In this document: positions 1 to 64,000 of the stretch, piece after piece | How the letters are laid out: each line of letters opens with the position of its first letter | How positions within the stretch are numbered: the first letter of the stretch is position 1 | Source of the DNA: Escherichia coli | GTDB taxonomy: Bacteria; Pseudomonadota; Gammaproteobacteria; Enterobacterales; Enterobacteriaceae | Length of the DNA: 64,000 bases | Assembly (NCBI RefSeq): GCF_050920415.1 | Contig: NZ_CP169309.1 | Strand: one strand, 5' to 3' | Notes under the pieces: model-generated | What the model was told of the DNA's origin: nothing | Database searches by the model: none | What the model saw: only the letters and a program-made list of their open reading frames with translations | Translations under genes and position numbers: made by a program

Positions 1-132
1 TATCTTCCGATACGGTTGACGCGTTTTTCACGCCTTTCCCCTGTGTGTCTTTTTTGTTGAGGGGCACCTTTTAACATTTAGTGCCCATCGTCGCAAGACA
101 CAATCCACACGGTTAAACCGGGTATCCTGCTT

Positions 133-3100
133 TTATTTCCGTACCCGATGTCGGTGCAGCCACATCAGCTTATACGCCGCCGGGATAATAAACAGCGACA
201 GCAAAGGTGCGGTGATCATGCCGCCAATCATCGGCGCGGCAATCCGGCTCATCACCTCTGAACCTGCCCCCGTTCCCCACAGAATCGGCAGCAGACCCGC
301 GATAATCACCGCCACAGTCATCGCTTTCGGGCGCACACGCAGCACCGCGCCGTGATATAACGCTTCATCCAGCTTCTGCTCGCTGAATGTTTGCGGATTA
401 TCCAGGGATGGCTCTGCCTCTATGGCGTGACGTAAATACATCAGCATCACCACGCCAAATTCGGCGGCGACTCCCGCGAGGGCGATAAAGCCAGTGCCCG
501 TTGCCACGGAAAGATGAAAGTCCATCCACCACAGTAACCAGATGCCACCCACCAGCGCAAACGGTACGCTGCTGATAATCAGCAACGCTTCGCCCACCCG
601 ACGGAACGCCAGATACAACAGCACGAAGATGATCATCAACGTCATCGGCACCATGAGTTTCAGCTTGTGGTTGGCACGCTCCAGCAACTCGAACTGCCCG
701 GAGAATGCCACGCTGGTACCCGGTTTTAACTGCACTTTTTCAGCTATCGCTTTTTGCAAATCGTGAACTACCGACACCATGTCACGATCGCGGGCATCGA
801 TATAAATCCAGCTTGTCGGGCGCGCATTCTCGGTTTTCAGCATCGACGGTCCGGTAGAGACTTTAACGTCGGCCACATCCGCCAGGGTGATTTGCTGCTT
901 CATCGGCGTCAGGATCGGTAGCTGGCGCAGCGCCTGTGGGCTATCGCGCCAGCTTTGCGGATAACGCAGATTAATTGGATAACGGGCAATCCCTTCCACC
1001 GTTTCACCAACCATCGCCCCGCCCACCGCAGATGTCACAAACAACTGCACATCCGCCACCGTCATACCGTAACGGGCGGCTTTTTCACGGTTGATCTCAA
1101 CGTTGATATAGCGCCCACCTTCCAGACGTTCAGCAAGGGCTGAGGCCACGCCTGGCACCGTTCGCGCCACTTCTTCAATTTGCTCCGCCATCGCGTCGAT
1201 ATCCGCCAGCACAGTGCCGGAAACTTTAATGCCGATAGGGCTTTTAATGCCGGTCGAGAGCATATCGATACGGTTACGGATTGGCGGCACCCACAGATTC
1301 GCCAGCCCCGGCAGACGCACGGTGTTATCCAGTTCCTCAATAATTTTTTCCATGGTCATGCCAGGCCGCCACTGATCCTGTGGCTTAAGCTGGATGGTCG
1401 TTTCTACCATCTCCAGCGGTGCGGAGTCGGTGGCGGTTTCCGCTTTCCCGGTTTTGCCAAACACCCGCGCCACTTCAGGTACGCTCATAATCAGCTTGTC
1501 GGTTTTTTGCAGCATACTCGCCGCCTCCGCTGCGGAAATCCCCGGCAGTGTCGATGGCATATACAACAAGTCGCCTTCATTGATCTGCGGTAAAAATTCT
1601 CCGCCAACTTTATTGAGCGGCCAGAGAACCGTCAGTACCGAAAGCGCCGCCACCAACAGCGTGGTTTTAGGCCAGTGCAGTACTTTCAGCAACAGCGGAT
1701 GATAAACACGAATCAAAAAGCGATTGAGCGGATTACTGCTTTCCGGTGGAATTTTTCCACGGATCCAGTAGCCCATCAGGATGGGGATCACTACGATCGC
1801 CAGCAGCGCCGCGCCCGCCATCGCATACGTTTTGGTGAACGCCAGCGGGCCAAACAGACGCCCTTCCTGCCCTTCCAGAGTGAAGATCGGGATAAACGAC
1901 AGCGTGATAATCAGCAAGCTGATAAACAGCGCCGGCCCCACTTCAACAGATGCATCGGTGATCACCTGCCAGCGCGTTTTATTATCCAGCGTGGCGTCAG
2001 GATGCTGGTGCTGCCACTCTTCCAGCCGTTTATGCGCATTCTCGATCATGACGATAGCGGCATCGACCATCGCCCCGACGGCAATCGCAATACCGCCCAG
2101 CGACATAATATTGGCATTCAGTCCCTGGAAGTGCATGACAATAAAAGCAATACACAACCCCAGCGGCAACGAAATAATCGCCACCAGCGCCGAGCGCACA
2201 TGCCAGAGAAACAGCGCGCAGACAACCGCCACCACAATAAACTCTTCCAGCAACTTGCCGCTGAGGTTGTCGATGGCTCGGTCAATAAGCTGGCTGCGAT
2301 CGTATGTTGTAACTATCTCCACGCCTTCCGGCAGACTGCTTTTCAGCGTTTCCAGTTTGTCCTTCACGGCGGCGATCACTTCACGGGCGTTTTTGCCGGA
2401 GCGCAGGATCACCACCCCGCCCGCCACTTCGCCTTCACCATTGAGTTCGGCAATGCCCCGGCGCATCTCCGGGCCAATCTGGACCTTCGCAACATCACGC
2501 AGATAAACGGGCACGCCATTTTCGCTGGCTTTTAAAACGATGTGATTAAAGTCGTCGAGCGTTTGCAGATAGCCGCTGGCGCGCACCATATATTCCGCTT
2601 CCGCCAGTTCGATCGACGAACCGCCCGCTTCCTGGTTTGAAGCATCCAGCGCATTTTTCACTTCGGCGAGACTGATGCCATACTGCGCCAGGCGCTGAGG
2701 ATCGATAACCACCTGATACTCTTTCACCACACCGCCCACCGACGCCACTTCCGCAACGTCAGGGATGGTTTTCAGCTCATATTTGAGAAACCAGTCCTGC
2801 AATGAACGTAAATCGGCCAGATCGTGCTTACCGCTGCGATCCACCAGCGCGTATTCATAGATCCAGCCAACACCCGTGGCATCTGGCCCCAACTCGGCGC
2901 TGACTCCCGCAGGCAGCTTACCCTGTACCTGGTTGAGGTACTCCAGCACCCGCGAGCGCGCCCAGTACGGATCGGTGCCATCTTCGAAAATGACATATAC
3001 ATAAGAGTCGCCAAACTGCGAGAAACCGCGCACAGTCTTCGCGCCAGGTACTGACAACATGGTGGTGGTTAGCGGATAAGTCACCTGATTTTCAACGATT

Positions 3101-3276
3101 TGCGGAGCCTGACCGGGATAGCTGGTTTTAATAATCACCTGCACATCGGAGAGATCCGGCAGCGCATCCACTGGCGTGTTAATGATAGTCCAGGTGCCCC
3201 AGATACTCAGAAACAACGCGCCCATCAGCACCAGAAAACGGTTCGCCACCGAGCGACGAATAATCCATTCAATCAT
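133..3276 (-). CDS. cusA: RND copper/silver efflux pump inner-membrane transporter CusA
   Basis: 1047-aa ORF; translation matches E. coli CusA along its length ([24 protein letters not shown]...), same length, first gene position of cusCFBA. Confidence 0.97.
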
Positions 3277-3287
3277 TGGTTATTCCC

Positions 3288-4511
3288 TCAATGCGCATGG
3301 GTAGCACTTTCAGAGCGCATCCGCTCCAGTGCGCCAGAAATATTGGCTTCAGAATCAATCAGGAACAGGCCGCTGGAAACCACCTTTTCACCTTCCGCCA
3401 GACCAGAACGTAGCGCGGTGACGCCTTGCGACGCCTGGAAAACAGCAACGCGTTTCGGTACAAAGCGCCCGTCGGCATCAACGGTAATCACCCGCTGTTC
3501 GTTACCAGTATCAATCAGTGCCTGTGACGGAATGAGCAGCATCGGTTCGCTGGCGGTGTTGAGTTGCAACCAGGCGTTCATTCCCGGTTTTAGCGCCTCG
3601 TCGGCGTTGTCGACTTCCAGACGCAGTTGTAGCGTGCGGGTCGCGGCATCCACGCCAGGTAGCAGCGTCCATTTGCGGATGGTGAGTGTTTTATCCGGTC
3701 GTGCCGGAACGGTGAGCGTAAACTGCGAGGCATCTTTCACCAGCCAGGCGATGGACTCCGGGATCGCAGCAGTGACCCACACCGGGTCCATACCCTGAAT
3801 TTTCGCTACCACGTTATCTTTGGCGATATTCATTCCCGCGCGCAGATCAAACGCAGTGATCACGCCATCAATAGGGGCTTTGAGCGTAAAGCGAGTCTGG
3901 ATTTTTTGCGTGGTAATCAGGCGGCGAATATCGGCCTCCGGCATTCCCGCCAGTCTCAGCCGCTCAAGAATGCCTTCAGTCTGGGTCGCCGTCCCGCCGG
4001 TTTCGCGCAGCAGTAAATACTCACTCTGCGCTTCCACCCAGTCGGGAATGGTCAGGTCGAGAAGCGGTGTGCCCTTTTGCACTTTATCGCCCACGGTGAG
4101 CGGATACACCTTGTCGATAAACCCGGCGGCGCGGGCCTGCACAATGGCAAACTGATACTCGTTGTAACTCACATTCGCTGGGAAACTCTGGGCAAAAGTC
4201 AGCGGCCCGCGCGTGACGGTCGCCGTTTTCACCCCCAGATTTTGCGTCTGGGTCGGGTCAATGCGCACACCAGACGCAGAACTCTCTTCATCGGCATATT
4301 TCGGCACCAGATCCATATCCATAAACGGCGATTTACCTGGTTTATCGAACCGCGTATTGGGATACATTGGGTCGTACCAGAATAAGACTTTACGTTCTGC
4401 GGTCGACGTTTTTTCTGCGGGCGGTTCAGCCTTTGCAAACCAGGTAAAACCTGCCGCAGAAATAATACCGCCCGCGATCATGCTGCCGATAATAAGCGCG
4501 ATTTTTTTCAT
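3288..4511 (-). CDS. cusB: Copper/silver efflux membrane fusion protein CusB
   Basis: 407-aa ORF, signal-anchor N-terminus, between cusF and cusA as in the known operon. Confidence 0.95.
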   Translation of the reverse strand: MKKIALIIGSMIAGGIISAAGFTWFAKAEPPAEKTSTAERKVLFWYDPMYPNTRFDKPGKSPFMDMDLVPKYADEESSASGVRIDPTQTQNLGVKTATVTRGPLTFAQSFPANVSYNEYQFAIVQARAAGFIDKVYPLTVGDKVQKGTPLLDLTIPDWVEAQSEYLLLRETGGTATQTEGILERLRLAGMPEADIRRLITTQKIQTRFTLKAPIDGVITAFDLRAGMNIAKDNVVAKIQGMDPVWVTAAIPESIAWLVKDASQFTLTVPARPDKTLTIRKWTLLPGVDAATRTLQLRLEVDNADEALKPGMNAWLQLNTASEPMLLIPSQALIDTGNEQRVITVDADGRFVPKRVAVFQASQGVTALRSGLAEGEKVVSSGLFLIDSEANISGALERMRSESATHAH

Positions 4512-4526
4512 CTCATTAAACCTGGG

Positions 4527-4859
4527 TTACTGGCTGACTTTAATATCCTGTAATAAAGAAAGGTTGCCCTGCTGGACAAAATTAAACGCTACTTTGTCGC
4601 CAGTTTTAATTTCACTCATTTTCGTCTGCGGGGTGATGGTAAAGCGCATGGTCATCTCCGGCCAGTTCACTGCGGCAATCGGATCGTGGTGGATGGTGAT
4701 TTTTTTGCTTTCCAGATCAACACCTTTTACCACACCGGTGGCGCTAATAACCTGTGGTTGTGCTTCGCTCATGGTTTCATGATGATGTTCGTTAGCCTGA
4801 GCATTAAAGCCAATAACAGTAAACAGACTGAACATTGCAACTTGCAGTGCTTTTTTCAT
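4527..4859 (-). CDS. cusF: Periplasmic copper/silver chaperone CusF
   Basis: 110-aa ORF with signal peptide (MKKALQVAMFSLFTVIGFNAQA), His/Met-rich metal-binding region; operon position. Confidence 0.95.
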   Translation of the reverse strand: MKKALQVAMFSLFTVIGFNAQANEHHHETMSEAQPQVISATGVVKGVDLESKKITIHHDPIAAVNWPEMTMRFTITPQTKMSEIKTGDKVAFNFVQQGNLSLLQDIKVSQ

Positions 4860-4882
4860 TTATTCTCTCCTGGAGTTAAAAA

Positions 4883-6265
4883 TTATTGCTGCCAACCGCC
4901 ACCCAGGGCGGTATATAAGGAAACTTCGTTAACCTGACGGGCATAATTCAGGTCGAGTAAAGTTTGTCGGGTTGCAAATAAGGAACGCTCGGCATCCAGC
5001 ACTTCCAGATAACTTACCGCGCCGTGCTGATATAATGCCCGCGCCCGTTGCAAAGTAATTTGCAGCGACGCCAGATAACGCTGCTGGGCGCTGATTTGAT
5101 CGTTCAGGCTTTGACGTAATGCAAGCGCATCTGCCACTTCTTTAAAGGCGTTCTGAATTTTCTGTTCATAATTCACCACCGACTGCTGCTGGCGAATTTC
5201 GGCGATATCCAGATTGGCCTGGTTGCGTCCGGCATTAAAAATGGGGATCTCAATTTTGGGAATAAAATTCCACATCCCGCTGCTGGCGTTAAATAATGAT
5301 GACAGATCGCTGCTGGCGGTTGATATTCCACTGGTCAGGCTTATAGACGGGAAAAATGCCGCACGCGCAGCACCAATATTGGCATTAGCCGCCATTAACG
5401 CGTGTTCAGCTTCCATAATATCCGGGCGCTGCAATAAGATTTGCGACGACAAGCCCGCCGGTAATTTAACGCTTTGCAGGCTGTCGCTGTTTACTGTCTG
5501 CGCTTGCGGCAGCTTGCCGTAGTTTCCCAATAACAGTTGCAATGCATTATTCGCCTGCGCCAGTTCCCCCTGACGTTTAGCGATATCACTGCGGGTACTT
5601 TCTATCACCCCGCGAGCCTGTTCCAGCGCCAGAACATTGCTGCTACCGGTCAACAGTTGTTTTTCAACAAACGCATATGACTGCTGATAATTACGCAGCG
5701 TTTCTTCTGCTATTTGTAATTGCGCATAAGCCAGCTGCTGATTGAAATAGCTTTGCGCGACATTAGAAACCAGCAGAATATGCACCGCACGCTGAGCTTC
5801 CTCAGTGGCTAAATAATTTTGTCGCTCGGCTTCGCTCATGTTCTTTAAGCGACCGAAAAAATCGAGATCAAAGCTGGCGTTAAGGCCAGTCGAGAACTCC
5901 CGCGTCGTGGCTGAATCGCCTTTAAGATTGCCGCTCCAGCTGCCGCTACCCTCGCCATTGAGCTGCGGGTAGCGGTCGGCATCGGTCAGACGATATTGCG
6001 CCCGTGCCTCCTGCACTTTCAGCGTCGCCATGCGCAAATCCCGATTATTCACCAGCGCCTCGCTAATCAGCGTCTTCACCTGATTATCAACAAAAAAGGT
6101 GCGCCAGCCCGCGTTCTGGTAGTTATCTACCGCGTTAACCAGGCCGTTCTGGCTGAGTGAGAACTGCTGCGGCACGGGCATTGCCGGACGCTGATATTCC
6201 GGTGCCAGTGAACAACCGGTTAGCGCAAGGGCCACACAAAATGGCAGAAGTTTACAAGGAGACAT
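4883..6265 (-). CDS. cusC: Outer-membrane efflux channel CusC (TolC family lipoprotein)
   Basis: 460-aa ORF with lipobox (LALTGCSL); first gene of cusCFBA, divergent from cusRS. Confidence 0.93.
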   Translation of the reverse strand: MSPCKLLPFCVALALTGCSLAPEYQRPAMPVPQQFSLSQNGLVNAVDNYQNAGWRTFFVDNQVKTLISEALVNNRDLRMATLKVQEARAQYRLTDADRYPQLNGEGSGSWSGNLKGDSATTREFSTGLNASFDLDFFGRLKNMSEAERQNYLATEEAQRAVHILLVSNVAQSYFNQQLAYAQLQIAEETLRNYQQSYAFVEKQLLTGSSNVLALEQARGVIESTRSDIAKRQGELAQANNALQLLLGNYGKLPQAQTVNSDSLQSVKLPAGLSSQILLQRPDIMEAEHALMAANANIGAARAAFFPSISLTSGISTASSDLSSLFNASSGMWNFIPKIEIPIFNAGRNQANLDIAEIRQQQSVVNYEQKIQNAFKEVADALALRQSLNDQISAQQRYLASLQITLQRARALYQHGAVSYLEVLDAERSLFATRQTLLDLNYARQVNEVSLYTALGGGWQQ

Positions 6266-6334
6266 AGGCTCATAATTTCTGGTGATTTTATGCCGCCAAC
6301 TTTACTCGCCAGGCTCTGATTTTCCGGTGACAGG

Positions 6335-6356
6335 AAAATGACAAAATTGTCATTTT
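6335..6356. promoter_or_regulatory. CusR box: perfect 22-bp palindrome AAAATGACAA-AA-TTGTCATTTT in the cusC/cusR divergent promoter region
   Basis: Perfect inverted repeat read directly in the 156-bp intergenic region between divergent cusC and cusR; matches the known CusR operator. Confidence 0.85.
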
Positions 6357-6421
6357 GCCAATAAGCGATTGCCATCTGATCCCGCTACTCTAGAATTGCC
6401 CGGGCAACATGCGGAGGAAAT

Positions 6422-7105
6422 ATGAAACTGTTGATTGTCGAAGATGAAAAGAAAACCGGCGAATACTTAACCAAAGGGTTAACCGAGGCCGGTTTTGTGG
6501 TTGATTTGGCCGATAACGGGCTGAATGGATACCATCTGGCGATGACAGGTGATTATGACCTGATAATCCTAGATATTATGCTGCCGGACGTGAACGGCTG
6601 GGATATCGTGCGTATGTTGCGTTCCGCCAATAAAGGGATGCCGATTCTGTTGCTTACCGCGCTTGGCACCATTGAACATCGCGTCAAGGGGCTGGAGCTG
6701 GGAGCGGATGACTATCTGGTGAAGCCGTTCGCTTTTGCTGAACTGCTGGCGCGGGTGCGCACTCTACTGCGTCGCGGGGCGGCGGTGATTATCGAAAGTC
6801 AGTTTCAGGTTGCCGATTTAATGGTTGATCTGGTCAGCCGCAAAGTCACCCGCAGCGGCACGCGCATCACTTTGACCAGTAAAGAGTTTACTCTGCTGGA
6901 GTTTTTCCTTCGCCATCAGGGCGAAGTGCTGCCCCGCTCGCTTATCGCCTCGCAGGTGTGGGACATGAATTTCGACAGCGACACTAACGCCATTGATGTG
7001 GCGGTGAAGCGGCTGCGCGGCAAAATCGACAACGACTTTGAGCCGAAGCTGATTCAAACCGTGCGCGGCGTGGGTTACATGCTTGAGGTGCCGGATGGTC
7101 AGTAA
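6422..7105 (+). CDS. cusR: Two-component response regulator CusR (OmpR family)
   Basis: 227-aa ORF; receiver-domain N-terminus ([16 protein letters not shown]), winged-helix C-terminus; precedes and overlaps cusS. Confidence 0.97.
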
Positions 7106-8543
7106 GCCGTTTCAGCGCCCGTTTTCGCTGGCAACCCGCCTGACCTTTTTTATTAGCCTGGCCACCATCGCGGCGTTTTTCGCCTTTGCATGGATCATGA
7201 TCCACTCAGTAAAAGTGCATTTTGCCGAGCAGGATATTAATGATTTAAAAGAGATTAGCGCCACACTTGAACGGGTACTTAATCACCCTGACGAAACGCA
7301 AGCCCGACGCTTAATGACGCTGGAAGATATTGTCAGTGGTTATTCCAATGTGTTGATTTCTCTGGCAGATAGCCACGGTAAAACGGTGTATCACTCCCCC
7401 GGCGCGCCGGATATCCGCGAGTTTGCACGTGATGCCATACCCGATAAAGACGCTCGGGGCGGCGAGGTGTATCTCCTTTCCGGCCCGACAATGATGATGC
7501 CAGGCCACGGTCACGGGCATATGGAACACAGCAACTGGCGGATGATTAACTTGCCGGTTGGCCCGCTGGTGGACGGCAAACCGATTTATACGCTCTACAT
7601 CGCGCTGTCTATTGATTTTCATCTTCATTACATTAATGATTTGATGAATAAACTTATTATGACCGCATCGATCATCAGCATCCTGATCGTCTTTATCGTG
7701 CTGTTGGCGGTACATAAAGGCCACGCGCCAATTCGCAGCGTCAGCCGTCAAATCCAGAACATTACCTCGAAAGATCTCGACGTTCGCCTCGATCCACAGA
7801 CCGTGCCCATTGAACTGGAACAACTGGTGCTGTCGTTCAACCATATGATCGAGCGTATCGAGGATGTCTTTACCCGCCAGTCCAATTTCTGTGCGGATAT
7901 CGCCCACGAAATTCGCACGCCGATTACGAATCTCATAACGCAAACGGAAATCGCCCTCAGCCAGTCGCGCAGCCAGAAGGAGCTGGAAGATGTGCTCTAC
8001 TCTAATCTCGAAGAGCTGACGCGAATGGCGAAAATGGTCAGCGATATGCTGTTTCTCGCTCAGGCCGATAACAACCAGTTAATCCCCGAAAAGAAAATGC
8101 TCAACCTGGCGGATGAAGTTGGTAAAGTGTTCGATTTTTTCGAGGCGTTAGCGGAAGATCGCGGCGTAGCACTACGGTTTGTTGGCGACAAATGTCAGGT
8201 TGCGGGCGATCCGCTGATGCTGCGTCGGGCGCTAAGCAACCTGCTTTCTAACGCCCTGCGTTATACGCCGCCCGGAGAGGCAATTGTAGTGCGCTGTCAA
8301 ACGGTCGATCACCAGGTGCAAGTTACCGTCGAAAACCCCGGTACGCCCATTGCGCCCGAGCACTTACCGCGTTTGTTTGACCGTTTCTACCGCGTTGATC
8401 CTTCCCGCCAGCGAAAAGGTGAAGGTAGCGGTATTGGTCTGGCGATAGTGAAATCAATTGTTGTCGCGCATAAAGGCACGGTTGCGGTAACGTCAGATGC
8501 GCGGGGGACAAGGTTTGTTATCGGGCTACCGGAGAGGGAGTGA
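7095..8543 (+). CDS. cusS: Copper/silver sensor histidine kinase CusS
   Basis: ORF track starts at 7083; the start matching CusS ([10 protein letters not shown]..., 482 aa) is the ATG at 7095, overlapping the cusR stop. H-box [10 protein letters not shown] present. Confidence 0.95.
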
Positions 8544-8758
8544 TTGGTCAGATAATGCAGTGGATGTTAATTGAATTGAGAATTAGCTATTTCGTCACGA
8601 GAAAAAGCGTAAAATCCGTTTCGTGCAGATGGTGAGTTTTATCAGGGTATGGCGGTAGCGCAACTGCCTTCGGATAATATATATAGTGTGAATGTATACC
8701 CCAGATAACTTCACCATCCAAATATATTCTTGAGATTAAAATATCGTATATTAATCGT

Positions 8759-9238
8759 ATGGGTGAAAATCCTGTTAATATTTTAACGAATCATGAGTAC
8801 TATAAAGTGGAAAAAATCATAGAACAGATAAAACCATTTTGGACAAAATATGATTCTTTGTCAGAAAAAGATATGATGTTGTTAGAGTCCAATTTCACGC
8901 ATCGTTTTCCAGAAGATATGAAAGAGTTTTTTCTGTGGTCTAACGGTGGAGCAGGTAAATTTCACAATATTTACATTTCCTTGTGGCCATTAGACGAAAT
9001 CAAGGAATTAAATGATGGTTATTTAATCAATCATTATCTAGGTGAACAGTTCATGGCTTTTGGTTCTGATGGTGGGCCGATATGTTTTTTACTGGATTAT
9101 CGTAATCCAGAACACACCAGAATATCTTCCGTAAATTTTGGTGACCTGGATATAGCTGAAGTAAAACAAATAGCAATTTCATTCGATGTTTTTTTAGAGT
9201 TGGCAGGAAATGGAGAAATTATAAGTAATAATTTATAA
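8759..9238 (+). CDS. Hypothetical protein with SUKH-1 (SMI1/KNR4)-like immunity-protein motifs
   Basis: 159-aa ORF in AT-rich DNA; motifs FPEDMKEFFLWSNGG and AFGSDGGPICFLLD resemble the SMI1/KNR4 family. No convincing Shine-Dalgarno upstream. Confidence 0.45.
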   Translation: MGENPVNILTNHEYYKVEKIIEQIKPFWTKYDSLSEKDMMLLESNFTHRFPEDMKEFFLWSNGGAGKFHNIYISLWPLDEIKELNDGYLINHYLGEQFMAFGSDGGPICFLLDYRNPEHTRISSVNFGDLDIAEVKQIAISFDVFLELAGNGEIISNNL

Positions 9239-9367
9239 TCAAGTAATTTCCCCTCACGCTGGCGATTGTCGTGGAATGCAGCGAAATTAATTTTATGAAT
9301 AATAAAGTATTAGGGCAGGATTAAGACATAAGATACGGATAAAATTCTCATATACAAAGGATTACGA

Positions 9368-9914
9368 ATGGCAACTGCAAGGATAAATGTTTTTTGCACG
9401 AATGAAGAGCTGTCTGATTGGCTCGCTATTATAGCCTCAAAGTATCAATTACATTCGATTTGGTTTGCGCTACAAGATGAATACTCTCAACAACTAAATA
9501 TTTTAACAGAAAAAAATCCCTGTTGTAGCATATCGAATTTATCTTATGCCCAGCATTAAATCTAACAATAGAAAAATAAAGTTTAGTAGCATTGATCGTT
9601 GTTGTGGTTGGATTGAAATAAAACCGGGGCATTTAGTTGAGCATAACGGGGCAAAGATGTTACAACTTACTGAAATTAACACTACTGATTCTGAGAATAA
9701 ATTAATATGTTTATGCAAAGCCATTAACTGGCTTAAACGACAGATTAAAACCAATGAATTTTCCGGTGTAACGGGAAAGAATAAAATTTATGGTGGAGAA
9801 ACTATTCACCCTCATATTTTCTATACGCATCAAGCCAAATCTCTTTTTTATGATAAAGTAATATGGAAACAAGACTTCCTATTCAATTCTGTATATGAGC
9901 CATTTATTTCATAG
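9368..9914 (+). pseudogene. Two overlapping small ORFs (63 aa and 122 aa) in different frames; possibly one frameshifted gene
   Basis: ORFs 9368-9559 and 9546-9914 overlap by 14 nt in different frames within the AT-rich islet; no recognisable domain. Confidence 0.25.
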
Positions 9915-10386
9915 TTTTCAGCAAACAATATTAACCACGATGAATATGACTAAAAAAGAAGCATTAGCATTCCTTGCTCTAAATCACCCTATGCCTAATG
10001 ATTATGACATCACACAGGAACTTATCAATAAATATGACGACGTAAGACTTTATTTTTGTGCAAATCCTGCTGAAGAGGCTATCCCATTATTTTTACAATC
10101 CTTTGGGGAAGGTGATGGCTTAGGAGTATATCAGTTGGTTGAAGATTTTTTGTTTAAATGTGATGAAAATATTGTAGTATCCAATATAGCCAGCATACTG
10201 GAAAATCCTCTGACAATAAAAAGCGTCCGATATTGGTGTACATTATTGGCAATGGCTTTCCCGGATAACATCTTAATTAAAGGATTAAATATTTCTCTAC
10301 ATTCTGATGATGAGGATACTCGAGACATGGCTATGTTAAGTTTAAAGATGATTACAGAGGAATATAAAACATTTGAATTCCAATAA
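9895..10386 (+). CDS. Hypothetical protein in AT-rich islet (163 aa; alternative start at 9940)
   Basis: Open frame, same strand as neighbouring small ORFs, low GC; no recognised domain. Confidence 0.4.
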   Translation: MSHLFHSFQQTILTTMNMTKKEALAFLALNHPMPNDYDITQELINKYDDVRLYFCANPAEEAIPLFLQSFGEGDGLGVYQLVEDFLFKCDENIVVSNIASILENPLTIKSVRYWCTLLAMAFPDNILIKGLNISLHSDDEDTRDMAMLSLKMITEEYKTFEFQ

Positions 10387-10827
10387 TTCCCCCTTGCATA
10401 AAAGATCACCATCATGACAAAAACACAAGCAAAGTTGCTTATTTATAAAGCATTTGTTATTTTAACGTTCTTTATTTCCTGGTTGAATATTAAACTTAAT
10501 TAATCTAAAGAGAAATGAAGTTAGCCTTCCTGTACCCACAGCAACGCCGTCTTTTTGTTCAGCACGGGGAAAATGTTCTCCCCTGCTCACCTCCTCCAGG
10601 CACTTCCACAACATGATGACCTGATCGGTTGCCGCCTATCCTCCTCACTATGACCTTCACCTCCGCGCTTTTGTCTACATTCTACACAATCGGCAACTTT
10701 TATAACCAGTGTAAAAATAACGTGCCGCAATAATCCTACCTATTAATGATAAAAAGCTGTCACAATTCATAAAAAACTTTAATATACGCCACCCTAAACA
10801 TAACCAGCGTTAATGTAAGGTTTTTGT

Positions 10828-13065
10828 GTGGACTGGCTTCTTGATGTTTTTGCAACCTGGCTCTACGGCTTAAAAGTAATCGCGATAACGTTAGCGGTCA
10901 TCATGTTCATCAGCGGGCTGGACGATTTTTTTATTGATGTCGTCTACTGGGTACGCCGCATTAAACGCAAGTTGAGTGTTTATCGCCGCTACCCGCGAAT
11001 GAGTTACCGCGAACTGTATAAACCAGATGAAAAACCGTTAGCGATTATGGTTCCGGCGTGGAATGAAACGGGCGTCATCGGCAATATGGCCGAGCTGGCG
11101 GCGACCACGCTCGACTATGAAAACTATCATATCTTTGTTGGCACCTACCCCAACGACCCAGATACTCAGCGTGATGTTGACGAAGTGTGCGCTCGCTTCC
11201 CAAACGTGCATAAGGTAGTCTGCGCGCGTCCTGGCCCCACCAGTAAAGCCGACTGCCTGAACAATGTGCTGGACGCCATCACCCAGTTTGAGCGTAGCGC
11301 CAATTTCGCTTTTGCTGGTTTTATTCTGCATGACGCCGAAGACGTAATTTCACCGATGGAATTGCGTCTGTTCAACTATCTGGTCGAGCGTAAAGATCTG
11401 ATTCAGATCCCGGTATACCCATTCGAACGCGAATGGACGCACTTCACCAGCATGACTTACATTGATGAGTTTTCAGAACTGCATGGCAAAGATGTTCCGG
11501 TGCGTGAAGCCCTCGCCGGACAAGTGCCCAGCGCAGGCGTCGGCACCTGTTTCAGCCGCCGCGCCGTGACTGCACTGTTAGCTGACGGTGACGGTATCGC
11601 TTTCGACGTGCAGAGTCTGACTGAAGATTACGACATTGGTTTCCGCCTGAAAGAAAAAGGTATGACGGAAATTTTTGTCCGTTTTCCGGTGGTGGACGAA
11701 GCCAAAGAACGCGAGCAGCGTAAATTTTTACAGCACGCGCGGACATCAAACATGATCTGCGTGCGCGAATATTTCCCCGATACCTTTTCAACGGCGGTTC
11801 GGCAAAAGTCTCGCTGGATTATCGGCATTGTTTTCCAGGGCTTTAAAACCCATAAATGGACCTCCAGCCTGACACTCAACTACTTTCTCTGGCGTGACCG
11901 CAAAGGGGCAATCAGTAACTTTGTCAGCTTCCTCGCGATGCTGGTGATGATCCAGCTTTTGCTGTTGCTGGCGTATGAAAGTTTCTGGCCCGATGCCTGG
12001 CATTTCCTTTCTATTTTTAGCGGCAGCGCATGGTTAATGACCCTGCTGTGGCTAAACTTTGGCCTGATGGTTAACCGTATCGTACAGCGGGTGATTTTCG
12101 TCACTGGCTACTATGGCCTGACGCAGGGGCTGTTATCTGTCCTGCGTCTTTTCTGGGGCAACCTGATTAACTTCATGGCCAACTGGCGCGCGTTAAAACA
12201 GGTACTTCAACACGGCGATCCACGTCGTGTCGCGTGGGATAAAACAACGCATGACTTCCCCAGCGTGACTGGCGATACCCGCTCGTTGCGTCCGTTAGGT
12301 CAAATCCTGCTGGAAAATCAGGTCATCACTGAAGAACAACTCGATACAGCACTGCGTAATCGCGTCGAAGGTCTACGCCTGGGCGGTTCAATGCTGATGC
12401 AGGGGCTGATTAGCGCCGAGCAGCTGGCACAGGCGCTAGCAGAGCAAAACGGCGTGGCGTGGGAGTCCATCGATGCCTGGCAGATCCCTTCTTCGCTGAT
12501 TGCCGCGATGCCGGCCTCCGTGGCGCTGCATTATGCGGTGCTACCGCTGCGTCTGGAAAATGATGAGTTAATTGTCGGCAGTGAAGATGGTATTGACCCG
12601 GTTTCGCTGGCAGCCCTGACGCGTAAAGTCGGACGCAAAGTGCGTTACGTCATTGTTCTGCGTGGACAAATTGTCACGGGGTTACGTCACTGGTATGCAC
12701 GCCGACGCGGTCACGATCCGCGGGCAATGTTGTACAATGCGGTTCAGCATCAGTGGCTCACGGAACAGCAGGCCGGTGAAATCTGGCGGCAATATGTGCC
12801 GCATCAGTTCCTGTTCGCCGAAATACTGACCACGCTCGGTCATATTAATCGTTCAGCAATTAACGTGTTGTTATTGCGCCATGAACGCAGTTCTCTGCCG
12901 CTCGGCAAGTTTTTGGTCACCGAAGGCGTTATCAGCCAGGAAACGTTGGATCGCGTCCTGACAATTCAACGCGAATTACAAGTTTCGATGCAATCACTAT
13001 TACTCAAAGCAGGTTTAAACACAGAACAGGTTGCGCAACTGGAGTCCGAAAATGAAGGAGAATAA
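10828..13065 (+). CDS. nfrB: NfrB, inner-membrane family-2 glycosyltransferase (phage N4 adsorption protein B)
   Basis: 745-aa ORF with GTG start; translation matches E. coli NfrB (MDWLLDVFATWLYGLKVIAITLAV...). Confidence 0.95.
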   Translation: MDWLLDVFATWLYGLKVIAITLAVIMFISGLDDFFIDVVYWVRRIKRKLSVYRRYPRMSYRELYKPDEKPLAIMVPAWNETGVIGNMAELAATTLDYENYHIFVGTYPNDPDTQRDVDEVCARFPNVHKVVCARPGPTSKADCLNNVLDAITQFERSANFAFAGFILHDAEDVISPMELRLFNYLVERKDLIQIPVYPFEREWTHFTSMTYIDEFSELHGKDVPVREALAGQVPSAGVGTCFSRRAVTALLADGDGIAFDVQSLTEDYDIGFRLKEKGMTEIFVRFPVVDEAKEREQRKFLQHARTSNMICVREYFPDTFSTAVRQKSRWIIGIVFQGFKTHKWTSSLTLNYFLWRDRKGAISNFVSFLAMLVMIQLLLLLAYESFWPDAWHFLSIFSGSAWLMTLLWLNFGLMVNRIVQRVIFVTGYYGLTQGLLSVLRLFWGNLINFMANWRALKQVLQHGDPRRVAWDKTTHDFPSVTGDTRSLRPLGQILLENQVITEEQLDTALRNRVEGLRLGGSMLMQGLISAEQLAQALAEQNGVAWESIDAWQIPSSLIAAMPASVALHYAVLPLRLENDELIVGSEDGIDPVSLAALTRKVGRKVRYVIVLRGQIVTGLRHWYARRRGHDPRAMLYNAVQHQWLTEQQAGEIWRQYVPHQFLFAEILTTLGHINRSAINVLLLRHERSSLPLGKFLVTEGVISQETLDRVLTIQRELQVSMQSLLLKAGLNTEQVAQLESENEGE

Positions 13066-16024
13066 CCTTAATCGCGTCATCGGATGGTCTGGTTTACTGC
13101 TGACGTCTTTATTGAGTACCAGCGCACTCGCAGACAATATCGGCACCAGCGCAGAAGAGCTGGGGCTGAGCGATTATCGCCATTTTGTTATTTATCCCCG
13201 TCTCGATAAGGCGCTGAAGGCACAGAAAAATAACGACGAAGCAACCGCCATCCGCGAATTTGAATATATACACCAGCAGGTGCCGGATAATATTCCGCTG
13301 ACTTTATACCTTGCGGAAGCCTATCGCCATTTTGGTCATGATGACCGGGCGCGGCTGTTGCTTGAGGATCAACTGAAACGTCACCCAGGAGATGCCCGAC
13401 TTGAGCGCAGTCTGGCGGCTATTCCAGTTGAAGTGAAAAGCGTTACGACTGTTGAAGAACTGCTTGCCCAGCAAAAAGCGTGCGACGCTGCGCCGACCCT
13501 GCGTTGTCGCAGTGAAGTCGGGCAGAATGCCCTGCGGCTGGCACAATTACCTGTCGCCAGAGCGCAACTGAACGATGCGACGTTTGCTGCATCGCCGGAA
13601 GGAAAAACGCTGCGAACCGATCTGCTGCAACGGGCAATCTACCTCAAGCAGTGGTCGCTGGCAGAAACGTTGTTCAGTGAATCACGGCAACAAAATACAT
13701 TAAACGCAGCTGAGCGCCGTCAGTGGTTTGATGTTCTGCTCGCAGGCCAGCTGGATGATCGGATCCTGGCGCTGCAATCAGAGGGGATCTTCACCGATCC
13801 ACAGTCGTACATTACTTACGCGACCGCGCTGGCTTATCGTGGCGAAAAAGCACGCCTTCAGCGTTATCTCGCTGAAAATAAGCCGCTGTTTACCACGGAC
13901 GCACAAGAGAAAAGTTGGCTCTATCTGTTATCTAAATACAGCGCCAACCCCGTTCAGGCGTTGGCGAATTATACGGTACAGTTTGCCGATAACCGCCAGT
14001 ATGTTGTTGGCGCGACGCTACCGGTGCTGTTAAAAGAAGGTCAGTACGACGCAGCGCAAAAACTGCTTGCCACCCTCCCCGCCAATGAAATGCTTGAGGA
14101 GCGTTATACCGTTAGCGTGGCGACTCATAACAAGGCTGAAGCTCTGCGTCTGGCACGATTGCTGTATCAGCAAGAACCGGCAAATCTTACCCGCCTGGAT
14201 CAACTGACCTGGCAACTGATGCAGAACGAGCAGTCACGCGAAGCTGCCGATTTATTGCTGCAACGCTATCCTTTCCAGGGCGATGCGCGTGTCAGCCAGA
14301 CTTTAATGGCGCGACTGGCGTCTCTGCTGGAAAGTCATCCTTACCTGGCAACTCCGGCGAAGGTGGCGATTTTATCGAAACCCTTACCGCTGGCGGAGCA
14401 ACGTCAGTGGCAAAGTCAGTTGCCGGGTATTGCAGATAATTGCCCGGCAATAGTTCGCTTGCTGGGCGATATGTCGCCTTCCTACGATGCCGCCGCCTGG
14501 AACCGTCTGGCAAAGTGTTATCGGGACACGCTACCCGGTGTGGCGTTGTATGCATGGCTTCAGGCCGAACAACGGCAACCGAACGCCTGGCAACATCGTG
14601 CGGTAGCCTATCAGGCGTATCAGGTTGAGGATTACGCCACCGCACTGGCGGCCTGGCAGAAAATCAGTCTTCACGACATGAGCAATGAGGATCTGCTTGC
14701 TGCTGCCAATACCGCCCAGGCGGCAGGAAATGGTGCGGCTCGCGATCGCTGGCTTCAGCAGGCAGAACAACGTGGGCTGGGAAACAATGCCCTCTACTGG
14801 TGGCTGCATGCGCAACGTTACATTCCTGGTCAGCCGGAACTCGCACTGAACGATCTCACGCGCTCAATCAATATTGCGCCTTCTGCCAACGCTTACGTTG
14901 CGCGGGCGACAATTTATCGCCAACGTCATAATGTCCCGGCGGCGGTGAGTGATTTGCGCGCCGCTCTGGAACTGGAACCGAATAATAGCAACACCCAGGC
15001 AGCGCTCGGTTACGCCTTGTGGGATAGCGGTGATATCGCACAGTCGCGGGAAATGCTCGAACAGGCGCATAAAGGGCTACCGGACGATCCGGCACTTATC
15101 CGACAACTGGCCTACGTGAACCAGCGTCTGGATGATATGCCTGCGACGCAGCACTACGCCCGGCTGGTGATTGATGACATTGATAATCAGGCGCTGATAA
15201 CCCCACTGACCCCAGAGCAAAATCAGCAACGCTTCAATTTCCGCCGTCTGCATGAGGAGGTCGGTCGCCGCTGGACGTTCAGTTTCGATTCTTCTATCGG
15301 CTTGCGTTCCGGCGCAATGAGTACCGCTAACAATAATGTCGGCGGCGCAGCGCCAGGGAAAAGCTATCGTAGCTACGGGCAACTGGAAGCCGAGTACCGC
15401 ATCGGACGCAATATGCTGCTGGAAGGCGACCTGCTCTCGGTTTACAGCCGTGTATTTGCCGATACCGGAGAAAACGGGGTGATGATGCCGGTGAAAAATC
15501 CGATGTCCGGCACCGGTCTGCGCTGGAAGCCGCTGCGCGATCAGATCTTTTTCCTCGCCGTCGAACAGCAGTTGCCGCTGAACGGGCAAAATGGCGCATC
15601 CGATACCATGCTGCGCGCCAGCGCCTCATTCTTTAATGGCGGCAAATACAGCGACGAATGGCACCCGAACGGTTCAGGCTGGTTTGCCCAAAACCTGTAC
15701 CTCGATGCGGCGCAATATGTCCGCCAGGATATTCAGGCGTGGACGGCAGATTATCGCTTAAGCTGGCATCAGAAGGTGGCGAACGGACAGACTATTGAGC
15801 CTTACGCTCACGTTCAGGACAACGGTTATCGTGATAAAGGCACTCAGGGCGCGCAGCTTGGCGGTGTCGGGGTCCGCTGGAATATCTGGACCGGCGAGAC
15901 GCACTACGACGCCTGGCCGCACAAAGTCAGTCTCGGCGTCGAATATCAACATACCTTTAAGGCGATTAATCAACGTAACGGAGAGCGCAACAACGCGTTT
16001 CTCACCATTGGAGTGCACTGGTAA
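13052..16024 (+). CDS. nfrA: NfrA, outer-membrane TPR/beta-barrel protein (phage N4 adsorption protein A)
   Basis: Start chosen at MKENNLNRVIGWSGLLL (signal peptide), overlapping the nfrB stop; 990 aa; matches NfrA. Confidence 0.95.
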   Translation: MKENNLNRVIGWSGLLLTSLLSTSALADNIGTSAEELGLSDYRHFVIYPRLDKALKAQKNNDEATAIREFEYIHQQVPDNIPLTLYLAEAYRHFGHDDRARLLLEDQLKRHPGDARLERSLAAIPVEVKSVTTVEELLAQQKACDAAPTLRCRSEVGQNALRLAQLPVARAQLNDATFAASPEGKTLRTDLLQRAIYLKQWSLAETLFSESRQQNTLNAAERRQWFDVLLAGQLDDRILALQSEGIFTDPQSYITYATALAYRGEKARLQRYLAENKPLFTTDAQEKSWLYLLSKYSANPVQALANYTVQFADNRQYVVGATLPVLLKEGQYDAAQKLLATLPANEMLEERYTVSVATHNKAEALRLARLLYQQEPANLTRLDQLTWQLMQNEQSREAADLLLQRYPFQGDARVSQTLMARLASLLESHPYLATPAKVAILSKPLPLAEQRQWQSQLPGIADNCPAIVRLLGDMSPSYDAAAWNRLAKCYRDTLPGVALYAWLQAEQRQPNAWQHRAVAYQAYQVEDYATALAAWQKISLHDMSNEDLLAAANTAQAAGNGAARDRWLQQAEQRGLGNNALYWWLHAQRYIPGQPELALNDLTRSINIAPSANAYVARATIYRQRHNVPAAVSDLRAALELEPNNSNTQAALGYALWDSGDIAQSREMLEQAHKGLPDDPALIRQLAYVNQRLDDMPATQHYARLVIDDIDNQALITPLTPEQNQQRFNFRRLHEEVGRRWTFSFDSSIGLRSGAMSTANNNVGGAAPGKSYRSYGQLEAEYRIGRNMLLEGDLLSVYSRVFADTGENGVMMPVKNPMSGTGLRWKPLRDQIFFLAVEQQLPLNGQNGASDTMLRASASFFNGGKYSDEWHPNGSGWFAQNLYLDAAQYVRQDIQAWTADYRLSWHQKVANGQTIEPYAHVQDNGYRDKGTQGAQLGGVGVRWNIWTGETHYDAWPHKVSLGVEYQHTFKAINQRNGERNNAFLTIGVHW

Positions 16025-16915
16025 ATGCGTAAGTTCATTTTCGTATTGCTGACACTGCTTTTGGTCAGCCCTTTTTCCTTTGCGATGAAAGGTATTATCT
16101 GGCAACCACAAAACCGTGATAGTCAGGTTACCGATACCCAGTGGCAGGGGCTGATGAGTCAGTTACGTTTGCAAGGCTTCGATACCCTGGTTTTGCAATG
16201 GACCCGTTACGGCGATGCATTCACCCAGCCAGAACAGCGCGCATTATTGTTTAAGCGTGCCGCAGCTGCGCAACAGGCTGGCCTGAAGCTGATTGTCGGA
16301 CTGAACGCCGATCCGGAATTTTTTCTGCATCAGAAACAATCATCCGCGGCGCTGGAAAGCTATCTTAATCGCCTGCTGGCAGCCGATCTCCAGCAAGCCA
16401 GATTATGGAGCGCTGCGCCTGGCGTAACGCCGGATGGCTGGTACATCAGCGCGGAAATTGACGACCTGAACTGGCGCAGCGAAGCCGCCCGTCAGCCTTT
16501 GCTAACATGGTTAAACAACGCGCAGCGGTTGATTAGCGATGTTTCGGCAAAACCGGTTTATATCAGTAGTTTTTTCGCCGGAAATATGTCGCCCGATGGC
16601 TATCGCCAACTGCTGGAACACGTTAAAGCAACCGGCGTTAATGTCTGGGTACAGGATGGCAGCGGCGTTGATAAACTCACCGCTGAACAGCGTGAACGTT
16701 ATCTACAGGCCAGCGCCGATTGCCAAAGCTCCGCCCCAGCAAGCGGCATTGTTTATGAACTGTTTGTCGCCGGTAAAGGCAAAACCTTTACAGCGAAACC
16801 GAAACCGGATGCTGAGATCGCCTCGCTGTTAGCGAAACGTTCCTCTTGCGGTAAAGACACGCTCTATTTCTCTCTGCGCTATTTGCCCGTCGCACACGGC
16901 ATTCTCGAGTATTAA
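16025..16915 (+). CDS. ybcH: YbcH, periplasmic protein of the nfr locus
   Basis: 296-aa ORF with signal peptide, ATG immediately after the nfrA stop; position and length as ybcH. Confidence 0.9.
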   Translation: MRKFIFVLLTLLLVSPFSFAMKGIIWQPQNRDSQVTDTQWQGLMSQLRLQGFDTLVLQWTRYGDAFTQPEQRALLFKRAAAAQQAGLKLIVGLNADPEFFLHQKQSSAALESYLNRLLAADLQQARLWSAAPGVTPDGWYISAEIDDLNWRSEAARQPLLTWLNNAQRLISDVSAKPVYISSFFAGNMSPDGYRQLLEHVKATGVNVWVQDGSGVDKLTAEQRERYLQASADCQSSAPASGIVYELFVAGKGKTFTAKPKPDAEIASLLAKRSSCGKDTLYFSLRYLPVAHGILEY

Positions 16916-17097
16916 ATCCCCTCCAGGTAAGTCGGGTACGACCTGACTTACCACTTTCGCTCTCGTCAGAATTCCATCAAGATTAATTGCTAAAAAGCGT
17001 GCTAAAGAAAGAAGATCGTTATCGGCGAACGGGCCGATCACTCATGCAGGAAGCATAGATCCTTTGAGCGGAGTTTCTGATATCTGAGGAGTGCGAA

Positions 17098-17859
17098 ATG
17101 CAATTGAGCAGCAGTGAACCTTGCGTGGTGATCCTGACCGAAAAAGAAGTAGAGGTAAGCGTCAATAACCATGCCACGTTTACCCTTCCGAAAAACTACC
17201 TGGCCGCCTTCGCGTGCAACAATAACGTCATTGAACTCTCAACGTTAAATCACGTATTAATCACCCACATCAACCGTAACATCATCAACGATTATCTGTT
17301 GTTTTTAAATAAGAACTTAACCTGTGTAAAGCCCTGGTCGCGGCTGGCAACCCCGGTTATCGCTTGTCATAGCCGTACACCGGAAGTGTTCCGGCTAGCC
17401 GCCAACCACAGCAAGCAGCAACCCAGCAAACCCTGCGAAGCGGAGTTGACGCGCGCATTGCTTTTTACCGTATTGTCTAACTTTCTTGAGCAATCGCGGT
17501 TTATTGCCCTACTGATGTATATCTTACGCAGCAGCGTCCGCGACAGCGTCTGCCGCATTATTCAAAGCGATATTCAGCATTACTGGAATCTGCGAATTGT
17601 CGCCAGTTCGCTCTGTTTAAGCCCCAGCCTGCTCAAAAAGAAATTAAAAAACGAAAATACCAGCTATAGCCAGATTGTCACAGAGTGTCGTATGCGTTAC
17701 GCCGTACAGATGTTATTGATGGATAACAAAAATATCACTCAGGTAGCGCAATTATGTGGCTATAGCAGCACGTCGTACTTTATCTCTGTTTTTAAGGCGT
17801 TTTACGGCCTGACACCGTTGAATTATCTCGCCAAACAGCGACAAAAAGTGATGTGGTGA
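17098..17859 (+). CDS. envY: AraC-family transcriptional regulator EnvY
   Basis: 253-aa ORF; C-terminal AraC-type HTH (QVAQLCGYSSTSYFISVFKAFYGLTP); matches EnvY. Confidence 0.93.
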   Translation: MQLSSSEPCVVILTEKEVEVSVNNHATFTLPKNYLAAFACNNNVIELSTLNHVLITHINRNIINDYLLFLNKNLTCVKPWSRLATPVIACHSRTPEVFRLAANHSKQQPSKPCEAELTRALLFTVLSNFLEQSRFIALLMYILRSSVRDSVCRIIQSDIQHYWNLRIVASSLCLSPSLLKKKLKNENTSYSQIVTECRMRYAVQMLLMDNKNITQVAQLCGYSSTSYFISVFKAFYGLTPLNYLAKQRQKVMW

Positions 17860-17904
17860 AGGGCAAAGCGGAAACAGATAAGACTGGCATAAATGAAGAA
17901 GAAA

Positions 17905-17949
17905 TGGCGCGCCCTGCAGGATTCGAACCTGCGGCCCACGACTTAGAAG
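17905..17949 (-). other. 45-nt 3' fragment of tRNA-Arg (argU): prophage attachment-site core (distal att)
   Basis: TGGCGCGCCCTGCAGGATTCGAACCTGCGGCCCACGACTTAGAAG is the reverse complement of the argU 3' end (T-arm, acceptor stem, CCA); identity stops after the anticodon-stem region, so it is a fragment, not a gene. Confidence 0.85.
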
Positions 17950-18371
17950 TTCCTAGAACGACATTTTAAGTCAACAAATTACCGCGCCATCTCTGCGCTC
18001 ACACGTCCCACTACCTCAAAACATGTAAAGCCTTGCAAGCCATTGTGAGGCCTTATGTGTCTCAGTTTTGTCCCTCTTTTTTGTACTAAAAAACATAGCA
18101 ATTGAGGATAAACCTCATGCTATTTTCGCTTATATGCCTTTAAAGGCATGGCGTTTAAATAGATAAAAACACCACAAAAGCATAAAAAACCACACAGTAA
18201 AACCGCAACATAAAACAATAACAGATAATTAAACCAAAAACAGATAGCGCATTGTGATAATCATTCAATACTAAACAAAATATAAACAGTGGAGCAATAT
18301 GTGATTGACTCATTAAGTTAGATATAAAAAATACATATTCAATCATTAAAACGATTGAATGGAGAACTTTT

Positions 18372-19325
18372 ATGCGGGCGAAACTTCTGGGAATAGTTCT
18401 GACAACCCCTATTGCGATCAGCTCTTTTGCTTCTACCGAGACTATATCGTTTACTCCTGACAACATAAATGCGGACATTAGTCTTGGAACTCTGAGCGGA
18501 AAAACAAAAGAGCGCGTTTATCTAGCTGAAGAAGGAGGCCGAAAAGTCAGTCAACTCGACTGGAAATTCAATAACGCTGCAATTATTAAAGGTGCAATTA
18601 ATTGGGATTTGATGCCCCAGATATCTATTGGGGCTGCGGGCTGGACTACTCTCGGCAGCCGAGGTGGCAATATGGTCGATCAGGACTGGATGGATTCCAG
18701 TAACCCCGGAACCTGGACAGATGAAAGTAGGCACCCTGATACACAACTCAATTATGCCAACGAATTTGATCTGAATATCAAAGGCTGGCTCCTCAACGAA
18801 CCCAATTACCGCCTGGGACTCATGGCCGGATATCAGGAAAGCCGTTATAGCTTTACAGCCAGAGGTGGTTCCTATATCTACAGTTCTGAGGAGGGATTCA
18901 GAGATGATATCGGCTCCTTCCCGAATGGAGAAAGAGCAATCGGCTACAAACAACGTTTTAAAATGCCCTACATTGGCTTGACTGGAAGTTATCGTTATGA
19001 AGATTTTGAGCTAGGTGGCACATTTAAATACAGCGGCTGGGTGGAAGCATCTGATAACGATGAGCACTATGACCCAGGAAAAAGAATCACTTATCGCAGT
19101 AAAGTCAAAGACCAAAATTACTATTCTGTTGCAGTCAATGCAGGTTATTACGTAACACCTAACGCAAAAGTTTATGTTGAAGGCGCATGGAATCGGGTTA
19201 CGAATAAAAAAGGTAATACTTCACTTTATGATCACAATGATAACACTTCAGACTACAGCAAAAATGGTGCAGGCATAGAAAACTATAACTTCATCACTAC
19301 TGCTGGTCTTAAGTACACCTTTTAA
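18372..19325 (+). CDS. ompT: Outer-membrane protease OmpT (omptin)
   Basis: 317-aa ORF matching OmpT (MRAKLLGIVLTTPIAISSFASTE...); lies between the att fragment and the tail-fibre remnants, i.e. inside the prophage. Confidence 0.96.
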   Translation: MRAKLLGIVLTTPIAISSFASTETISFTPDNINADISLGTLSGKTKERVYLAEEGGRKVSQLDWKFNNAAIIKGAINWDLMPQISIGAAGWTTLGSRGGNMVDQDWMDSSNPGTWTDESRHPDTQLNYANEFDLNIKGWLLNEPNYRLGLMAGYQESRYSFTARGGSYIYSSEEGFRDDIGSFPNGERAIGYKQRFKMPYIGLTGSYRYEDFELGGTFKYSGWVEASDNDEHYDPGKRITYRSKVKDQNYYSVAVNAGYYVTPNAKVYVEGAWNRVTNKKGNTSLYDHNDNTSDYSKNGAGIENYNFITTAGLKYTF

Positions 19326-19344
19326 CGAAGTTAACCAGATTTTC

Positions 19345-19381
19345 TCCCCGGTGGTATTGTATAACCCCGGGGAATTTGTTT
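19345..19381 (+). terminator. Intrinsic terminator after ompT
   Basis: Stem TCCCCGG / CCGGGGA with 16-nt loop followed by ATTTGTTT, 20 nt after the ompT stop. Confidence 0.55.
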
Positions 19382-19511
19382 ACAGTTACAAGTAGGCAAT
19401 ATCCACTAATTTTGTAAGCATTTAACCTATGTCATAACGTGTAATCTCTTACCGCAACACAAGACCTCAATATATTCAAATCTTATCTTTATTCCGATAT
19501 TCAGAGACACA

Positions 19512-20996
19512 ATGCGAAAAATAATCACTCATTTCAAAGTTGTTTTAACGTTACTTCTACCAGTAACCGTATCTGCCCAGCAGATACAGTGGCAATCCTG
19601 TATGGCCAGTCAATTCAACCACTGGTTTGGTGAGGAAAAACCGTCTCCTGACTTACTATGTGGTTATTTGTCTGTTCCATTAAAATATACAGACACAGGC
19701 GGAGATGCTTCTTATGAAAAAAAATCACAAGTCAAACTAGCGTTGACAAAATTGCCGGCAAAAAGCAAGCATAAAGGAAGTATCCTGATAATAAGTGGTG
19801 GTCCCGGGTTACCAGGCATAAATCCTTATATTAACTTTGACTGGCCAGTCACAAATCTTCGTGAGTCATGGGATATTATTGGATTTGATCCTCGAGGCGT
19901 CGGACAGTCCACTCCGACAATAAACTGCCGGCAATCAGATACAGAGACTCAGGAAAACATAACCGAAAAGCAACAAGTATTAAATAAAATTAATGCCTGT
20001 ATCCATAATACCGGAGCCGAAGTCATTCGCCATATCGGCTCTAACGAGGCTGTATACGATATTGATCGTATTAGGCAAGCCTTGGGGGATAAACAACTGA
20101 CAGCCGTGGCGTATTCGTATGGAACTCAAATTGCAGCCTTATATGCAGAACGTTTTCCCTACAACGTAAGATCTATCGTTCTTGATGGAGTCGTCGATAT
20201 CGATGACCTGGAGGACAACTTCACATGGCAACTCAAACAGGCACAGAGTTATCAGGAAACGTTTGATCGCTTTGCATCCTGGTGTGCGCGTACAAAAAGT
20301 TGCCCGCTTTCTTCAGACAGAGATAAGGCAATAACTCAGTTCCATGAGCTATTATCAAAATTACATCACAAACCTTTATTAGACAGTAAGGGAGAAAATA
20401 TATCTTCAGATGAACTCATATCATTAACAACAGACCTTCTGCTATGGCGTTCATCATGGCCAACCCTTGCAACTGCCATACGCCAGTTCTCTCAGGGGAT
20501 TGTCAGTAATGAAATTGAAACTGCGCTCAGTGCTCCGATAGCCTCAGAAGAGTCAAGCGATGCTTCGGGGGTAATCCTCTGTGTAGATCAGGGGGATGAG
20601 CAATTAACACCAGAAGAGCGAAAATCCCGAAAAGACGCTCTTGCGAATGCCTTCCCGGCTATTAACTTTGACAATGGACGTTCCGATTCACCTGATTTTT
20701 GTGAATTATGGCCAATACATAGCGACCTGAACAAAACTCGCCTGAAAAATACTGTTCTGCCCTCTGGTTTACTGTTTGTAGCACACAAATACGACCCAAC
20801 AACGCCCTGGATTAATGCCCGTAAGATGGCAGAGAAATTTTCCAGCCCGTTACTAACAATAAATGGTGATGGGCATACATTAGCTCTCACCGGAGTTAAT
20901 TTATGTGTAGATAAAGCAGTTGTACATTACCTGATCACTCCACAAAAAATAGAAAATATATACTGCCCAGGAAATTCTGAAGCAGAAATACAATAA
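19512..20996 (+). CDS. Secreted alpha/beta-hydrolase, TAP-like / S33 peptidase-like
   Basis: 494-aa ORF with signal peptide, GGPG motif (ISGGPGLPG) and nucleophile elbow AYSYGT; occupies the position where K-12 DLP12 carries appY. Confidence 0.6.
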   Translation: MRKIITHFKVVLTLLLPVTVSAQQIQWQSCMASQFNHWFGEEKPSPDLLCGYLSVPLKYTDTGGDASYEKKSQVKLALTKLPAKSKHKGSILIISGGPGLPGINPYINFDWPVTNLRESWDIIGFDPRGVGQSTPTINCRQSDTETQENITEKQQVLNKINACIHNTGAEVIRHIGSNEAVYDIDRIRQALGDKQLTAVAYSYGTQIAALYAERFPYNVRSIVLDGVVDIDDLEDNFTWQLKQAQSYQETFDRFASWCARTKSCPLSSDRDKAITQFHELLSKLHHKPLLDSKGENISSDELISLTTDLLLWRSSWPTLATAIRQFSQGIVSNEIETALSAPIASEESSDASGVILCVDQGDEQLTPEERKSRKDALANAFPAINFDNGRSDSPDFCELWPIHSDLNKTRLKNTVLPSGLLFVAHKYDPTTPWINARKMAEKFSSPLLTINGDGHTLALTGVNLCVDKAVVHYLITPQKIENIYCPGNSEAEIQ

Positions 20997-21018
20997 TTTC
21001 AAAATATTCCGCTATTTG

Positions 21019-21066
21019 CTCCCAATGCAAAACATATATTGCATTGGGAGCATATTCATATTTTTG
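21019..21066 (+). terminator. Candidate intrinsic terminator after the hydrolase gene
   Basis: Perfect 12-bp stem CTCCCAATGCAA / TTGCATTGGGAG with 8-nt loop, T-run 10 nt downstream. Confidence 0.4.
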
Positions 21067-21179
21067 TTATTATTGTATGAAATCGTCTCATGTACACGGT
21101 CCTTTTTTCGCCGAAAACTGATATTACTTTAATCAAAAGTTGACGTGCCAGATTCGAAGTAAATTTATAAAATATCAAA

Positions 21180-21485
21180 TCAATATACATTTTGCACCTT
21201 CGAGATAGTAATGACTGTTACTGTAACATGAGTTACAAACAGCTTCATACCCAGAGCTACTGATGTATCAACTCGATTCAACAATACCCGATATTTATTC
21301 CATGCCTCCAGCAACGATCTTTCTTCCTCCGTTGCGATTTCCAGATCTACAGCATCCTGCAGTGGCGCAATATACTCACTGAATTCCTGGATGTAGAACT
21401 GTGTGGTGACGGTCTTCCAGCCATTCGGCTCCTGCTGTATCGAAGCATACCAGGCTATTTCAATATCGCTATGCTGCGGCAGCAT
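21180..21485 (-). pseudogene. tfaX: Tail fibre assembly protein remnant (tfaX-like, C-terminal part only)
   Basis: 101-aa ORF whose middle ([38 protein letters not shown]) matches the C-terminus of the intact Tfa at 23996-24571; N-terminus unrelated. Confidence 0.7.
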
Positions 21486-21541
21486 TTAACCCCTTGTAAT
21501 TCATCGCCATAATTGATTTAATTCACAAATAAAACTATAAC

Positions 21542-22210
21542 ATGGTGAAATTAATGAAAAAAAACACAGATGATGGGGCTAAAATTTACACACCACTTAC
21601 CCTAAAGCTTTATGACTGGTGGGTTTTGGGAGTATCAAATCGGCTTGCATGGGGATGTCCTACAAAGGAACACCTTCTTCCACACTTTCTGGAACATTTA
21701 GGTAACAACCATCTGGATATTGGTGTTGGAACTGGGTTTTACCTTACTCACGTACCTGAGAGTAGTCTGATATCTTTAATGGATTTGAACGAAGCTAGCC
21801 TGAACGCGGCATCTACAAGGGCTGGGGAATCAAAAATTAAACATAAAATTAACCATGATGTTTTTGAACCTTATCCCGCGGCGTTACATGGTCAATTTGA
21901 TTCCATTTCCATGTTTTACCTTCTTCACTGCCTGCCTGGAAATATATCTACAAAAAGCTGTGTAATACGCAATGCGGCGCAGGCCTTAACTGACGATGGA
22001 ACTCTATACGGAGCCACAATTCTTGGCGATGGAGTTGTGCACAATAGCTTCGGTCAAAAACTGATGCGCATTTACAATCAGAAAGGCATCTTTTCAAACA
22101 CAAAAGATTCCGAAGAAGGCTTAACACATATACTCTCAGAGCATTTCGAGAATGTTAAAACCAAGGTTCAAGGTACTGTAGTAATGTTTTCCGCTTCAGG
22201 GAAAAAATAG
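21542..22210 (+). CDS. Class I SAM-dependent methyltransferase (ybcY-like)
   Basis: 222-aa ORF with SAM-binding motif I (LDIGVGTGFY); sits between two tfa homologues as ybcY does in DLP12. Confidence 0.6.
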   Translation: MVKLMKKNTDDGAKIYTPLTLKLYDWWVLGVSNRLAWGCPTKEHLLPHFLEHLGNNHLDIGVGTGFYLTHVPESSLISLMDLNEASLNAASTRAGESKIKHKINHDVFEPYPAALHGQFDSISMFYLLHCLPGNISTKSCVIRNAAQALTDDGTLYGATILGDGVVHNSFGQKLMRIYNQKGIFSNTKDSEEGLTHILSEHFENVKTKVQGTVVMFSASGKK

Positions 22211-22575
22211 CATCCAACCGCAGCACGTTCTTGCATAAGGCGTGTCTGCGGTTTTTCAACTATTCAGATACATCACTCCCATCACATTCATTCCTCCGCA
22301 TCATAGGCATATAGGCTATATCACCTTGATATTTTTCTTCTTCAGATAAAAACTGTTATCTATGTATACTTTTAAACCCAATCCGTGTAGAGTCTCTGCA
22401 TAAGATAGTTTGCAGTTGCCACTTCAGCTTGCGCCATAAACCGCCTGATTTTTGCCGCCACCTGTTAGCATTCCTGTATACCTGAAACGACAATGTTTAT
22501 CTACGAACTTTAAGAACACCCAGGATAAAAATTGTCAACTATATCATATATAACACATTACTAATTCGAGGCTAT

Positions 22576-22689
22576 ATGAACAGCATACTGATAATCACTT
22601 CTCTCCTTATCATATTCAGCATTTTTAGTCATGCCCTAATAAAATTAGGGATTGGCATATCCAATAACCCAGACAAAACCGATGTATAA
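22576..22689 (+). CDS. Candidate 37-aa hydrophobic membrane peptide ([37 protein letters not shown])
   Basis: Hand-translated small ORF with GAGG 4 nt upstream of the ATG; single predicted TM helix plus polar tail; AT-rich context. Confidence 0.3.
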
Positions 22690-22724
22690 GTCAACATATC
22701 CTGAATCAGACATACAATATCGCA

Positions 22725-22991
22725 ATGAAAATCAATAATATTTTAAGGAATATCTTCATGAAATCAAAAGACACCCTAAAGTGGTTCCCTGCGCAGCTTC
22801 CTGAAGTAAGAATTATCCTAGGGGATGCTGTAGTGGAAGTAGCAAAACAGGGAAGACCTATCAATACCAGAACATTGCTTGATTACATTGAAGGAAACAT
22901 AAAGAAAAAATCATGGCTGGATAACAAAGAATTATTACAAACAGCGATATCAGTTCTTAAAGACAACCAAAATTTAAATGGTAAAATGTAA
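22725..22991 (+). CDS. Hypothetical 88-aa protein
   Basis: Open frame in AT-rich cargo DNA upstream of the recombinase; no recognised domain. Confidence 0.35.
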   Translation: MKINNILRNIFMKSKDTLKWFPAQLPEVRIILGDAVVEVAKQGRPINTRTLLDYIEGNIKKKSWLDNKELLQTAISVLKDNQNLNGKM

Positions 22992-23307
22992 TATAATAAA
23001 CTTACTTTTTTATCATTTTTCCACTTTAACAACATTTTGCTCCACTTTTCCACGATCAAACAACTTGAAATCTGGTTAAAATAACACGCAACACTATTCT
23101 TCTTCCTTGAGTCCGCCCGGAACTCGAAAAACAAACCGAGTTAAAGCCATTTTTCACAAAATCGATTTTGGGTCTCACCAAAATTACGGGGTTGCATACG
23201 CATTCGTTTATTTTCGAACGTGTACATACAAATATGCACAAAAATAATCAAAATTATTTTCTGAGATGCATTATGATATGAACACCAATTTCGTATAGAG
23301 TCTCACT

Positions 23308-23898
23308 ATGTCTCGAATTTTTGCTTACTGTCGGATATCAACGCTGGATCAGACCATCGAAAATCAACGCCGGGAAATCGAAAGTGCAGGTTTTAAAATC
23401 AAACCTCAGCAAATAATCGAAGAACACATTAGCGGCTCAGCAGCAACCAGTGAGCGTCCTGGTTTTAACCGGTTGCTTGCTCGCCTGAAATGTGGTGATC
23501 AATTGATTGTGACAAAACTGGATCGCCTTGGTTGTAATGCAATGGATATCAGGAAAACAGTGGAACAACTGACCGAAACAGGTATCAGAGTGCATTGCTT
23601 AGCATTGGGGGGCATTGACCTGACCAGTCCAACAGGAAAAATGATGATGCACGTAATTTCAGCAGTCGCTGAATTTGAACGAGACCTTTTACTTGAACGC
23701 ACTCATTCCGGGATAGTAAGAGCCCGCGGCGCAGGGAAACGTTTTGGTCGACCACCTGTGTTAAATGAAGAACAGAAACAGGTGGTATTCGAACGAATTA
23801 AGTCAGGTGTAAGTATAAGTGCCATTGCCCGGGAATTCAAAACCTCGCGGCAAACCATTTTAAGAGCCAAAGCAAAACTTCAGACACCTGACATATAA
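23308..23898 (+). CDS. Small serine recombinase (resolvase/invertase family)
   Basis: 196-aa ORF; N-terminal catalytic motif YCRISTLDQ (Ser nucleophile), resolvase-type core and C-terminal HTH. Confidence 0.85.
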
Positions 23899-23995
23899 AA
23901 AATAATCTCGGTGTGAGATGCTTTACGTCTTCCAAGCCCCCTTCCTTGCCGTAAATGGAAAGATACATCTAATTATAGAATTTATATGTTTTACC

Positions 23996-24571
23996 CTACG
24001 GCAGTGCTGGCCATTCAATATCCTGTGCAGTTGACGTATCAACACGGTTCAGCAACACCCGATACTTTTTCCAGGCTTCCAGCAATGAGGTTTCTTCCTC
24101 CGTTGCGATTTCCAGATCTACAGCATCCTGAAGTGGCGCAATATGCTCACTGGCTACCTGCATCAGGCTGTTTTTTGTTTCTTCCGCCTCTCGGATCCGG
24201 AACAGTTTTTCTGCTTCTGCATCTTTCACCCAGGCTGTGCCGTTCCACTTCTGAAACTCCCCTTCCGGCGATAACCAGGTAACATTTTCCGGTAACGGAC
24301 CGAGTTCAGAAATAAATAACGCGTCCCCTGACGCTACGTCATAAACCGTTTTACCCCGATGGTCTTCAACGAGATGCCACGATGCCTTATCACTGTTGAA
24401 AACAGCCACAAAGCCAGCAGGAATATCTGGTGGTGCAATATCGGTACTGTTTGCTGGCAGACCTGTATGAGGCGGAATATATGCGTCACCTTCACCAATA
24501 AATTCATTAGTTCCGGCCAGCAGATTATAAATTTTTATGGTCCGTGGTTGTTCACTCATTCTGAATGCCAT
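23996..24571 (-). CDS. tfa: Tail fibre assembly protein Tfa
   Basis: 191-aa ORF immediately downstream of stf; lambda Tfa-like. Confidence 0.9.
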
Positions 24572-27537
24572 TATGCAAGCCTCACAATATAGTTAAATGC
24601 GATGTTTTTGACGGTGTTTTCCGCGTTACCAGCAGCGTTAACGGTGATGGTGTGTCCATGTGAACCAATCGCAACGGAGTGCGTATGAGCACCAATACCG
24701 ACAGTATGCGCGTGTGCACCTGCAGATGCTGCTGTGCCGGACAGTGAATGGCTATGATTACCATCTGTACTGGTATTCGCTAACCACCCCGTAGACATAC
24801 CTACTGAGCCTTGTACACCCCAGGTATTTTGACCTGAGCTTGTATAACCATATTGATAAGTATCTTTAAAAACACTGGGGTTAAATCGACGGCCATCTCT
24901 ATGGCTGTGATTACCAGCTGCATTCGTGCTGCCACTTAAACTATGGGTATGCGCACCAGTGTTATTCGTGGATTTAGTGCCGTAATCAAACGACGATGTG
25001 GTTTTCGTCCCCAAATCCGTACTGGATGCGCTGGCGCTGTGGGTATGCGATTTAATGCCGTCCTGTTCCTGAGACAATACGGCCCGACCACTGGCAGGTT
25101 TGCCCTTAATCGTCCAGCCACGCATATCAGGGATCACGCCTGACGGATAAGCGGCTGCAAGTTTCGGGTATGCAGATTTGTCAAAAGTCTGCCCCTGCAT
25201 CAGGGCATAGCCAGACGGAACGGTATCTGATGGCCACGGGATTGGTGCGCCAGGCGGATAAAACTGCTCTGATGGCGTATAGAGTGAATAAACTGTACCG
25301 TCCGTTAACCCTTCCGGCTTATTAGCAGAATATGCTGGTGACGTATGAATCGTCACGCTGGCATTACTGGTATAATCCCATTGAATATTTACACCAGTCG
25401 CATAATTTCCGATTGCAACGTAAATATCGTAAGTATCACCAGATGTATTGACCCAGGCAAAATTTGTAAACCCTGTCGATGTGCGCTGCCATAAAGCACC
25501 AGTAATCCCCTTCGGATTACCATTACCTGCACGTAAAACAAGTTCAGATATACCTGCCTGTTGAGGTGACCCCACGTTAAATCCAGCGCCACCAATCAAC
25601 GTAATTGAAACAACAGAACTCGCCTGTGGCATGGTTACCGTTGCTAATTTGAACCAACCAGCACCACCGCTGAATGACATTGTTGTTGAGTTAAGCGTAC
25701 CAATATCTTTCGGCGTCAGTGTTATATCCGCTGAAAGCGCCTTACCATTCACCTTACGGGCAGAAGGTACCCGACCATTCGCATTGTCATTAGCTGCTTT
25801 CACTGCTTTCGGTGTCGCAGCAAGCGTTTCAGATGTGCTGTTGGTTGCACTACTGAGCTGGACAATTCCTTTTTGTGCTGTCGTAGCGTCCTGTGCGGTG
25901 TATTTCCCGTTAGCCAGGTCATACGCGGCCTTAACGGCTTTTGGCGTTGCCGCCTGTGACTCGGAAGTGCTGTTAGTCGCACTGCTGAGCTGAACTATCC
26001 CTTTCTGTGCTGTCGTTGCATCCTGTGCGGTGTATTTCCCGTTAGCCAGGTCATACGCGGCCTTAACGGCTTTTGGCGTTGCCGCCTGTGACTCGGAAGT
26101 GCTGTTGGTCGCACTGCTGAGCTGTACTATCCCCTTTTTCGTCGTGCTCGCATCCTCAAGCGCCACGGCGGATGCAATATCCTCTGCCCGTTTTGCTGCT
26201 GTCTCGGCGCGCGTTGCCGCGGATTCCGCCGTACTTTTGCTCTGTGCTGCCGCTGCCGCACTGCCAGCAGCCTCTGTCGCCTTCGTGGATGCCGTCGTGG
26301 CGCTGCCCCTCGCTGCTGACGCCTGTCTGGTCGCCTCATCTTTTGAAGCAGACGCAGATGATGCCGATGACGCCGCCGAACTGGCGGACGATGCGGCAGC
26401 CGTTTTTGAGGATTCTGCGCTGGTTTCCGACGCTTTCGCGTTCGTTTCGGATGTCTTCGCTGCGGAAGCAGACCTCGCTGCTGCGCTGGCCTGTTCAGTG
26501 GCTTCGCCAGCCTTCGTTGTGGCTGTTGAAGCGGATGATGCGGCGCTTTCTGCCGATTTTCCGGCGGCGGTGGCACTGACTGCTGCCTCCTCTGCCTTAA
26601 TGGACGCCTCACGGGCCGATGATGCAGCTGCTGTCTCAGAGTCTGCCGCAGCTGAGGCGCTCTGTTCCGCTGCCGTTTCAGAAGACCTGGCATTCGTCTC
26701 GGACGTTTTTGCCGCCTTCACGGAATTTCCTGCCGCCGTTGCCGAGGAGGCTGCACTGCTGGCGCTTGTGGAGGCGTTCGTTTCTGATGATTTTGCCGCC
26801 TCTTTGGAGGCCGCCGCATCTCTGGCTGAAGTGGCGGCTTCTGACGCTTTCGTCGTCGCAGTGGATGCAGAAGTGGCTGCTGATTTTTGTGACGCTGCAG
26901 CATTCGTTTCTGACGTTTTCGCCGCACCGGCACTGGTGGCCGCCGCGCTTTTTGAGGACTCTGCAGCGGCAGCACTTTTTGATGCTTCAGTGGCCTTTGT
27001 TGATGCCGTTCCTGCGCTGGAAGACGCCTCCTGAGCCGAAGTCGCGGCCTGTCCGGCTGACGTGCTGGCTGCACGCGCTGAGCCTGCAGCATCAGTCGCA
27101 TGGGTTGCCGCCTCACGGGCAGATGTGCCGGCATCACTGGCTGACTTCTTCGCGGCTGCCGTGTTCTGTGCCACCGCGGACGCGTTACGCGTCACCTCTT
27201 CCACCATCAGTTCAAAACGGCGCAGAGCCTCCGGACGGGCATCATCCTCCGTCATGGCACCGAGAAAATCATTCAGCGTACCGGGTCGGGAATCTTCATA
27301 CACGGTGATGGTCCCGGCATGTGACGGCGGGAATCCTTCCACCAACAGAATAACGCTGTACTGACCGTACTCAACGTCCATGCTGTAACGCCCGGCTTCA
27401 TCCGGATTTTCTGAGGCCAGCGTGTTCACCACCACCGTGGTGCTGTTACGTTTTGCTTTCAGCTGGATTGTGCAGTTCTGTACCGGTTTTCCTGTGCCGT
27501 CTTTCAGTACACCTGAAATCTTTACTGCCATATTCAC
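24571..27537 (-). CDS. stf: Side tail fibre protein Stf (long form, Ala/Ser/Thr-rich repeats)
   Basis: 988-aa ORF after lom; conserved phage tail-fibre N-terminus ([17 protein letters not shown]...), internal 44-aa tandem repeats, C-terminal receptor-binding region. Confidence 0.9.
25795..26165. repeat. Approx. 132-bp tandem direct repeats (about 3 copies) inside stf
   Basis: Near-identical DNA blocks encode repeated [44 protein letters not shown] units; boundaries approximate. Confidence 0.7.
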
Positions 27538-27595
27538 CCCACAAAAAAGCCCGCCTGAACCGGCGGGCTGTCATAACACTGTGTTACCTGGCTAA

Positions 27596-28195
27596 TCAGA
27601 ACTTATAACCGACACCCACGATGAAACCGTCAGTGCGCCAGTCGCCACTGCCGGAGCCTTCATAAGCAATATCAATGGCCACGGATTCGGTCGGGTTAAA
27701 CTGCACGCCAGCTCCCCACGCCAGAGACGTGTTGCTGTGGCGACCGTCATCACTTCCGGTCAGCACGTCGTGCGTTTTCCCCTTGTTGTCAGTTACGCGG
27801 AGATAATCCCCGGAGAAAGTCGACACACGGCTGTAAGCCACACCCGCCATCGCATACGCGCTGAACCATTCATTCACGCGCACAGACGGCCCCGCCATTA
27901 CGCTGAACCAGCGGTTACGAACGGAATCTTCATGCCAGCGAGTATCGCTGTAATGGGTCAGCTGGCGATTCTTGTCTCCTGCATAGCTGAATGACGTCAC
28001 CAGCCCCAGCGTATCCGTAAACTCATAACGGTATTTCACGTTAATCCCGTTCAGATCATCACTGCCGGGAACGTTGGTCCGGGCATGAAGATACCCCGCG
28101 CTCAGCGTGGACTGATGTTCAGACGCCCATGCAGGCGCACCGGATACGGCCAGACAAATGGCTGCGGACAAAATGGCGGCACAAACTTTACGCAT
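27596..28195 (-). CDS. lom: Lom outer-membrane protein (Ail/Lom family)
   Basis: 199-aa ORF with signal peptide, near-identical to lambda Lom; canonical position after J. Confidence 0.92.
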   Translation of the reverse strand: MRKVCAAILSAAICLAVSGAPAWASEHQSTLSAGYLHARTNVPGSDDLNGINVKYRYEFTDTLGLVTSFSYAGDKNRQLTHYSDTRWHEDSVRNRWFSVMAGPSVRVNEWFSAYAMAGVAYSRVSTFSGDYLRVTDNKGKTHDVLTGSDDGRHSNTSLAWGAGVQFNPTESVAIDIAYEGSGSGDWRTDGFIVGVGYKF

Positions 28196-28265
28196 AATTA
28201 CCTCTCGCTTTTCTGCAATAAAAAAGGCGTCATTCCTGACGCCATTTATTGGGGTTATAAATATT

Positions 28266-31200
28266 TCAACGAATACTGATGCCGGAAGCCGCTTTTTTGG
28301 TCACAATCACCGTACAGTCGGTGATATTGCCTGCCCCCTGATTGCCTTTCTGGAAAATCTTAAACTCCAGAGTGACGCTACCACCACCACTAGGCATATC
28401 AATAACTGCACTGTAACTACCGGGAATGGCCCCTTTAGTTTCTCTGGATGCGATTAATACGCCGTTTTTGCGAACTTCAAAACCATAACCCGTGTATCGC
28501 GTGCCTCCTGGGTTATTTCCGCTCCCCGGATCGTCATACGCTATACCGTTAAAAATAATGGGCGGAATAATAATCTGGCGGTCAAAGTTATGATCATCGC
28601 TGATGGTGACTGTAACCGTACCGTTTGGTGTTTCCGTGTTACCCCACGTACCGACTTTTTTCGGGAAGGCTTTTGATACAGCTTTAACGAAATCCCCTCT
28701 GACCTGGGTCGCCTCCAGCATGCCCTTAATCGTACAGTTTTCATTTACCGTGACATTGTTGAGCGTTCCTGAGTTCGCATTCACACTACCACTGATATCC
28801 GCATTTTTAGCGGTCAGCTTTCCGTCTGATGTCAGGGAAAATACCGGAGGACTGCCACCGCTGGTAATGGTGGGGGCTGTCAGGCGCTTCAGGAACACGT
28901 CGTTCATGAATATCTGGTTGCCCTGCGCCACAAACATCGGCGTTTCATTCCCGTTTGCCGGGTCAATAAACGCGATACGATTGGCGGCAACCAGAAACTG
29001 GCTCAGCTTGCCTTCCTCCGTGTCCTCCATGCTGAGGCCAATACCCGCGACATAATGTTTGCCGTCTTTGGTCTGCTCAATTTTGACGCCCCACATAGCA
29101 TTCCATTTATCGTTAGCGTCCTTCCACTCTTTCGAAAACTCATCCAGTCTGCTGGCGTTATCCTCCGTCAGGTCGACTTTTTCCAGCAGCTCTTTACCGA
29201 GATGGGATTCGGTTATCTTGCCTTTGAAAAAATCCAGGTAACCTTCCGCATCATCGCTCGCCCGACCGACGGCCTCCACGAATGCCGATTTGCCAACGGT
29301 GTTCACACTGCGGATATAAAAGTAATAATCATGGCCCGGTTTGATATTGATACTGGCGGCTATCCAGTACAGCCCCGTGCCAAGGTAGCGGGCTGTGGTT
29401 TCAACCTGCCTGATATCGGTAATCCGCGTTTCCGAGAACCAGAACTCAAACTGTACCGTCGGATCATAAACCGCAAGATGCGGCGTGGCGGTTATCTGAA
29501 AATAGCCCGGCGTCAGCTCAATCCGCGACGGCGCTGCCGGGGCGGCAATCCGGAACGATACCGACGCCGGATCGCCCTGCTGTCCCCGGGCATTTACCGC
29601 TCGGACCGTCAGCGTGTAACGCCCCAGCGTCAGTTGCCTGAAGCGGTAAGTGGTTTCCGTCGTCCGGGCCGTGCTGACCAGCCGCTCACTGCCGTCATCG
29701 GCGGCCACGGTCAGGCGAAGCATAAAGCTCACGCCCTTCACCACCTTCGGCGTATCCCAGCGCGCCAGCACCTGGTATTCCCCGCTGTCTGCGGTGACTT
29801 CGGCGGTCAGGTGCTGCACCGCTGGCGGCGTGACACCATTCACCGTGCCGCTCTGGTCGCCGTCAAAGTGCGCCCCGTTATCCACGATGGCTTCTTTTTC
29901 CGGTACATGCTGCACGGCGGTGATGGCATACGTGCCGTCGTCGTTCTCACGGATACTCACGCAGCGGAACAGGCGCTGGCGCAGCGTCGGCAGCTTCAGC
30001 CCCCACACGCTGTATTCAGCAACGCCGTCAGGAACACGGCTCACTTTCACCTTCACGCCGTCGGTGACGGACTGAACCTCCACGCTGACCGGATTGCCAC
30101 TTCCGTCAACCAGGCTTATCAGCGTGGTACCGGAGGATGGCAGCGTGATTTCACGGTCGAGCGTCAGCGTCCGGGTCTGGCTGTTTACCGCCAGCACGCG
30201 ACCACCGGTGCTGATACCGGCATAGTCATCATCGCAGATTTCAATGACATCGCCCGGTACATGGCGAAGCCCTTCAGCACCCACGCTGAAGTCCACGGTC
30301 TGCGTTTCCAGCAGTTCCGTTTTAATCAGCCACAGCCCGGCGCGGTGCGCCTGCCCCCGGCTGGTACAGCCAAAGGCATCCATCTTCGTGACGTTACGAC
30401 CGTAACGGGCAATGGCCTGCGCATCTTCAACAAGCTCTGTCGCCGTCTCCCAGCCGTTATCCGGGTCAATCCAGTTCACCTCAACGGCATTATGGCGGTC
30501 CTTCAGGGCGCTGAAACTGTAGCGGAACGGCGCGCCATCATCCGGCATCACCACATTACTGCGGTTATAGGTCCACACCTTATCTGATGGTCGGTCCTGC
30601 ACGAACGTCAGCGTCTGCCCGTTCCATACCGGCATACAGCGCATCGCCGAGCAGAAATCACTGAGCACATCCCACGCCTTACGCTGCGTGGTCAGGTAGG
30701 CATTACAGGTGATGCGCGGCTCCGTGCCGCCAAAACCGTCCGGCACTGACTGGTCGCAGTACTGGCCGATGACATACAGCGCCCATTTATCCACATCCGC
30801 CGCACCAAGACGTTTCCCCATGCCGTAGCGCGGATGGGTCAGCATATCCCACAGACACCAGGCCATGTTGTTGCTGTATGCCGGTTTAAACGTTCCGTCC
30901 CAGATACCGCTGTATTGCCGCGTCTGCGGGTTATAGTTCGACGGCACCTGCAGAATGCGCCCGCGCAGATGATAATTACGGCTCACCTGCTGGCTGCCGA
31001 ACTGCTCCGAATCCACCTGCACGCCGACCAGTGCCGTGTTCGGGTAGCCCTGTTTCACATCGATGATTTCGGTGTATGACGACCAGAGCGTTTTGTTCTG
31101 CAGCTGGTCTGTGGTGCTGTCCGGCGTCATCCTGCGCATCCGGATATTAAACGGGCGCGGCGGCAGGCTACCCACCACCACCGAGGCCAGATACTGCGAG

Positions 31201-31679
31201 GTGGTTTTGCCCTTAATGGTGATGTCTTTTTCCGTCACCCAGCCACCGTTACGTTGTATCTGAACCAGCAGACGGACTTCCGACGGATTCCTGTCACCCT
31301 TTGAGGTGGTTTCCACCAGTGCCTGTACACCGAAGGTAAAGCGCAGACGGTCGATGTTTGCAGACGTAATGGTGCGGGTGATCGGCGTGTCATATTTCAC
31401 TTCCGTACCCAGCACCGTCTCGGAGCCGGAGGATTCAAACCCCTCCGGCGGTGTCTGCTCCTGCTCACCGGCACGGAACACCACCGTGACACCGGAGATG
31501 TTGGTATTCCCCTCAGTGTCCAGCACCGGCGTACTGTTCAGCAGCACGCTTTTTAATCCATCCACCGGACCTTCAACCGGCCCTTCGCTGATGGCATCGA
31601 TCACACTCAGCAACTGCGTGGACTTCAGGTTGTCCTTCGCTTCGCGCGGGGTATGCCCCTTACTGCTTCCTTTACCCAT
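28266..31679 (-). CDS. J: Tail tip host-specificity protein J
   Basis: 1137-aa ORF matching lambda J ([26 protein letters not shown]...). Confidence 0.95.
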
Positions 31680-31739
31680 TCCTCACGCTCCATAAATGAC
31701 AAAACCGCCCGCAGGCGGTTTCACATAAAACATTTTGCA

Positions 31740-32411
31740 TCAGCGACCAATCACCACAACCTGACCACCGTCCCCTTCGTCTGCCGTGCTGATCTCCTGA
31801 GAAACCACGCGTGACCCCACGCGCATTTCCCCGTACAGAACAGGCAGAACATTGCCCTGGGCAACCATGTTATCCAGTGAGGAGAAATAGGTGTTCTGCT
31901 TACCGTTATCCGTTGTCTGTGTACGGGGAGTTCTGGCTTTCGGTGCCAGCATCTGCGCCACACCACCGAGCACCATACTGGCACCGAGAGAAAACAGGAT
32001 GCCGGTCATACCACCGGCCCCAATGGCTGCCCCCCATGCTGCAAGGGTGGCTCCGGCGGTAAAGAATGATCCGGCAATGGCGGCAGCCCCCAGGACAATC
32101 TGGAATACGCCACCTGACTTGGCCCCGGCGACTCTGGGAACAATATGAATCACAGCGCCATCAGGCAGAGTCTCATGTAACTGCGCCGTTAACCCGGACG
32201 TGCTGACGTCCCGCCCGGCAATCCGTACCTGATACCAGCCGTCGCTCAGTTTCTGACGAAACGCCGGGAGCTGTGTGGCCAGTGCCCGGATGGCTTCAGC
32301 CCCCGTTTTCACACGAAGGTCGATGCGGCGACCAAATCGTTGTAAATCCCCGTAAAGGCAGATGCGCGCCATGCCCGGTGACGCCAGAGGGAGTGTGTGC
32401 GTCGCTGCCAT
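31740..32411 (-). CDS. I: Tail assembly protein I
   Basis: 223-aa ORF, lambda gpI length, overlaps K as in lambda. Confidence 0.9.
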   Translation of the reverse strand: MAATHTLPLASPGMARICLYGDLQRFGRRIDLRVKTGAEAIRALATQLPAFRQKLSDGWYQVRIAGRDVSTSGLTAQLHETLPDGAVIHIVPRVAGAKSGGVFQIVLGAAAIAGSFFTAGATLAAWGAAIGAGGMTGILFSLGASMVLGGVAQMLAPKARTPRTQTTDNGKQNTYFSSLDNMVAQGNVLPVLYGEMRVGSRVVSQEISTADEGDGGQVVVIGR

Positions 32412-33052
32412 TTGTCGGTGTACCTCTCTCGTTTGCTCAGTTGTTCAGGAATATGGTGCAGCAGCTCGCCGTCGCCGCAGTAAATTGCGGCGTGATTCGG
32501 CACCGATGAACCAAAACAGCACAGCAGCACATCGCCCGGCTGTGCCGCTGACAACGGCACCTGATACAGCCCCGTCGCCTCCAGATTATCCAGATAGAGA
32601 TTCTGGCCGTTACGCCACCAGTCATCCTCACGATGAAAGTCCGGCATCTCAATCCCCGCCAGATGATAAGCATCCCGGAACAGTGTGTAACAGTCCGTCA
32701 CACCGTGCTCAAAGCGCCGCCCGGTGAGATGCGGCACACAGCGGAACTTATGAATCGTCCCCCGGCAGACCAGCCACCACGGCAAATCACTCTGCACCTG
32801 CAGCCGCCGGTCGGCCTCACTCAGCCAGGGCAGACCACCGGGGTGGCTGTGGACCAGCGCCACAATCTCACCCTGCATTTCTGCCTGCAGCCAGTCTTCC
32901 GGCGACATACGGAAATACGCCTCCGGCTCACCGGAGATATTCACGCAGGGGAAATATCTTTCCCCCTCCGGCGTGCTTACCACGAAGCCGCACGACTCCG
33001 CTGGCGCACATCGCCGGGCGTGCGCCAGAATCGCTGATTCTGTCTGTGTCAT
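32309..33052 (-). CDS. K: Tail assembly protein K (NlpC/P60-like)
   Basis: ORF directly after L in lambda order; Cys/His peptidase-like motifs. Confidence 0.88.
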   Translation of the reverse strand: MTQTESAILAHARRCAPAESCGFVVSTPEGERYFPCVNISGEPEAYFRMSPEDWLQAEMQGEIVALVHSHPGGLPWLSEADRRLQVQSDLPWWLVCRGTIHKFRCVPHLTGRRFEHGVTDCYTLFRDAYHLAGIEMPDFHREDDWWRNGQNLYLDNLEATGLYQVPLSAAQPGDVLLCCFGSSVPNHAAIYCGDGELLHHIPEQLSKRERYTDKWQRRTHSLWRHRAWRASAFTGIYNDLVAASTFV

Positions 33053-33057
33053 GGGAT

Positions 33058-33756
33058 TTACTGCGAAAGTTTGTTAATGGAAAGGAAGCCGCCAAAGTTG
33101 CCGACGTTATTGCGGAACTTACAACCGCTCAGGCATTTGCTGCATTTATCCTTCGTGATATCGGACGTTGGCTGGTCATATTCATCCGCGACAGCCGGAC
33201 CGCTATAACCGCACTCGTCACCGCGATAGGTCCAGGTGCAGGTGTTGGCCAGCATGATACGTCCCGGAAAAACAGCGCCATCCGTTTCCGTCGGCGTGGA
33301 CAGTACAAAGGAGGCACTCACCGCGCTCAGTTCGCTGCACTGCTCAATGCGCCAGCGGCTGATCACCTCCTGCTCCGGATCGGCATAACTGTTTCCGTTG
33401 ACGAAGTTCACCGCATCCAGAAAACGGGCGTAAACCTTACGCCGGACCACCGTTCCGCCGACCAGACTCTGCATATCTTCCGCCATCCCGGTGACCATAC
33501 CGTACAGGTTAGAAACCGTCAGCGTGGGGCGCGTACTGGTGCCTTTGCCATTCAGTTCAAAACCGCTCCCCTGAATGGGATACGGCTGATACTGTCGCCC
33601 CTGCCAGGTGACCGGCTCACCTTTTTCGTTCTGCTCATTACAGAAAAAATAACGTTCTCCACCGACCTCTGTCAGGTCGATTTCCCAGAGCACCACGCTG
33701 GCCGACTGCTCCGCACGGGTGCATTCATTCAGTGTTTCCTGCCGGATATCCTGCAT
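33058..33756 (-). CDS. L: Minor tail protein L
   Basis: 232-aa ORF, lambda gpL length and order. Confidence 0.9.
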   Translation of the reverse strand: MQDIRQETLNECTRAEQSASVVLWEIDLTEVGGERYFFCNEQNEKGEPVTWQGRQYQPYPIQGSGFELNGKGTSTRPTLTVSNLYGMVTGMAEDMQSLVGGTVVRRKVYARFLDAVNFVNGNSYADPEQEVISRWRIEQCSELSAVSASFVLSTPTETDGAVFPGRIMLANTCTWTYRGDECGYSGPAVADEYDQPTSDITKDKCSKCLSGCKFRNNVGNFGGFLSINKLSQ

Positions 33757-34085
33757 CAGTTCACCACCTGTTCAAACTCTGCGCTGAACTCAACACGCAG
33801 CATACTGACCCGCGACGACCATTTTGCGCAGGTCACCTTTATCTGCCGCCACTCATAAGGCGGCGTCCACAGAAAGGATTTCCAGCCCCCGTGCTCTTCC
33901 AGAAACGACTCCAGTACCGTGGCCTCCTCACGGGGGACAGAAAGCGTCACGCTGTACGTTTTCAGGTTGGCATTCAGCCCGGCAGGCGCTCGCTGAGAAT
34001 AGCCATCACCAAAGCGCACCTTTCTTACAGAAGGGACCGAAGCCACATCCATACCGGGTTTCACTTTCCAGCGGAAGGTCTTCAT
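33756..34085 (-). CDS. M: Minor tail protein M
   Basis: 109-aa ORF, lambda gpM length and order. Confidence 0.9.
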   Translation of the reverse strand: MKTFRWKVKPGMDVASVPSVRKVRFGDGYSQRAPAGLNANLKTYSVTLSVPREEATVLESFLEEHGGWKSFLWTPPYEWRQIKVTCAKWSSRVSMLRVEFSAEFEQVVN

Positions 34086-36643
34086 CGTCCACCTCCGGAG
34101 AACAGGCCACCATCACGCATCTGTGTCTGAATTTCATCACGGGCACCCTTGCGGGCCATGTCATACACCGCCTTCAGAGCAGCCGGACCTATCTGCCCGT
34201 TCGTGCCGTCGTTGTTAATCACCACATGGTTATTCTGCTCAAACGTCCCGGACGCCTGCGACCGGCTGTCTGCCATGCTGCCCGGTGTACCGACATAACC
34301 GCCGGTGGCATAGCCGCGCATCAGCCGGTAAAGATTCCCCACGCCAATCCGGCTGGTTGCCTCCTTCGTGAAGACAAACTCACCACGGTGAACAATCCCC
34401 GCTGGCTCATATTTGCCGCCGGTTCCCGTAAATCCTCCGGTTGCAAAATGGAATTTCGCCGCAGCGGCCTGAATGGCTGTACCGCCTGACGCGGATGCGC
34501 CGCCACCAACAGCCCCGCCAATGGCGCTGCCGATACTCCCGACAATCCCCACCATTGCCTGCTTAAGCAGAATTTCTGTCATCATGGACAGCACGGAACG
34601 GGTGAAGCTGCGCCAGTTCTGCTCACTGCCGGTCAGCATCGCTGCCATATTCTGTGCAATACCATCAAAGGTCTGCGTGGCTGCACTTTTTACCTGCGAC
34701 ATACTGTCCGTGGCGCTCTCTTCCCACTCACTCCAGCCGGACTTCAGGCCTGCCATCCAGCTCCCGCGAAGCTGGTCTTCAGCCGCCCAGGTCTTTTTCT
34801 GCTCTGACATGACGTTATTCAGCGCCAGCGGATTATCGCCATACTGTTCCTTCAGGCGCTGTTCCGTGGCTTCCCGTTCTGCCGGCCGGTCAGTCAGCCC
34901 CCGGCTTTTCGCATCAATGGCGGCCCGTTTTGCCCGTTGCTGCTGTGCGAATTTATCCGCCTGCTGCGCCAGCGCGTTCAGGCGCTCCTGATACGTAACC
35001 TTGTCGCCAAGTGCAGCCAGCTGGCGTTTGTACTCCAGCGTCTCATCTTTATGCGCCAGCAGGGATTTCTCCTGTGCGGACAGCTGGCGACGTTGTGCCG
35101 CCTCCTCCAGTACCGCGAACTGACTTTCTGCCTTCCACAAATCCCGGCGCTGCTGGCTGATTTTCTCATTTGCTCCGGCATGCTTCTCCAGCGTCCGGAG
35201 TTCTGCCTGAAGCGTCAGCAGGGCAGCATGAGCACTGTCTTCCTGACGATCGCCCGCAGACACCTTCACGCCGGACTGTTTCGGCTTTTTCAGCGTCGCT
35301 TCATAATCCTTTTTCGCCGCCGCCATCAGCGTGTTGTAATCCGCCTGCAGGATTTTCCCGTCTTTCAGTGCCTTGTTCAGTTCTTCCTGACGGGCGGTAT
35401 ATTTCTCCAGCGGCGTCTGCAGCCGTTCGTAAGCCTTCTGCGCCTCTTCGGTATATTTCAGCCGTGACGCTTCGGTATCGCTCTGCTGCTGCGCATTTTT
35501 GTCCTGTTGAGTCTGCTGCTCAGCCTTCTTTCGGGCGGCTTCAAGCGCAAGACGGGCCTTTTCACGATCATCCCAGTAACGCGCCCGCGCTTCATCGTTA
35601 ACAAAATAATCATCCTTGCGCAGATTCCAGATGTCGTCTGCTTTCTTAAACGCAGCCTCTGCCTTAATCAGCATCTCCTGCGCGGTATCAGGACGACCAA
35701 TATCCAGCACCGCATCCCACATGGATTTGAAGGCCCGCGCAGTCCTGTCTGCCCAGGTCTCCAGCGTGCCCATGTTCTCTTTCAGGCGGCGGGTCTGGTC
35801 ATCAAACCCTTTCGTTGCGGCCTCGTTCGCCGCCTGCAATGCCCCGGCTTCATCGCCGGAACGCTGCAACTGAGCAACATACGCAATCTGCTCCGCCGTC
35901 ACGTTATGGAACTGGCGTGCCATCGCCGTCAGCCCCGACGTCGGGTCTGTGGTCAGCTTCCCGAAGGCTTCAGCGACCTTGTCCACCTCCACGCCGGATG
36001 CAGAGGAGAAACGCGCCACACTCTGGCTGATGGACGCAATCTGAGCCTCACCGCTTACCCCCGCCTTAACCAGTGCGCTGAGTGACTCGCTGGTCTGGTT
36101 AAACGTCAGCCCTGCCGCCTGCCCGGCTCTGGACAGGACCAGCATGCGATCTGCCGTCAGACCCGACTGATTGCCGGAAAGGACCAGCGTTTTGTTGAAA
36201 TCGGACAGGGTTGAGTTGCCCTGATACCAGGCATACGCCAGCGCACCGGTCGCCACCGCCAGCGAGGTGGCCCCCACCATCGGCAGGGTGATCGCACCGG
36301 CAAGCCCCCTGAACATGGGGATCATCCCGCCGAAGGAGTCCTTCACCTGCCCCCCCTGTTGCAGCAGGATCAGCCACGGACTTTGCCCGCCTGCAAGCTG
36401 CGTGGCCACGTCGGTGAACTGTGCAGGCAGCATACGCATGGCGGCTTTATACTGCCCGACGGAAATCCCCGCTTTCTGTGCAGCCAGCGCCTGTCGGCTC
36501 AGCGACTGTTCAACGACTGCCGCTGTTTTTTTCGCATCACTTTCCGTACCGGAAAAATGACGCCTGACTCTGGCCATCTGCTCGTCAAATCTGGCCGCAT
36601 CCAGACTTAAATCAACGACCAGATCGCCTACCGGTTCAGCCAT
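34082..36643 (-). CDS. H: Tail tape measure protein H
   Basis: 853-aa ORF (lambda gpH length), coiled-coil rich, Gly-rich C-terminal region. Confidence 0.93.
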   Translation of the reverse strand: MAEPVGDLVVDLSLDAARFDEQMARVRRHFSGTESDAKKTAAVVEQSLSRQALAAQKAGISVGQYKAAMRMLPAQFTDVATQLAGGQSPWLILLQQGGQVKDSFGGMIPMFRGLAGAITLPMVGATSLAVATGALAYAWYQGNSTLSDFNKTLVLSGNQSGLTADRMLVLSRAGQAAGLTFNQTSESLSALVKAGVSGEAQIASISQSVARFSSASGVEVDKVAEAFGKLTTDPTSGLTAMARQFHNVTAEQIAYVAQLQRSGDEAGALQAANEAATKGFDDQTRRLKENMGTLETWADRTARAFKSMWDAVLDIGRPDTAQEMLIKAEAAFKKADDIWNLRKDDYFVNDEARARYWDDREKARLALEAARKKAEQQTQQDKNAQQQSDTEASRLKYTEEAQKAYERLQTPLEKYTARQEELNKALKDGKILQADYNTLMAAAKKDYEATLKKPKQSGVKVSAGDRQEDSAHAALLTLQAELRTLEKHAGANEKISQQRRDLWKAESQFAVLEEAAQRRQLSAQEKSLLAHKDETLEYKRQLAALGDKVTYQERLNALAQQADKFAQQQRAKRAAIDAKSRGLTDRPAEREATEQRLKEQYGDNPLALNNVMSEQKKTWAAEDQLRGSWMAGLKSGWSEWEESATDSMSQVKSAATQTFDGIAQNMAAMLTGSEQNWRSFTRSVLSMMTEILLKQAMVGIVGSIGSAIGGAVGGGASASGGTAIQAAAAKFHFATGGFTGTGGKYEPAGIVHRGEFVFTKEATSRIGVGNLYRLMRGYATGGYVGTPGSMADSRSQASGTFEQNNHVVINNDGTNGQIGPAALKAVYDMARKGARDEIQTQMRDGGLFSGGGR

Positions 36644-36685
36644 ACCGGACTCCTCCTGCGATCCCTTCTGATACTGTCATCAGCA

Positions 36686-37066
36686 TTACGTCATCTCCGT
36701 CATGTCCGCCACATCCGGGGAAGCGGGGATAACTTCATTCCCGTCCGGGCCAAAGCGGACACCTCCGGCAAGCCCTGCCGCTTTCTGCATCAGCACATCA
36801 TCTTCAGGCTCTTCGTCAGCCTCGCGCCGGTTCAGCAGACTGAAATCCAGCGGATGCATATCCGGATCGCTGAAAAACAGGCTGAGCACGGTGTACGTCA
36901 GCCCGGAAAAGTGCATATCCAGCAGAACATCATGAAAATAATGGGTACTGTAAAAGCGGTGCCAGTCGGCATACTCCGTGGATGACATCCCGGCAAGCAT
37001 GGCACGCCAGTCAGGTCGCCCCATCTCACGCGCCAGTTTCAGGGCAAAACTCAGCTCACCGTCGAA
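36686..37066 (-). CDS. T: Tail assembly chaperone T frame (normally made only as a G-T fusion by -1 frameshift)
   Basis: Open frame matching lambda T (FDGELSFALKLAREMGRPDWRAMLAG...), no independent start; frame relationship to G is abnormal here (see findings). Confidence 0.7.
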   Translation of the reverse strand, partial: FDGELSFALKLAREMGRPDWRAMLAGMSSTEYADWHRFYSTHYFHDVLLDMHFSGLTYTVLSLFFSDPDMHPLDFSLLNRREADEEPEDDVLMQKAAGLAGGVRFGPDGNEVIPASPDVADMTEMT

Positions 37067-37472
37067 CACTTTCCCGCAGAAACAGGCTCTGCGGGCCCGG
37101 CGTCCTCTGTCTGTTCAGGGCATTATTCACCACAAACTCATACATACCAGACAGCCGGTACACCACGTTTTCAGCATGAGAAATTGCCTCCGTGGGCCAG
37201 GTGGTAAGCACTTCCTGCTCAATCTGTTTAACGGCTTCATTCATGGACGGCAGCTTTGTCTTCTGCGGATGGTTATGCCACAGGGACATCGCCACCAGAA
37301 ACGCGCCGGTTCTGATGGCGTCTTCCACAGTAAACTTCCGGTTGCTGTCTGACTCCGCCTGTTCTGCCTGCCGTTTCATCAGGGCGAGATGCTCAATGCG
37401 CTGCAGGGCTGACAGTTCAGAAAGCGTGACGGTCACACCGTTATGTTCAAATGATTCGGTTTTCAGGAACAT
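37056..37472 (-). CDS. G: Tail assembly chaperone G (C-terminus altered by a 1-nt deletion)
   Basis: 138-aa ORF matching lambda G up to ...EFVVNNA, then a divergent 21-aa tail ending in a different frame; slippery GGGAAAG is present but out of phase. Confidence 0.85.
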   Translation of the reverse strand: MFLKTESFEHNGVTVTLSELSALQRIEHLALMKRQAEQAESDSNRKFTVEDAIRTGAFLVAMSLWHNHPQKTKLPSMNEAVKQIEQEVLTTWPTEAISHAENVVYRLSGMYEFVVNNALNRQRTPGPQSLFLRESVRR

Positions 37473-37487
37473 CGCTGACTCTCCGGA

Positions 37488-37739
37488 TTAACTGTCGGTG
37501 ACAGTGATTTCTGCAACCGCAGCAAGTTCACCATTACCGGATAAAACCGGAATGTTGACCTTACCTGCAGCAACGCCTTTCACGGTGATGGTCATACCAC
37601 TGACCGACACGGTGGCTTTTGTTTTATCCGCTGACACCGCACGGAAGCTCTTGTCAGTTGCGCCCTCCGGCTGGAATGCCACGGTCAGCGTGGTGCTCTG
37701 CCCTTTCACCACCGAGGAGCTGGCAGGCGTCACGGTCAT
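37488..37739 (-). pseudogene. V: Major tail protein V, C-terminal Ig-like domain fragment (out of frame with the N-terminal part)
   Basis: 83-aa ORF matching lambda V C-terminus ([24 protein letters not shown]...). Confidence 0.75.
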
Positions 37740-37753
37740 ACCGGTTGCCGCTG

Positions 37754-38227
37754 TTACCGTGCTGCGATTTCTGCCATTGACGGACGGCCCACATTGGTGA
37801 CCTTCACCGTACGGGTGATCACTTCCTTCGCCGTCACCGCCTTACCGATACTGCTGACCCAGCCACGGAACACATCGACCGTGCCGTTCGGGAAGCGGAT
37901 TTTATAGGCACGGGTATCACCTTCATTAAACCACGCCAGCAGCGCCTGCTGCCCCTGCTCTCCGGGCATCCACGCCAGCGTGAAGCTGGTATCTCCGGCG
38001 GATTTCTGCCCCTGCCCGGTCGCGGTCCAGTCCGCATCTTCATCATCGAGATAACTGTCGTCATAGGACTCAGCGGTCAGTTCGCCGGGCGTCAGGTCTT
38101 TAACTTTAGCCAGACGCGACCAGTCAACGTCTGAAAGCGGGTTCGCATAAGGGTCGCCGCTCCCGTTATAAACCCACAGGGTGGTCCCGGCACCTTTCAC
38201 CGGTATTGCTGGATTTGGTACAGGCAT
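37754..38227 (-). CDS. V: Major tail protein V, N-terminal tube domain (truncated by frameshift)
   Basis: Matches lambda V from MPVPNP... to ...GRPSMAE, then leaves frame and stops after 4 codons. Confidence 0.85.
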
Positions 38228-38234
38228 ATCGTCC

Positions 38235-38630
38235 TCACATTTCATAGGTAATGACATAAGTCAGATCGGCAGAACTCCACAGGCCCGCATCATCGTCGCG
38301 CCGGTAGTCATAGCCACTGGCCACCATACTGGTGATCAAATCTGACAGTGCCGGGATATCGCTCATCACCGGATAAATCCGGGACTCCATCCACGCATCC
38401 AGCTCTGAATCCGGCACCTGAGCAGGCAGGAAAACTTCGATATGCAGTTCCGCCTGCCAGGTATCGCTGTCCAGCTCTTCGCCCGTGTATTCAGCGCCGG
38501 TGAGATAAACGGCAACTGCCGGAAAATCCGCCTCATCAAAAACAGCGGGGCGACCATCAAAAAACGTCGCCCCGGTGTCATGCTTCTCCAGTGCATCCAG
38601 TACGGCTGCACGGAGTTCAGTATGTTTCAT
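38235..38630 (-). CDS. U: Tail terminator protein U
   Basis: 131-aa ORF matching lambda gpU ([26 protein letters not shown]...). Confidence 0.95.
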
Positions 38631-39205
38631 CGCTTTATTACCATCCTCAGTTGATGCTGCAGCGCATAGCCCAGCTCTTTCGGAAGACGCTCACGCCGTA
38701 TCCGCTCAATATTCTGTTTAAACGCCGTGGTCAGCGGCACCGCCATCGGGATTTTCACCACATCAATGGGGTAACGGTTTTTCCCGGCCACACGCTGCAT
38801 GACATGCCAGCGGCCATTTTTCAGTTGCTGAATAAACGCGCCGGGAATACGACGGTTTCCCACCACAAGCACGCTGCCGCCACCTTTCAGGGCTGAACGC
38901 TGCCCCTTTTTACGACGCCTGCGTCGGGACAGGACAATCCGCGCGTTACCCAGCTTTATTACGGGCAAATCCCCCCGGTTAACCTTGATTCTGGCCTGCG
39001 GATTTTTGACCGTGGCCCTTTTCAGCCTGGCCCTTTCCTTTACCAGTTTCCGGCGTACCTTTGTCTCACGGGCAACCTGTGACGCCGACTGCGATATCGC
39101 GGATGAAGCAACGCGGTTAATGGCCATTGCGGCAGCACCGGGCACCGCCGTTCTGCTGATACGGCTGAGGTTTTCAACGGCCTGCTCAAGACCTTTTATG
39201 GCCAT
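38627..39205 (-). CDS. Z: Tail completion protein Z
   Basis: 192-aa ORF matching lambda gpZ. Confidence 0.95.
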   Translation of the reverse strand: MAIKGLEQAVENLSRISRTAVPGAAAMAINRVASSAISQSASQVARETKVRRKLVKERARLKRATVKNPQARIKVNRGDLPVIKLGNARIVLSRRRRRKKGQRSALKGGGSVLVVGNRRIPGAFIQQLKNGRWHVMQRVAGKNRYPIDVVKIPMAVPLTTAFKQNIERIRRERLPKELGYALQHQLRMVIKR

Positions 39206-39216
39206 ACATCCCCCTT

Positions 39217-39570
39217 TCAGCGGCGACGGTTAACGGCAGGCGGTACGCCCCGCCCAAGCCAGAGATGACAGCTTCCGCCATCATCCGGCGAAATCCGGTC
39301 TATCCAGAAGTTTTCCTCACCGATGGTCAGCGTGTCGCCGCGCCGCAGCTGCCGCACATCATCAGTCCGGACAAACATGGACGGGCTGGAGCCTTCAACG
39401 CGCACGCCCGGTCCGGCATAGCTGATATTTTCAGGGTCATCAAAAACACCACGTATCACAGCACCGGACTGCTCACCGGATGTCATGGTGGCTGACGTTC
39501 CCATGTACCCGCGTATCGTTTCATCGGCGCGGGCAATGGCAGCATCGAACAGGTTATCGAAATCAGCCAC
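39217..39570 (-). CDS. FII: Head-tail connector protein FII
   Basis: 117-aa ORF matching lambda gpFII (MADFDNLFDAAIARADETIRGYMG...). Confidence 0.95.
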   Translation of the reverse strand: MADFDNLFDAAIARADETIRGYMGTSATMTSGEQSGAVIRGVFDDPENISYAGPGVRVEGSSPSMFVRTDDVRQLRRGDTLTIGEENFWIDRISPDDGGSCHLWLGRGVPPAVNRRR

Positions 39571-39581
39571 AGCGCCTCCCG

Positions 39582-39977
39582 TTATTGCATTCTGGCCAGG
39601 CCGCGCTCTGTCATTTCGGCTGCCACACCGGCAGAGACACGGAACGCCGTTCCCGGCAGCACAAATGCCACAGGTTCATCCCGCGTGGCGTGAAGTGCAT
39701 CAGTATGCAGCGTCACCAGTGCCACAACCGTGACCAGATCAGCCGTATCAGTCACGGTATCCGGCTGCGCTGATACCACCTCATTTTCATGTCCGGTCAG
39801 CGCATTTTCCGGGCTGACAGATGTGTCCTGACCGGCAGCGTCATCCGTGTCATCAAGCTCCTCTTCCAGCTCTGCCACACGGAGCGCCAGTTCTTCTTTC
39901 GTCCCCGTCAGGCTGACATCACGGTTCAGTTGTTCACCCAGCGAGCGGAGACGGGCAATCAGTTCATCTTTCGTCAT
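39582..39977 (-). CDS. FI: DNA packaging protein FI
   Basis: Start chosen at MTKDELIARLRSLGEQLNRD as in lambda gpFI; ORF track gives a longer frame from 40016. Confidence 0.9.
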   Translation of the reverse strand: MTKDELIARLRSLGEQLNRDVSLTGTKEELALRVAELEEELDDTDDAAGQDTSVSPENALTGHENEVVSAQPDTVTDTADLVTVVALVTLHTDALHATRDEPVAFVLPGTAFRVSAGVAAEMTERGLARMQ

Positions 39978-40018
39978 GGACTCCTCCACAGAGAGAAAAT
40001 GGCCCCGAAGGGCCATGA

Positions 40019-41044
40019 TTACGCCAGTTGTACGGACACGAACTCATCAGGGTCAGCCAGCAGCATCAGCGGTGCTGACTGAATCATGGTGAACTCACGC
40101 GCCGGATCGCCGGTGGTCACCCAGTTTTTCGGGTAACGGGCAGAGGCGTTAATGCCTTCGCGCTGTGCGTCCGCATCCTGAATGCAGCCATAGGTGCGCA
40201 GACCGCGTGCCTGAGTGTTACCCAGCACCATCGTGTTGTCCGGCAGGAAGTTCTTTTTGACGCCGTTTTCCACGTACTGTCCGGAATACACGACGATGGC
40301 CACATCGCCATACATCCCCTTATAGGACACCGCTTTGCCCAGGTCTTTCACCGCTGTCTCCAGCTCGGAATTAGAGCCACGACGGGTATCCAGCTTCTCC
40401 CTGACGGCTTTGAAGGAACGGAACAGCGCCCAGCCTTTCGGATCGAACACGATGATATTCACCACACCGCTGGCGTTCAGCGCGTAGGCTTCGATATCGT
40501 CGGTCGGGTCATACGTGGACTTGTCACGCTTGCTCCACTCCGTGCCGCCGGACTGCGTGATGTTATTCTCCTCACTGCGGCCCATATCCACCTCAACCGG
40601 ATCGAAGGCTTCACCGGTCATGGTGTATTTGCCCTTAAGCACGGCAGAAACTGCCTGCATCTCTTCGACCTGAGCAATGGCCAGCTCTTCGTCACGCATG
40701 TTCTGCATGATGATGCGACGGCGGCGGTAAGCCGGGTCCGCCAGATTCTGCGGATCTTCATCCGGCAGGCGACGCAGGGTCATCTGCGGATTCACTTCAT
40801 GCTTCGGCTTGACATATCCCGGCGTAAATTCAGAGGTGGAGCCGCCACGGGAACGGATAACCTCACCGGAAACAATCGGCGAAACGTACAGCGCCATGTT
40901 TACCAGTCCCGGAATTTGTGAGAGATAGACTTTCTCCGTGGTGAAGGGATAGCTCTCACGGAAAAAGAGACGCAGAAACAGCGGATCAAACTTAAATTTC
41001 TGCTCATTTGCCGCCAGCAGTTGGGCGGTTGTGTACATCGACAT
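40019..41044 (-). CDS. E: Major capsid protein E
   Basis: 341-aa ORF matching lambda gpE (MSMYTTAQLLAANEQKFKFDPLFLRLFF...). Confidence 0.97.
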   Translation of the reverse strand: MSMYTTAQLLAANEQKFKFDPLFLRLFFRESYPFTTEKVYLSQIPGLVNMALYVSPIVSGEVIRSRGGSTSEFTPGYVKPKHEVNPQMTLRRLPDEDPQNLADPAYRRRRIIMQNMRDEELAIAQVEEMQAVSAVLKGKYTMTGEAFDPVEVDMGRSEENNITQSGGTEWSKRDKSTYDPTDDIEAYALNASGVVNIIVFDPKGWALFRSFKAVREKLDTRRGSNSELETAVKDLGKAVSYKGMYGDVAIVVYSGQYVENGVKKNFLPDNTMVLGNTQARGLRTYGCIQDADAQREGINASARYPKNWVTTGDPAREFTMIQSAPLMLLADPDEFVSVQLA

Positions 41045-41100
41045 AAAAAAATCCCGTAAAAAAAAGCCGCACAGGCGGCCTTTAGTGATGAAGGGTAAAG

Positions 41101-41433
41101 TTAAACGATGCTGATTGCCGTTCCGGCAAACGCGGTCCGTTTTTTCGTCTCGTCGCTGGCAGCCTCCGGCCAGAGCACATCCTCATAACGGAACGTGCCG
41201 GACTTGTAGAACGTCAGCGTGGTGCTGGTCTGGTCAGCAGCAACCGCAAGAATGCCAACGGCAGCACCGTCGGTGGTGCCATCCCACGCAACCAGCTTAC
41301 GGCTGGAGGTGTCCAGCATCAGCGGGGTCATTGCAGGCGCTTTCGCACTCAATCCGCCGGGCGCGGTTGCGGTATGAGCCGGGTCACTGTTGCCCAGCGG
41401 CTGGTAATGGGTAAAGGTTTCTTTGCTCGTCAT
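41101..41433 (-). CDS. D: Capsid decoration protein D
   Basis: Matches lambda gpD from [12 protein letters not shown]...; 110 aa. Confidence 0.95.
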
Positions 41434-41442
41434 AAACATCCC

Positions 41443-42742
41443 TTACACTGGTGTGTTCAGCAAATCGTTAACGGCATCAGATGCCGGGTTACCTGCAGCC
41501 AGCGGTGCCGGTGCCCCCTGCATCAGACGATCCAGCGCAGTGTCACTGCGCGCCTGTGCACTCTGTGGTGCTGCGGCCAGAATGCGGCGGGCCGTTTCCA
41601 CGGTCATACCGGGGGTTTCTGCCAGCACGCGTGCCTGTTCTTCGCGTCCGTGAGCCTCCTCACAGTTGAGGATCCCCATAATGCGACTGTTTTCTGCCGC
41701 AACCGCTGCGGTGATCTGCGCGTTCACGTCCGGCTGCGCCGCGCTGGCGTTTTCGCCCTCCGTCGCTGGCACCACGTCAGTAACGTCAGCCTGCGAAGCA
41801 GTGGCTGAAACAGTTGTTGATTGAGTCTCTTTGGTCATTCGCCCTCCTGAGAGACGGGATTTACGTGCATCCAGTGCATCACGCATGACGGTGATCGCAT
41901 CGGTGCTGTTAACAAGTTCATCAGCCAGTCCGGCATCAATGGCCTCCTGACCGCTGTACACTGCAGCCTCGGTATCCAGCACAGCCTGCACGGACAGGCC
42001 GGTATATGCCGACACCTTCTGCGCAAACATCTGGCGGGTTGCGTCCATCCGGGACTGCAGTGTCTCCCGGACGTCATCCGGAAGATGGCTGTAGGGGTTG
42101 CCATCCACCTTATGGCTGCCGCTGTAAATCAGCGTGATTTCCACACCCTGTTTCTCCAGCGCAGCACCGTAATTACTGTGAGCCATCATGACGCCGATGG
42201 AGCCTGTCCGGGCGGTCTGCGTGACCAGACGCCGGGAGGCGGCACTGGCAAGCAGCTGACCTGCACTGCAGTTCATGTCGTTGGCCAGCGCCCATACCGG
42301 TTTTATGTCACGCACACGGGCGATGATGTCAGCGCAGTCAAATGCCCCCGCCACCATCCCGCCGGGCGTGTCCATATCGAGCAGAATGCCGTCCACCATC
42401 GGATCGCTGGCAGCCTGTTGCAGACGGGCGATAATGCCGTTGTAACCGGTCATCCCCGAATACGGCTGCAGCGCCCGCGTCCGGCTGACCAGCGTGCCGG
42501 AAACCGGCAGCACGGCGATGCCGTTCATGACCTGATAACTGCGGGCCTGTCGTGGTCCGTCATCATCACCGGATAACGCCAGCGTCGCGGGTGTCTCCGG
42601 GGCAGTCAGGCTGTCACCGGACACCGCATCTGTCAGGCGGCTGATCCCAAGCTGGCCTGCAAGCGCACAAAAGAAAACCCGCGCATAGGCGGGTTCAAGC
42701 ATCAGCGGCTCATTAAAGGCCATACTGGCAATATGCGGGAGA

Positions 42743-42762
<20 letters not shown>
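41443..42762 (-). CDS. C: Capsid assembly protease C (with nested scaffold Nu3 frame)
   Basis: Matches lambda gpC; start taken at the GTG corresponding to lambda MTAELRNLPHIASMAFNEP (439 aa), overlapping the end of B. Confidence 0.92.
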
Positions 42763-46443
<3,681 letters not shown>

Positions 46444-46469
<26 letters not shown>

Positions 46470-46989
46470 TCAGCAACCCCGGTATCAGTTCATCCAGCGC
46501 GGCTGCTTTGTTCATGGCTTTGATGATATCCCGTTTCAGGAAATCAACATGTCGGTTTTCCAGTTCCGGAAAACGCCGCTGCACCGACAGGGGGATCCCG
46601 TCGAGAATACTGGCAATTTCACCTGCGATCCGCGACAGCACGAAAGTACAGAATGCGGTTTCCACCACTTCAGCGGAGTCTCTGGCATTTTTCAGCTCCT
46701 GTGCGTCGGCCTGCGCACGCGTAAGTCGATGGCGTTCGTACTCAATAGTCCCTGGCTGGAGATCTGTCTCGCTGGCCTGCCGCAGTTCTTCAACTTCCCG
46801 GCGCAGCTTTTCGTTCTCAATTTCAGCATCCCTTTCGGCATACCATTTTATGACGGCGGCAGAATCATAAAGCACCTCATTACCCTTGCCACCGCCTCGC
46901 AGAACGGGCATTCCCTGCTCCTGCCAGTTCTGAATGGTACGGATACTCGCACCGAAAATATCAGCCAGCTGCTTTTTGTTGACTTCCAT
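46444..46989 (-). CDS. Nu1: Terminase small subunit Nu1
   Basis: 181-aa ORF essentially identical to lambda Nu1 (MEVNKKQLADIFGASIRTIQNWQEQGMPVLRGGGKGNEVLYD...). Confidence 0.97.
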
Positions 46990-47166
46990 TGTTCATTCCA
47001 CGGACAAAAACAGAGAAAGGAAACGACAGAGGCCAAAAAGCTCGCTTTCAGCACCTGTCGTTTCCTTTCTTTTCAGAGGGTATTTTAAATAAAAACATTA
47101 AGTTATGACGAAGAAGAACGGAAACGCCTTAAACCGGAAAATTTTCATAAATAGCGAAACCCCGCG

Positions 47167-47178
47167 AGGTCGCCGCCC
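47167..47178. other. cos site cohesive-end sequence (cosN; GGGCGGCGACCT on the minus strand)
   Basis: Plus-strand AGGTCGCCGCCC is the reverse complement of the lambda 12-nt cohesive end; flanking sequence matches both lambda genome ends. Confidence 0.8.
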
Positions 47179-47377
47179 CGTAACCTGTCGGATCGCCGGA
47201 AAGGACCCGCAAAATGATAATAATTATCATCTACATGTCACAACGTGCATCTACGCCATCAAACCACGTCAAATAATCAATTATGACGCAGGTATCGTAT
47301 TAATTGATCCGCATCAACTTAACGTAAAAACAACTTCAGACAATACAAATCAGCGACACTGAATACGGGGCAACCTC

Positions 47378-47572
47378 ATGTCAACGAAGAACAGAACCCG
47401 CAGAACAACAACCCGCAACATCCGCTTTCCTAACCAAATGATTGAACAAATTAACATCGCTCTTGATCAAAAAGGGTCCGGGAATTTCTCAGCCTGGGTC
47501 ATTGAAGCCTGCCGTCGGAGGCTAACGTCAGAAAAGAGAGCATATACATCAATTAAAAGTGATGAAGAATGA
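47378..47572 (+). CDS. Small ribbon-helix-helix-like protein (ylcI-like)
   Basis: 64-aa ORF; IRFPNQMIEQINIALDQKGSGNFSAWVIEACRRRL resembles an Arc/MetJ/CopG RHH fold; same position as an unnamed lambda right-end ORF. Confidence 0.55.
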   Translation: MSTKNRTRRTTTRNIRFPNQMIEQINIALDQKGSGNFSAWVIEACRRRLTSEKRAYTSIKSDEE

Positions 47573-47736
47573 ACATCCCGCGTTCTTCCCTCCGAACAGG
47601 ACGATATTGTAAATTCACTTAATTACGAGGGCATTGCAGTAATTGAGTTGCAGTTTTACCACTTTCCTGACAGTGACAGACTGCGTGTTGGCTCTGTCAC
47701 AGGTTAAGTAGTTTGAATGATTAGCAGTTATGGTGA

Positions 47737-47943
47737 TCAGTCAACCACCAGGGAATAATCCTTCATATTATTATCGTGCTTCACCAACGCTGCCTCAATT
47801 GCCCTGAATGCTTCCAGAGACACCTTATGTTCTATACATGCAATTACAACATCAGGGTAACTCATAGAAATGGTGCTATTAAGCATATTTTTTACACGAA
47901 TCAGATCCACGGAGGGATCATCAGCAGATTGTTCTTTATTCAT
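47737..47943 (-). CDS. Small hypothetical protein (ybcW-like, 68 aa)
   Basis: 68-aa ORF at lambda right end; same size and position as DLP12 ybcW. Confidence 0.5.
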
Positions 47944-48228
47944 TTTGTCGCTCCATGCGCTTGCTCTTCATCTAGCGGTTAAAATATTACTTCAAATCTT
48001 TCTGTATGAAGATTTGAGCACGTTGGCCTTACATACATCTGTCGGTTGTATTTCCCTCCAGAATGCCAGCAGGACCGCACTTTGTTACACAACCAATACT
48101 ATTAATTGAAAACATTCCTAATATTTGACATAAATCATCAACAAAACACAAAGAGGTCAGACCAGATTGAAACGATAAAAACGATAATGCAAACTACGCG
48201 CCCTCGTATCACATGGAAGGTTTTACCA

Positions 48229-48639
48229 ATGGCTCAGGTTGCCATTTTTAAAGAAATATTCGATCAAGTGCGAAAAGATTTAAACTGTGAATTGTTTTAT
48301 TCTGAACTAAAACGTCACAATGTCTCACATTATATTTACTATCTAGCCACAGATAATATTCACATTGTGTTAGAAAACGATAACACTGTGTTAATAAAAG
48401 GACTTAAAAAGGTTGTAAATGTTAAATTCTCAAGAAATACGCATCTTATAGAAACGTCCTTTGATAGGTTGAAATCAAGAGAAATCACATTTCAGCAATA
48501 CAGGGAAAATCTTGCTAAAGCAGGAGTTTTCCGATGGGTTACAAATATCCACGAACATAAAAGATATTACTATACCTTTGATAATTCATTACTATTTACT
48601 GAGAGCATTCAGAACACTACACAAATCTTTCCACGCTAA
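48229..48639 (+). CDS. DUF1398-like protein (ybcV-like)
   Basis: Start chosen at the ATG with GGAAGG 10 nt upstream (136 aa); the ORF-track frame opens earlier at a TTG. Same position as DLP12 ybcV. Confidence 0.55.
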
Positions 48640-48929
48640 ATCATAACGTCCGGTTTCTTCCGTGTCAGCACCGGGGCGTTGGCATAATGCAATACGTGTA
48701 CGCGCTAAACCCTGTGTGCATCGTTTTTAATTATTCCCGGACACTCCCGCAGAGAAGTTCCCCGTCAGGGCTGTGGACATAGTTAATCCGGGAATACAAT
48801 GACGATTCATCGCACCTGACATACATTAATAAATATTAACAATATGAAATTTCAACTCATTGTTTAGGGTTTGTTTAATTTTCTACACATACGATTCTGC
48901 GAACTTCAAAAAGCATCGGGAATAACACC

Positions 48930-49223
48930 ATGAAAAAAATGCTACTCGCTACTGCGCTGGCCCTGCTTATTACAGGATGTGCTCAACAGACGTTTACTGT
49001 TCAAAACAAACAGACAGCAGTAGCACCAAAGGAAACCATCACCCATCATTTCTTCGTTTCTGGAATTGGGCAGAAGAAAACTGTCGATGCAGCCAAAATT
49101 TGTGGCGGCGCAGAAAATGTTGTTAAAACAGAAACCCAGCAAACATTCGTAAATGGATTGCTCGGTTTTATTACTTTAGGCATTTATACTCCGCTGGAAG
49201 CGCGTGTGTATTGCTCAAAATAA
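48930..49223 (+). CDS. bor: Bor lipoprotein (serum-resistance, lysogenic conversion)
   Basis: 97-aa ORF near-identical to lambda Bor (MKKMLLATALALLITGCAQQTFTVQNK...), lipobox LITGC; opposite to late genes as in lambda. Confidence 0.95.
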   Translation: MKKMLLATALALLITGCAQQTFTVQNKQTAVAPKETITHHFFVSGIGQKKTVDAAKICGGAENVVKTETQQTFVNGLLGFITLGIYTPLEARVYCSK

Positions 49224-49254
49224 TTGCATGAGTTGCCCATCGATATGGTCAGCT

Positions 49255-49716
49255 CTATCTGCACTGCTCATTAATATACTTCTGGGTTCCTTCCAGTTGT
49301 TTTTGCATAGTGATCAGCCTCTCTCTGAGGGTGAAATAATCCCGTTCAGCGGTGTCTGCCAGTCGGGGGGAGGCTGCATTATCCACGCCGGAGGCGGTGG
49401 TGGCTTCACGCACTGACTGACAGACTGCTTTGATGTGCAACCGACGACGACCAGCGGCAACATCATCACGCAGAGCATCATTTTCAGCTTTCGCATCAGC
49501 TAACTCCTTCGTGTATTTTGCATCGAGCGCAGCAACATCACGCTGACGCATCTGCATGTCAGTAATTGCCGCGTTCGCCAGCTTCAGTTCTCTGGCATTT
49601 TTGTCGCGCTGGGCTTTGTAGGTAATGGCGTTATCACGGTAATGATTAACAGCCCATGACAGGCAGACGATGATGCAGATAACCAGAGCGGAGATAATCG
49701 CGGTTACTCTGTTCAT
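49255..49716 (-). CDS. Rz: Spanin inner-membrane subunit Rz
   Basis: Matches lambda Rz from [28 protein letters not shown]...; 153 aa. Confidence 0.93.
49314..49496 (-). CDS. Rz1: Spanin outer-membrane lipoprotein Rz1 (embedded in Rz, +1 frame)
   Basis: 60-aa ORF matching lambda Rz1 ([59 protein letters not shown]). Confidence 0.9.
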
Positions 49717-50210
49717 TGCTGACCCCACAAACAGATTTCACGCTCAATCTCACGACGAGTCATGAGACCTTTCCATTGCTTACCGCCAGCATATGTCCAG
49801 CGACGTAGCTGATCACATGCGCCTTTGATATCGCCCTGGTTTATTTTGCGAAGAAGCGTCGATGTTCTGAAATTGCCAGCACCCACGTTGTAAACGAATG
49901 AGTAAAGAGCGCCGCGCATTGTTTCCGGTATATCGACTTTGATGTACGGGTTAATTTGTCTGGCGACCGTGGCAAGGTCTTTATTCAGGAGGGCTTTGCA
50001 TTCTGCTTTGGTATACGTTTTACCGAGCATGATGTCTTTTCCTGTATGCCCGTGACATACAGTCCATACACCAACAATATCTTTGTATGGTATGTAGCTG
50101 ACACCTTCCAGACCATCGTTACCACTTGGGCCAGTGATTAACACTGATGCTATAGCAATTGCTCCGCCACCAATAGCAGCAGCAACGGCTTTTCGTAATG
50201 ATGGAGGCAT
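49713..50210 (-). CDS. R: SAR endolysin (phage 21 R-type lysozyme)
   Basis: 165-aa ORF with N-terminal signal-anchor-release segment ([20 protein letters not shown]) and lysozyme core; rrrD / R21-like. Confidence 0.92.
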
Positions 50211-50425
50211 TATTCACCTCTCGCAGCCTTGCGCTTATCTTCTTTAATCTTGAAATAAAGGTTTGTCAGGTACGTCAGCAGGCCAAATACCAGGCTACCC
50301 AGCACACCTATTGCTGCCCACTGTGAGGGCGTGACTTTATCGAGCAGCTGTAAAAACCAGTAACCGGCACTACCTGCTGAGGTGCCATAGGCGACACCCG
50401 TTGTTAACTTATCCATGGATTTCAT
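50210..50425 (-). CDS. S: Class II holin / pinholin (phage 21 S-type)
   Basis: 71-aa ORF with two TM segments and dual-start N-terminus; essD / S21-like. Confidence 0.9.
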
Positions 50426-50998
50426 AACCCCACCTCGCAGACAAAGCGGGTGTAAATTGAGGGAATACTACGAAACGTAACAGACTCGGAGTCAGTGAAT
50501 AACTCAGGTATTGGGTTATCAGCTAATATCGAGACTCAAAAAATGGAAAAACCCGCTCGACGGCGGGTTTAAGCTGTGTGACGAAGTAACCACTCTTAAC
50601 AGCATAACCAATTTTTTACGTACGTAAACCACTAAATGATATTTGCGAGAATGCTACCGAGTATTGAAAACACCACTACAAATACATAAGCAAATCTCAA
50701 CAAATAACCAACAAATAATTTCCAGTGTTATTTTTAGCCGATTTAAATTGAACCTTCAAATTATAGAGCACTTATAAATAACAGCCGTTAATATAAATTG
50801 GCTAATAGATTTATTTTTATTCAGCCAAGAGCTATAAATAGGATTCGATAGAAAAAAGTTCAGATAAAAATAGAGATCTACTTCACAAATCAAACGAGAA
50901 ACCAAAACTTACATCTTGAAATAATCACATTGATTAGATGAATATTTATCGCGCAGTGACATCATTTTTTAATAATAGTTCAAAAAAAAGGGCTCACG

Positions 50999-52096
50999 AT
51001 GAAAAAATTAACAGTGGCAATTTCTGCTGTAGCTGCATCAGTACTGATGGCGATGTCTGCTCAGGCAGCTGAAATTTATAATAAAGACAGTAACAAGCTG
51101 GATCTGTACGGGAAAGTTAATGCTAAGCACTACTTCTCCTCTAATGATGCAGATGATGGTGATACTACTTATGCCCGTCTTGGCTTCAAAGGTGAAACCC
51201 AAATCAACGATCAGCTGACTGGTTTCGGTCAGTGGGAATATGAATTCAAAGGCAACCGCGCTGAATCTCAAGGTTCCTCCAAAGACAAAACCCGTCTTGC
51301 ATTTGCAGGCCTGAAATTCGGTGACTACGGCTCAATCGATTACGGCCGTAACTACGGTGTAGCATACGACATCGGTGCGTGGACTGACGTTCTGCCAGAA
51401 TTCGGTGGCGATACCTGGACCCAAACAGATGTGTTCATGACTGGTCGTACCACTGGTGTTGCAACCTATCGTAACAACGACTTCTTTGGTCTGGTTGATG
51501 GTCTGAACTTTGCTGCTCAGTACCAAGGCAAAAACGATCGTAGCGATTTCGATAACTACACTGAAGGTAACGGTGATGGCTTCGGTTTCTCTGCTACCTA
51601 TGAATACGAAGGATTCGGTATCGGTGCAACTTATGCGAAATCTGATCGTACCGACACTCAAGTTAATGCAGGGAAAGTTCTTCCTGAAGTATTTGCTTCC
51701 GGTAAAAATGCAGAAGTTTGGGCCGCAGGTCTGAAATATGACGCTAACAACATTTACCTGGCCACTACCTATTCTGAAACCCAGAATATGACTGTATTTG
51801 CTGATCACTTCGTTGCTAATAAAGCTCAAAACTTCGAAGCTGTTGCACAATATCAGTTCGATTTCGGTCTGCGTCCGTCCGTTGCTTACCTGCAATCTAA
51901 AGGTAAGGATCTTGGAGTATGGGGCGATCAGGACTTAGTCAAATATGTTGATGTAGGTGCAACCTATTACTTCAACAAAAATATGTCTACTTTCGTTGAT
52001 TACAAAATCAACCTGCTTGACAAAAATGACTTCACTAAAGCACTCGGTGTAAGCACTGATGACATCGTTGCTGTAGGTCTGGTTTACCAGTTCTAA
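50999..52096 (+). CDS. nmpC: Prophage-encoded general porin NmpC (OmpC/OmpF family)
   Basis: 365-aa ORF with signal peptide, porin beta-barrel signature and C-terminal Phe (VGLVYQF); between Q and the holin as in DLP12. Confidence 0.92.
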
Positions 52097-52234
52097 TCTG
52101 ATTACGAAAAAGATATGTTGCGGGAGGCTTTGCCTCCCCAACATATAAGTGGCTCCCTCAAGCCACTTCCTTTAGGAGCACAACCTTGCTTCTAACTATA
52201 TAAACCTTCTGTTATATATTACCCTTTATTTTTG

Positions 52235-52258
52235 GGGGCGTTGCAACGCCCCATTTTT
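52235..52258 (+). terminator. Intrinsic terminator downstream of nmpC
   Basis: Perfect palindrome GGGGCGTTGCAACGCCCC followed by ATTTTT. Confidence 0.6.
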
Positions 52259-52285
52259 AATAACTTTTAGTAAACAACTGGCATA

Positions 52286-52669
52286 TTAATTAGAGTTATT
52301 AACAACGATATCCATCTCTAACCGGATATCTAATGCCATTAACATCCCTTCAATTATACCCTCAGCCTTCTGTAACCTTTTCCCGATATAACCATCAGAG
52401 CAGCAATGCTTACCTGCCAGTGACATGAATGTCATACCGACTACATAATAATCTACTAATAAATCGTGCAAATCGCTGTTGTTCTTTTTCAGACGGGCCA
52501 TGCACCCGCAAATGATCATCGCGTCATCGTCACAACATTGCGGGCGAGATTTTACTTTTGAAGTAATTAATCCCTTAAAACCGGCGGCAATGGACGACCA
52601 GGTCACATCTTCATGATTATTAGCCGCCCACGCTCCCCAACGCTCAAGAACCATCTGAATATCACGCAT
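52286..52669 (-). CDS. Q: Late-gene antiterminator Q (quuD / phage 82 type)
   Basis: Matches DLP12 QuuD from [26 protein letters not shown]...; 127 aa (ORF-track frame starts 5 codons earlier). Confidence 0.9.
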
Positions 52670-52754
52670 CAACTTACTCCACAAAAATCAGACCAGAACG
52701 CCAATTACAAGCAAAAATCAACAAAATAGTATTAGTTGATTGTTATCTCTGACT

Positions 52755-52895
52755 TCATACTCCTGCTCCTGTCAGGGTTTTGGCGTAATTCTTCAGTATC
52801 CGGTAATCGGTCAAAACAGAACCAGGAAAACGATATAAGCGCAGGCGCACCCAGCGGCGGCGAAGACGCTCTGCCATATAAGACTCAAACATCAT
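52755..52895 (-). CDS. ylcG: Small protein YlcG (46 aa)
   Basis: Hand-translated: [49 protein letters not shown] overlaps the rusA stop (ATGA). Confidence 0.75.
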
Positions 52896-53254
52896 TCATT
52901 CCCCATTTCGGTGATGGTCAGTTCCAGCCTCCCACCTTTGGTAACAGGCATCTTCACAACGCGGTAATCAACGACCTGAGCATCATCCAGCCAGAAACCT
53001 GCTTTGGTGAGTGCGTCAAAAGCGGCCTTTTGCAGATTATCCAGGTCACGGCGACGGCGATCCGGCATGTGGCACTCAATACGGATTTTCACTGGCATAG
53101 CCAGGCCGATATCCAGCATTGCGTTTTTAATGATTCGGGTGACGTTATCGCGGTATGCCTGCCCTTCTGCGCTGATGTGTGTGCGCCCGCGATTATGGCG
53201 GTAATAGCGGTTATTGCTCGGAGGCCAGGGTAGTGTGATGTGGTAAGTATTCAC
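52892..53254 (-). CDS. rusA: Holliday junction resolvase RusA
   Basis: Matches RusA from the GTG start (.[25 protein letters not shown]...); 120 aa. Confidence 0.9.
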
Positions 53255-53541
53255 GCCTTGATTACCCCCTCTTTCAGCCAGATAACCTGCGTTCTCGCCA
53301 TACCTTCCAGCGCGCATTCTTTTGCGTACTCAGCATCGACAAAATGCGTGCGGCGGTCGATTTCGTCGTGACAGGCAGAACAGGCAATGGTGGCAATAAG
53401 GTCTGGCGGTTTAATACCGGTGCCGCACAATCCAGCCAGCCGGATATGTGCCAGTACAGACGTTTCAGGGTTGCCATTACATACGCCAGTGATTCTTACC
53501 TGGCATTCCCGACCACGCGCTGCTTTTCTCAAATCAGCCAT
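53251..53541 (-). CDS. ybcO: YbcO (DUF1364, putative nuclease)
   Basis: Matches YbcO from [17 protein letters not shown]...; 96 aa; Cys-rich. Confidence 0.85.
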
Positions 53542-53704
53542 GATTCCTCCTTGCTGCCAGTCGCAACCATTTTTTATCAACCAGGCTAGCGGTATATCCG
53601 AGCAGTGTTGGTATTTCGGATGGCTTCAGCTCAGGCTTACGCTTACGACGATTTGGTACTCTGTAGATGTGTCCGTTCATGACACGAATAAGCGGTGTAG
53701 CCAT
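53534..53704 (-). CDS. ninE: NinE
   Basis: Hand-translated 56-aa [59 protein letters not shown]; overlaps ybcN stop and ybcO start. Confidence 0.85.
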   Translation of the reverse strand: MATPLIRVMNGHIYRVPNRRKRKPELKPSEIPTLLGYTASLVDKKWLRLAARRNHG

Positions 53705-54159
53705 TACGCCTCCTGCTTGTCGCGCAGCAGCTGGAACTCGCAGCTCTGCGGAATAGTCAGGTGGCAGCCAATATTCATCGCCCAGGCTTCAACCTTACAC
53801 AGGAAGACATACATCTCTCCGGTATCAAGATCGGAAGTATGGCGTAACGACTGGATAGTAGTGATTTCGCCGGTTACGACATCAACCAGGTCCTTGGTTT
53901 CATAACCGAGGTATGTGTGTTTGAGAGCATCTTTTACCCAAGCTGGAGTGGCGAACGTTTTACCCCTGCTGATGAGGTATTCACTGATTTCGCTGTACCA
54001 CATGTGGCTGAGTGCATTCTGGGAAAGACTGCGTTTCTCACGCCACGGTTTAAGCACCATGCGAAAGCATTTGCCTTCCTCCAGATAAGGCTGGATCTGC
54101 TGGCCGATAGCGGTGAAGTTACCACGATGCAATTTGATGCCGTCTTGTGGGAGGTTCAC
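53704..54159 (-). CDS. ybcN: YbcN (NinB-position protein)
   Basis: 151-aa ORF with GTG start, matching DLP12 YbcN length and position. Confidence 0.85.
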
Positions 54160-54189
54160 GCTTCACCTCCGCAGAGGTCAAACGCTGGA

Positions 54190-54277
54190 TGCAAAAAATC
54201 GCAGGTGCATCTCTGCATCTGTGAAGGGAGAAGAGAGTTTGGATTGTATGTGCGCATAAACGTCCCCGTTTAGCGCA
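54190..54277. repeat. 88-bp direct repeat, copy 1 (upstream of ybcN)
   Basis: About 93% identical to 56124-56211; contains hairpin GCGCATAAACG-TCCCC-GTTTAGCGC. Confidence 0.85.
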
Positions 54278-54353
54278 GAAGTCACCGGAGTTGTTCAAGC
54301 TCCAATGGCATGATTATGGCTGGTTGATTATTGGAAATCAAATGTGCTGAAAA

Positions 54354-54863
54354 TTAGTCTGCCAAGTCTTCCTCAGTCGCAACTGGGTAATTCCAAATAT
54401 CAAAAAAAGCTATAGCCTCCTGCCATTTGCTCCATAAGTTATCAAGTACTTGTGTAGGTTCCGTACTTTTAAAAACAGAATCAGCCGCATCACCGTTATG
54501 AACTTCCTCGTACAGTTCCATTATTAGCAGATTAACAAAGTACTGTTTCAACATTAATGCCTGATTACCTTCTTTCTGCTGGCTATCCTGCTTGATGAGC
54601 TCCATCGCCCGTACTAGGCACCTGATGATATCCGCTGCATCATTAACGCTCCATTCAGATCCGCGCTTATCTTTAGCTGATGAATTGGCTCTCTCAGCGC
54701 AAGCCTTTAAAGACTCATAAAGGTAAACTCTATTTTGTAGCTGCAGCGCTTTTTTTGACGTGCACCAACTTGCAAGCGCCGACCCCGCTGCGGCTAATGT
54801 GCCAAACGCAGAAATGCCTGCTGCTATTGCACTTAAGTCGGCACTGTCAAAGTTCCACATCAT
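54354..54863 (-). CDS. Hypothetical 169-aa protein with hydrophobic N-terminal segment
   Basis: Low-GC ORF; N-terminal hydrophobic stretch LSAIAAGISAFGTLAAAGSALASW; no recognised domain. Confidence 0.5.
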   Translation of the reverse strand: MMWNFDSADLSAIAAGISAFGTLAAAGSALASWCTSKKALQLQNRVYLYESLKACAERANSSAKDKRGSEWSVNDAADIIRCLVRAMELIKQDSQQKEGNQALMLKQYFVNLLIMELYEEVHNGDAADSVFKSTEPTQVLDNLWSKWQEAIAFFDIWNYPVATEEDLAD

Positions 54864-55098
54864 CGTTACACCTTATATAAACACCCCTCAGTAATATCCA
54901 ATAAGGTATGTGAACAATCAATATAATTTATATCCGTATCGGCACATAGCGATTTTAATGCTACTGATAATGGTATCTTTTAGATTATATCGTCCAGTTC
55001 CAGTACCCGTATTTTATGAAATGGACTCGCACATTACCAAAAAAAATGCCAGCACTTCCGTCATCGCAGAATGCTGGCAGTATTTCTAACTAGTGACT

Positions 55099-55707
55099 TT
55101 ATTGCAACAGATTCTGACGGAAATATGGTAACACACGACTCCACTTATCATCCTGCCACGGTTGGAATTTTACATGCGCCGTTTCTCTGGCAAGGATTTC
55201 TCGCGCCCTGTTGAGTATCCGAGGATATTCTTGTTCGATTGAAGTGAATCTACCTGCTTCGCGATGCTCTGCGACCTGAAGAAGGGGCGTAACGTTCTGG
55301 CAGGCGGTTAACATCGTATCACTTGCTCGCCATAACCAGGCGAGTGTGCAAAGTTCGTTATCAGTGAATTGTTTTGTGATTGGGGATTGTTGAACTTCTC
55401 GATCGAGAATATCCAGAACCCAGCGGCGGAATTCTTTGGCCACAGGAGTACGAGCAAACATGGCGATCAAATGGGCTCCGCGAAGGCTAAATACTCGAGA
55501 CTCCTGCATTCCACGAGGGGTGGTCACTTTGACCACCCTTGTCATCATATCTGTGAATTCATCTGAGTGCCGAGAGTAAATGCGCTGAACTGCTTTATCG
55601 TCCGCATATTCCAGTGCTAAACCAACTTCAGTGGCAGTAAGCCAAATTCTGTTATTGTGGCAAATCGGGGTAAACGTCGTTTTGTGGAATGCTAATTGAG
55701 TAGTCAT
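55099..55707 (-). CDS. Bro-N domain phage antirepressor-like protein
   Basis: 202-aa ORF; N-terminal region (HNNRIWLTATEVGLALEY...RVFSLRGAHLIAM) resembles Bro-N. Confidence 0.7.
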   Translation of the reverse strand: MTTQLAFHKTTFTPICHNNRIWLTATEVGLALEYADDKAVQRIYSRHSDEFTDMMTRVVKVTTPRGMQESRVFSLRGAHLIAMFARTPVAKEFRRWVLDILDREVQQSPITKQFTDNELCTLAWLWRASDTMLTACQNVTPLLQVAEHREAGRFTSIEQEYPRILNRAREILARETAHVKFQPWQDDKWSRVLPYFRQNLLQ

Positions 55708-56123
55708 AGTATCACCTCATCAGGTTAACCATCACCACCAACGACGCCAATCGACTGGTGGTGAACTGTGTAAGGTTGGCGTAACCGGCTACTCAAACCC
55801 GGCGCTTCCGAAGAAGCCCTCACACAGCCCACCATAATTTGGGCATAGCCGTGCTTAGCGCACAAAAAAACCGCTTAACGCGGTATGCGTTGAGTAGTAT
55901 CCCGGGACGCCAATCCCGTGTGCCGATTTTGCGGCAACGCACAGAATATAGCGCCGGATAAATCATGTCGTCAACCCCAGTAAATGGACACCATGATGAT
56001 CACAGCCATAGCTGCTACAACAGTTACAACTACCTCAGGCCAAAACATAACGATTTCCATATCACCTTTAGCCGCCAGACGAATAGAGACTCCCAATTCT
56101 GGCTGTCGAAGTAAAACACCGAA

Positions 56124-56211
56124 TGTAAAAAATCGTAGGTGCATTTCTGCATCTGTGAATGGAGATGAGAGTTTGGATTGTGTGTGCGCATAAACGTCCC
56201 CGTTTAGCGCA
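56124..56211. repeat. 88-bp direct repeat, copy 2 (upstream of the Bro-N module)
   Basis: Near-identical to 54190-54277 with 6 mismatches. Confidence 0.85.
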
Positions 56212-56519
56212 ACCCCACCACCGGGTGTTCAGGCCGACAGTAACTATATTATTCCCTACTGATTTTTGAAAATCAAAGGTCTTTATACGTCACACGAGAG
56301 CAAATATTTCCGAAGAAGAAACCTTTCGCCTTGAAAGGATAAAGAGTTCATTTCATAAATTGAAATATTCAATAAGAATATTGCAAAAAATGAAATTATT
56401 TACTAGCGAGTCTATCTAACTGATAATTATGAAGATTGTAAGCGGTAGCAATCACCCGCATACACATTGAACAGGATTTAATACAAAACGTCTTAAATTG
56501 TCCGTAAGGAATAGCACGA

Positions 56520-58022
56520 ATGACTCAAACTCCTCTATTACTTGCAATCATATTTTTATTGGTTGTTCTTGTTCTTTATATAGCTGCAATCAAACGCATC
56601 AAAAAAATACAATTAGAATTAAGTGATAGCAATCAAAAAAATGAAGAATACAAATCTCGCTTTGCAGATTATTTTAATGTAGAAGAAGAATGTAAGAAGC
56701 TTATTGAGAAAACAGAGCAAGAATGCTCCATAATAAAAGAAGAATCCCTAAAAGTAAAAGAAAATGCCAATAATGAACTAACAAACACCATTGAAAAAAT
56801 GGATGGTATCAATAAACAAATCCAAGAGCTAAGAAGAACTTATAAAGAGAAGAAAGAAATATATGATAAACTAGTAAGGCAAATTTCTATTTATTCAGAA
56901 GATGTTGAGCTAGCCGAACTAGGATTTTACGAACCTCATTTTAATTTTGAAGATTCAGAGCAATTTAAAAACAAAATAAAATCCATCAGGGATGAACAGA
57001 AATTAATGCTGCGGGATAAAACCCACTCTGGCGCAGTATATTGTACAACCCAATGGACTGTTGAAGGCTCTCGAGCAGAGGGTAAAAAAATGACAGACAG
57101 AAATATCAGGCTAACTACTAGAGCATTTAATAATGAATGTGATGCTGCAATTAGCAATTGCACGTGGAAAAACATCACTAAAATGGAAGAACGCATCACA
57201 AAGGCATTTGAGGCCATAAATAAACTAAACGAGCAAAATCACATATATATAAACACTAAATACCTCAATAAAAAACTTGAGGAATTGTGGCTTACCCATG
57301 AATATCGTGAGCAAAAACAGAAAGAAAAAGAAGAACAGGCAGAAATAAGGGCACAAATGAGAGAGGAGGAGCGTGCACAACGAGAAATAGAAAAGGCCAT
57401 GCAAGACGCAGAGGCAGAAGAGCGCCGTTATAAAAAAGCAATTGAAGCTGCAAGAAAGGAAATGGAAAAAGTTACTGGTGACATGAAGCAGCGCCTCGAA
57501 AATCGCATTGCCGAACTAGAACAGAGTTTGTCGCAGGCTGAATCAAAGCATCAAAGAGCATTATCCATGGCACAACAAACCAAACAAGGTCATGTTTATA
57601 TTATTTCGAACATAGGTTCTTTTGGGGAGAATGTTTATAAAATAGGCATGACACGACGTCTTGATCCGCAAGACCGTGTAAATGAGCTCGGTGATGCATC
57701 TGTTCCTTTTATTTTTGATGTACATGCCATGATTTATTCGGAGGACGCTCCATCATTAGAAAAAAAACTACATGATGTCTTCGATAAAAAGAGAGTCAAT
57801 CTTGTAAATCGTAGAAAAGAGTTTTTCTATGTTACTCTGGATGAGATCAAAGAAGCTGTTAAAAAACACTCTGATTCAGAAATTGAATTTATTGAGACAG
57901 CAGTCGCAAAAGACTTTAATGAGTCATTGGCTATTCGTAATCATGAAAATAAAAAAAGTGACAACAGCAACTCATCAATTATACCTGAGCGAAAAACCCC
58001 AGAGTTTGCAGATGCAATTTAA
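56520..58022 (+). CDS. Membrane-anchored coiled-coil protein with C-terminal T5orf172 (GIY-YIG-like) domain; DUF4041-like architecture
   Basis: 500-aa ORF, AAGGA 8 nt before the ATG; N-terminal TM helix (LLLAIIFLLVVLVLYIAAI), long K/E/Q-rich coiled-coil, C-terminal block VYIISNIGSFGENVYKIGMTRRLDPQDRVNELGDASVPF...LEKKLHDVFDKKRVN. Opposite strand to all neighbours. Confidence 0.7.
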   Translation: MTQTPLLLAIIFLLVVLVLYIAAIKRIKKIQLELSDSNQKNEEYKSRFADYFNVEEECKKLIEKTEQECSIIKEESLKVKENANNELTNTIEKMDGINKQIQELRRTYKEKKEIYDKLVRQISIYSEDVELAELGFYEPHFNFEDSEQFKNKIKSIRDEQKLMLRDKTHSGAVYCTTQWTVEGSRAEGKKMTDRNIRLTTRAFNNECDAAISNCTWKNITKMEERITKAFEAINKLNEQNHIYINTKYLNKKLEELWLTHEYREQKQKEKEEQAEIRAQMREEERAQREIEKAMQDAEAEERRYKKAIEAARKEMEKVTGDMKQRLENRIAELEQSLSQAESKHQRALSMAQQTKQGHVYIISNIGSFGENVYKIGMTRRLDPQDRVNELGDASVPFIFDVHAMIYSEDAPSLEKKLHDVFDKKRVNLVNRRKEFFYVTLDEIKEAVKKHSDSEIEFIETAVAKDFNESLAIRNHENKKSDNSNSSIIPERKTPEFADAI

Positions 58023-58270
58023 TTAATTTGTAGTAGCAATAAAGCAGGCATCGTTGAGAATATTTTGTCAGCGATGCTTACTTCTCTAACAAAAACGGTG
58101 ATTACCAACGAACTAACGGACTTCAGGTAATCATAAGACAAATGGAACGACTCTCCGGTGATTAGATCCCTGCAATAACAGTAATTTTCTACTAACTGAA
58201 AAATCTTTAACTGCCGCTCCTATTTCTAAGCTGACTGCTAGATTACATGGTGTGTTACCGATGAAAACCG

Positions 58271-58573
58271 TCACAGCAAGTTTAAGTTCATATCTCCATA
58301 CACTGCCAACACTCGTTTCATCGCGGCACTCTGGCGACACTCCTTGAAAATCAGATTCGTGCTCACCTTTCCTTCCCGTTCTTCCCTGGTAGCGAACCGG
58401 TAATACACCGTTCGCCAGACCTTACCATCAACGACCAAGATTCCTGCCCGTGCCATTTTAGCCGCAGCCTGATTTATACTGGTTACTGTTGCGCCTGTTA
58501 CCGCAGCAACGTCCTGCGCACAGAAGCTCTTATGCGTCCCCAGGTAATGAATAATTGCCTCTTTGCCCGTCAT
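58271..58573 (-). CDS. ren: Ren
   Basis: 100-aa ORF matching lambda Ren (MTGKEAIIHYLGTH.SFCA.DVAA.TGATVTSINQAAAKMARAG...). Confidence 0.9.
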   Translation of the reverse strand: MTGKEAIIHYLGTHKSFCAQDVAAVTGATVTSINQAAAKMARAGILVVDGKVWRTVYYRFATREEREGKVSTNLIFKECRQSAAMKRVLAVYGDMNLNLL

Positions 58574-59271
58574 ACAGTTGCTCCTTTCAGTCCGAACTTC
58601 GCTTTGATTTCTGCGATCTTCGCCAGAGCCTGTGCACGATTTAGAGGTCTACCGCCCATGACAGGAAGTTGTTTTACTGGTTCAGGTATCGCCTCACCAC
58701 GGTTAATTCGCGCGGTCATACAAGTCAGTTCATCGGCAGCCTTGCGCCGTAATTCCGCATCAGTAAGCGCATTGGCCCGCATGTTCTGATACAGGTTGGT
58801 AACCAGCCAGTAGTGCGCGTTTGATTTCCACGGATAAGACTCTGCATCTGGATACAGGCCACGTTTCCGGCAATACTCGTAAACCATATCAACCAGCTCG
58901 CTGGCGTTTGGCAGCCCGGCGGTAACGGATGCTTCTTCCCGGCACCAGGCAACAAACTGCCCGGGTGATGGCAGGAATGGTCGATTCTGCCGACGGGCTA
59001 CGCGCATTCCTGCGTCAACCTGTTCCATCGTGGTGATCCCGTTTTCCCGGAAAGCCAGAACCCACTGGCGGCGGATTTCGTTCAGTTCGTTCTGGTCCCG
59101 GTTAGCCAGGCTCGCCGGGAAAGTTGCCAGTAACTGGCTGAACACACCATTGATGATCTGCGCTACCTGTTGTACCTGCGGCTTTTCGTCGTACTGTTCC
59201 GGCATGTTGTTGGCGATCCGGCGCATCTGCTCACGGTCAAAGTTAACCATCTGTGCGGCGATGTTTTTCAT
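58570..59271 (-). CDS. P: Replication protein P (helicase loader)
   Basis: 233-aa ORF near-identical to lambda P (MKNIAAQMVNFDREQMRRIANNMPEQYDEKPQVQQ...). Confidence 0.96.
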   Translation of the reverse strand: MKNIAAQMVNFDREQMRRIANNMPEQYDEKPQVQQVAQIINGVFSQLLATFPASLANRDQNELNEIRRQWVLAFRENGITTMEQVDAGMRVARRQNRPFLPSPGQFVAWCREEASVTAGLPNASELVDMVYEYCRKRGLYPDAESYPWKSNAHYWLVTNLYQNMRANALTDAELRRKAADELTCMTARINRGEAIPEPVKQLPVMGGRPLNRAQALAKIAEIKAKFGLKGATV

Positions 59272-60197
59272 AAATCCACCCCGTAAATCCAGTCAGTGTT
59301 TGTCAGGTCGAGTTTTGATTTTCCGGCTATCACGCCAGCCTGTTGCTTGTTACGGTTGATTTCGAGTTGGGTCCACTTGTCGCGGAGTTTGGCCGGACTT
59401 AGCACGTTACCGGACCAGAAGTTGTCCTGGCATGCCCAGCGGAACAGCACGCACATGTCGCGGTGGTTACGGCCGTCACGTTCACGCATCAGGCGGATAT
59501 CGTTAGCCCACCCTGCAAAATTCGGTTTTCTGGCTGATGGCGCGATGGTCTTCACCATGTCAAACATCCACTCTGCGGCGGTCAGGTCTTCTGCTGTCCC
59601 CCACCTGCTGCCGCTCTGAATTGCAGCATCTGGTTTCTCCACAGGAAGATCGTTTTCTGGTTGGTCAGAGGATTCGCCAGAATTCTCGGACGAAAAAGGT
59701 TTTATATTGTCTTTTGTTAGTTTGTCTTTTGTGTTTACCTGATTCGGGTAAGTGCCTTTACCTGATTTGGGTAAACTTTTCTTACCTGATTCAGGTAAAT
59801 TTACCTCTTTCAGGTAAACTTTATTTTTCTTACCTGATTCGGGTAATGTTGACCATTCACTGACCACATTATTAATGCCGATATTCCGCCCGCTCTGAAT
59901 AAAAATCCCACGCTTTACCAGAACACTTTTTGCAGCAGAACACTTGTGCGGCAATATCCCGGTCAACTCGGAAAGTTGCTCGTTGCTCACCCAATCCAGT
60001 TTTTTATTAAAGCCATATGTTTTGCGCATGACAGCCAGGAAGACCAGAAGCTGGTGCTGTGTTAATCCGGCCAGCATCACAGCTTCCAGCAACTCATTTG
60101 CAATGCGCGTATAACCATCATCGAGATCTGCCACGCGCGGCTCCTTTTGTGCCGCATCCGGCACTGGAAAATTGAATATCTCAGCAGTGTTTGCCAT
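59268..60197 (-). CDS. O: Replication initiator O (different iteron specificity from lambda)
   Basis: Start chosen at MANTAEIFNF (GGAGG 5 nt upstream); N-terminal domain lambda O-like (VADLDDGY...LRKTYG.NK), C-terminus P-interacting; iterons inside. Confidence 0.9.
   Translation of the reverse strand: MANTAEIFNFPVPDAAQKEPRVADLDDGYTRIANELLEAVMLAGLTQHQLLVFLAVMRKTYGFNKKLDWVSNEQLSELTGILPHKCSAAKSVLVKRGIFIQSGRNIGINNVVSEWSTLPESGKKNKVYLKEVNLPESGKKSLPKSGKGTYPNQVNTKDKLTKDNIKPFSSENSGESSDQPENDLPVEKPDAAIQSGSRWGTAEDLTAAEWMFDMVKTIAPSARKPNFAGWANDIRLMRERDGRNHRDMCVLFRWACQDNFWSGNVLSPAKLRDKWTQLEINRNKQQAGVIAGKSKLDLTNTDWIYGVDL
59736..59846. repeat. Replication origin iterons: 4 copies of TACCTGATTCGGGTAA spaced 23-24 bp, plus one degenerate copy
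   Basis: Copies at 59736, 59759, 59783 and 59831 with a degenerate copy near 59802; each has internal dyad symmetry; AT-rich block follows; inside the O gene as in ori-lambda. Confidence 0.85.
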
Positions 60198-60283
60198 AAT
60201 TCCTCCCGCAATGAGTGTGTTACGATTTGCACCTGAAAGTCGGTTCTGTTCCCGCAGACCGACTTTCGCCATTTCTGAACCTG

Positions 60284-60823
60284 TCATATTGCCCCCAGCA
60301 TGGTGGTCACCATCGCCATTAATGGACCAGCCAGATCCGGGTCCACACGAAACATCGACACAATACCTTCACTCATTTCCTTCAGTTTCTGGTGGCGTGG
60401 TGCGTTGAGAATGACAGCCTGTTTTGCCTCACTGAGTTCCTTTTCCATTTCAGCCAACCGAGTCATGAAGCTATCCTGCTCAACCAGGTAACCGCGATAT
60501 TCCAGCGGTAGTACCGCCAGAATTGCCGGGGTCAGTTCACGCACGTTATTTCGGTATTTTTCAGAATCGAATTTGTTATCGAGGAAGCGGAACAGCTTCT
60601 GGCGTGCACGGCTGACATCATCAGGGAAATCGATGGTGCCGTCGCCCTGCTCCCGATACTCATTCACAATGAGTGCGGCAACGACATCCTGATTATCTAC
60701 AGCCGACCAGGCGCGGACGGCATCACGGATTTTTTCGTGGCCTGGAGCTTGTTTTGTTTGAGAACGATTTATCACCGCAGTCGGAATAAATCCGCTAGTC
60801 TGTTGGTATGTAAGTGGTTGCAT
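60284..60823 (-). CDS. YdaT-like protein in the cII position
   Basis: 179-aa ORF downstream of cro-like gene; segment LTPAILAVLPLEYRGYL resembles the Rac YdaT motif IPAILAILPRELR (recalled from memory). Confidence 0.5.
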   Translation of the reverse strand: MQPLTYQQTSGFIPTAVINRSQTKQAPGHEKIRDAVRAWSAVDNQDVVAALIVNEYREQGDGTIDFPDDVSRARQKLFRFLDNKFDSEKYRNNVRELTPAILAVLPLEYRGYLVEQDSFMTRLAEMEKELSEAKQAVILNAPRHQKLKEMSEGIVSMFRVDPDLAGPLMAMVTTMLGAI

Positions 60824-60892
60824 AATTGACTCCTTTAGTTTGAATTGACTGTTAAGTTGATTGCTTATTGTTAAAGAGCGTGAAATGGAAAT

Positions 60893-61123
60893 TTAAGCTG
60901 CGTTCTTTTCGGTGTGTGGAAACAACTTCGGAAGATCCGGGCGAATCTGGTATGCCTTCACAACTCCACCAGTAGCCGTAACAATGCTGCCGACATGTTC
61001 AGGGGATACCTTTGCTTTGTTGTGAAGCCACTTATAGACGGCCTGCTGTGAAACTTCGCAGGCATCGCCTAGTTTCTTTTGTGAACCAACGATATTGATC
61101 GCTGTTTTGATTGCTGGGTTCAT
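60893..61123 (-). CDS. cro: Cro-like HTH repressor (YdaS-like)
   Basis: 76-aa ORF divergent from the repressor gene; HTH (GSQKKLGDACEVSQQAVYKW). Confidence 0.8.
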   Translation of the reverse strand: MNPAIKTAINIVGSQKKLGDACEVSQQAVYKWLHNKAKVSPEHVGSIVTATGGVVKAYQIRPDLPKLFPHTEKNAA

Positions 61124-61161
61124 AACAACCTCCGTGGTTAATCCGAATCAAGATTAAAACT

Positions 61162-61186
61162 ATGGTTGTTTTTAGTCAACAACCAT
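61162..61186. promoter_or_regulatory. Candidate right operator: inverted repeat ATGGTTGTT-N7-AACAACCAT between cro-like and repressor genes
   Basis: Perfect 9-bp inverted repeat in the 104-bp divergent intergenic region; a further GGTTGT half-site at about 61210. Confidence 0.6.
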
Positions 61187-61227
61187 TTTCGTTTGATGAA
61201 ATAAAACCTTGGTTGTACATTTGATCT

Positions 61228-61917
61228 ATGAAAACAACACTCTCAGAAAGACTTAAAGAAGCCAGATTAGCGCGAGGCCTTACACAAAAGGCGCTTGGGG
61301 ATTTGGTCGGGGTTAGCCAAGCTGCTATTCAGAAAATCGAAACAGGGAAAGCTAACCAAACAACTAAAATCGTGGAGATCGCGAACGCTTTGGGTGTGCG
61401 CGCAGAATGGTTATCTTCTGGCGTTGGAAATATGTCAGACAGTACAGTGCAACCAATACAATCAACTGTCAGCCATTCCAAATACTTCAAAATTGACGTT
61501 CTTGATATAGAAGTCAGTGCCGGGCCAGGTGTAATCAACCGTGAGTTTGTAGAAGTTCTACGCTCGGTTGAGTACTCGTTTGACGATGCTCGTCACATGT
61601 TCGATGGCAGGAAGGCGGAAAATATCCGCATCATTAACGTGCGAGGTGACAGCATGTCAGGGACGATCGAACCAGGTGACCTGCTGTTCGTTGATATCAC
61701 TGTTAAATCTTTCGACGGTGATGGCATCTATGCGTTTCTGTACGACGACACTGCCCATGTAAAACGTCTTCAAATGATGAAGGATAAGCTGCTGGTTATC
61801 TCTGATAACAAGAGCTACTCGCCGTGGGACCCGATCGAGAAAGACGAGATGAACCGGGTGTTCATATTCGGTAAGGTCATTGGAAGCATGCCGCAGACGT
61901 ACAGGAAGCATGGTTAA
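61228..61917 (+). CDS. cI: Prophage repressor, LexA/CI-like with S24 peptidase domain
   Basis: 229-aa ORF; N-terminal HTH (LTQKALGDLVGVSQAAIQKIETGK), C-terminal autocleavage domain (GDSM Ser, VKR Lys); not lambda immunity. Confidence 0.9.
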   Translation: MKTTLSERLKEARLARGLTQKALGDLVGVSQAAIQKIETGKANQTTKIVEIANALGVRAEWLSSGVGNMSDSTVQPIQSTVSHSKYFKIDVLDIEVSAGPGVINREFVEVLRSVEYSFDDARHMFDGRKAENIRIINVRGDSMSGTIEPGDLLFVDITVKSFDGDGIYAFLYDDTAHVKRLQMMKDKLLVISDNKSYSPWDPIEKDEMNRVFIFGKVIGSMPQTYRKHG

Positions 61918-62146
61918 TTTATCTACGACTTAAGGGAGCGAAGGTTAAGGTTTATACCACTCGGATTAGATATTGCACTAAATTCTCTATAAGAACGCCA
62001 AATCTGTTTGCATATTTCAGTAAATATTCTCGTTGTTAGCTGAGATTTGTTGCTACTGTCAGCAAAATGTCCCCCTATCTCGTAGCGGTTTTTATTTCGA
62101 ATCATTATGTTAAGATGTTTCTGATTATAATGAATGGAAACATAAA

Positions 62147-62527
62147 ATGAGAAAAATCCTAATCGCTGCCATGATGGCATCTGTATTGGCTGGGTGTGCT
62201 TCTTCAGGCAACCAGCAACTCAAAAATGAAACTGAAATTAGTGTCCAGTCTAAACTTCAGGAAGGTAAAACAACCAAGAATGAGGTTAAATCTTACTTTG
62301 GTTCTCCTGATGCTGTTTCATATACTGACAGTGGAAACGAGATCTGGAAGTACGCCTTTGCAAAAGTAAAAGTTAATGGCACCACTTTTATTCCATTCTA
62401 TGGATTATTCCATAATGGAACGAACGGTACGAAAAAAGAACTTACTATTCTTTTTAACGATGACACGATTAAGAAATACACAATGTCAGAAACCCAAATA
62501 AACTCGAAATCAGGTTGGGCTGACTGA
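62147..62527 (+). CDS. Outer-membrane lipoprotein, BamE/SmpA-OmlA-like, in the rex position
   Basis: 126-aa ORF with lipobox (VLAGCASS); KNEVKSYFGSPDAVSYTDSGNEIWKYAF...LTILFNDDTIKKYT resembles the BamE fold family. Confidence 0.6.
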   Translation: MRKILIAAMMASVLAGCASSGNQQLKNETEISVQSKLQEGKTTKNEVKSYFGSPDAVSYTDSGNEIWKYAFAKVKVNGTTFIPFYGLFHNGTNGTKKELTILFNDDTIKKYTMSETQINSKSGWAD

Positions 62528-62534
62528 TAATCAT

Positions 62535-62562
62535 ACCCGGCAACCGCGCCGGGTTTTCTTTT
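62535..62562 (+). terminator. Intrinsic terminator after the repressor-lipoprotein unit
   Basis: Stem CCCGGC / GCCGGG with 6-nt loop followed by TTTTCTTTT, 8 nt after the lipoprotein stop. Confidence 0.65.
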
Positions 62563-62687
62563 CCTCCCCCTCATAACTCATACCGTCCAAAAAACCACCA
62601 CACCTCACTTCAGTTATCGCTATGCGATGCAAGTCACAAAATAAATCCATCCTAAATACAACCAGTTATATTTAAAACAACCGACAA

Positions 62688-62717
62688 AACAACTTTTGTT
62701 GTTGACGATAAAACAAC
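62688..62717. promoter_or_regulatory. Candidate left operator: AACAAC-TTTT-GTTGTT-N8-AACAAC
   Basis: Same GTTGTT/AACAAC half-sites as the right operator, on the other side of the repressor gene. Confidence 0.4.
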
Positions 62718-62923
62718 TATAGTTTTAAATAAATTCATCGCAACGACACAACGATACGGTAACCACCTGTTTCACCGTGGCGATGACCGCTTAGATCCGC
62801 AGTTTGAATTTCAGCAGGCTTCGGGGAGTGCGAGGGGTGAAACGGACGCGTGAACGTCGGTGTGACCAGCTGAAATCAACACAACACTTTATACCTCAGT
62901 CGCTTCAACGAGGCGGCTTAGTT

Positions 62924-63214
62924 ATGACAACCGGCGGCCATCCACCGCCTGAATACGCGCAGAAGTCTCTATATGTTCAGCAGCCCAGCTTACGGGCAGG
63001 AGTTTTTATGGTTCATCAACATTACGGAACGCAGACCGTTAATCGCGGTGCGGTCATGCCAGGAATGCTGGTCAAACACAAAGATGGTACCTGGACTGCA
63101 TCAGCTAATTTACGCGGACGGCTTTATCTGCATCGCGGCATCGAGCGCACTTATACCCGTGATTTGCTCGTGGAAGTTTTTCTCGACGGACGCGGTAACG
63201 GCCTCAATCACTAA
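62924..63214 (+). CDS. Hypothetical early-left-operon protein (97 aa from ATG; frame open upstream to 62804)
   Basis: ATG at 62924 with GAGG upstream; upstream in-frame extension encodes an Arg-rich stretch (RGVKRTRERR) but has only TTG/GTG starts. Confidence 0.3.
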
Positions 63215-63289
63215 TCCCCTTTCCTGTTTTCCTAATCAGCCTGGCATTTCGCGGGCGATATTTTCACAGCCATTTTCAGGAGTTCAGCC

Positions 63290-63586
63290 ATGAACGCTTA
63301 TTACATTCAGGATCGTCTTGAGGCTCAGAGCTGGGCGCGTCACTACCAGCAGATCGCCCGTGAAGAGAAAGAGGCAGAACTGGCAGACGACATGGAAAAA
63401 GGCCTGCCCCAGCACCTGTTTGAATCGCTATGCATCGATCATTTGCAACGCCACGGGGCCAGCAAAAAAGCCATTACCCGTGCGTTTGATGACGATGTTG
63501 AGTTTCAGGAGCGCATGGCAGAACACATCCGGTACATGGTTGAAACCATTGCTCACCACCAGGTTGATATTGATTCAGAGGTATAA
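63290..63586 (+). CDS. gam: Gam (RecBCD inhibitor), short form GamS
   Basis: 98-aa ORF matching lambda GamS ([44 protein letters not shown]...). Confidence 0.95.
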
Positions 63587-63591
63587 AACGG

Positions 63592-64000
63592 ATGAGTACA
63601 GCACTCGCAACGCTGGCAGGGAAGCTGGCTGAACGTGTCGGCATGGATTCTGTCGACCCACAGGAACTGATCACCACTCTTCGCCAGACGGCATTTAAAG
63701 GTGATGCCAGCGATGCGCAGTTCATCGCATTGTTGATCGTCGCCAACCAGTACGGCCTTAATCCGTGGACGAAAGAAATTTACGCCTTCCCTGATAAGCA
63801 GAACGGCATCGTTCCGGTGGTGGGCGTTGATGGCTGGTCCCGCATCATCAATGAAAACCAGCAGTTTGATGGTATGGACTTTGAGCAGGACAATGAATCC
63901 TGCACATGCCGGATTTACCGCAAGGACCGCAATCATCCGATCTGCGTTACCGAGTGGATGGATGAATGCCGCCGCGAACCATTCAAAACCCGCGAAGGCA
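63592..64000 (+). CDS. bet: Bet (Red-beta single-strand annealing protein), 5' partial, runs off window
   Basis: Hand-translated MSTALATLAGKLAERVGMDSVDPQELITTLRQTAFKGDASDAQFIALLIVANQYGLNPWTKEIYAFPDKQNG... matches lambda Bet; not in ORF track because no stop lies within the window. Confidence 0.95.
   Translation, partial: MSTALATLAGKLAERVGMDSVDPQELITTLRQTAFKGDASDAQFIALLIVANQYGLNPWTKEIYAFPDKQNGIVPVVGVDGWSRIINENQQFDGMDFEQDNESCTCRIYRKDRNHPICVTEWMDECRREPFKTREG

What the first reader, a model, noticed from the sequence alone, without database searches (positions are those of the whole stretch)
8544..10827. AT-rich 2.3-kb islet of tandem small ORFs between cusS and nfrB, including a SUKH/SMI1-KNR4-like protein: possible orphan immunity-gene cluster
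GC content drops sharply between the cusS stop and the nfrB start. The islet carries three or four same-strand small ORFs with weak ribosome-binding sites; the first has the paired motifs of SUKH-1 immunity proteins, and two overlapping ORFs look like one frameshifted gene. This is the pattern of orphan immunity arrays left by polymorphic-toxin loci (Rhs/CdiA type), but no toxin gene is present.
Basis: partly seen in the sequence, partly recalled or inferred. Interest (0 to 1): 0.55.

Follow-up and report, generated by a model that had tools for sequence, protein, structure and literature searches.

The report
Orphan Rhs immunity genes, cusS–nfrB
The AT-rich stretch between cusS and nfrB is a rare, toxin-less, partly decayed array of three antidote ("immunity") genes sitting at a long-known E. 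coli Rhs toxin hotspot, so it is a good example of a known phenomenon, not a new kind of system.

Summary
Window 8544-10827 is 31-35% GC against about 50-55% in the flanks. It carries three same-strand genes. ORF1 (8807-9238) is a SUKH-1/SMI1-KNR4 protein (Pfam E=5e-12). ORF2 (9368-9914) is one 181-aa gene broken by an extra A in a poly-A run. ORF4 (9946-10386) is a small HEAT-like repeat protein.

The cusS-nfrB gap is the published "position 4", the sole clade IV rhs locus of E. coli. Of 5,426 complete genomes, about 2,326 have it empty. About 2,355 carry the vgrG-type junction that precedes vgrG-chaperone-Rhs-immunity-ISAs1 islands in the genomes inspected. About 160 carry a relative of this islet, and only 4 carry this compact form.

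Each of the three genes has a relative encoded directly after an Rhs toxin C-terminus:
- ORF1: 49% identical, after a VgrG-linked Rhs with a Tox-SHH tip in Pseudomonas.
- ORF2: 33% identical, after an 1856-aa RHS protein.
- ORF4: 66% identical, after an Rhs fragment in E. coli WW2.

Escherichia albertii has the same genes in the same order at the same site. ORF1 and ORF4 show purifying selection (dN/dS 0.12-0.19). ORF2 has been inactivated three independent ways in E. coli.

Verdict: an orphan polyimmunity remnant, a new member of a known kind, of low to moderate interest.

The parts
7083..8543 (+). cusS (left flank, core gene); PGAP start corresponds to 7095
   Evidence: ORF list; annotated as CusS in the 100% identical record NZ_CP169399.1.
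8544..8806 (+). Non-coding left arm of the islet. Positions 8546-8776 are found in 160 of 5,426 E. coli genomes, and sequence to about 8754 is shared with E. albertii.
   Evidence: blastn maps; census; no ORF and no Rhs-tip remnant; no Rfam family.
8807..9238 (+). ORF1: SUKH-1 / SMI1-KNR4 immunity-type protein, 143 aa from GTG 8807 (an upstream ATG at 8759 would give 159 aa). Intact.
   Evidence: Pfam PF09346 E=5.4e-12 and PF14568 E=6e-6. Homologs are 143-146 aa. 49% identical (BLASTP 9e-49) to P0064, encoded 4 bp after a VgrG-linked 1560-aa Rhs with a Tox-SHH tip. dN/dS 0.18-0.19 against E. albertii.
9239..9367 (+). Spacer and cassette junction. E. albertii has an extra 151-aa gene inserted here (junction at window 9328-9337).
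   Evidence: blastn maps against L023 and L022; gene tables.
9368..9914 (+). ORF2: pseudogene of a 181-aa protein from an un-named family (no Pfam). The +1 frameshift is in the poly-A run 9510-9516 (A7 instead of A6), which splits it into 63-aa and 122-aa ORFs.
   Evidence: Alignment to intact copies. Family of 108 representatives, all 36-271 aa and mostly about 170-210 aa, none part of a large protein. No Pfam hit. AF2 pLDDT 92. Member P0094 (33% identical, 2e-29) lies 9 bp after an 1856-aa RHS protein.
9946..10386 (+). ORF4: 146-aa HEAT-like alpha-solenoid, an immunity-type protein (an upstream ATG at 9895 would give 163 aa). Intact here, but K71stop in the sister strain N96.
   Evidence: Homologs carry PF13646 HEAT_2. 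The family profile hits alphaRep/HEAT at 1e-35 and YibA at 1.3e-4. AF2 model all-alpha, pLDDT 88. A 66% identical paralog overlaps the stop of an Rhs C-terminal fragment by 4 bp in E. coli WW2. A 47% identical homolog sits in an Imm44-SUKH-x-HEAT array. dN/dS 0.12.
10387..10452 (+). Right cassette junction. E. albertii has CdiI_N and 130-aa genes between about 10372 and 10453. The L006-type E. coli island has a 940-bp insert with a 142-aa ORF at 10452/10453.
   Evidence: blastn maps; gene tables.
10453..10827 (+). Conserved nfrB upstream region, with ragged right boundaries of the variable zone. Homology resumes at 10582, 10634, 10663, 10667 or 10687 in other genomes. In three of these (10582, 10634, 10663) it resumes next to an ISAs1 end; 10667 follows an Rhs pseudogene fragment and 10687 is the empty site.
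   Evidence: blastn maps; annotations.
10828..13065 (+). nfrB (right flank, core gene)
   Evidence: ORF list; annotation.

Best explanation
The islet is a toxin-less array of three Rhs-type immunity genes, a small heterogeneous 'polyimmunity' or orphan-immunity array. It occupies the variable cusS-nfrB hotspot, which in many other E. coli holds a T6SS-linked vgrG-chaperone-Rhs toxin island.

Proposed mechanism (inferred, not shown): each small cytoplasmic protein binds and blocks one specific toxin domain carried at the C-terminus of an Rhs protein that neighbouring bacteria inject through a type VI secretion system. A cell that keeps the antidote without the toxin would survive attack by strains that carry it.
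- ORF1 (SUKH-1) most likely neutralises a Tox-SHH-type (HNH/EndoVII-fold) nuclease tip.
- ORF4 (HEAT-like) most likely neutralises the roughly 115-residue tip found upstream of its WW2 paralog.
- ORF2 would have neutralised an un-named Rhs tip but is dead in this strain because of the frameshift.

The array is old: it is shared, in order and position, with E. albertii. ORF1 and ORF4 were kept by purifying selection, but the array is now eroding in E. coli.

Shown here: composition, gene structure, domain families, locus history, the immunity-position relatives, and the selection and decay statistics.
Inferred: toxin binding, the protective role, and current expression.
For: Composition and gene structure.

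ORF1 is SUKH-1.

The site is published rhs position 4, clade IV, with displaced tips: PMC2935791.

The same spot in other genomes holds:
- vgrG, a DcrB-related gene, Rhs, an immunity-position gene, an orphan Rhs fragment and ISAs1
- vgrG plus a truncated island
- an Rhs pseudogene fragment
- nothing

Census of 5,426 complete genomes: 2,326 empty, 2,355 with the vgrG-type junction, 160 with a relative of this islet, 4 with the compact form.

Immunity-position relatives:
- ORF1 and P0064, 4 bp after an Rhs with a Tox-SHH tip
- ORF2 and P0094, 9 bp after an 1856-aa RHS protein whose end matches TIGR03696
- ORF4 and its WW2 paralog, overlapping the stop of an Rhs C-terminal fragment by 4 bp

Company kept by relatives:
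- E. albertii arrays add CdiI_N and DUF4303 genes.
- L020 has an Imm44-SUKH-x-HEAT array.
- Pseudocitrobacter has SMI1 directly followed by the ORF4 homolog.

HEAT-type precedent: the HEAT-repeat gene yibA lies 20 bp after rhsA in K-12, followed by Rhs fragments and a frameshifted Imm57 gene. HEAT repeats are listed as an immunity class, and polyimmunity loci are defined, in PMC3482391.

Purifying selection: dN/dS 0.12-0.19, with dS 0.41-0.47 against E. albertii, comparable to nfrB at 0.61.

Published statement that orphan immunity may protect against non-self Rhs effectors: abstract of PMC10539506, as listed.
Against: - No experiment or expression data exist. No convincing promoter or terminator was found: 5 promoter-like sites against 10.7 expected by chance.
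- ORF2 is a pseudogene in the window (A7), in 2017-02-2CC (A8) and in the roughly 155-genome lineage (W81stop). ORF4 has a nonsense mutation in the nearest relative, N96. This points to relaxed selection now.
- ORF4 itself has no Pfam hit. ORF2 has no annotated relative at all.
- Several relatives of ORF2 and ORF4 sit in contexts with no toxin or immunity signal. The VgrG-linked L016 neighbour of an ORF4 homolog looks like a response-regulator receiver, not a toxin.
- 33-66% identity to immunity-position relatives does not fix toxin specificity.
- No E. coli complete genome has a recognisable ORF1 copy next to a toxin.
Confidence: 0.8

Rival explanations
1. Inert relic. The genes are of immunity origin, but the array is silent (an AT-rich island, probably H-NS repressed) and drifting towards loss in this lineage, with no protective role today.
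For: - Three independent inactivations of ORF2 in E. coli: A7, A8 and W81stop.
- ORF4 carries K71stop in the 99.9% identical sister islet of N96.
- The compact islet is in only 4 of 5,426 genomes, and 2,326 genomes have lost everything at the site.
- No above-chance promoter signal.
Against: - ORF1 and ORF4 are intact here. Their dN/dS of 0.12-0.19 over dS of about 0.4 shows long-term constraint.
- Among the four islet copies, ORF1 differs by 0-2 non-synonymous changes.
- The array has persisted at this site in both E. coli and E. albertii.
Confidence: 0.4
2. ORF2-ORF4 is a self-contained toxin-antitoxin or toxin-immunity pair, with ORF2 the toxin and ORF4 its antidote, rather than two independent immunity genes.
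For: ORF2 and ORF4 are always adjacent, 27-33 bp apart, in E. coli and E. albertii. ORF2 is the gene that is repeatedly inactivated, as often happens to toxin genes.
Against: - All 108 ORF2-family representatives are short (36-271 aa) and none is fused to a delivery domain.
- A family member sits in the immunity slot after a full RHS protein with no ORF4-like gene following.
- ORF4 homologs occur without ORF2 in Hafnia, Klebsiella, Pseudocitrobacter and E. coli WW2. A family HMM finds no ORF2 relative in those loci.
Confidence: 0.05
3. An unrelated horizontally acquired islet: an anti-phage defence cassette next to the phage N4 receptor genes nfrBA, or housekeeping SUKH/HEAT proteins such as Syd-like regulators.
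For: The islet is AT-rich and accessory, and it lies directly upstream of nfrB-nfrA. SUKH and HEAT folds also occur in non-immunity proteins (general knowledge of the superfamilies).
Against: - No PADLOC family matches any of the three proteins even at E<=1. Only a weak hit to an unknown-function PHROG was found, and there is no NCBIfam hit.
- The site is occupied by Rhs/VgrG islands in other strains, and the nearest informative contexts are all Rhs immunity slots.
Confidence: 0.04

Closest known systems
E. coli clade IV rhs locus at 'position 4' (nfrB-cusS), Jackson et al. 2009, BMC Genomics 10:584 (PMC2935791)
   Same: Exactly the same chromosomal site. Downstream of the main rhs gene that locus carries displaced C-terminal tips with their small downstream genes and ISAs1 elements. 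One copy of the islet (R32_14_1F) is followed by an ISAs1 pseudogene.
   Different: The window has no vgrG, no Rhs core, no Rhs tip fragment and no ISAs1. Only the small downstream-type genes remain.
Heterogeneous polyimmunity loci (Zhang, de Souza, Anantharaman, Iyer, Aravind 2012, Biol Direct 7:18; PMC3482391)
   Same: Tandem same-strand genes of structurally unrelated immunity families (SUKH, HEAT-like and an un-named alpha/beta family). The array is not interrupted by toxin cassettes, and its content differs between strains of one species.
   Different: Only three genes, one of them dead, whereas 'extended' loci have four or more. It lies inside a polymorphic-toxin hotspot instead of being a separate locus. 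No adjacent recombinase was seen in the window.
E. coli K-12 RhsA element: rhsA-yibA-(Rhs fragment)-yibG-(Rhs fragment)-Imm57(frameshifted)
   Same: A HEAT-repeat protein (YibA) lies immediately after the Rhs toxin. A downstream trail of orphan modules ends in a frameshifted immunity gene. The ORF4 family profile detects YibA at E=1.3e-4.
   Different: K-12 retains the full rhsA and the Rhs tip fragments. YibA is 280 aa and only distantly related. Its immunity role rests on position, which I did not verify in the literature.
Orphan immunity genes protecting against non-self T6SS effectors (e.g. Serratia Rhs NADase immunity, PMC10539506; gut Bacteroidales orphan immunity, PMC12247911)
   Same: Immunity genes kept without the cognate effector, proposed or shown to protect against incoming toxins.
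   Different: Those cases have experimental support. Here protection is inferred only, and the array shows decay.

Membership tests
SUKH-1 / SMI1_KNR4 (PF09346) - ORF1 | Significant, near full-length match to the family profile | tested here: met
   i-E 5.4e-12, model 3-124 of 125; also SUKH_6 at 6.3e-6. RefSeq names the identical protein 'SMI1/KNR4 family protein'.
SUKH-1 / SMI1_KNR4 (PF09346) - ORF1 | Use as a toxin immunity protein: encoded directly downstream of a polymorphic toxin C-terminal domain | tested here: met
   Not so in the window itself. The 49% identical P0064 starts 4 bp after an Rhs with a Tox-SHH tip (PF15652), next to vgrG, in three Pseudomonas contigs.
Polyimmunity locus (Zhang et al. 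2012) | Tandem, same-orientation immunity genes with short spacers | tested here: met
   Three + strand genes with spacers of 129 and 31 bp.
Polyimmunity locus (Zhang et al. 2012) | Never interrupted by toxin genes or toxin cassettes | tested here: met
   No Rhs-tip similarity (one Tox-SHH tip tested) and no other ORF of at least 60 aa on the + strand.
Polyimmunity locus (Zhang et al. 2012) | Gene content varies between strains of a species | tested here: met
   Cassettes are gained or lost at 9328-9337 and 10372-10453 when compared with E. albertii and the L006-type E. coli island.
Polyimmunity locus (Zhang et al. 2012) | [quoted passage not shown] | tested here: not met
   Three genes here. 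E. albertii relatives have 6-7.
Rhs element (clade IV, position 4) | Location between nfrB and cusS | tested here: met
Rhs element (clade IV, position 4) | Presence of an rhs core gene (YD repeats, TIGR03696 core end) with or without vgrG | tested here: not met
   No ORF longer than 163 aa lies between 8544 and 10827. Rhs and vgrG are present at this site only in other genomes.
HEAT-repeat proteins (PF13646 HEAT_2) - ORF4 | Match to the HEAT-like repeat profile and an alpha-solenoid fold | tested here: met
   ORF4 alone has no Pfam hit at E<=10. However, homologs of 40-51% identity carry PF13646. The family profile hits alphaRep/HEAT chains at 1e-35. The AF2 model is eight helices, and the best Foldseek hits are alphaRep with weak E-values.
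Immunity protein (functional class) - all three genes | Binds and neutralises a cognate toxin domain | not testable with these tools
   This needs co-expression, pull-down or competition assays.
Anti-phage defence systems (PADLOC-DB) | Match to any defence-system protein model | tested here: not met
   0 families for all three proteins at E<=1.

The most novel reading that the evidence does not exclude
ORF2 would represent an undescribed, phylogenetically widespread family of Rhs immunity proteins. The family has these properties:
- about 180 aa, alpha/beta
- conserved R-x-W-G-W-I-D-I-x-P-G and G-V-x-G-x-N...W-K-Q motifs
- no Pfam model

The SMI1-ORF2-HEAT array would then be a toxin-less immunity set maintained at one chromosomal site since before the E. 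coli / E. albertii split. That would be long-lived 'defensive-only' immunity rather than debris from a recent toxin loss.
Probability: 0.4. Interest if true: 0.4.

Novelty: new member of a known kind. Interest (0 to 1): 0.3.

Why it matters
The finding adds a clean, well-bounded example of how a polymorphic-toxin hotspot decays, from vgrG-Rhs island to immunity-only array to empty site.

It shows that immunity-only arrays can persist with purifying selection across a species boundary. That bears on whether orphan immunity genes are selected for defence against neighbours' T6SS toxins.

It gives testable toxin assignments for two intact genes: ORF1 against Tox-SHH-type Rhs tips, and ORF4 against the tip seen in E. 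coli WW2.

It flags an unannotated protein family (ORF2) as a candidate new immunity family.

It does not change any general concept, because the locus, the gene class and the phenomenon are all already described.

Tried and rejected
- NCBIfam on all four ORFs: no hits.
- PADLOC: none. PHROGs: one weak hit to an unknown-function family for ORF1. Defence-system and phage-gene readings dropped.
- Rfam on 8300-11000: only a sub-threshold snoR127 hit (30.7 bits against a gathering score of 37) on AT-rich sequence. Treated as chance.
- Promoter and terminator scan: fewer promoter-like sites than in shuffles, so uninformative.
- Search for a toxin remnant upstream of ORF1 (six-frame read plus tblastn with one Tox-SHH tip): nothing.
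- ORF2 family:
  - No Pfam hit for the sequence or for 61 members.
  - No PDB sequence hit.
  - AFDB50 gives only 'uncharacterized protein' relatives.
With a 12-sequence subset it returned a single locus I already had.
  - Contexts of P0087 and P0088 were uninformative.
- ORF4 homolog contexts in Klebsiella and in soil contigs: no toxin nearby. The VgrG-linked L016 context looked promising, but the 253-aa upstream neighbour is a receiver-domain-like protein, so I do not count it.
- Pfam on the L033 Rhs tip: no family.
- Similarity between the WW2 tip and the Pseudomonas Tox-SHH tip: only a shared HH(A/I)IQDA heptad, BLASTP E=0.045, not significant.
- My first cusS 3' dN/dS calculation was out of frame and is discarded ('cusS3' rows).
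Full report
**1. What is in the sequence**

Between the stop of cusS (8543) and the start of nfrB (10828), GC content drops from 0.52-0.58 to 0.31-0.35 and then recovers to about 0.5.

The + strand carries these ORFs:
- 8759/8807-9238
- 9368-9559 and 9546-9914, which overlap
- 9895/9946-10386

A 100% identical RefSeq record (E. coli MFDS1022581, NZ_CP169399.1) annotates them as 'SMI1/KNR4 family protein', 'hypothetical protein' (the 122-aa piece) and 'hypothetical protein'. They lie between cusS and nfrB.

No Rfam family, above-chance promoter signal or convincing terminator was found.

**2. The three genes**

ORF1:
- It matches SMI1_KNR4 (SUKH-1, PF09346) over the whole model at E=5.4e-12, and SUKH_6 at 6e-6.
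- Its homologs are 143-146 aa, which favours the GTG start at 8807.

ORF2:
- The two overlapping ORFs are one gene. Intact 181-aa copies exist in E. coli R32_14_1F and in E. albertii.
- The window has A7 at 9510-9516 where intact copies have A6.
- Strain 2017-02-2CC has A8.
- The lineage of about 155 genomes that carries the larger island has a TGG-to-TGA change at the nearly invariant W81.
- ORF2 has therefore been inactivated in three independent ways within E. coli.

The ORF2 family:
- It has 108 representatives at E<=1e-3 in 1.84 billion cluster representatives. All are 36-271 aa, and most are about 170-210 aa.
- It has no Pfam model.
- The AlphaFold model is confident (pLDDT 92, pTM 0.88).
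- AFDB50 returns more than 140 'uncharacterized' structural relatives; those listed are mostly about 170-200 aa and come from many phyla.

ORF4:
- It has no Pfam hit on its own.
- Homologs of 40-51% identity carry HEAT_2 (PF13646).
- A profile of the family hits HEAT-like alphaRep chains at 1e-35 and E. coli YibA at 1.3e-4.
- The model is an eight-helix solenoid with pLDDT 88.

**3. The site**

Jackson et al. 2009 (PMC2935791) list nfrB/cusS as rhs 'position 4'. It is the only clade IV rhs locus of E. coli, and C-terminal tips displaced from the main gene accumulate downstream of it.

I confirmed this in complete genomes:
- KN13-4 has vgrG, a DcrB-related gene, a 4.8-kb Rhs, a 129-aa gene in the immunity position, an Rhs fragment and ISAs1 at the site.
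- GPEC349-628 has vgrG, a truncated DcrB-related gene and a truncated ISEc1.
- MB19 has only an Rhs pseudogene fragment.
- ST131 and K-12 have nothing.

A census with junction probes over 5,426 complete genomes gave:
- 2,326 with the empty junction
- 2,355 with the vgrG-type left junction
- 160 with the window-type left arm
- 4 with the compact SMI1-ORF2-ORF4 islet

The other roughly 155 genomes with the window-type arm include EAEC 042. They share both ends of the islet plus ORF2 and ORF4 at about 90% identity. In place of ORF1 they hold about 8 kb containing two WD40/BNR-like genes, a PAAR-like gene, ISAs1 copies and a SUKH-3 gene.

**4. Are these immunity genes?**

Each gene has a relative in the canonical slot directly after an Rhs toxin C-terminus.

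ORF1:
- P0064 is 49% identical (BLASTP 9e-49).
- It starts 4 bp after a 1560-aa, vgrG-adjacent Rhs whose tip is Tox-SHH (PF15652), in Pseudomonas.
- In two further contigs it follows Tox-SHH fragments.

ORF2:
- P0094 is 33% identical (BLASTP 2e-29).
- It starts 9 bp after an 1856-aa RHS-repeat protein whose end matches the Rhs-associated core TIGR03696, followed by a roughly 190-aa tip with no Pfam family.

ORF4:
- 22 E. coli genomes have a paralog that is 72.5% identical in nucleotides and 66% in amino acids.
- In strain WW2 it overlaps by 4 bp the stop of an IS3-truncated Rhs C-terminal fragment (TIGR03696, then a roughly 115-aa tip). This lies in the yeeO/tRNA-Asn island.

Relatives also keep immunity-type company:
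- E. albertii arrays at the same cusS-nfrB site read SMI1, 151 aa, (DUF4303), ORF2, ORF4, CdiI_N and 130 aa.
- One genome has an array of Imm44, SUKH, a 172-aa gene and the ORF4 homolog.
- Pseudocitrobacter has SMI1 directly followed by the ORF4 homolog.
- In K-12, the HEAT-repeat gene yibA lies 20 bp after rhsA. It is followed by Rhs fragments, yibG and a frameshifted Imm57 gene.
- Zhang et al. 2012 (PMC3482391) list HEAT repeats among immunity classes. They define heterogeneous polyimmunity loci by features this islet shows: tandem genes, same strand, no toxin cassettes, and variation between strains.

**5. History and selection**

The islet aligns to E. albertii at 84-88% identity, similar to the flanks (86% and 89%). 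Cassette-sized differences lie at window 9328-9337 and 10372-10453.

| Comparison | dS | dN/dS |
|---|---|---|
| ORF1 vs E. albertii | 0.42-0.44 | 0.18-0.19 |
| ORF4 vs E. albertii | 0.41-0.47 | 0.12-0.18 |
| First 300 codons of nfrB vs E. albertii | 0.61 | 0.02 |

The array is therefore about as old as the species split. Its intact genes were under purifying selection.

Recent decay is also evident. ORF2 is dead in most E. coli copies, and ORF4 carries K71stop in N96, whose islet is otherwise 99.9% identical.

Within E. coli, ORF4 alleles are much more divergent (dS 0.21-0.32) than the adjacent nfrB (dS 0.057). I note this but cannot explain it beyond old allelic lineages or recombination.

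**6. Mechanism and status**

The best-supported reading is an orphan (poly)immunity array. Each protein would bind one Rhs-delivered toxin domain and protect the cell from T6SS attack by strains that carry that toxin.
- ORF1 most likely pairs with a Tox-SHH-type nuclease tip.
- ORF4 most likely pairs with the WW2-type tip.
- ORF2 is non-functional here.

Family membership, locus identity, positional homology and selection are shown. Binding, protection and expression are inferred. Whether the array still works or is a silent relic cannot be decided with these data.

**7. Rivals**

- A defence-system or otherwise unrelated islet is disfavoured: there are no PADLOC hits and the informative contexts are Rhs-related.
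- ORF2 as a toxin with ORF4 as its antidote is disfavoured. ORF2-family proteins are never fused to delivery domains, one sits in an immunity slot, and ORF4 homologs occur without ORF2.

**8. Novelty**

The hotspot, the gene class and the concept of toxin-less immunity arrays are all published, and the genes are annotated in RefSeq.

What is new is modest:
- this particular rare array and its conservation in E. albertii
- toxin assignments for ORF1 and ORF4
- ORF2 as a candidate unnamed immunity family

I rate it a new member of a known kind, with interest 0.3.

Noticed in passing
L006 (NZ_CP023142.1) 3782-12001; same site as window 8777-9345: About 155 E. coli genomes, including EAEC 042, carry a different island of about 8 kb at the cusS-nfrB site. 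It holds an 84-aa ORF, two 346-aa WD40/YVTN/BNR-like proteins, a PAAR-like protein, a 336-aa and a 92-aa hypothetical protein, an ISAs1 pseudogene, a SUKH-3 gene, a 66-aa ORF and ISEc1. After that come ORF2 (W81stop), ORF4 and a further 142-aa gene. It looks like a PAAR-linked effector module, distinct from the vgrG-Rhs island.
   Followed up: partly
window 9510-9516 (and the equivalent in L007, L008, L036): The poly-A run inside ORF2 is A6 (intact), A7 (window, N96) or A8 (2017-02-2CC) among islets that are 96-100% identical. This could be slippage-prone homopolymer variation or homopolymer assembly error. I cannot tell which.
   Followed up: partly
L036 (E. coli N96), equivalent to window 10156: The nearest relative of the window's islet has a single A-to-T change that turns ORF4 codon 71 into a stop. 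This is a sign of ongoing decay of the array.
   Followed up: yes
window 9946-10386 versus 10828-11727: Within E. coli, ORF4 alleles differ at dS 0.21-0.32, while the first 300 codons of the adjacent nfrB differ at dS 0.057 in the same genome pairs. The islet alleles are much older than the right flank. The 3' end of cusS is also divergent (about 94% nucleotide identity).
   Followed up: no
L037 (E. coli WW2) 8510-12015: The yeeO/tRNA-Asn island has a trail of Rhs C-terminal fragments, each followed by a small gene. The first small gene is the ORF4 paralog. The tip upstream of it contains HHAIQDA, reminiscent of the SHHIIQDA motif of the Pseudomonas Tox-SHH tip, but the overall similarity is not significant (BLASTP E=0.045).
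   Followed up: partly
L006 14436-16673 and L002 4777-7014: nfrB, which belongs to the phage N4 adsorption pair nfrBA, is annotated as a pseudogene with an internal stop in CFSAN061770 and MB19.
   Followed up: no
L009/L010 (Hafnia alvei) 7419-10432: The Hafnia ORF4 homolog ends a run of six small same-strand ORFs (63, 90, 157, 195, 141 and 143 aa) with no Pfam hits, next to a large autotransporter gene. It may be another unannotated immunity-type array.
   Followed up: no
window 9457-9561 (-): A sub-threshold Rfam hit to the eukaryotic snoR127 (30.7 bits against a gathering score of 37). It is almost certainly an artefact of AT-rich sequence.
   Followed up: yes

Follow-up and report, generated by a model that had tools for sequence, protein, structure and literature searches.

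The stretch of Escherichia coli DNA analysed here (64,000 nt, from contig NZ_CP169309.1; hereafter the window) carries, immediately beyond the chromosomal gene envY, a short copy of the 3' end of the tRNA-Arg gene argU, followed by the outer-membrane protease gene ompT, a gene for a 494-aa alpha/beta hydrolase, the remnant of a tail fibre assembly (tfa) gene and the remaining genes of a lambda-like prophage. The features on which the argument depends are listed below with coordinates and strand.

17098..17859, plus: envY, the last chromosomal gene ahead of the prophage and outside the element (RefSeq annotation of collinear genomes)
17903..17949, minus: almost certain int-distal attachment site (attR equivalent), made up of the 45-nt argU fragment at 17905-17949 (tRNA sense on the minus strand) and 2 further nt
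17950..64000, no strand: lambda-like prophage body, cut by the window end (collinear genomes; sequenced phages)
17950..18371, plus: phage arm of the attachment site and AT-rich ompT leader or regulatory region (shared flank, GC 0.36)
18372..19325, plus: ompT, omptin outer-membrane protease, 317 aa (NCBIfam NF008222, phrog_19858)
19330..21255, no strand: cassette of variable content, not found in K-12 (blastn comparison of the window with DLP12 of K-12)
19512..20996, plus: 494-aa TAP/Hip1-type alpha/beta serine hydrolase, predicted to be exported (Pfam, Hip1 alignment, phrog_20134)
21017..21052, plus: terminator-like hairpin of 14 pairs, 20 nt past the hydrolase stop codon
21180..21485, minus: tail fibre assembly gene remnant, tfaX equivalent (RefSeq 'tail fiber assembly protein, incomplete')
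21542..22210, plus: class I SAM-dependent methyltransferase, intact counterpart of the K-12 pseudogene ybcY (phrog_2132)
23308..23898, plus: Pin-type serine DNA invertase (pinR-like)
23996..27537, minus: tail fibre assembly gene, intact (23996-24571), with the side tail fibre gene (24571-27537), together marking where the structural module ends
24425..46162, minus: head-tail structural module, from side tail fibre to terminase large subunit (gene names from a collinear genome)

OmpT matches NCBIfam NF008222 over residues 1-317 of 317 with 708 bits (cut-off 537), and the ompT region is 97.6% identical to K-12 at the DNA level. OmpT and the hydrolase each have one PHROG family match, and neither the methyltransferase nor the tfa remnant received a family-level name from NCBIfam. 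The tfa remnant is Tfa-like only in its C-terminal part, PHROG tail fibre assembly families hitting residues 28-76 only, and window positions 21256-22251 align to tfaX-ybcY of K-12. The flank at 17950-18371 is shared with the ev243 attP and with the DLP12 end in K-12. It includes one promoter-like site (18305-18332), but over the scanned cargo region as a whole such sites were no more frequent than chance (8 found, 11.2 expected). We infer that ompT and the hydrolase gene have expression signals of their own, active in the lysogen, and that their products change the cell envelope by proteolysis.

The argU repeat and the empty site

Positions 17905-17949, with the letters TGGCGCGCCCTGCAGGATTCGAACCTGCGGCCCACGACTTAGAAG, are an exact 45-nt copy of the 3' end of argU, and correspond to the reverse complement of its last 45 nt, a segment that starts with the first anticodon-loop base and finishes with CCA. 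The argU references were those of K-12 MG1655 and two other strains, and as the match is exact in all three, the fragment is argU and no other tRNA. It occurs once in the window even with 3 mismatches permitted, and had no match in 100 shuffles of the sequence. The sequence shared with the int-argU junction, which was read in relatives, goes 2 nt past the tRNA 3' end, and the repeat is therefore 47 bp (17903-17949). The argU fragment begins 45 nt past the envY stop codon (17859), a spacing equal to that of intact argU in empty-site strains, and its orientation is that of intact argU in related lysogens, making the two copies direct repeats. An earlier note on this DNA had described an exact 45-nt argU fragment between envY and ompT, oriented as the distal att site of an argU-integrated phage, and had named a match to a different tRNA as a possible refutation; the exact and unique match and the direct repeat are in agreement with this description, and identity with argU of three strains rules out the other tRNA. 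ARAGORN and Rfam found no intact tRNA over the whole window. In the record of phage Turner the att core bears the label 'tRNA-Pro' (84 nt), but ARAGORN detects no tRNA there or in the window, and we have therefore treated this label as an annotation artefact.

The boundary is defined by a near-isogenic strain, MFDS1022581, in which 17948 of the 17949 positions corresponding to window 1-17949 are identical (99.994%, one mismatch), and in which the equivalent of 17949 is followed by the rest of argU and then fimZ, with neither a prophage nor ompT between envY and argU. This strain thus has an empty site, with the break exactly at 17949, and the comparison with empty-argU strains that the earlier note had proposed places the junction at the repeat. 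The attB rebuilt from the window and a relative is uninterrupted in a maximum of 2445 of the 5426 complete E. coli genomes, and approximately 45% of them have an empty argU site.

It could be argued that ompT and the hydrolase are ordinary chromosomal genes beside a 45-mer that is a chance match or belongs to another tRNA, since ompT of E. coli K-12 is commonly regarded as a housekeeping outer-membrane protease and ARAGORN detects no tRNA in the window. However, all 45 nt match argU exactly, where chance would give 0 such matches, and in the empty-site genomes envY is followed directly by argU and fimZ, without ompT. Base composition also argues against such an origin: GC is 0.36-0.46 in the cargo block versus 0.50-0.57 in the chromosomal genes nfrA and ybcH on the left, with an intermediate 0.45-0.48 in envY, which adjoins the junction. 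The argU match and the empty site of MFDS1022581 together refute a chromosomal origin, to which we attach practically no credence.

Free phage genomes and integration at argU

In the sequenced phages ev243, 2G7b, Turner and PhiR26_1 the order int, attP, ompT, hydrolase, tfa remnant and methyltransferase is contiguous, which bears out the earlier placement of ompT, the hydrolase and the tfa remnant inside the element, in the equivalent of the lambda b region. The window is 99.4-99.7% identical to these four phages and to PhiR30_1 and PhiR49_1 over the stretch from the att core to the methyltransferase, which includes the ompT-hydrolase block. The attP of ev243 consists of the int-side flank, the core and the ompT-side flank, an order also found in Turner, and the two prophage junctions are reciprocal hybrids of it. 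Turner is collinear with most of the window prophage at 95-99.6% identity, and sequenced phages cover 94-97% of the structural half of this prophage at approximately 97% identity. In contrast, immunity, replication and accessory genes of the early region differ between the phages and the window (Turner, for instance, carries an emrE/qacE-like gene at the place of the PD-Lambda-1 gene and antirepressor module of the window), and the side tail fibre region of ev243 (Nesevirus ev243) is unlike that of the window. Only 54-56% of the block is covered by phages Kati and PhiR68_2, whose hydrolase slot is occupied by a transcriptional regulator. Mathieu et al. (2020) labelled an outer-membrane protease SopA in two temperate lambda-like isolates (PMC6969025), which are presumably ev243 and 2G7b; a literature search by name for ev243, 2G7b and Nesevirus found nothing relevant.

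The integrase and intact argU of the source genome lie beyond the window, and the second att copy is therefore seen in relatives only. Strain XH990 is collinear with window 10687-42298 at 98.9%, and strain Z0117EC0116 with the last 18.8 kb (45174-64000) at 99.9%; in both, the prophage ends in intD and an intact tRNA-Arg approximately 3.75 kb beyond the equivalent of the window end, the interval containing bet, exo, small genes, intD and argU. In these two genomes and in K-12, intD is 1164 nt long and lies 15 nt from argU. In the collinear genomes the proximal core copy is part of the intact argU and points the same way as the distal copy. These relatives are mosaic, and no examined genome is collinear with the entire window: the early region of XH990 diverges, and Z0117EC0116 has a 10.9-kb element inserted in its portal gene. 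The source genome probably has intD and argU approximately 3.75 kb beyond the window, the size of the prophage is estimated as 49.8 kb, and the prophage is presumably still inducible.

A different history would make the argU fragment, ompT, the hydrolase and the tfa remnant the relic of an older, decayed prophage, with a full-length phage arriving later and having its own boundary further right, such that ompT would not be its cargo. Tandem or nested integrations can indeed leave a pattern such as the tfa remnant and the intact tfa gene, which are 2.5 kb apart on the same strand and have 120 bp in common at 90% identity, and lambdoid prophages at argU are highly mosaic. Against this, a search of the window for further att-core copies, as a test for tandem or nested integration, found none with up to 3 mismatches, the sequenced phages carry int, attP, cargo and tail fibres as one molecule of 45-48 kb, and the near-isogenic empty-site strain lacks the whole block at this locus, ompT included. 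We therefore consider a decayed relic very improbable. The segment 17903-17949 is almost certainly the int-distal attachment site of a lambda-like prophage of the DLP12/Nesevirus ev243 type in argU, and with the argU fragment as the far att site of the prophage, ompT and the neighbouring hydrolase are phage-carried.

Integration would have proceeded as follows. The target would be the 3' portion of argU, which encodes tRNA-Arg(UCU), and a lambda-like temperate phage would recombine into it by means of its tyrosine integrase. The final 45 nt of argU are also present in the phage attP, and Campbell-type integration would rebuild an intact argU beside int and leave a second copy of the 45-nt segment beside envY. 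The core is identical in attP and attB, and for this reason the phage-derived copy is not distinguishable by sequence. All DNA to the right of 17949 is almost certainly of phage origin, including ompT, the hydrolase, the tfa remnant, the methyltransferase, small genes, the Pin invertase and the tail fibre genes, and this puts ompT and the hydrolase between attP and the tail fibre genes, where lambda has its b region. Both are thus morons, accessory genes carried along in the genome of the virion.

An argU-targeting lambda-like phage that carries ompT explains the presence of ompT in some E. coli and its absence in others. The outlines of this have been familiar since the characterisation of DLP12 and can be read from present annotations and phage records: the K-12 annotation puts ompT in DLP12, the 47-bp argU repeat has been published, the phages have been sequenced, and the form with the hydrolase exists in 832 of 5426 complete genomes. 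The value of the present analysis is in a near-isogenic occupied and empty pair that fixes the boundary to the base, in a window that holds a full-length relative of DLP12, and in the identification of the uncharacterised hydrolase beside ompT as a Hip1-family enzyme.

The hydrolase, and comparison with DLP12, lambda and Hip1

The slot between ompT and the tfa remnant contains the hydrolase in approximately 15% of complete E. coli genomes, with appY as the alternative (821 of the 5426), and the hydrolase is carried by functional argU phages. Its sequence matches Abhydrolase_1 (PF00561, 5e-33) and TAP-like Abhydrolase_4 (PF08386, 2e-15), and aligns over its full length with Mycobacterium tuberculosis Hip1 (PDB 7sfm, E 8e-52), including the motifs of the catalytic triad: Ser202 (YSYGT), Asp428 (DP.TP) and His455 (GHT). 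The N-terminus, as read from the sequence, resembles a signal peptide ending in ...VSA|QQ. NCBIfam gave no family-level name for this protein, only sub-threshold matches to prolyl aminopeptidase, and a PADLOC match ('C3a206 TAP-like protein') is a generic family match that we did not take as indicating a role in defence. The closest relatives outside E. coli, at 45-55% identity, are from Budvicia, Salmonella, Serratia, Pantoea and Providencia. The literature searched contained no discussion of the argU-phage hydrolase, and its assignment, by sequence, as a full-length Hip1 homologue with an intact catalytic triad is the sole and modest addition made here to what is known. It might be a second phage-borne envelope hydrolase acting, alongside OmpT, on host or bacterial surface proteins or peptides, and a lysogenic-conversion factor comparable to the immune-modulating protease Hip1 of M. 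tuberculosis, but we regard this role as unlikely.

The cryptic prophage DLP12 of K-12 is integrated at the same site as the window prophage, with the same 47-bp core and identical flanks on both sides, and is annotated in the K-12 record at 564755..586056, beginning within argU and ending shortly after ompT. Its 47-bp argU-like attR has been published (PMC6379469), and the arrangement argU-intD ... appY-ompT-attR was given by Lindsey et al. (1989), as cited in that paper. Reading inwards from the att site, both prophages have ompT, tfaX, ybcY, tfa ... nohD, lysis genes, nmpC, quuD and rusA. DLP12 differs in having lost the entire 21.7-kb head-tail module (window 24425-46162), such that in K-12 the tfaD part, the counterpart of window 24009-24425, is fused to the aaaD terminase fragment, the counterpart of window 46162 onward. 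It alone has IS3 and IS5 insertions and a broken nmpC, and in place of the 1.9-kb hydrolase cassette at 19330-21255 it has 1572 bp with appY, while the window additionally has ynaM, ydfK and pinR between the methyltransferase and tfa. The DLP12-like gene order, the full-length structural module and the replacement of appY by the hydrolase, all three put forward in the earlier note, are thus seen by blastn against K-12.

The b region of lambda likewise consists of non-essential genes that lie between the tail fibre genes and attP and encode envelope proteins, as does the cargo of the window prophage. The lambda b region is not known to contain an omptin or an alpha/beta hydrolase, and lambda integrates at an attB between gal and bio, without a tRNA gene as target. 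The same prophage in the window also carries homologues of the lambda lysogenic-conversion genes lom and bor.

Hip1/CaeA (Rv2224c; PDB 7sfm, 5ugq) is a cell-envelope serine hydrolase (PMC4022732) of a different organism with a different envelope. Distant kin of the window hydrolase, 29-37% identical, are found among family members of Nocardia and Mycobacterium. Hip1 and the window hydrolase have in common the layout of Abhydrolase_1 followed by a TAP-like C-terminal domain, aligned Ser-Asp-His motifs, and an N-terminal export signal, which in the window protein is a prediction.

The argU fragment and the prophage end

As the earlier note had claimed, an exact 45-nt fragment of the argU 3' end lies between envY and ompT (17905-17949, TGGCGCGCCCTGCAGGATTCGAACCTGCGGCCCACGACTTAGAAG), and this observation is confirmed. 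Reverse-complemented, the 45-mer is identical to the final 45 nt of argU, tRNA-Arg(UCU), a segment that starts at the anticodon loop's first base and finishes with CCA; the identity is exact in three references, K-12 MG1655 and the collinear lysogens XH990 and Z0117EC0116. A chance match or derivation from a different tRNA is excluded by this exact identity, by its single occurrence in the window with up to 3 mismatches allowed, and by the absence of any match in shuffled windows. Two further bases 3' of the tRNA are common to the int-argU junction, extending the repeat to 47 bp (17903-17949). ARAGORN and Rfam found no intact tRNA in the window. The fragment starts 45 nt from the envY stop, the same gap that precedes intact argU in prophage-free strains. 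Read in the tRNA sense, the flank on the phage side of the core starts TGGCGCG (window 17905-17989; phage Turner sequence 6391-6474), which probably accounts for the 'tRNA-Pro' label that the Turner record gives to this region (6391-6474); we rejected that label, as ARAGORN calls no tRNA in the window or in Turner.

Three independent tests, using an empty site, the other prophage end and free phage genomes, agree in supporting the fragment as a prophage end, the distal att site of an argU-integrated phage. The near-isogenic strain MFDS1022581, in which the window's rare 2.2-kb islet (cusS/nfrB gap, present in only 4 of 5426 genomes) also occurs, differs from window 1-17949 by one base. Its alignment ends exactly at 17949, where the strain goes on GTCGTTGCTC..., the remainder of argU, and then fimZ. 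An attB assembled in silico by joining window 16900-17949 to the 5' portion of argU and fimZ from a relative was matched as a single piece at 99.4% identity; among 5426 complete genomes, up to 2445 have at least 80% of it at one place. Collinearity with XH990 spans window 10687-42298 (98.9%), and that with Z0117EC0116 spans 45174-64000 (99.9% identity, gapless); in both strains the prophage ends in intD, 15 nt, intact tRNA-Arg and then fimZ. The intact argU and integrase anticipated at the other end are thus present in these relatives, and in the genome under study would lie beyond the window. In Z0117EC0116 coordinates the argU core is 3754 bp past the window end, so that the prophage would measure ~49.8 kb.

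The block from core to methyltransferase is 99.4-99.7% identical in the phages Turner, ev243, 2G7b, PhiR26_1, PhiR30_1 and PhiR49_1, and in all six the match starts at the core. Both ev243 and Turner run from exo through small genes, integrase, core, ompT, hydrolase, tfa remnant and methyltransferase to the tail fibres. The ev243 attP comprises int-side flank, core and ompT-side flank; the window junction comprises envY flank, core and ompT flank, and the argU junction int flank, core and argU 5' part. These three structures form the Campbell pattern. An older relic, comprising fragment and cargo, to which a newcomer phage was added is contradicted, since the window holds no second core, the sequenced phages have the entire block on a single molecule, and MFDS1022581 lacks the block. 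The phages also bear out the proposal that ompT and the hydrolase are cargo inside the element. Temperate lambda-like coliphages have been isolated from infant E. coli strains, two of them carrying an outer-membrane protease labelled SopA after a virulence-factor database (Mathieu et al. 2020, PMC6969025); we infer these two to be ev243 and 2G7b.

Cargo genes and the hydrolase

Left of the junction lie cusCFBA, cusRS, nfrB, nfrA, ybcH and envY, as in all E. coli genomes examined. GC content falls from 0.50-0.57 in nfrA and ybcH through 0.45-0.48 in envY to 0.36-0.46 in the cargo.

Genes to the right of the junction
18372-19325, plus strand, ompT
19512-20996, plus strand, 494-aa alpha/beta hydrolase
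21180-21485, minus strand, tfa remnant
21542-22210, plus strand, SAM-dependent methyltransferase
between 22210 and 23308, plus strand, ynaM and ydfK homologues
23308-23898, plus strand, Pin invertase
23996-24571, minus strand, intact tfa
24571-27537, minus strand, side tail fibre
27596 onward, minus strand, lom, J and the remainder of a complete lambda-type tail and head module, to terminase

Rightward of terminase follow lysis genes, an intact NmpC/Lc-type porin, Q, the nin region, replication genes and the repressor region, the last genes of the window being gam and bet. A match to Rfam family IS009 (24030-24228, 227 bits) falls wholly within the intact tfa coding sequence, and a ~120-bp stretch is repeated at 90% identity in the tfa remnant (21261-21381); this 'RNA' may be just a conserved tfa 3' segment.

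The hydrolase has Abhydrolase_1 (5e-33) and TAP-like C-terminal (2e-15) Pfam domains. Among solved structures its best match is M. tuberculosis Hip1/CaeA (PDB 7sfm, 5ugq; E 8e-52, residues 21-475), with which its YSYGT (Ser202), DP.TP (Asp428) and GHT (His455) motifs match up. Hip1, a serine protease of the cell envelope, cleaves GroEL2 and has a dampening effect on macrophage activation (PMC4022732). Read by eye, residues 1-22 (MRKIITHFKVVLTLLLPVTVSA) resemble a Sec signal peptide. The protein belongs to a 90%-identity cluster of 4002 member sequences named solely 'alpha/beta hydrolase', its nearest relatives outside E. coli (45-55% identity) being in Budvicia, Salmonella, Serratia, Pantoea and Providencia; it and OmpT each fall in an existing PHROG family without assigned function. 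It also matches PADLOC PDLC01094, 'C3a206, TAP-like protein' (E 6e-57), which we treat as a generic family match. A 14-pair hairpin with a T-rich tail lies just 3' of its stop codon, and promoter-like sites in the cargo region were not above chance frequency.

In integration, attP is recombined by the phage integrase with the 3' segment of argU; the 45 nt supplied by the phage preserve an intact tRNA gene, and the duplicate stays at the far end. Because of their place between tail fibre genes and attP, ompT and the hydrolase would be packaged and moved with the phage. OmpT cleaves cationic antimicrobial peptides. In the lysogen, OmpT and the hydrolase would then be on hand as envelope and periplasmic hydrolases. 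The structural findings are shown by the sequences, and cargo expression, prophage inducibility and a substrate of the hydrolase are presumed.

Other loci

The islet (8523-10686) has genes for one SMI1/KNR4 family protein and two hypothetical proteins. XH990 and K-12 lack it, and a match to at least 80% of it exists in just 4 of 5426 complete E. coli genomes. Proteins of the SMI1/KNR4 family frequently serve as immunity proteins in polymorphic toxin systems. A 500-aa DUF4041 protein (56520-58022), encoded between ren and an antirepressor in the early region of the prophage, matches the anti-phage defence model PD-Lambda-1 (E 2e-198), and its RefSeq relatives are named 'DUF4041' or 'SNIPE associated domain' protein. 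Rfam places C4 antisense RNA (55754-55839, minus strand) and isrK (55864-55936, minus strand) immediately 5' of a P22AR-type antirepressor gene (55099-55707); 55099-55936 is a P1/P7-style antirepressor control module within a lambda-like prophage. The window portal gene (42743-44344) is intact. In the Z0117EC0116 argU prophage the portal gene is split by a ~10.9-kb insert (32550-43434 of that locus, outside the window), which encodes a tyrosine integrase, primase, SSB, major capsid protein, head decoration protein and small terminase and looks like a capsid-forming phage satellite.

Comparison with DLP12

In the K-12 record the cryptic prophage DLP12 (564755..586056) starts 45 nt before the argU end and stops between ompT and envY. 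We aligned this region to the window.

Alignment of the K-12 DLP12 region to the window
K-12 nfrA through ompT stop; window 15506-19329; 97.6%
K-12 1572 bp with appY; window 19330-21255 (1926 bp with hydrolase); no similarity
K-12 tfaX-ybcY; window 21256-22251; 97.3%
K-12 part of tfaD; window 24009-24425; 96.9%
K-12 aaaD, nohD ... nmpC; window 46162-52038; 98.5%

The head-tail module (window 24425-46162) has therefore been lost whole from K-12, and the earlier note was correct both in describing the structural module as full length here, unlike that of DLP12, and in placing the hydrolase in the slot that appY occupies in K-12. The two cargo forms are near-equal in frequency (hydrolase 832 genomes, appY 821, counting those with at least 80% of the query). 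The porin gene (50999-52096, 365 aa, OmpC/PhoE-like), flanked by the Q antiterminator and lysis genes, is intact, in contrast to its IS5-broken K-12 counterpart nmpC. The argU repeat is 47 bp here, in agreement with the length published for DLP12 (PMC6379469). Given that repeat, the recorded DLP12 boundaries and the deposited phages with the same cargo, this content was already known, and the sole, modest addition to it is the assignment of the hydrolase to the Hip1 family.

Follow-up and report, generated by a model that had tools for sequence, protein, structure and literature searches.

The locus analysed here raises the question of why the 3′ end of a tail fibre assembly gene should occur twice, in the same orientation, on either side of a methyltransferase, two small ORFs and a serine recombinase, and whether that recombinase has any part in the repetition. 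Analysis of the 64-kb stretch of DNA (the window) indicated that it contains an E. coli lambdoid prophage of the DLP12 type at the DLP12/ompT locus. It carries head, tail and stf genes and seems to be complete. A tRNA search for an att site found none within the 64-kb window, and the prophage end was set at 17903, the point where homology to phage ev243 stops. The features that bear on the question are as follows.

17903–21256, unstranded: rest of the b-region block (att-side end at 17903, ompT, an alpha/beta hydrolase and flanking DNA as far as the tfaX joint), placed by phage homology
21180–21485, minus strand: TfaX-type chimeric ORF or pseudogene, 101 aa, with an orphan 5′ part (21399–21485), a tfa 3′ fragment and unrelated read-through after 21261
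21261–21392, minus strand: left repeat copy, 44 codons corresponding to Tfa residues about 137–180, the sole tfa-homologous part of the tfaX relic
21542–22210, plus strand: class I SAM-dependent methyltransferase YbcY (b0562; RefSeq; Pfam Methyltransf_12/23/25/11; phrog_2132, function unknown)
22216–22256, plus strand: terminator hairpin and T-run directly 3′ of the methyltransferase stop codon, the joint of two modules
22576–22689, plus strand: small hydrophobic protein of the YnaM/YnfT family, 37 aa (RefSeq; NCBIfam NF041477, 63.9 bits, cutoff 35)
22725–22991, plus strand: 88-aa ORF, YdfK/YnaE cold-shock protein (RefSeq start 22758, 77 aa; phrog_2718)
23308–23898, plus strand: PinQ/PinR-type small serine recombinase, 196 aa (phrog_125, DNA invertase)
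23996–24571, minus strand: intact lambda-type tail fibre assembly gene tfa, 191 aa (phrog_105), whose 3′ part holds the right repeat copy
24032–24163, minus strand: right repeat copy, within tfa, found by repeat search and by BLAST against the left copy
24571–27537, minus strand: side tail fibre gene stf, cognate to tfa (RefSeq: prophage tail fiber N-terminal domain-containing protein)

A preliminary description of this DNA had proposed direct repeats of 85–90% identity, and these are real: BLAST against the whole 64-kb window aligned 21261–21392 with 24032–24163 without gaps at 114 of 132 nt (86.4%; E = 2e-41), so that the similarity clearly holds at the DNA level. The intervals originally given, 21264–21380 and 24047–24163, lie inside these repeats, but with the register shifted by about 12 nt between them. 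A repeat search returned a wider match (21247–21392 and 24018–24163, 84% over 146 nt), which BLAST trims. The copies share one orientation at an offset of 2771 nt, their longest exact run is 40 nt (21320–21359 = 24091–24130), and they are the only two copies that BLAST finds in the window. RefSeq and protein profiles also bear out the genes described between them, namely the methyltransferase, the 37-aa and 88-aa ORFs and the small serine recombinase. Over their 44 codons the copies differ with a dS of 0.47 and a dN/dS of 0.17, and because of this dS they are anciently diverged tfa alleles rather than a target duplication. The left copy is 83–89% identical to the resident tfa, to K-12 tfaD and to tfaR alike, the resident gene being no closer than the others.

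The interval between the repeats consists of parts of two blocks, a b-region block and a module of the Rac/Qin type, that meet at the terminator hairpin of the methyltransferase. Positions 17903–22251 (ompT, hydrolase, tfaX and methyltransferase) are 99.7% identical to phages ev243 and PhiR26_1, and this block is found without any recombinase in ev243, 2G7b and PhiR26_1. The segment from 22202/22214 to 24756 (ynaM, ydfK, pin and tfa) has 98% DNA identity to K-12 Qin and Rac in the same gene order. Homology to ev243, 2G7b, PhiR26_1 and K-12 DLP12 stops at 22251 and that to Rac, Qin and Tritos begins at 22202–22214, the two blocks overlapping in the hairpin only. On the other side of tfaX, homology to K-12 and Kati runs out at 21256, the hydrolase being replaced there by appY. 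The pin block accompanies the hydrolase in the window and in phage Turner, and appY in Kati; PhiR26_1 has the hydrolase and K-12 has appY without it. The methyltransferase and tfaX occur without pin in K-12 DLP12 and in phages ev243, 2G7b and PhiR26_1, while Rac, Qin and Tritos have the pin block and neither the methyltransferase nor tfaX. Since modules thus occur in varied combinations with sharp homology breaks at the same positions (21256, 22202–22251, 24009 and 24106), these positions qualify as joints of phage mosaic modules.

We consider it likely, with a probability of roughly 0.85, that the locus reflects ordinary and already known phage mosaicism and that two distinct tfa alleles are represented in the repeats by their conserved 3′ ends; as part of the same explanation, the repeats would have no present function and the neighbouring recombinase would not act on them. 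We propose that one allele is the tfa of a functioning stf–tfa pair in the lambdoid prophage at DLP12/ompT, while the other, tfaX, would be a decaying relic in a conserved b-region (methyltransferase, tfaX, hydrolase or appY, ompT and att). The DNA between them would be two independent modules side by side, the methyltransferase with its terminator, always found with tfaX, and pin–ydfK–ynaM, which goes with a lambda-type stf–tfa in Rac and Qin. General homologous recombination among lambdoid phages and prophages, mediated by RecA or by phage functions of the Red/RecET type, would have made this arrangement and may still be reshuffling it, the probable crossover patches being the core of 40 identical nt near the 3′ end of tfa, the terminator hairpin (22216–22253) and the last tfa codons. 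We infer this recombination pathway, as well as the order of events in terms of gain versus loss of the pin block; the K-12-type arrangement could itself be the product of losing the block and need not be the state to which it was added.

The most instructive comparison is with DLP12 of K-12 (tfaD–ybcY–tfaX–appY–ompT), which occupies the same locus and likewise has tfa, a convergent class I methyltransferase and a tfaX oriented as tfa, divergent from ybcY on its ompT side. The ybcY/tfaX DNA is 97% identical over 21256–22251, and ybcY by itself also has 97% nucleotide identity. K-12 differs from the window in that its methyltransferase is a pseudogene, its tfaX carries W62*, 36 bp stand in place of pin–ydfK–ynaM, and appY replaces the hydrolase. 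The tfaX and ybcY genes of K-12 are what is left of an arrangement that is widespread and that plaque-forming phages still carry in intact form. Rac (stfR–tfaR–pinR–ynaE–ynaM) and Qin (stfQ–tfaQ–pinQ–ydfK–ynfT) resemble the window in DNA (98%), gene order and the distal hairpin, the ydfK/ynaE gene also having 98% nucleotide identity to both copies. In contrast to the window, the module there ends at the prophage boundary without methyltransferase or tfaX, and consequently there is no direct repeat. As for K-12 PinQ and PinR, to which the recombinase has 98% and 99% aa identity, pin is flanked by tfa on one side and by ydfK/ynaE and ynaM/ynfT on the other, and pin–ydfK–ynaM accompanies a lambda-type stf–tfa not only in Rac and Qin but also in several phages.

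Exchange within the repeat is evident from the tfaX alleles themselves. Compared with K-12, the window allele is 99.0% identical over 21313–21520 and only 73.7% identical over 21256–21312, where mismatches mostly fall 3 nt apart, and the cargo differs on each side. The alleles are mosaics whose ancestry switches at about 21307–21312, inside the repeat. Furthermore, among 5,426 complete E. coli genomes, nine have the order gpJ–lom–stf–tfa–appY–ompT, in which a hybrid tfa, itself intact, directly adjoins appY; the last 35–45 nt of this tfa and its downstream flank are of the tfaX type, and two different crossover points are represented. Together with the mosaic alleles, these recombinants argue strongly for natural general homologous recombination within the repeat, although the nine may instead represent an ancestral-like state and not have arisen by deletion; the junction that a deletion would create with the hydrolase-side flank of the window itself was found in 0 of the 5,426. 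By experiment, lambda exchanges DNA with Rac and Qin in stf/tfa through Red-beta-dependent relaxed homologous recombination between sequences 88–96% identical (PMC3945230). The mosaic joints of lambdoid phages with defective prophages described by De Paepe et al. (2014; PMC3945230), with exchange in stf/tfa homology of 88–96% containing short perfect stretches, are matched here by the 40-nt perfect core, the mosaic tfaX and the hybrid tfa. Unlike in that work, our evidence is comparative sequence only, and the homology patch, at 132 nt, is shorter than those tested experimentally.

Recombination within tfa as a route of module acquisition, as first suggested, is thus in keeping with the tfaX mosaics and the hybrid tfa, but the further idea that a single cargo cassette of methyltransferase, small ORFs and recombinase entered in one such event and left a remnant behind is unlikely. 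It draws on the fact that the whole interval is bounded by tfa-homologous DNA and is conserved as a unit at 100% in about 310 genomes and phage Turner, the region being 100% identical in many E. coli chromosomes. What already contradicts it is that the two sub-blocks are distributed independently, the methyltransferase–tfaX pair without pin and the pin block without both, and that homology switches sharply inside the interval at 22202–22251. Across the 5,426 genomes, the K-12-type tfa-to-methyltransferase junction without pin was counted in about 2,241, the ev243-type junction in 404 and the window-type junction in 316.

It is very unlikely, in our view, that pin–ydfK–ynaM is a self-mobilising cassette or, in a milder version, that the tfa 3′ core and the hairpin form a selected 'docking platform'. 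In the former case, the cassette would be moved between the stop codon of tfa and the terminator hairpin by Pin, a type of recombinase so far known only to invert the e14 P segment in trans, by way of cryptic sites unlike the hix/gix/pix consensus; in the latter, lambdoid phages would swap fitness or anti-phage cargo there. We do not favour either version because the K-12 site represents a replacement and not a clean insertion, because the right edge of the cassette varies and because no sites were found. At the 'empty' K-12 site, 36 unrelated bp take the place of the 1,757-bp pin cassette, hence the replacement, and the right edge lies at 24009 in some genomes and at 24106 in Tritos. Nor does the interval look like a cassette flanked by a target-site duplication, as the copies are 86% identical with a dS of 0.47 and there is no clean empty site.

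The role in inversion or excision initially suggested for the recombinase fares no better, and a site-specific switch or mobile cassette, in which the PinQ/PinR-type enzyme would act at sites near the repeats to invert, excise or insert either the block or just its own pin–ydfK–ynaM cassette, strikes us as highly improbable. Such a role is made conceivable by the position of an intact serine recombinase, assigned to the DNA invertase PHROG, beside tail-fibre genes, as in Mu, P1 and e14, by a cassette left edge that is always the same hairpin, and by the finding that PinQ is an active invertase, which reportedly inverts the e14 P segment in trans (PMC12529663). In the same work, however, probing with Qin and Rac sequences revealed inversions in e14 alone (PMC12529663), and the repeats here are direct and diverged. 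A scan with the 26-bp consensus found no hix/gix/cix/pix-like site with at least 14 of 20 consensus positions, and no half-site with at least 9 of 10, in 20000–28500, and the e14 pix sequence derived from K-12 is absent from the window with up to 3 mismatches allowed, whereas crossover sites were clearly seen in the e14 control. The best consensus match in the window, 16/20 at 29413 inside gene J, was taken as chance. Short inverted repeats around pin are 11–20 nt long and at chance level; the best placed of them, 22242–22255 with 23874–23887, is complementary at 12 of 14 positions. The replacement at the K-12 site and the variable right edge also speak against a switch or mobile cassette.

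Din-family segments (Mu G/Gin, P1 C/Cin and e14 P/PinE) share with the window a small serine recombinase beside tail-fibre/tfa genes and a second tfa-related sequence nearby. The window differs from them in having direct rather than inverted repeats, no alternative stf C-terminus, no 26-bp crossover sites, a recombinase only 38% identical to PinE, and three unrelated genes between the recombinase and the second tfa copy. That second fragment, of 44 codons, lies on tfa's own strand with no adjoining stf-like sequence, and not, as in a Din-type segment, as a second set of stf C-terminus and tfa in opposite orientation. The repeat in tfaX is a scar of gene shuffling between phages and not a switch or mobile element; more generally, without inverted crossover sites, a serine recombinase beside a repeated tail-fibre sequence is no ground for assuming an invertible switch.

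That the left copy is a tfa remnant, as had been proposed, is well supported. The resident Tfa has 95% aa identity to the lambda-type Tfa of HK630, and its C-terminal residues 126–191 match Mu Tfa U (PDB 5YVQ_B). In the tfaX ORF, which has a PHROG of its own (phrog_2341), the tail fibre assembly profiles phrog_105/188/136 match residues 29–77 only, and the left copy thus lacks the combination of a fibre-specific N-terminal part and a conserved C-terminus that marks a full-length Tfa (Caudo_TAP/lambda Tfa). Its first 61 aa are identical to K-12 TfaX (b0563), and RefSeq lists 21180–21392 as an incomplete tail fiber assembly protein. A protein search found no longer parent for the N-terminal 41 aa, the matches being ORFs of 22–71 aa only, from Escherichia, Shigella and Citrobacter. 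Phage Ayreon was considered as proof of a separate N-terminal module and dropped, as it is of the K-12 type with most of the methyltransferase deleted. Independent lesions have struck tfaX elsewhere, namely W62* in K-12 and Kati, Q33* in Kati and a frameshifting 7-bp deletion in 2G7b, and we regard it as a decaying relic of a second tfa gene. The ORF is intact and in frame, at 101 aa, in the window, ev243 and PhiR26_1, and it might therefore conceivably have a function in these lineages. This intactness, the separate PHROG family and a reported sigma-70 SELEX site between ybcY and tfaX in K-12 (PMC3946193) would suit a functional mini-protein that keeps the conserved C-terminal Tfa helix region, e.g. 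to disturb the fibre assembly of other phages, with selection on it accounting for the persistence of the repeat; we give this little credence in view of the independent nonsense and frameshift lesions, the unrelated read-through that forms the C-terminus of the window allele, the N-terminus without homologue in any longer protein and the lack of a PADLOC match. In the least probable account, the 3′ end of the resident tfa was tandemly duplicated in place and cargo then inserted between the two copies. This would fit their shared orientation and reading frame only 2.8 kb apart, but their dS and dN/dS speak for a long period of divergence in separate functional genes constrained at the protein level, and the left copy resembles the resident tfa no more closely than it does tfaD or tfaR.

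All features of the region have already been annotated, and the locus has little importance beyond correct annotation, although it shows how E. coli lambdoid prophages may reshuffle cargo downstream of side tail-fibre genes via a few short conserved patches. With respect to the cargo, the methyltransferase, intact here, gave weak PDB matches only (UbiG and juvenile-hormone acid methyltransferase, E about 1e-3) and a marginal match in PADLOC (mad2, E 7e-4), where the search for defence systems returned no match for the recombinase, YdfK, YnaM or TfaX. The terminator hairpin has a fold energy of −22.3 kcal/mol (z −4.1), is followed by UUUUU and occurs with four different sets of flanking sequence. 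Within about 50 bp of it lie three or four independent breakpoints, which could hint at something more specific than general recombination and selection for intact genes.

A lambdoid prophage occupies the DLP12 locus here, and the process behind its repeat arrangement is ordinary lambdoid mosaicism. Every feature was already present in the RefSeq annotation, as follows:

envY, ompT, then an alpha/beta hydrolase
21180-21392, minus strand: tail fiber assembly protein, incomplete
21542-22210: class I SAM methyltransferase (Methyltransf_12/23/25/11)
22576-22689: YnaM/YnfT protein, a 37-aa ORF (YnaM_YnfT by family scan)
22758-22991: YdfK
23308-23898: recombinase (DNA invertase PHROG)
23996-24571, minus strand: tfa (tail fibre assembly PHROG), after which come stf, lom and gpJ

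The same core is found in K-12 MG1655 under the names tfaD, ybcY (the methyltransferase, as a pseudogene), tfaX, appY and ompT. In K-12, pinQ/pinR and their neighbours are likewise annotated. Many E. coli chromosomes match the 3.8 kb around the repeats at 100% identity, and at least 80% of this stretch is present in 310 of 5,426 complete genomes. The lambda-type Tfa of phage HK630 shares 95% identity with the resident Tfa; the methyltransferase shows weak similarity only, to small-molecule O-methyltransferases. On the att side the prophage ends at 17903, where homology to the free phages ev243 and PhiR26_1 stops, 14 bp from the ev243 integrase stop codon; ompT, the hydrolase, tfaX and the methyltransferase are thus phage-borne cargo. 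ARAGORN found no tRNA in the window.

A repeat search of the window returned a direct repeat, 21247-21392 versus 24018-24163 (84% over 146 nt), which BLAST against the whole window trimmed to 21261-21392 versus 24032-24163 (132 nt, 86.4% identity, ungapped, same orientation, E 2e-41) with only these two copies of the tfa 3' repeat. The repeat reported in the preliminary description is therefore real; its intervals (21264-21380 and 24047-24163) lie inside the BLAST-defined copies, though shifted against each other by about 12 nt. Between the copies, the listed ORFs match their earlier description. The longest perfect match is 40 nt (21320-21359 = 24091-24130). A recent local duplication could be proposed as the source of the two copies; however, their 18 nucleotide differences, with dS 0.47 and dN/dS 0.17, indicate that divergence accumulated while both sat in functional tfa genes, which argues against it.

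The left copy is, as had been supposed, a tfa relic: of the 101-aa ORF, just 44 codons resemble tfa. All 61 residues of K-12 TfaX are identical in this ORF, and its N-terminal 41 residues matched, in a protein search, only Enterobacteria ORFs of 22-71 aa. Lesions recur elsewhere (W62* in K-12 and phage Kati, which also has Q33*, and loss of 7 bp in phage 2G7b), and the ORF is decaying.

The interval between the copies had been viewed as a single acquired cargo block, and this part of the interpretation did not stand: it comprises two juxtaposed modules, whose homology blocks meet only at a hairpin and occur separately. Blocks were mapped against K-12 DLP12, Rac and Qin and phages ev243 and 2G7b, and then Tritos, Kati and PhiR26_1. 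The b-region of ev243 and PhiR26_1 is 99.7% identical to window 17903-22251 (99.4% in 2G7b), and in all three phages ompT, hydrolase, tfaX and methyltransferase are present and the recombinase is absent. The Qin and Rac modules (ynfT/ynaM, ydfK/ynaE, pinQ/pinR, tfa) are 98% identical to window 22202/22214-24756. Overlap of the two blocks is restricted to the hairpin at 22216-22253 and the T-run that follows, together a terminator (22216-22256, -22.3 kcal/mol, z -4.1) directly 3' of the methyltransferase stop codon. DLP12-type phages, Rac and Qin share this hairpin, whose flanks take four different forms. In K-12 DLP12 the tfaD stop leads through 36 unrelated bp directly to the hairpin, so the 1,757-bp pin block (the recombinase and two small genes) is absent there. 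Three to four independent homology breakpoints lie within ~50 bp of the hairpin, which thus acts as a mosaic joint that is used repeatedly.

Every combination of the modules is found among isolated phages: hydrolase with the pin block in Turner (99.8% identity over the whole 3.8 kb) and without it in PhiR26_1, appY with the pin block in Kati and without it in K-12, and the pin block beside a different fibre module and an integrase in Tritos. Junction-specific counts in 5,426 genomes gave 2,241 with the K-12-type junction (tfa to methyltransferase, no pin block), 404 with the ev243-type and 316 with the window-type (methyltransferase to pin block). The methyltransferase and tfaX are accordingly an old, widespread pair, and the recombinase with its two small genes is a separate module.

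Recombination within tfa, the other part of the earlier interpretation, is borne out. Between window and K-12 tfaX, identity is 99.0% over 21520-21313 and drops to 73.7% over 21312-21256, where mismatches are mostly three apart; this change occurs immediately distal to the 40-nt perfect core. Past 21256 homology ends and the cargo differs, hydrolase in the window versus appY in K-12. We searched the 5,426 genomes for the expected products of recombination between the two copies. None carried the product with the window's hydrolase-side flank; nine carried the appY-side arrangement, gpJ-lom-stf-tfa-appY-ompT, lacking methyltransferase and tfaX, with an intact hybrid tfa of 191 aa that ends in SVAPDIEWLIQP and is joined directly to appY (e.g. 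E. coli CFIAFB20190172 and SFE8, 4855-5430 in the extracted loci L014 and L015, respectively). Two types can be told apart by their crossover points, each of which is distal to the K-12 nonsense codon. The nine genomes either arose by deletion or are related to the ancestral arrangement; whichever their origin, the tfa 3' homology has served for exchange. In the window tfaX allele tfa homology ends before the conserved C-terminus, so a crossover there would put an unrelated tail on Tfa, which may explain the missing hydrolase-flank product. Such exchange has been shown by experiment: lambda swaps DNA with Rac and Qin inside stf/tfa through relaxed homologous recombination that depends on Red-beta, between sequences 88-96% identical (PMC3945230).

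We rejected a recombinase-driven element. The recombinase is 98% identical to K-12 PinQ and 99% to PinR, and only 38% to PinE. One study reports that PinQ, acting in trans, inverts the P segment (1,797 bp) of e14; when genomes were probed with Qin and Rac sequences in that work, e14 was the only place where inversions turned up (PMC12529663). The inverted repeats or crossover sites that the preliminary description had raised did not appear: inverted repeats around pin were at chance level, a consensus scan of 20000-28500 gave no classical invertase crossover site, and the e14 pix sequence, which stood out in the K-12 control, had no match in the window. The flanking repeats are direct and diverged, and the site without the pin block is a replacement, not a clean insertion. 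Hence, we see no evidence for Pin acting on the 21261-24163 interval. The best Din invertase consensus match in the window (29413-29438, 16/20 specified positions, inside the gpJ gene) is probably due to chance.

Several further features were observed. In ev243, 2G7b, Tritos and HannyBb a different side-fibre module is joined to a 98-nt orphan tfa 3' fragment (window 24009-24106; 5102-5199 in L003 and up to 5907 in L010, two comparison loci), with the break always at 24106; its occurrence both with and without the pin block suggests one old event, reassorted later. Phage Ayreon (L008 3509-3850) retains a tfaD-type 3' fragment, the hairpin, the last methyltransferase bases and a tfaX 5' piece, a further decay state of the K-12-type arrangement in which most of the methyltransferase is lost. 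The hydrolase (19512-20996, 494 aa, secreted-looking), situated between tfaX and ompT where K-12 has appY, matches phrog_20134 and the PADLOC candidate model C3a206 'TAP-like protein' (E 6e-57), and just past it lies a terminator-like palindrome (21014-21055; 17-nt arms, 94% complementary, 8-nt spacer). Within stf, 25775-26170 consists of three tandem 132-nt (44-codon) repeats with 63-77% identity to the first copy.

Follow-up and report, generated by a model that had tools for sequence, protein, structure and literature searches.

What does a short open reading frame (ORF) for a hydrophobic peptide encode when it lies in AT-rich prophage DNA beside a second, longer ORF, and do the two belong together? 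Such a pair occupies positions 22576–22991 of the Escherichia coli DNA stretch analysed here (64,000 nucleotides in all, hereafter termed the window). The initial annotation likened the 37-amino-acid product of the first ORF to type I toxins or small membrane proteins, and saw no recognised domain in the adjacent 88-amino-acid ORF. Both ORFs are in fact already known and named E. coli prophage genes, which had thus been correctly rediscovered. The description of the surrounding DNA as AT-rich likewise agrees with its composition, since positions 22211–23307 have a GC content of 35.6% against 50.1% for the whole window.

Identity and extent of the two genes

The two genes and their translation signals are as follows.

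22576–22689, plus strand: ynaM/ynfT, encoding a 37-amino-acid single-pass small membrane protein; assigned by PF23676, NF041477 and identity to K-12
22568–22571, plus strand: Shine-Dalgarno sequence GAGG of ynaM, read from the sequence and followed by a 4 nt spacer (CTAT) and the ATG
22758–22991, plus strand: ydfK, a paralogue of ynaE, encoding a 77-amino-acid cold-induced cytoplasmic protein whose predicted helical model has the YmgB/AriR fold
22745–22749, plus strand: Shine-Dalgarno sequence AAGGA of ydfK, read from the sequence, 8 nt before the ATG; GAGGA in Salmonella
22725–22757, plus strand: spurious 11-codon N-terminal extension that produces the 88-amino-acid ORF; there is no Shine-Dalgarno sequence before 22725, the RefSeq start is 22758, and the intact mass fits the shorter form

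The 37-amino-acid peptide is identical to the K-12 proteins YnaM (b4744, in Rac) and YnfT (b4748, in Qin), the latter named YnfQ in an earlier study (VanOrsdel, 2018). The likeness to these copies extends from all 37 of 37 residues to the Shine-Dalgarno sequence, the downstream ynaE/ydfK gene and the pin-tfa-stf neighbours. The Pfam model PF23676 (YnaM) covers residues 1–37 of 37 and scores 96.2 bits against a cut-off of 27, and the NCBIfam model NF041477 (YnaM/YnfT family) scores 63.9 bits against a cut-off of 35. The PHROG family matched by YnaM carries no assigned function, and YnfT was listed as uncharacterised in 2024. The family is narrow: when 1.84 billion cluster representatives were searched exhaustively with phmmer, only four clusters emerged.

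Several features indicate that this ORF is a gene. Over its most hydrophobic 19 residues the Kyte-Doolittle hydropathy reaches 2.52, as befits one transmembrane helix, and the polar tail SNNPDKTDV follows; the architecture first described, one helix plus a short polar tail, therefore stands. The GAGG reported as correctly spaced is present, and Salmonella (GAGG-ATAT-ATG) and a metagenome locus, L019 (GGAG-AGTGA-GTG), retain both the Shine-Dalgarno sequence and its spacing; in L019 the start codon is GTG rather than ATG, in an unchanged frame; its spacing of 4 nt, however, lies at the short end of the usual range. An ORF of 25–60 amino acids with a Shine-Dalgarno sequence and a transmembrane-like stretch appeared in 1.4% of 2000 Markov simulations of the AT-rich stretch, indicating that the 37-amino-acid ORF is real and more than a product of chance.

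Published work on K-12 supplies direct evidence for translation. Both copies were SPA-tagged on the chromosome and their proteins were detected by immunoblot, and both were also positives in a tetracycline ribosome-profiling screen (VanOrsdel, 2018). The level of YnaM was above that of most new small proteins, although no start-codon peak was seen with retapamulin or Onc112 (Weaver, 2019). We infer that the missing peak reflects reads that map equally well to both identical copies; other studies have set the two-copy gene pair aside owing to non-unique read mapping. In ordinary LB, tagged YnaM accumulates to comparatively high levels in both growing and stationary cells.

The coding sequences of both genes are under strong purifying selection, with dN/dS values of 0.05–0.09. 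For ynaM the ratio is 0.05 in the comparison with phage 2H10 and 0.09 in that with Salmonella, where 14 differences are synonymous and 8 non-synonymous, and where the differences at the three codon positions number 4, 4 and 14. Against L019 the synonymous sites are saturated (pS 0.85) and pN is 0.16. The core of YnaM (SLLIIFSI...) is invariant across the three lineages. Translation and conservation, on whose absence the initial annotation would have given up its proposal, are thus both on record, the former in K-12 and the latter in related prophages and phages. Its alternative of a small membrane protein was the right one, given the identity with YnaM/YnfT, the single predicted transmembrane helix and the translation observed in K-12.

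The second ORF required a correction of its start. An 88-amino-acid ORF does exist at 22725–22991, but its first 11 codons lie outside the gene, and the true product is the 77-amino-acid protein that begins at 22758, as indicated by the RefSeq start, the AAGGA sequence and the intact mass. Specifically, the calculated monoisotopic mass of the 77-amino-acid form is 8772.80 Da and that of the 88-amino-acid form is 10129.6 Da, whereas top-down mass spectrometry of E. coli BL21 colonies gave 8772.78 Da for intact YdfK. The agreement between calculated and measured values identifies the 77-amino-acid form with its initiator methionine retained.

Nor is this protein without a recognised family. The product encoded in the window is 99–100% identical to proteins named cold shock protein YdfK, it matches phrog_2718 (E = 1.8e-47), and precomputed Pfam labels assign PF27475 (YnaE) to its close homologues. 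A Pfam profile search of the window gave no match for YdfK, the copy used being older than PF27475, and the statement that no domain was recognised is now outdated. In substance the protein does not differ from the known YdfK/YnaE proteins (b1544/b1375; PF27475, phrog_2718). Intact YdfK has been seen after refrigeration, and the protein was pulled down at 16 °C and not at 37 °C.

Distribution and linkage of ynaM and ydfK

The copy in the window sits in a lambdoid prophage that adjoins ompT-envY-ybcH according to the RefSeq annotation, a position that DLP12 occupies in K-12. The gene lom is close by in this prophage. Two further features define the module's surroundings.

22690–22757, plus strand: spacer of 68 nt between ynaM and ydfK with no terminator-like site; 74 nt in Salmonella and 32 nt in L019
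23308–23898, plus strand: pin-type serine invertase (Pfam Resolvase, E = 2.5e-36, and HTH_7), given for context only

K-12 carries the pair twice, as ynaM (b4744) with ynaE (b1375) at the end of Rac and as ynfT (b4748) with ydfK (b1544) at the end of Qin, and both copies adjoin the pin invertase and tfa/stf genes. The window, E. coli M8, both K-12 prophages (Rac and Qin), mEp460 and 2H10 agree in this order: ynaM directly precedes ydfK/ynaE in the same orientation, and the pair sits at a lambdoid prophage end. In Rac, Qin, mEp460 and 2H10 the module is consistently followed on its right by the invertase gene. In mEp460 and 2H10, which are viable phages, the module lies between the invertase and int/attP, and thus in the accessory b-region. 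Unlike the Rac and Qin copies of K-12, that in the window carries an inserted class I SAM methyltransferase gene and an inserted tfa fragment ahead of the conserved block. A search for Pin crossover sites (AAACCNNGGTTT) found nothing above chance near the module.

The module is widespread in the species. A 601 bp query across both ORFs found matches in 2806 of 5426 complete E. coli genomes, with 2638 records of this block at 99% identity or above, and the module is often present in two or three copies per genome. RefSeq names the products in the matched genomes ‘YnaM/YnfT family protein’ and ‘cold shock protein YdfK’. The region is best explained as the known two-gene accessory (‘moron’) module of lambdoid phages, ynaM(ynfT)-ydfK(ynaE), whose place is the b-region, with the pin invertase on one side and the prophage end on the other.

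Linkage of the two genes extends beyond E. coli. Wherever YdfK is at least 67% identical, ynaM precedes ydfK by 32–74 nt in the same orientation. These lineages comprise E. coli prophages and phages (2H10, mEp460), Salmonella phage 118970_sal3, a Salmonella prophage and L019. The flanks are wholly different, with P2/Mu-type tail genes around the module in the Salmonella prophage and an IS element and dinI in L019, and the pair has nevertheless been kept together in three diverged lineages separated by a dS of about 1 and beyond. YdfK relatives of 55–64% identity (Enterobacter, E. coli, Limnobaculum), by comparison, are encoded without YnaM, and most of them have a divergently oriented gene for YnfU in its place. 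YnaM is therefore a conserved partner of only the closest relatives of YdfK, and the existence of relatives at or below 64% identity without it shows that YdfK does not need YnaM.

This last observation also fits a different reading, in which YnaM is a phage membrane effector unrelated to YdfK, acting for example in superinfection exclusion or the blocking of entry, and in which the adjacency merely reflects packing of the b-region. The gene does lie in an accessory region of viable temperate phages and is expressed in lysogens, and other lambdoid morons encode envelope proteins, with lom near at hand here. However, no PADLOC model resembles YnaM, the PHROG family that it matches has no assigned function, and the two genes have stayed adjacent while their flanks turned over from pin in E. 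coli to tail genes in Salmonella and an IS element in L019. We consider an unrelated effector rather unlikely, and discuss YnaM below as a partner of YdfK.

Transcription of the module and the leader RNA

Four candidate signals on the plus strand bear on how the module might be expressed.

22216–22257, plus strand: hairpin (core stem CCGCAG...CUGCGG) followed by a U-tract and resembling an intrinsic terminator, from folding and conservation
22341–22370, plus strand: candidate sigma-70 promoter TTCAGA-18-TATACT, with 9 of 12 matches in the promoter scan
22691–22718, plus strand: TCAACA-16-TACAAT, a promoter-like site of the spacer whose conservation is limited to E. coli phages
22734–22741, plus strand: AATAATAT, a near-match to the Hfq motif AAYAAYAA, kept as AACAATAT in Salmonella

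The hairpin at 22216–22257 forms the left edge of the conserved block and begins 6 nt after the stop codon of the methyltransferase gene. It has a folding energy of -22.3 kcal/mol (z = -4.7), and none of 200 shuffled sequences folds as well. Rac, Qin, mEp460 and 2H10 all share this element, and the loci diverge upstream of it. The terminator scan missed the hairpin because its loop is too large. The hairpin has the appearance of an insulator that would stop read-through from entering the module.

Downstream of this element, both hexamers of the candidate promoter TTCAGA-18-TATACT are invariant in 2H10, Qin and mEp460, and the region is not conserved in Salmonella. If used, this promoter would generate a leader of approximately 200 nt ahead of ynaM. 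The promoter-like site between the genes makes separate transcription of ydfK possible in the E. coli copies. Promoters for ydfK and ynaE published from gSELEX fall beyond the conserved block, at distances of about 1 kb and 0.7 kb on the upstream side of the small ORF, and are thus uninformative. Repeats upstream of ynaM were also considered and set aside. These consist of three copies of GATAAA..TGT and a 13 nt inverted repeat (22490–22502/22523–22535), whose hairpin loses strength in 2H10 through uncompensated changes and does not occur in Salmonella.

Two papers report, with reference to earlier work (Raghavan, 2011), that transcripts from the 5′ leaders of ynaE and ydfK terminate prematurely and that these leader RNAs co-precipitate with Hfq. 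Most of the interval ahead of ydfK is taken up by ynaM, so that the ‘5′ leader’ RNA described for ynaE/ydfK probably corresponds to the ynaM mRNA. Such an identity would explain why YnaM is plentiful at 37 °C and YdfK appears after refrigeration or at 16 °C. On the plus strand, C is richer than G from the leader to the ydfK start (C/G 1.2–3.0); this excess and the near-match to the Hfq motif are weak hints only.

A counterpoint to such termination is that the terminator scan and RNAalifold found neither an intrinsic terminator nor a conserved RNA structure between ynaM and ydfK, the RNAalifold consensus amounting to -5.7 kcal/mol with no convincing covariation and the single-sequence z-score to -1.8. 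An Rfam search of the plus strand gave no match to the cspA thermoregulator or to any leader family. The module resembles cspA-type cold-shock mRNAs in having a cold-induced downstream gene and a leader for which truncated transcripts are reported, but differs from them in that it has no Rfam match and no conserved structure, and in that its ‘leader’ encodes a conserved protein.

These properties also bear on whether ynaM might be a mere regulatory upstream ORF or leader peptide that controls ydfK, with no function for the peptide itself. The ORF lies directly upstream of a cold-regulated gene, in a region first described as a regulatory leader with truncated transcripts, and in the single-sequence minimum free energy fold its codons pair with the Shine-Dalgarno region of ydfK. 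We rejected this long-range pairing as a control device because it is not conserved, in keeping with the weak RNAalifold consensus. Moreover, purifying selection acts strongly on the whole peptide while synonymous sites are free or saturated, the YnaM core does not vary across three lineages, and the tagged peptide is stable and comparatively abundant. A purely regulatory ORF is thus quite improbable, and a functional YnaM peptide is the reading that we retain.

The proposal that YnaM is a type I toxin, a membrane-damaging peptide that an antisense or divergent small RNA would restrain, calls for an RNA as well as a peptide. The peptide has the expected form, being a small single-pass product (37 amino acids, below 60; hydropathy 2.52) encoded on a mobile element, and it shares with the enterobacterial type I toxins (Hok, Ldr, Ibs, TisB, ShoB, Zor, DinQ) a short one-helix architecture on mobile DNA. 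Its NCBIfam likeness to PepG1 is, however, very weak (E = 0.055; 13.1 bits, the cut-off being 70), neither Pfam nor NCBIfam gave a match to the families Hok, Ldr, Ibs, TisB, ShoB or Zor, and PADLOC reported nothing. YnaM-SPA accumulates freely in LB, unlike tightly repressed type I toxins, and strict conservation of the acidic or neutral C-terminal tail suggests a specific partner.

Two sequence elements could be taken for traces of an antitoxin RNA. On the minus strand, the conserved upstream hairpin resembles the 3′ end of the Shigella sRNA CssrB, and a 19 nt direct repeat (22345–22363/22524–22542) is so arranged that minus-strand RNA from its upstream copy would be 84% complementary to the ynaM leader. 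The CssrB match (minus strand, 22219–22356) reaches only 28.5 bits against an Rfam threshold of 76 and is confined to the terminator hairpin; CssrB was rejected as an antitoxin on these grounds and also because it comes from a different Shigella locus. For the direct repeat, we estimate that chance alone would yield about 0.3 equally good repeats in the region. No minus-strand promoter-like site occurs near 22360–22400, no RNA gene is annotated beside either K-12 copy, and the promoter and terminator scans and RNAalifold found no antisense promoter-terminator unit or conserved RNA structure at the locus. The resemblance to type I toxins that was first proposed is consequently not borne out, and we regard a toxin as very unlikely.

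Finally, AT-rich DNA gives many short ORFs (62 of at least 20 amino acids overlap positions 21000–24500), but the view that the 37-amino-acid ORF is one of these chance ORFs and no gene is already refuted by its 1.4% frequency in simulation, the family models matched above their cut-offs, the protein detected in K-12 and the dN/dS values of 0.05–0.09. We therefore return to YnaM as a small membrane protein linked to YdfK.

The fold of YdfK and a possible signalling role

To what host function might such a pair be connected? The AlphaFold2 model of YdfK, built from 17 homologues, is moderately confident (pLDDT 74) and consists of a disordered N-terminus of 14 residues, a helix at residues 15–30 and a long helix at residues 37–75. 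This model corresponds to the fold of YmgB (PDB 2OXL), the same structure that Foldseek returned as its top match. Judged by the model, YdfK probably has the AriR/YmgB fold.

Comparisons of sequence are compatible with this assignment but weaker. The NCBIfam model YcgZ_fam matches YdfK with an E value of 0.012 and 15.9 bits against a cut-off of 80. Alignment by hhalign gave a probability of 50% with the three K-12 paralogues YcgZ, YmgA and AriR/YmgB, and of 71% with a 17-sequence PF10798 profile (E = 3.8e-5, 41 columns; aligned segment LGDAVVEVAKQGRPINTRTLL). None of the 17 members of the YdfK family matched in a PF10798 search, and a sequence search of the PDB with the YdfK profile yielded a chance match only. 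The hhalign result suggests a remote homology of YdfK to PF10798 and nothing closer. As the sequence scores stay below the family thresholds, the link between YdfK and AriR/YmgB is a lead and not family membership; a literature search found no paper linking YdfK to the AriR fold.

The YcgZ-YmgA-AriR(YmgB) proteins are reportedly induced by cold and blue light, as described by Tschowri and colleagues. YcgZ, YmgA and AriR/YmgB are small connector proteins that have been implicated in activating the Rcs phosphorelay, reportedly by way of RcsC, and SpoT is a direct binding partner of YmgB. An over-expression screen of the ASKA collection offers a further point of contact. Among approximately 40,000 clones, expression of ytfK-lacZ was reduced by only seven genes, and both ydfK and ycgZ belonged to this set, although neither was re-tested by the authors of the screen. 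YdfK differs from the YcgZ-YmgA-AriR(YmgB) group (PF10798; 2OXL) in that its sequence likeness falls below every family threshold, with no Pfam match, and in that it is phage-borne and has a disordered N-terminus of 14 residues. By analogy with these proteins, YdfK would most likely be a small ‘connector’ that binds a host signalling protein rather than DNA or RNA.

A working model can be assembled from these elements. In the lysogen, a promoter of its own would drive the module, and the terminator hairpin upstream would keep out read-through from elsewhere. Transcription would mostly end after ynaM at 37 °C, and the resulting short RNAs would constitute the Hfq-bound leader, such that YnaM would be made without YdfK. 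In the cold, read-through or stabilisation of the mRNA would add YdfK. YnaM itself may be a small inner-membrane modulator, possibly of the pathway in which YdfK acts, and would not be a toxin. Taken jointly, these steps describe a cold-gated module that combines an AriR-like connector with a membrane modulator, which we put forward tentatively as a possible rather than a probable arrangement. The most far-reaching form of the proposal is a phage-borne, temperature-gated signalling module, in which a constitutive, Hfq-bound short mRNA yields YnaM, read-through in the cold yields YdfK, and the two proteins, one at the membrane and the other in the cytoplasm, together retune a host pathway such as Rcs or SpoT. 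We think it doubtful that the system works in exactly this manner.

A Shine-Dalgarno sequence ahead of a small ORF with a transmembrane-like stretch served here as a sufficient basis for picking real small proteins from sequence alone. If the signalling model is true, the module would act in about half of all E. coli strains, and the ‘non-coding leader’ of 2011 would be a protein-coding mRNA with a second, regulatory role. Three leads, namely the probable AriR/YmgB fold of YdfK, the partnership of YnaM with the closest YdfK relatives and the probable identity of the leader with the ynaM message, together offer a testable proposition on how a prophage might tune host stress signalling in the cold.

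The left edge of the ynaM-ydfK module

The ynaM-ydfK block encodes a 37-aa small membrane protein and a 77-aa cold-induced protein, and its left boundary and flanking DNA carry the following features.

22216..22257, strong, conserved hairpin with a U-tract, left boundary of the module
21542..22210 (+), class I SAM-dependent methyltransferase gene (phrog_2132, E 2.7e-156)
21259..21462 (-), degraded copy of the Rfam RNA IS009 (RF02111), 107.7 bits (gathering score 117), within the tfa fragment 21180..21485
24030..24228 (-), full-length IS009 match, 226.7 bits against the gathering score of 117, within a tail-fibre assembly gene

Read on the minus strand, the boundary hairpin is similar to the one at the 3′ end of CssrB, a Shigella sRNA, with an Rfam score below threshold. 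Because of this resemblance, a minus-strand transcript may end at this site. The methyltransferase gene, which is also a weak match to PADLOC mad2 (E 7e-4), is inserted just 5′ of the block in the window and in E. coli M8. Among the loci compared, it is absent upstream of the block in the K-12 prophages Rac and Qin and in the lambdoid phages mEp460 and 2H10.

Repeats and a putative Hfq site around the two genes

Several short sequence elements were located near ynaM, ydfK and the neighbouring serine invertase gene pin.

22376..22396 and 23284..23304, 21-nt direct repeat, copies ACCCAATCCGTGTAGAGTCTC and ACCAATTTCGTATAGAGTCTC
22344..22356 (+), 22490..22502 (reverse complement) and 22523..22535 (+), three copies of (A/G)GATAAA[AC]A[CT]TGT, 5′ of ynaM
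22734..22741, AATAATAT, imperfect match to the Hfq motif AAYAAYAA, 3 nt 5′ of the ydfK SD

The pin start codon lies 4 nt past the end of the second direct repeat copy. The triple motif may be a protein-binding site. Its third copy is partly retained in Salmonella, as GATAAAAAACTGT. Copies 2 and 3 together form a hairpin, which 2H10 does not conserve. Salmonella also carries AACAATAT in the position of the Hfq-like sequence. Hfq binding has been reported for the leader RNAs of ydfK and its paralogue ynaE.

YdfK relatives and their neighbourhoods

In three Salmonella prophage loci (L002, at 2143..2765, L003 and L004), ynaM is preceded by a divergent second YnaE-like gene, whose 70-aa product is 29% identical to YdfK, and by an ORF of 137 aa that begins like a lipoprotein. 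This arrangement points to a larger accessory operon there. YnaM is absent beside distant YdfK homologues (55-64% identity; L005-L007, L016-L018 and L008-L009). Of these, L016 and L017 from E. coli, as well as the Limnobaculum loci, contain a YnfU gene (PF23499) in divergent orientation. In Enterobacter and E. coli, the distant homologue gene adjoins a large gene encoding 2860 aa. The Pfam domains of this neighbour (GH94 and Glycoamylase) point to a cyclic beta-1,2-glucan synthase.

In an ASKA over-expression screen, only seven genes lowered ytfK-lacZ expression, and both ydfK and ycgZ were among them (PMC8600398). This shared outcome agrees with the similarity of the modelled YdfK fold to those of the small connector proteins YmgB and YcgZ.

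What the first reader, a model, noticed from the sequence alone, without database searches (positions are those of the whole stretch)
37040..37135. G/T tail chaperone frameshift cassette is out of phase: 1-nt deletion upstream of the slippery GGGAAAG
G matches lambda G to ...EFVVNNA and then reads LNRQRTPGPQSLFLRESVRR* where lambda has PEQTEDAGPAEPVSAGKCSTVS*, consistent with loss of one C in a C-run (GCCCCT to GCCCT). The slippery heptamer is therefore read as CGG-GAA-AGT, and the T frame is now +1 rather than -1 relative to G. The programmed -1 frameshift that makes the essential G-T fusion should not work as in lambda, so the prophage may be tail-assembly defective, unless this is a sequencing error.
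Basis: partly seen in the sequence, partly recalled or inferred. Interest (0 to 1): 0.55.

Follow-up and report, generated by a model that had tools for sequence, protein, structure and literature searches.

The report
Probable assembly errors in prophage tail genes
The lambda-like prophage in this window does lack one base in tail gene G, which puts the frameshift signal out of phase, but it is one of three single-base losses confined to a repeated 3-kb block and is most likely an uncorrected sequencing error, not biology.

Summary
On the minus strand, G (37472..37056) has CCC where lambda and all relatives have CCCC. All three lie inside a 3,164-base block (35172-38335). Apart from them, that block is identical, with 0 substitutions, to a second lambdoid prophage in a near-clonal sister strain. 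Illumina draft contigs of the same prophage stop at that block's edge, as they would at a repeat. The rest of the window that independent assemblies cover (about 59 of 64 kb) has no indels against them. None of the three alleles occurs in 5,426 complete E. coli genomes, IMG/VR, JGI metagenomes or GTDB representatives. None of the mutant proteins occurs among about 15 billion public proteins. The best explanation (about 0.8) is residual long-read consensus errors in a repeat that short reads could not polish. If the deletions are real (about 0.17), this is an ordinary, very recently inactivated prophage hit in V, G and T. Interest is low.

The parts
37056..37472 (-). Tail assembly chaperone gene G as written: 138 aa, with the last 21 residues out of frame relative to lambda G
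   Evidence: ORF list. TIGR01674 phage_lambda_G at 2.3e-57, matching only residues 1-121. Alignment to lambda.
37118..37120 (-). C-run with one C missing (CCC here, CCCC in lambda and all relatives). This is the deletion the finding describes.
   Evidence: No exact match to this allele in 5,426 E. coli genomes, IMG/VR, JGI metagenomes or GTDB representatives. The wild-type allele gives 10 IMG/VR hits.
37069..37075 (-). Slippery heptamer GGGAAAG, intact but out of phase: read CGG-GAA-AGT instead of G_GGA_AAG
   Evidence: heptamer index mod 3 is 1 in the window and 2 after restoring the C.
36686..37069 (-). T reading frame, +1 of the G frame as written, ending early at TAA 36688..36686 because of its own deletion
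   Evidence: TIGR01715 phage_lam_T at 1.3e-50.
36695..36696 (-). Site of the 1-nt deletion in T (GAGGAT to GAGAT), which removes the last ~20 residues of T
   Evidence: No exact match in 5,426 genomes or 4,182 homologous places.
37754..38227 (-). Tail tube gene V, N-terminal fragment (157 aa, ends ...SMAEIAAR*)
   Evidence: Relatives have an intact 246-aa V.
37768..37769 (-). Site of the 1-nt deletion in V (GAAGATC to GAAATC), a lone G within a GATC site
   Evidence: No exact match in 5,426 genomes or 2,210 homologous places.
37488..37739 (-). Orphaned ORF for the C-terminal Ig-like domain of V (83 aa)
   Evidence: The intact V of relatives carries PF02368 Big_2 at its C-terminus.
35172..38335 (.). 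3,164-base block (5' part of H, T, G, V, 3' end of U). It is identical to the ydfJ-site prophage of sister strain MFDS1022581 except for the three deletions, and is inferred to be an intragenomic repeat.
   Evidence: 0 substitutions and 3 one-base gaps. Draft contig L005 ends at 35298, which is 35171+127.
34082..36643 (-). Tape measure gene H, intact at 853 aa

Best explanation
The missing C in G, and the two other missing bases in V and T, are most likely errors of the deposited consensus and not mutations in the cell. I infer that the window comes from a finished genome with at least two lambdoid prophages sharing a 3.16-kb identical stretch (H'-T-G-V-U'). In a long-read assembly such a stretch is spanned and placed correctly. 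Its single-base consensus errors, mostly deletions, cannot then be repaired by short reads, because those reads map equally well to both copies. The result is a clean chromosome with a small cluster of one-base deletions deep inside the repeat, each of which breaks a reading frame. On this view the true prophage has normal V (246 aa), G (140 aa) and T (144 aa) and makes G and G-T by the ordinary lambda -1 slip at G_GGA_AAG. Shown: the three deletions, their confinement to the block, the absence of indels elsewhere, and the uniqueness of the alleles. Inferred: that the window's own genome holds the second copy, and that it was assembled from long reads.
For: (1) Three 1-nt deletions and 0 substitutions separate window 35172-38335 from the ydfJ-site prophage of E. 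coli MFDS1022581. That strain's chromosome matches the window's host flank (1-17949) with 1 substitution and 0 indels, so it is practically the same clone. (2) The block behaves as a repeat in this lineage. Illumina draft GCA_035787075.1 carries the same argU prophage (99.98% over 17 kb, no gaps). Its contig stops at window 35298, exactly 127 bases beyond the first site (35171) that distinguishes the two prophage copies. The next contig resumes only at 39476. (3) Wherever an independent assembly covers the window there are no indels: 1-17949, 18266-32638 at 100.000% (L006), 18266-35298 (L005), 39476-54344 (L010), and 52000-64000 at 100.0%. Ten of ten other window proteins are exact matches to public proteins. 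Under uniform scatter, the chance that all three indels fall in one 3,164-base block of 64 kb is about (3164/64000)^3, or 1e-4. (4) All three deletions lie at least 567 bases from the block's edges, beyond the reach of uniquely anchored short read pairs. (5) The alleles are found nowhere else: no exact match for any of the three in 5,426 complete E. coli genomes, none for the G allele in IMG/VR, JGI metagenomes or GTDB representatives, and none of five mutant products among about 15 billion proteins. (6) This artefact class is documented. Residual long-read errors are mostly indels, cause frameshifts, and persist in repeats after short-read polishing (PMC8812927). (7) The sister assembly shows the same kind of lesion in multi-copy phage and IS genes: its portal gene lacks a single T, and its IS21 genes are annotated as frameshifted.
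Against: No reads are available and the source record could not be identified, so neither the sequencing platform nor the presence of the second prophage in the window's own genome is shown. Only one of the three deletions (CCCC to CCC) is a classic homopolymer error; GG to G is marginal, and the V deletion removes a lone G. Three errors in 3.2 kb (about Q30) is high for a modern polished consensus, though normal for an unpolished one. About 1 kb of the same block (35.7-36.7 kb) has no error.
Confidence: 0.8

Rival explanations
1. The three deletions are real and recent. The argU-site prophage would then be a freshly inactivated, tail-defective prophage. V would be truncated before its Ig-like domain. 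G would have a scrambled C-terminus and could not be fused to T by the -1 slip. T would lack its last ~20 residues. The prophage could form tails only if the second resident prophage supplied V, G and G-T in trans.
For: The bases are absent from the sequence as given. Frameshifted prophage genes are common in E. coli annotations. A second prophage with identical wild-type V/G/T in the sister strain would relax selection on this copy. Lambda needs both gpG and gpGT, and background frameshifting is below 5e-5 per codon (PMC3296357), so the G lesion alone would be disabling.
Against: Three independent frame-breaking deletions with no substitution in 3.16 kb are unlikely, given that the remaining ~46 kb of prophage and 18 kb of host flank differ from sister assemblies by 0-3 substitutions and no indels. 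In E. coli, spontaneous indels are roughly ten times rarer than substitutions (own knowledge). There is no other sign of decay: H, J, tail fibre, capsid, portal and terminase are all intact. One hit would inactivate the tail, so selection does not explain three. No related genome shares any of the alleles.
Confidence: 0.17
2. The out-of-phase arrangement is a functional variant: G-T is made by a +1 or -2 programmed frameshift instead of -1.
For: The T frame is open from 37114 onward, so any +1 shift between 37114 and 37056 would give a G-T fusion. One site, UUU-C at CTG-TTT-CTG, would let tRNA-Phe re-pair in the +1 frame (inference from the sequence).
Against: At GGGAAAG in the new phase, neither a +1 nor a -2 shift lets the P- and A-site tRNAs re-pair (inference from codon-anticodon rules). 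The UUU-C site is followed by CUG, a common codon with no pause signal. The allele is unique among thousands of homologues, all of which keep the -1 phase. T and V are broken as well, which no recoding at G explains.
Confidence: 0.01

Closest known systems
Bacteriophage lambda G / G-T tail assembly chaperones with -1 programmed frameshift at G_GGA_AAG (Levin, Hendrix and Casjens 1993; Xu, Hendrix and Duda 2004, own knowledge; PMC3296357)
   Same: Same genes in the same order (V-G-T-H), 99.3% nucleotide identity to lambda. The heptamer GGGAAAG is intact. G and T match the TIGR01674 and TIGR01715 equivalogs.
   Different: As written, one base is missing 43-45 nt upstream of the heptamer, so the heptamer is not in the X_XXY_YYZ phase and T is +1 of G. 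Restoring the base gives exactly the lambda arrangement.
Residual long-read consensus indels in genomic repeats after short-read polishing (Wick and Holt 2022, Polypolish, PMC8812927)
   Same: One-base deletions that cause frameshifts, confined to a stretch that is multi-copy in the lineage, within an otherwise error-free sequence.
   Different: Two of the three are not clear homopolymer-length errors. The platform and the reads are unknown.
Defective lambdoid prophages of E. coli carrying frameshifted morphogenesis genes, such as the O157:H7 Sakai prophage pool (Asadulghani et al. 2009, own knowledge)
   Same: A lambdoid prophage with disrupted tail genes in a genome with several related prophages that could complement or recombine.
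   Different: Known defective prophages usually show mixed lesions (IS insertions, deletions, substitutions) that are shared within a lineage. Here there are only three private 1-nt deletions in an otherwise pristine prophage.

Membership tests
Lambda-type G/G-T tail assembly chaperone cassette | A G homologue located between the major tail tube gene and the tape measure gene | tested here: met
   TIGR01674 at 2.3e-57. Order U-V-G-T-H, colinear with lambda.
Lambda-type G/G-T tail assembly chaperone cassette | A T ORF with no independent start requirement, overlapping the 3' end of G in the -1 frame | tested here: not met
   T (TIGR01715) overlaps G but lies +1 of the as-written G frame. It lies -1 after restoring one C.
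Lambda-type G/G-T tail assembly chaperone cassette | A slippery heptamer X_XXY_YYZ in phase with the G frame, just upstream of the G stop | tested here: not met
   GGGAAAG is present at 37075..37069 but read CGG-GAA-AGT. It is in phase in every relative examined.
Lambda-type G/G-T tail assembly chaperone cassette | Two products, G and G-T, at roughly 30:1, both required for tail assembly | not testable with these tools
   Needs protein detection or phage assays. The requirement is stated in PMC3296357.
Unpolished long-read consensus errors in a repeat | The lesions are single-base indels, mostly deletions | tested here: met
   Three 1-nt deletions and no substitutions.
Unpolished long-read consensus errors in a repeat | The lesions are confined to sequence that is multi-copy in the same genome, deeper than the short-read insert size | tested here: inconclusive
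   Met by proxy. The block is identical to the second prophage of a near-clonal sister strain. Draft contigs of the same prophage break at its edge. The deletions lie at least 567 nt inside. The window's own genome was not available.
Unpolished long-read consensus errors in a repeat | Unique sequence of the same assembly is free of indels | tested here: met
   No indels against independent assemblies over 1-17949, 18266-35298, 39476-54344 and 52000-64000.
Unpolished long-read consensus errors in a repeat | Raw reads or independent re-sequencing contradict the consensus | not testable with these tools
   No read data. The source record was not identified.
Decaying (cryptic) prophage pseudogenes | The lesions are inherited and shared by related genomes | tested here: not met
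   None of the three alleles is present in 5,426 complete genomes, and none of the mutant proteins is present among about 15 billion.
Decaying (cryptic) prophage pseudogenes | Accompanying decay such as substitutions, IS insertions or deletions in other phage genes | tested here: not met
   All other structural genes are full length and mostly exact matches to known proteins. The prophage is colinear with intact relatives.

The most novel reading that the evidence does not exclude
The three -1 deletions are real and record a single event: an ectopic gene conversion between two resident lambdoid prophages, covering the 35172-38335 tract, copied by an error-prone polymerase. Pol IV/DinB-type synthesis is biased towards -1 frameshifts at G:C (own knowledge). 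That would explain why the tract is otherwise identical to the other prophage, why all three lesions are losses of G:C pairs, and why they cluster. It would be a natural footprint of mutagenic break repair between prophages.
Probability: 0.04. Interest if true: 0.55.

Novelty: not a real feature. Interest (0 to 1): 0.1.

Why it matters
If the deletions are artefacts, the only consequence is practical. V, G and T of this prophage would be wrongly annotated as pseudogenes and the prophage wrongly scored as defective. It is a clear example of consensus errors hiding in prophage-prophage repeats. If the deletions are real, this is one more inactivated lambdoid prophage. Its only added interest would be that three tail genes were hit almost simultaneously, which would call for a clustered-mutation mechanism. 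Neither reading changes what is known about G/G-T frameshifting.

Tried and rejected
1. Identifying the source record. The best 24-kb prophage match in complete E. coli genomes was only 99.2%. The window's H protein is not on record. The deletion allele is absent from GTDB representatives. The source was not found, so platform and reads remain unknown.
2. Recovering the V-G-T contig from the Illumina drafts that share the window's exact J and portal alleles. Their contigs end before the block, so the direct comparison was impossible. The break positions became evidence for a repeat instead.
3. General assembly sloppiness. Rejected: no indels occur outside the block wherever it can be checked, and 10 of 10 other proteins are exact matches.
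4. An inherited pseudogene allele. Rejected: no exact match for any of the three alleles.
5. Alternative recoding (+1 or -2). Rejected on codon-anticodon grounds and because V and T are broken too.
6. Methylation-motif explanation. Only the V deletion lies in a Dam GATC site. The G and T sites are not Dam or Dcm motifs (read), so this does not explain all three.

Full report
WHAT IS THERE

The finding lies in the late operon of a lambdoid prophage encoded on the minus strand. Gene order and sequence are colinear with lambda: E, FI, FII, Z, U, V, G, T, H. The G-T stretch is 99.3% identical to lambda.

G runs from 37472 to 37056 and encodes 138 aa. It matches the NCBIfam equivalog for lambda G (TIGR01674, 2.3e-57), but only over residues 1-121. 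The overlapping T frame (37069..36686) matches TIGR01715.

CHECK OF THE OBSERVATION

- The window reads AATGCCCTGAAC where lambda reads AATGCCCCTGAAC, so one C of a four-C run is missing (window 37120..37118).
- Downstream, G reads LNRQRTPGPQSLFLRESVRR* instead of PEQTEDAGPAEPVSAGKCSTVS*.
- The heptamer GGGAAAG is intact at 37075..37069 but now begins at codon position 2 and is read CGG-GAA-AGT. The T frame is +1 of G, not -1.
- Restoring one C reproduces the 140-aa lambda-type G with the heptamer in the G_GGA_AAG phase.

The base-by-base alignment to lambda shows three 1-nt deletions within 1.07 kb, not one.

- In V, GAAGATC has become GAAATC (between 37769 and 37768). This splits the 246-aa tail tube protein into a 157-aa N-terminal ORF ending ...SMAEIAAR* and an orphaned 83-aa ORF for the C-terminal Ig-like domain.
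- In T, GAGGAT has become GAGAT (36696/36695), so T ends ...DMTEMT* about 20 residues early.
- A 3-nt difference in FI (39749-39751) is in frame. Illumina drafts share it, so it is an ordinary polymorphism.

CONTEXT

The first 17,949 bases of the window (pheP end, cusCFBA, cusRS, nfrBA, ybcH, envY) match E. coli MFDS1022581 (NZ_CP169399.1) with one substitution and no indel. In that strain envY is followed directly by tRNA-Arg (argU) and fimZ. The window's prophage is therefore an insertion at the argU/DLP12 site, starting at about 17950.

The prophage runs past the end of the window. In a genome that matches 52000-64000 at 100.0%, it ends with intD, tRNA-Arg and fimZ about 3.7 kb further on.

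ARE THE DELETIONS SEEN ANYWHERE ELSE?

No.

- All of the top 40 hits from 8,189 homologous places in 5,426 complete E. coli genomes span 1304 bases against the window's 1301.
- 61-nt queries centred on each deletion find 1,361, 2,210 and 4,182 homologous places. None is an exact match, and every best hit is 61 bases aligned to 62.
- The G deletion allele has 0 matches in IMG/VR, JGI metagenomes and GTDB representative genomes. The wild-type allele has 10 matches in IMG/VR.
- None of the five possible mutant products is among about 15 billion public proteins.
- Ten of ten other proteins from the window, host and phage, are exact matches to public proteins.

IS THE SEQUENCE GENERALLY ERROR-PRONE?

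No. Wherever an independent assembly overlaps the window there are no indels:

- 1-17949 against MFDS1022581.
- 18266-32638 at 100.000% against draft GCA_015518365.1.
- 26343-32350 at 100% against GCA_021228495.1.
- 18266-35298 (3 substitutions) and 39476-54344 (29 substitutions) against draft GCA_035787075.1.
- 52000-64000 at 100.0% against NZ_CP172871.1.

Over 34.8 kb colinear with the closest complete prophage, the only frame-breaking coding indels are these three.

WHAT IS SPECIAL ABOUT THE PLACE WHERE THEY SIT?

MFDS1022581, the near-clonal sister strain, carries another lambdoid prophage at ydfJ. Window 35172-38335 (3,164 bases: the 5' part of H, T, G, V and the end of U) is identical to that prophage except for the three missing bases, with 0 substitutions. 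Outside those limits the two prophages differ every few tens to hundreds of bases.

The draft assembly that carries the same argU prophage ends its contig at window 35298. That is exactly 127 bases past 35171, the first site that distinguishes the two copies. This is what a k=127 assembly graph does at the edge of a repeat. The next contig resumes at 39476.

So in this lineage the block is present at least twice. All three deletions lie in its core, at least 567 bases from either edge.

INTERPRETATION

The pattern is a clean sequence with private one-base deletions, no substitutions, confined to the interior of a multi-copy block. This is the known signature of long-read consensus errors that short reads could not correct because they map to both copies (PMC8812927).

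Under uniform scatter, three indels falling in one 3,164-base block of a 64-kb window has a probability of about 1e-4.

The sister assembly shows the same type of lesion in multi-copy elements. Its portal gene lacks a single T, and its IS21 genes are annotated as frameshifted.

I put this explanation at about 0.8. Two steps are inferred, not shown: that the window's own genome contains the second copy, and that it was built from long reads.

THE RIVAL

If the deletions are real, the as-written sequence cannot make G-T by the lambda mechanism. Lambda needs both gpG and gpGT, made at GGGAAAG with about 4% -1 slippage, and background frameshifting is below 5e-5 per codon (PMC3296357). V and T would be damaged as well, so the prophage could form tails only with help from the other prophage.

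Against this reading:

- It requires three independent frame-breaking deletions and no substitution in 3.16 kb, in a prophage and host otherwise 0-3 substitutions away from sister isolates.
- There is no other sign of decay.
- No related genome shares the alleles.

I give it about 0.17. Within that, a small share (about 0.04) goes to the most interesting version: a single error-prone gene-conversion event between the two prophages.

A functional +1 or -2 recoding variant is essentially excluded.

COMPARISON WITH KNOWN SYSTEMS

The cassette is lambda G/G-T by homology and synteny. As written, it fails the two defining features that concern phase: the heptamer in phase with G, and T in the -1 frame. 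It meets both once a single base is restored.

Nothing here is new biology. The practical lesson is that V, G and T of this prophage should not be called pseudogenes without read-level confirmation.

VERDICT

- Observation: confirmed but incomplete.
- Interpretation: partly supported.
- Novelty: not a real feature.
- Interest: 0.1.

Noticed in passing
window 37754-38227 and 37488-37739 (deletion between 37769 and 37768): Tail tube gene V is split by its own 1-nt deletion (GAAGATC to GAAATC, a lone G inside a Dam GATC site). The result is a 157-aa N-terminal ORF and an 83-aa ORF for the C-terminal Ig-like domain.
   Followed up: yes
window 36686-36700 (deletion at 36696/36695): T carries its own 1-nt deletion (GAGGAT to GAGAT) and stops about 20 codons early, 43 nt before the H start codon at 36643 instead of overlapping it.
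   Followed up: yes
window 17905-17949: The prophage is inserted in tRNA-Arg (argU). Only the 3' 45 nt of the tRNA gene is present at this junction, and ARAGORN finds no intact tRNA in the window. A near-clonal strain (MFDS1022581) has the empty site envY-tRNA-Arg-fimZ. So ompT, an alpha/beta hydrolase, a methyltransferase and a Pin-like recombinase (18372-23898) all lie on the inserted side of the junction.
   Followed up: partly
window 39749-39751: An in-frame 3-nt difference in FI relative to lambda (131 vs 132 aa). Illumina drafts and metagenome contigs share it, so it is a natural allele and a useful contrast to the three private 1-nt deletions.
   Followed up: yes
window 56520-58022 (+): A 500-aa DUF4041-domain ORF sits on the opposite strand to its neighbours, between the replication genes (ren/P/O) and an antirepressor-like gene. 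It looks like a moron or possible defence cargo. It is identical in several E. coli prophages.
   Followed up: no
window 50999-52096 (+): A prophage-borne porin gene (365 aa) lies between the Q antiterminator and the lysis cassette. The intergenic region upstream (about 50468-50857) holds several multi-base indels relative to one relative, but none relative to an Illumina draft of the same prophage.
   Followed up: partly
L030 (NZ_CP169399.1) 13556-15156 and 7065-9029: In the sister strain's ydfJ prophage, the portal gene lacks a single T (GCCGGG-GACT). The IS21 istA and istB genes are annotated as frameshifted. These are the same kind of isolated lesion in multi-copy elements, which suggests assemblies of this lineage carry uncorrected repeat errors.
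   Followed up: partly
L009 and L012 (contigs sharing the window's exact portal allele), about 13700-21600 and 6400-14300: In two other sources, a ~7-kb integrase/AlpA/D5-primase element with its own capsid-like and decoration-like genes is inserted between D and E of an otherwise similar prophage. It looks like a phage-satellite-type insertion in the head gene cluster. It is not present in the window.
   Followed up: no
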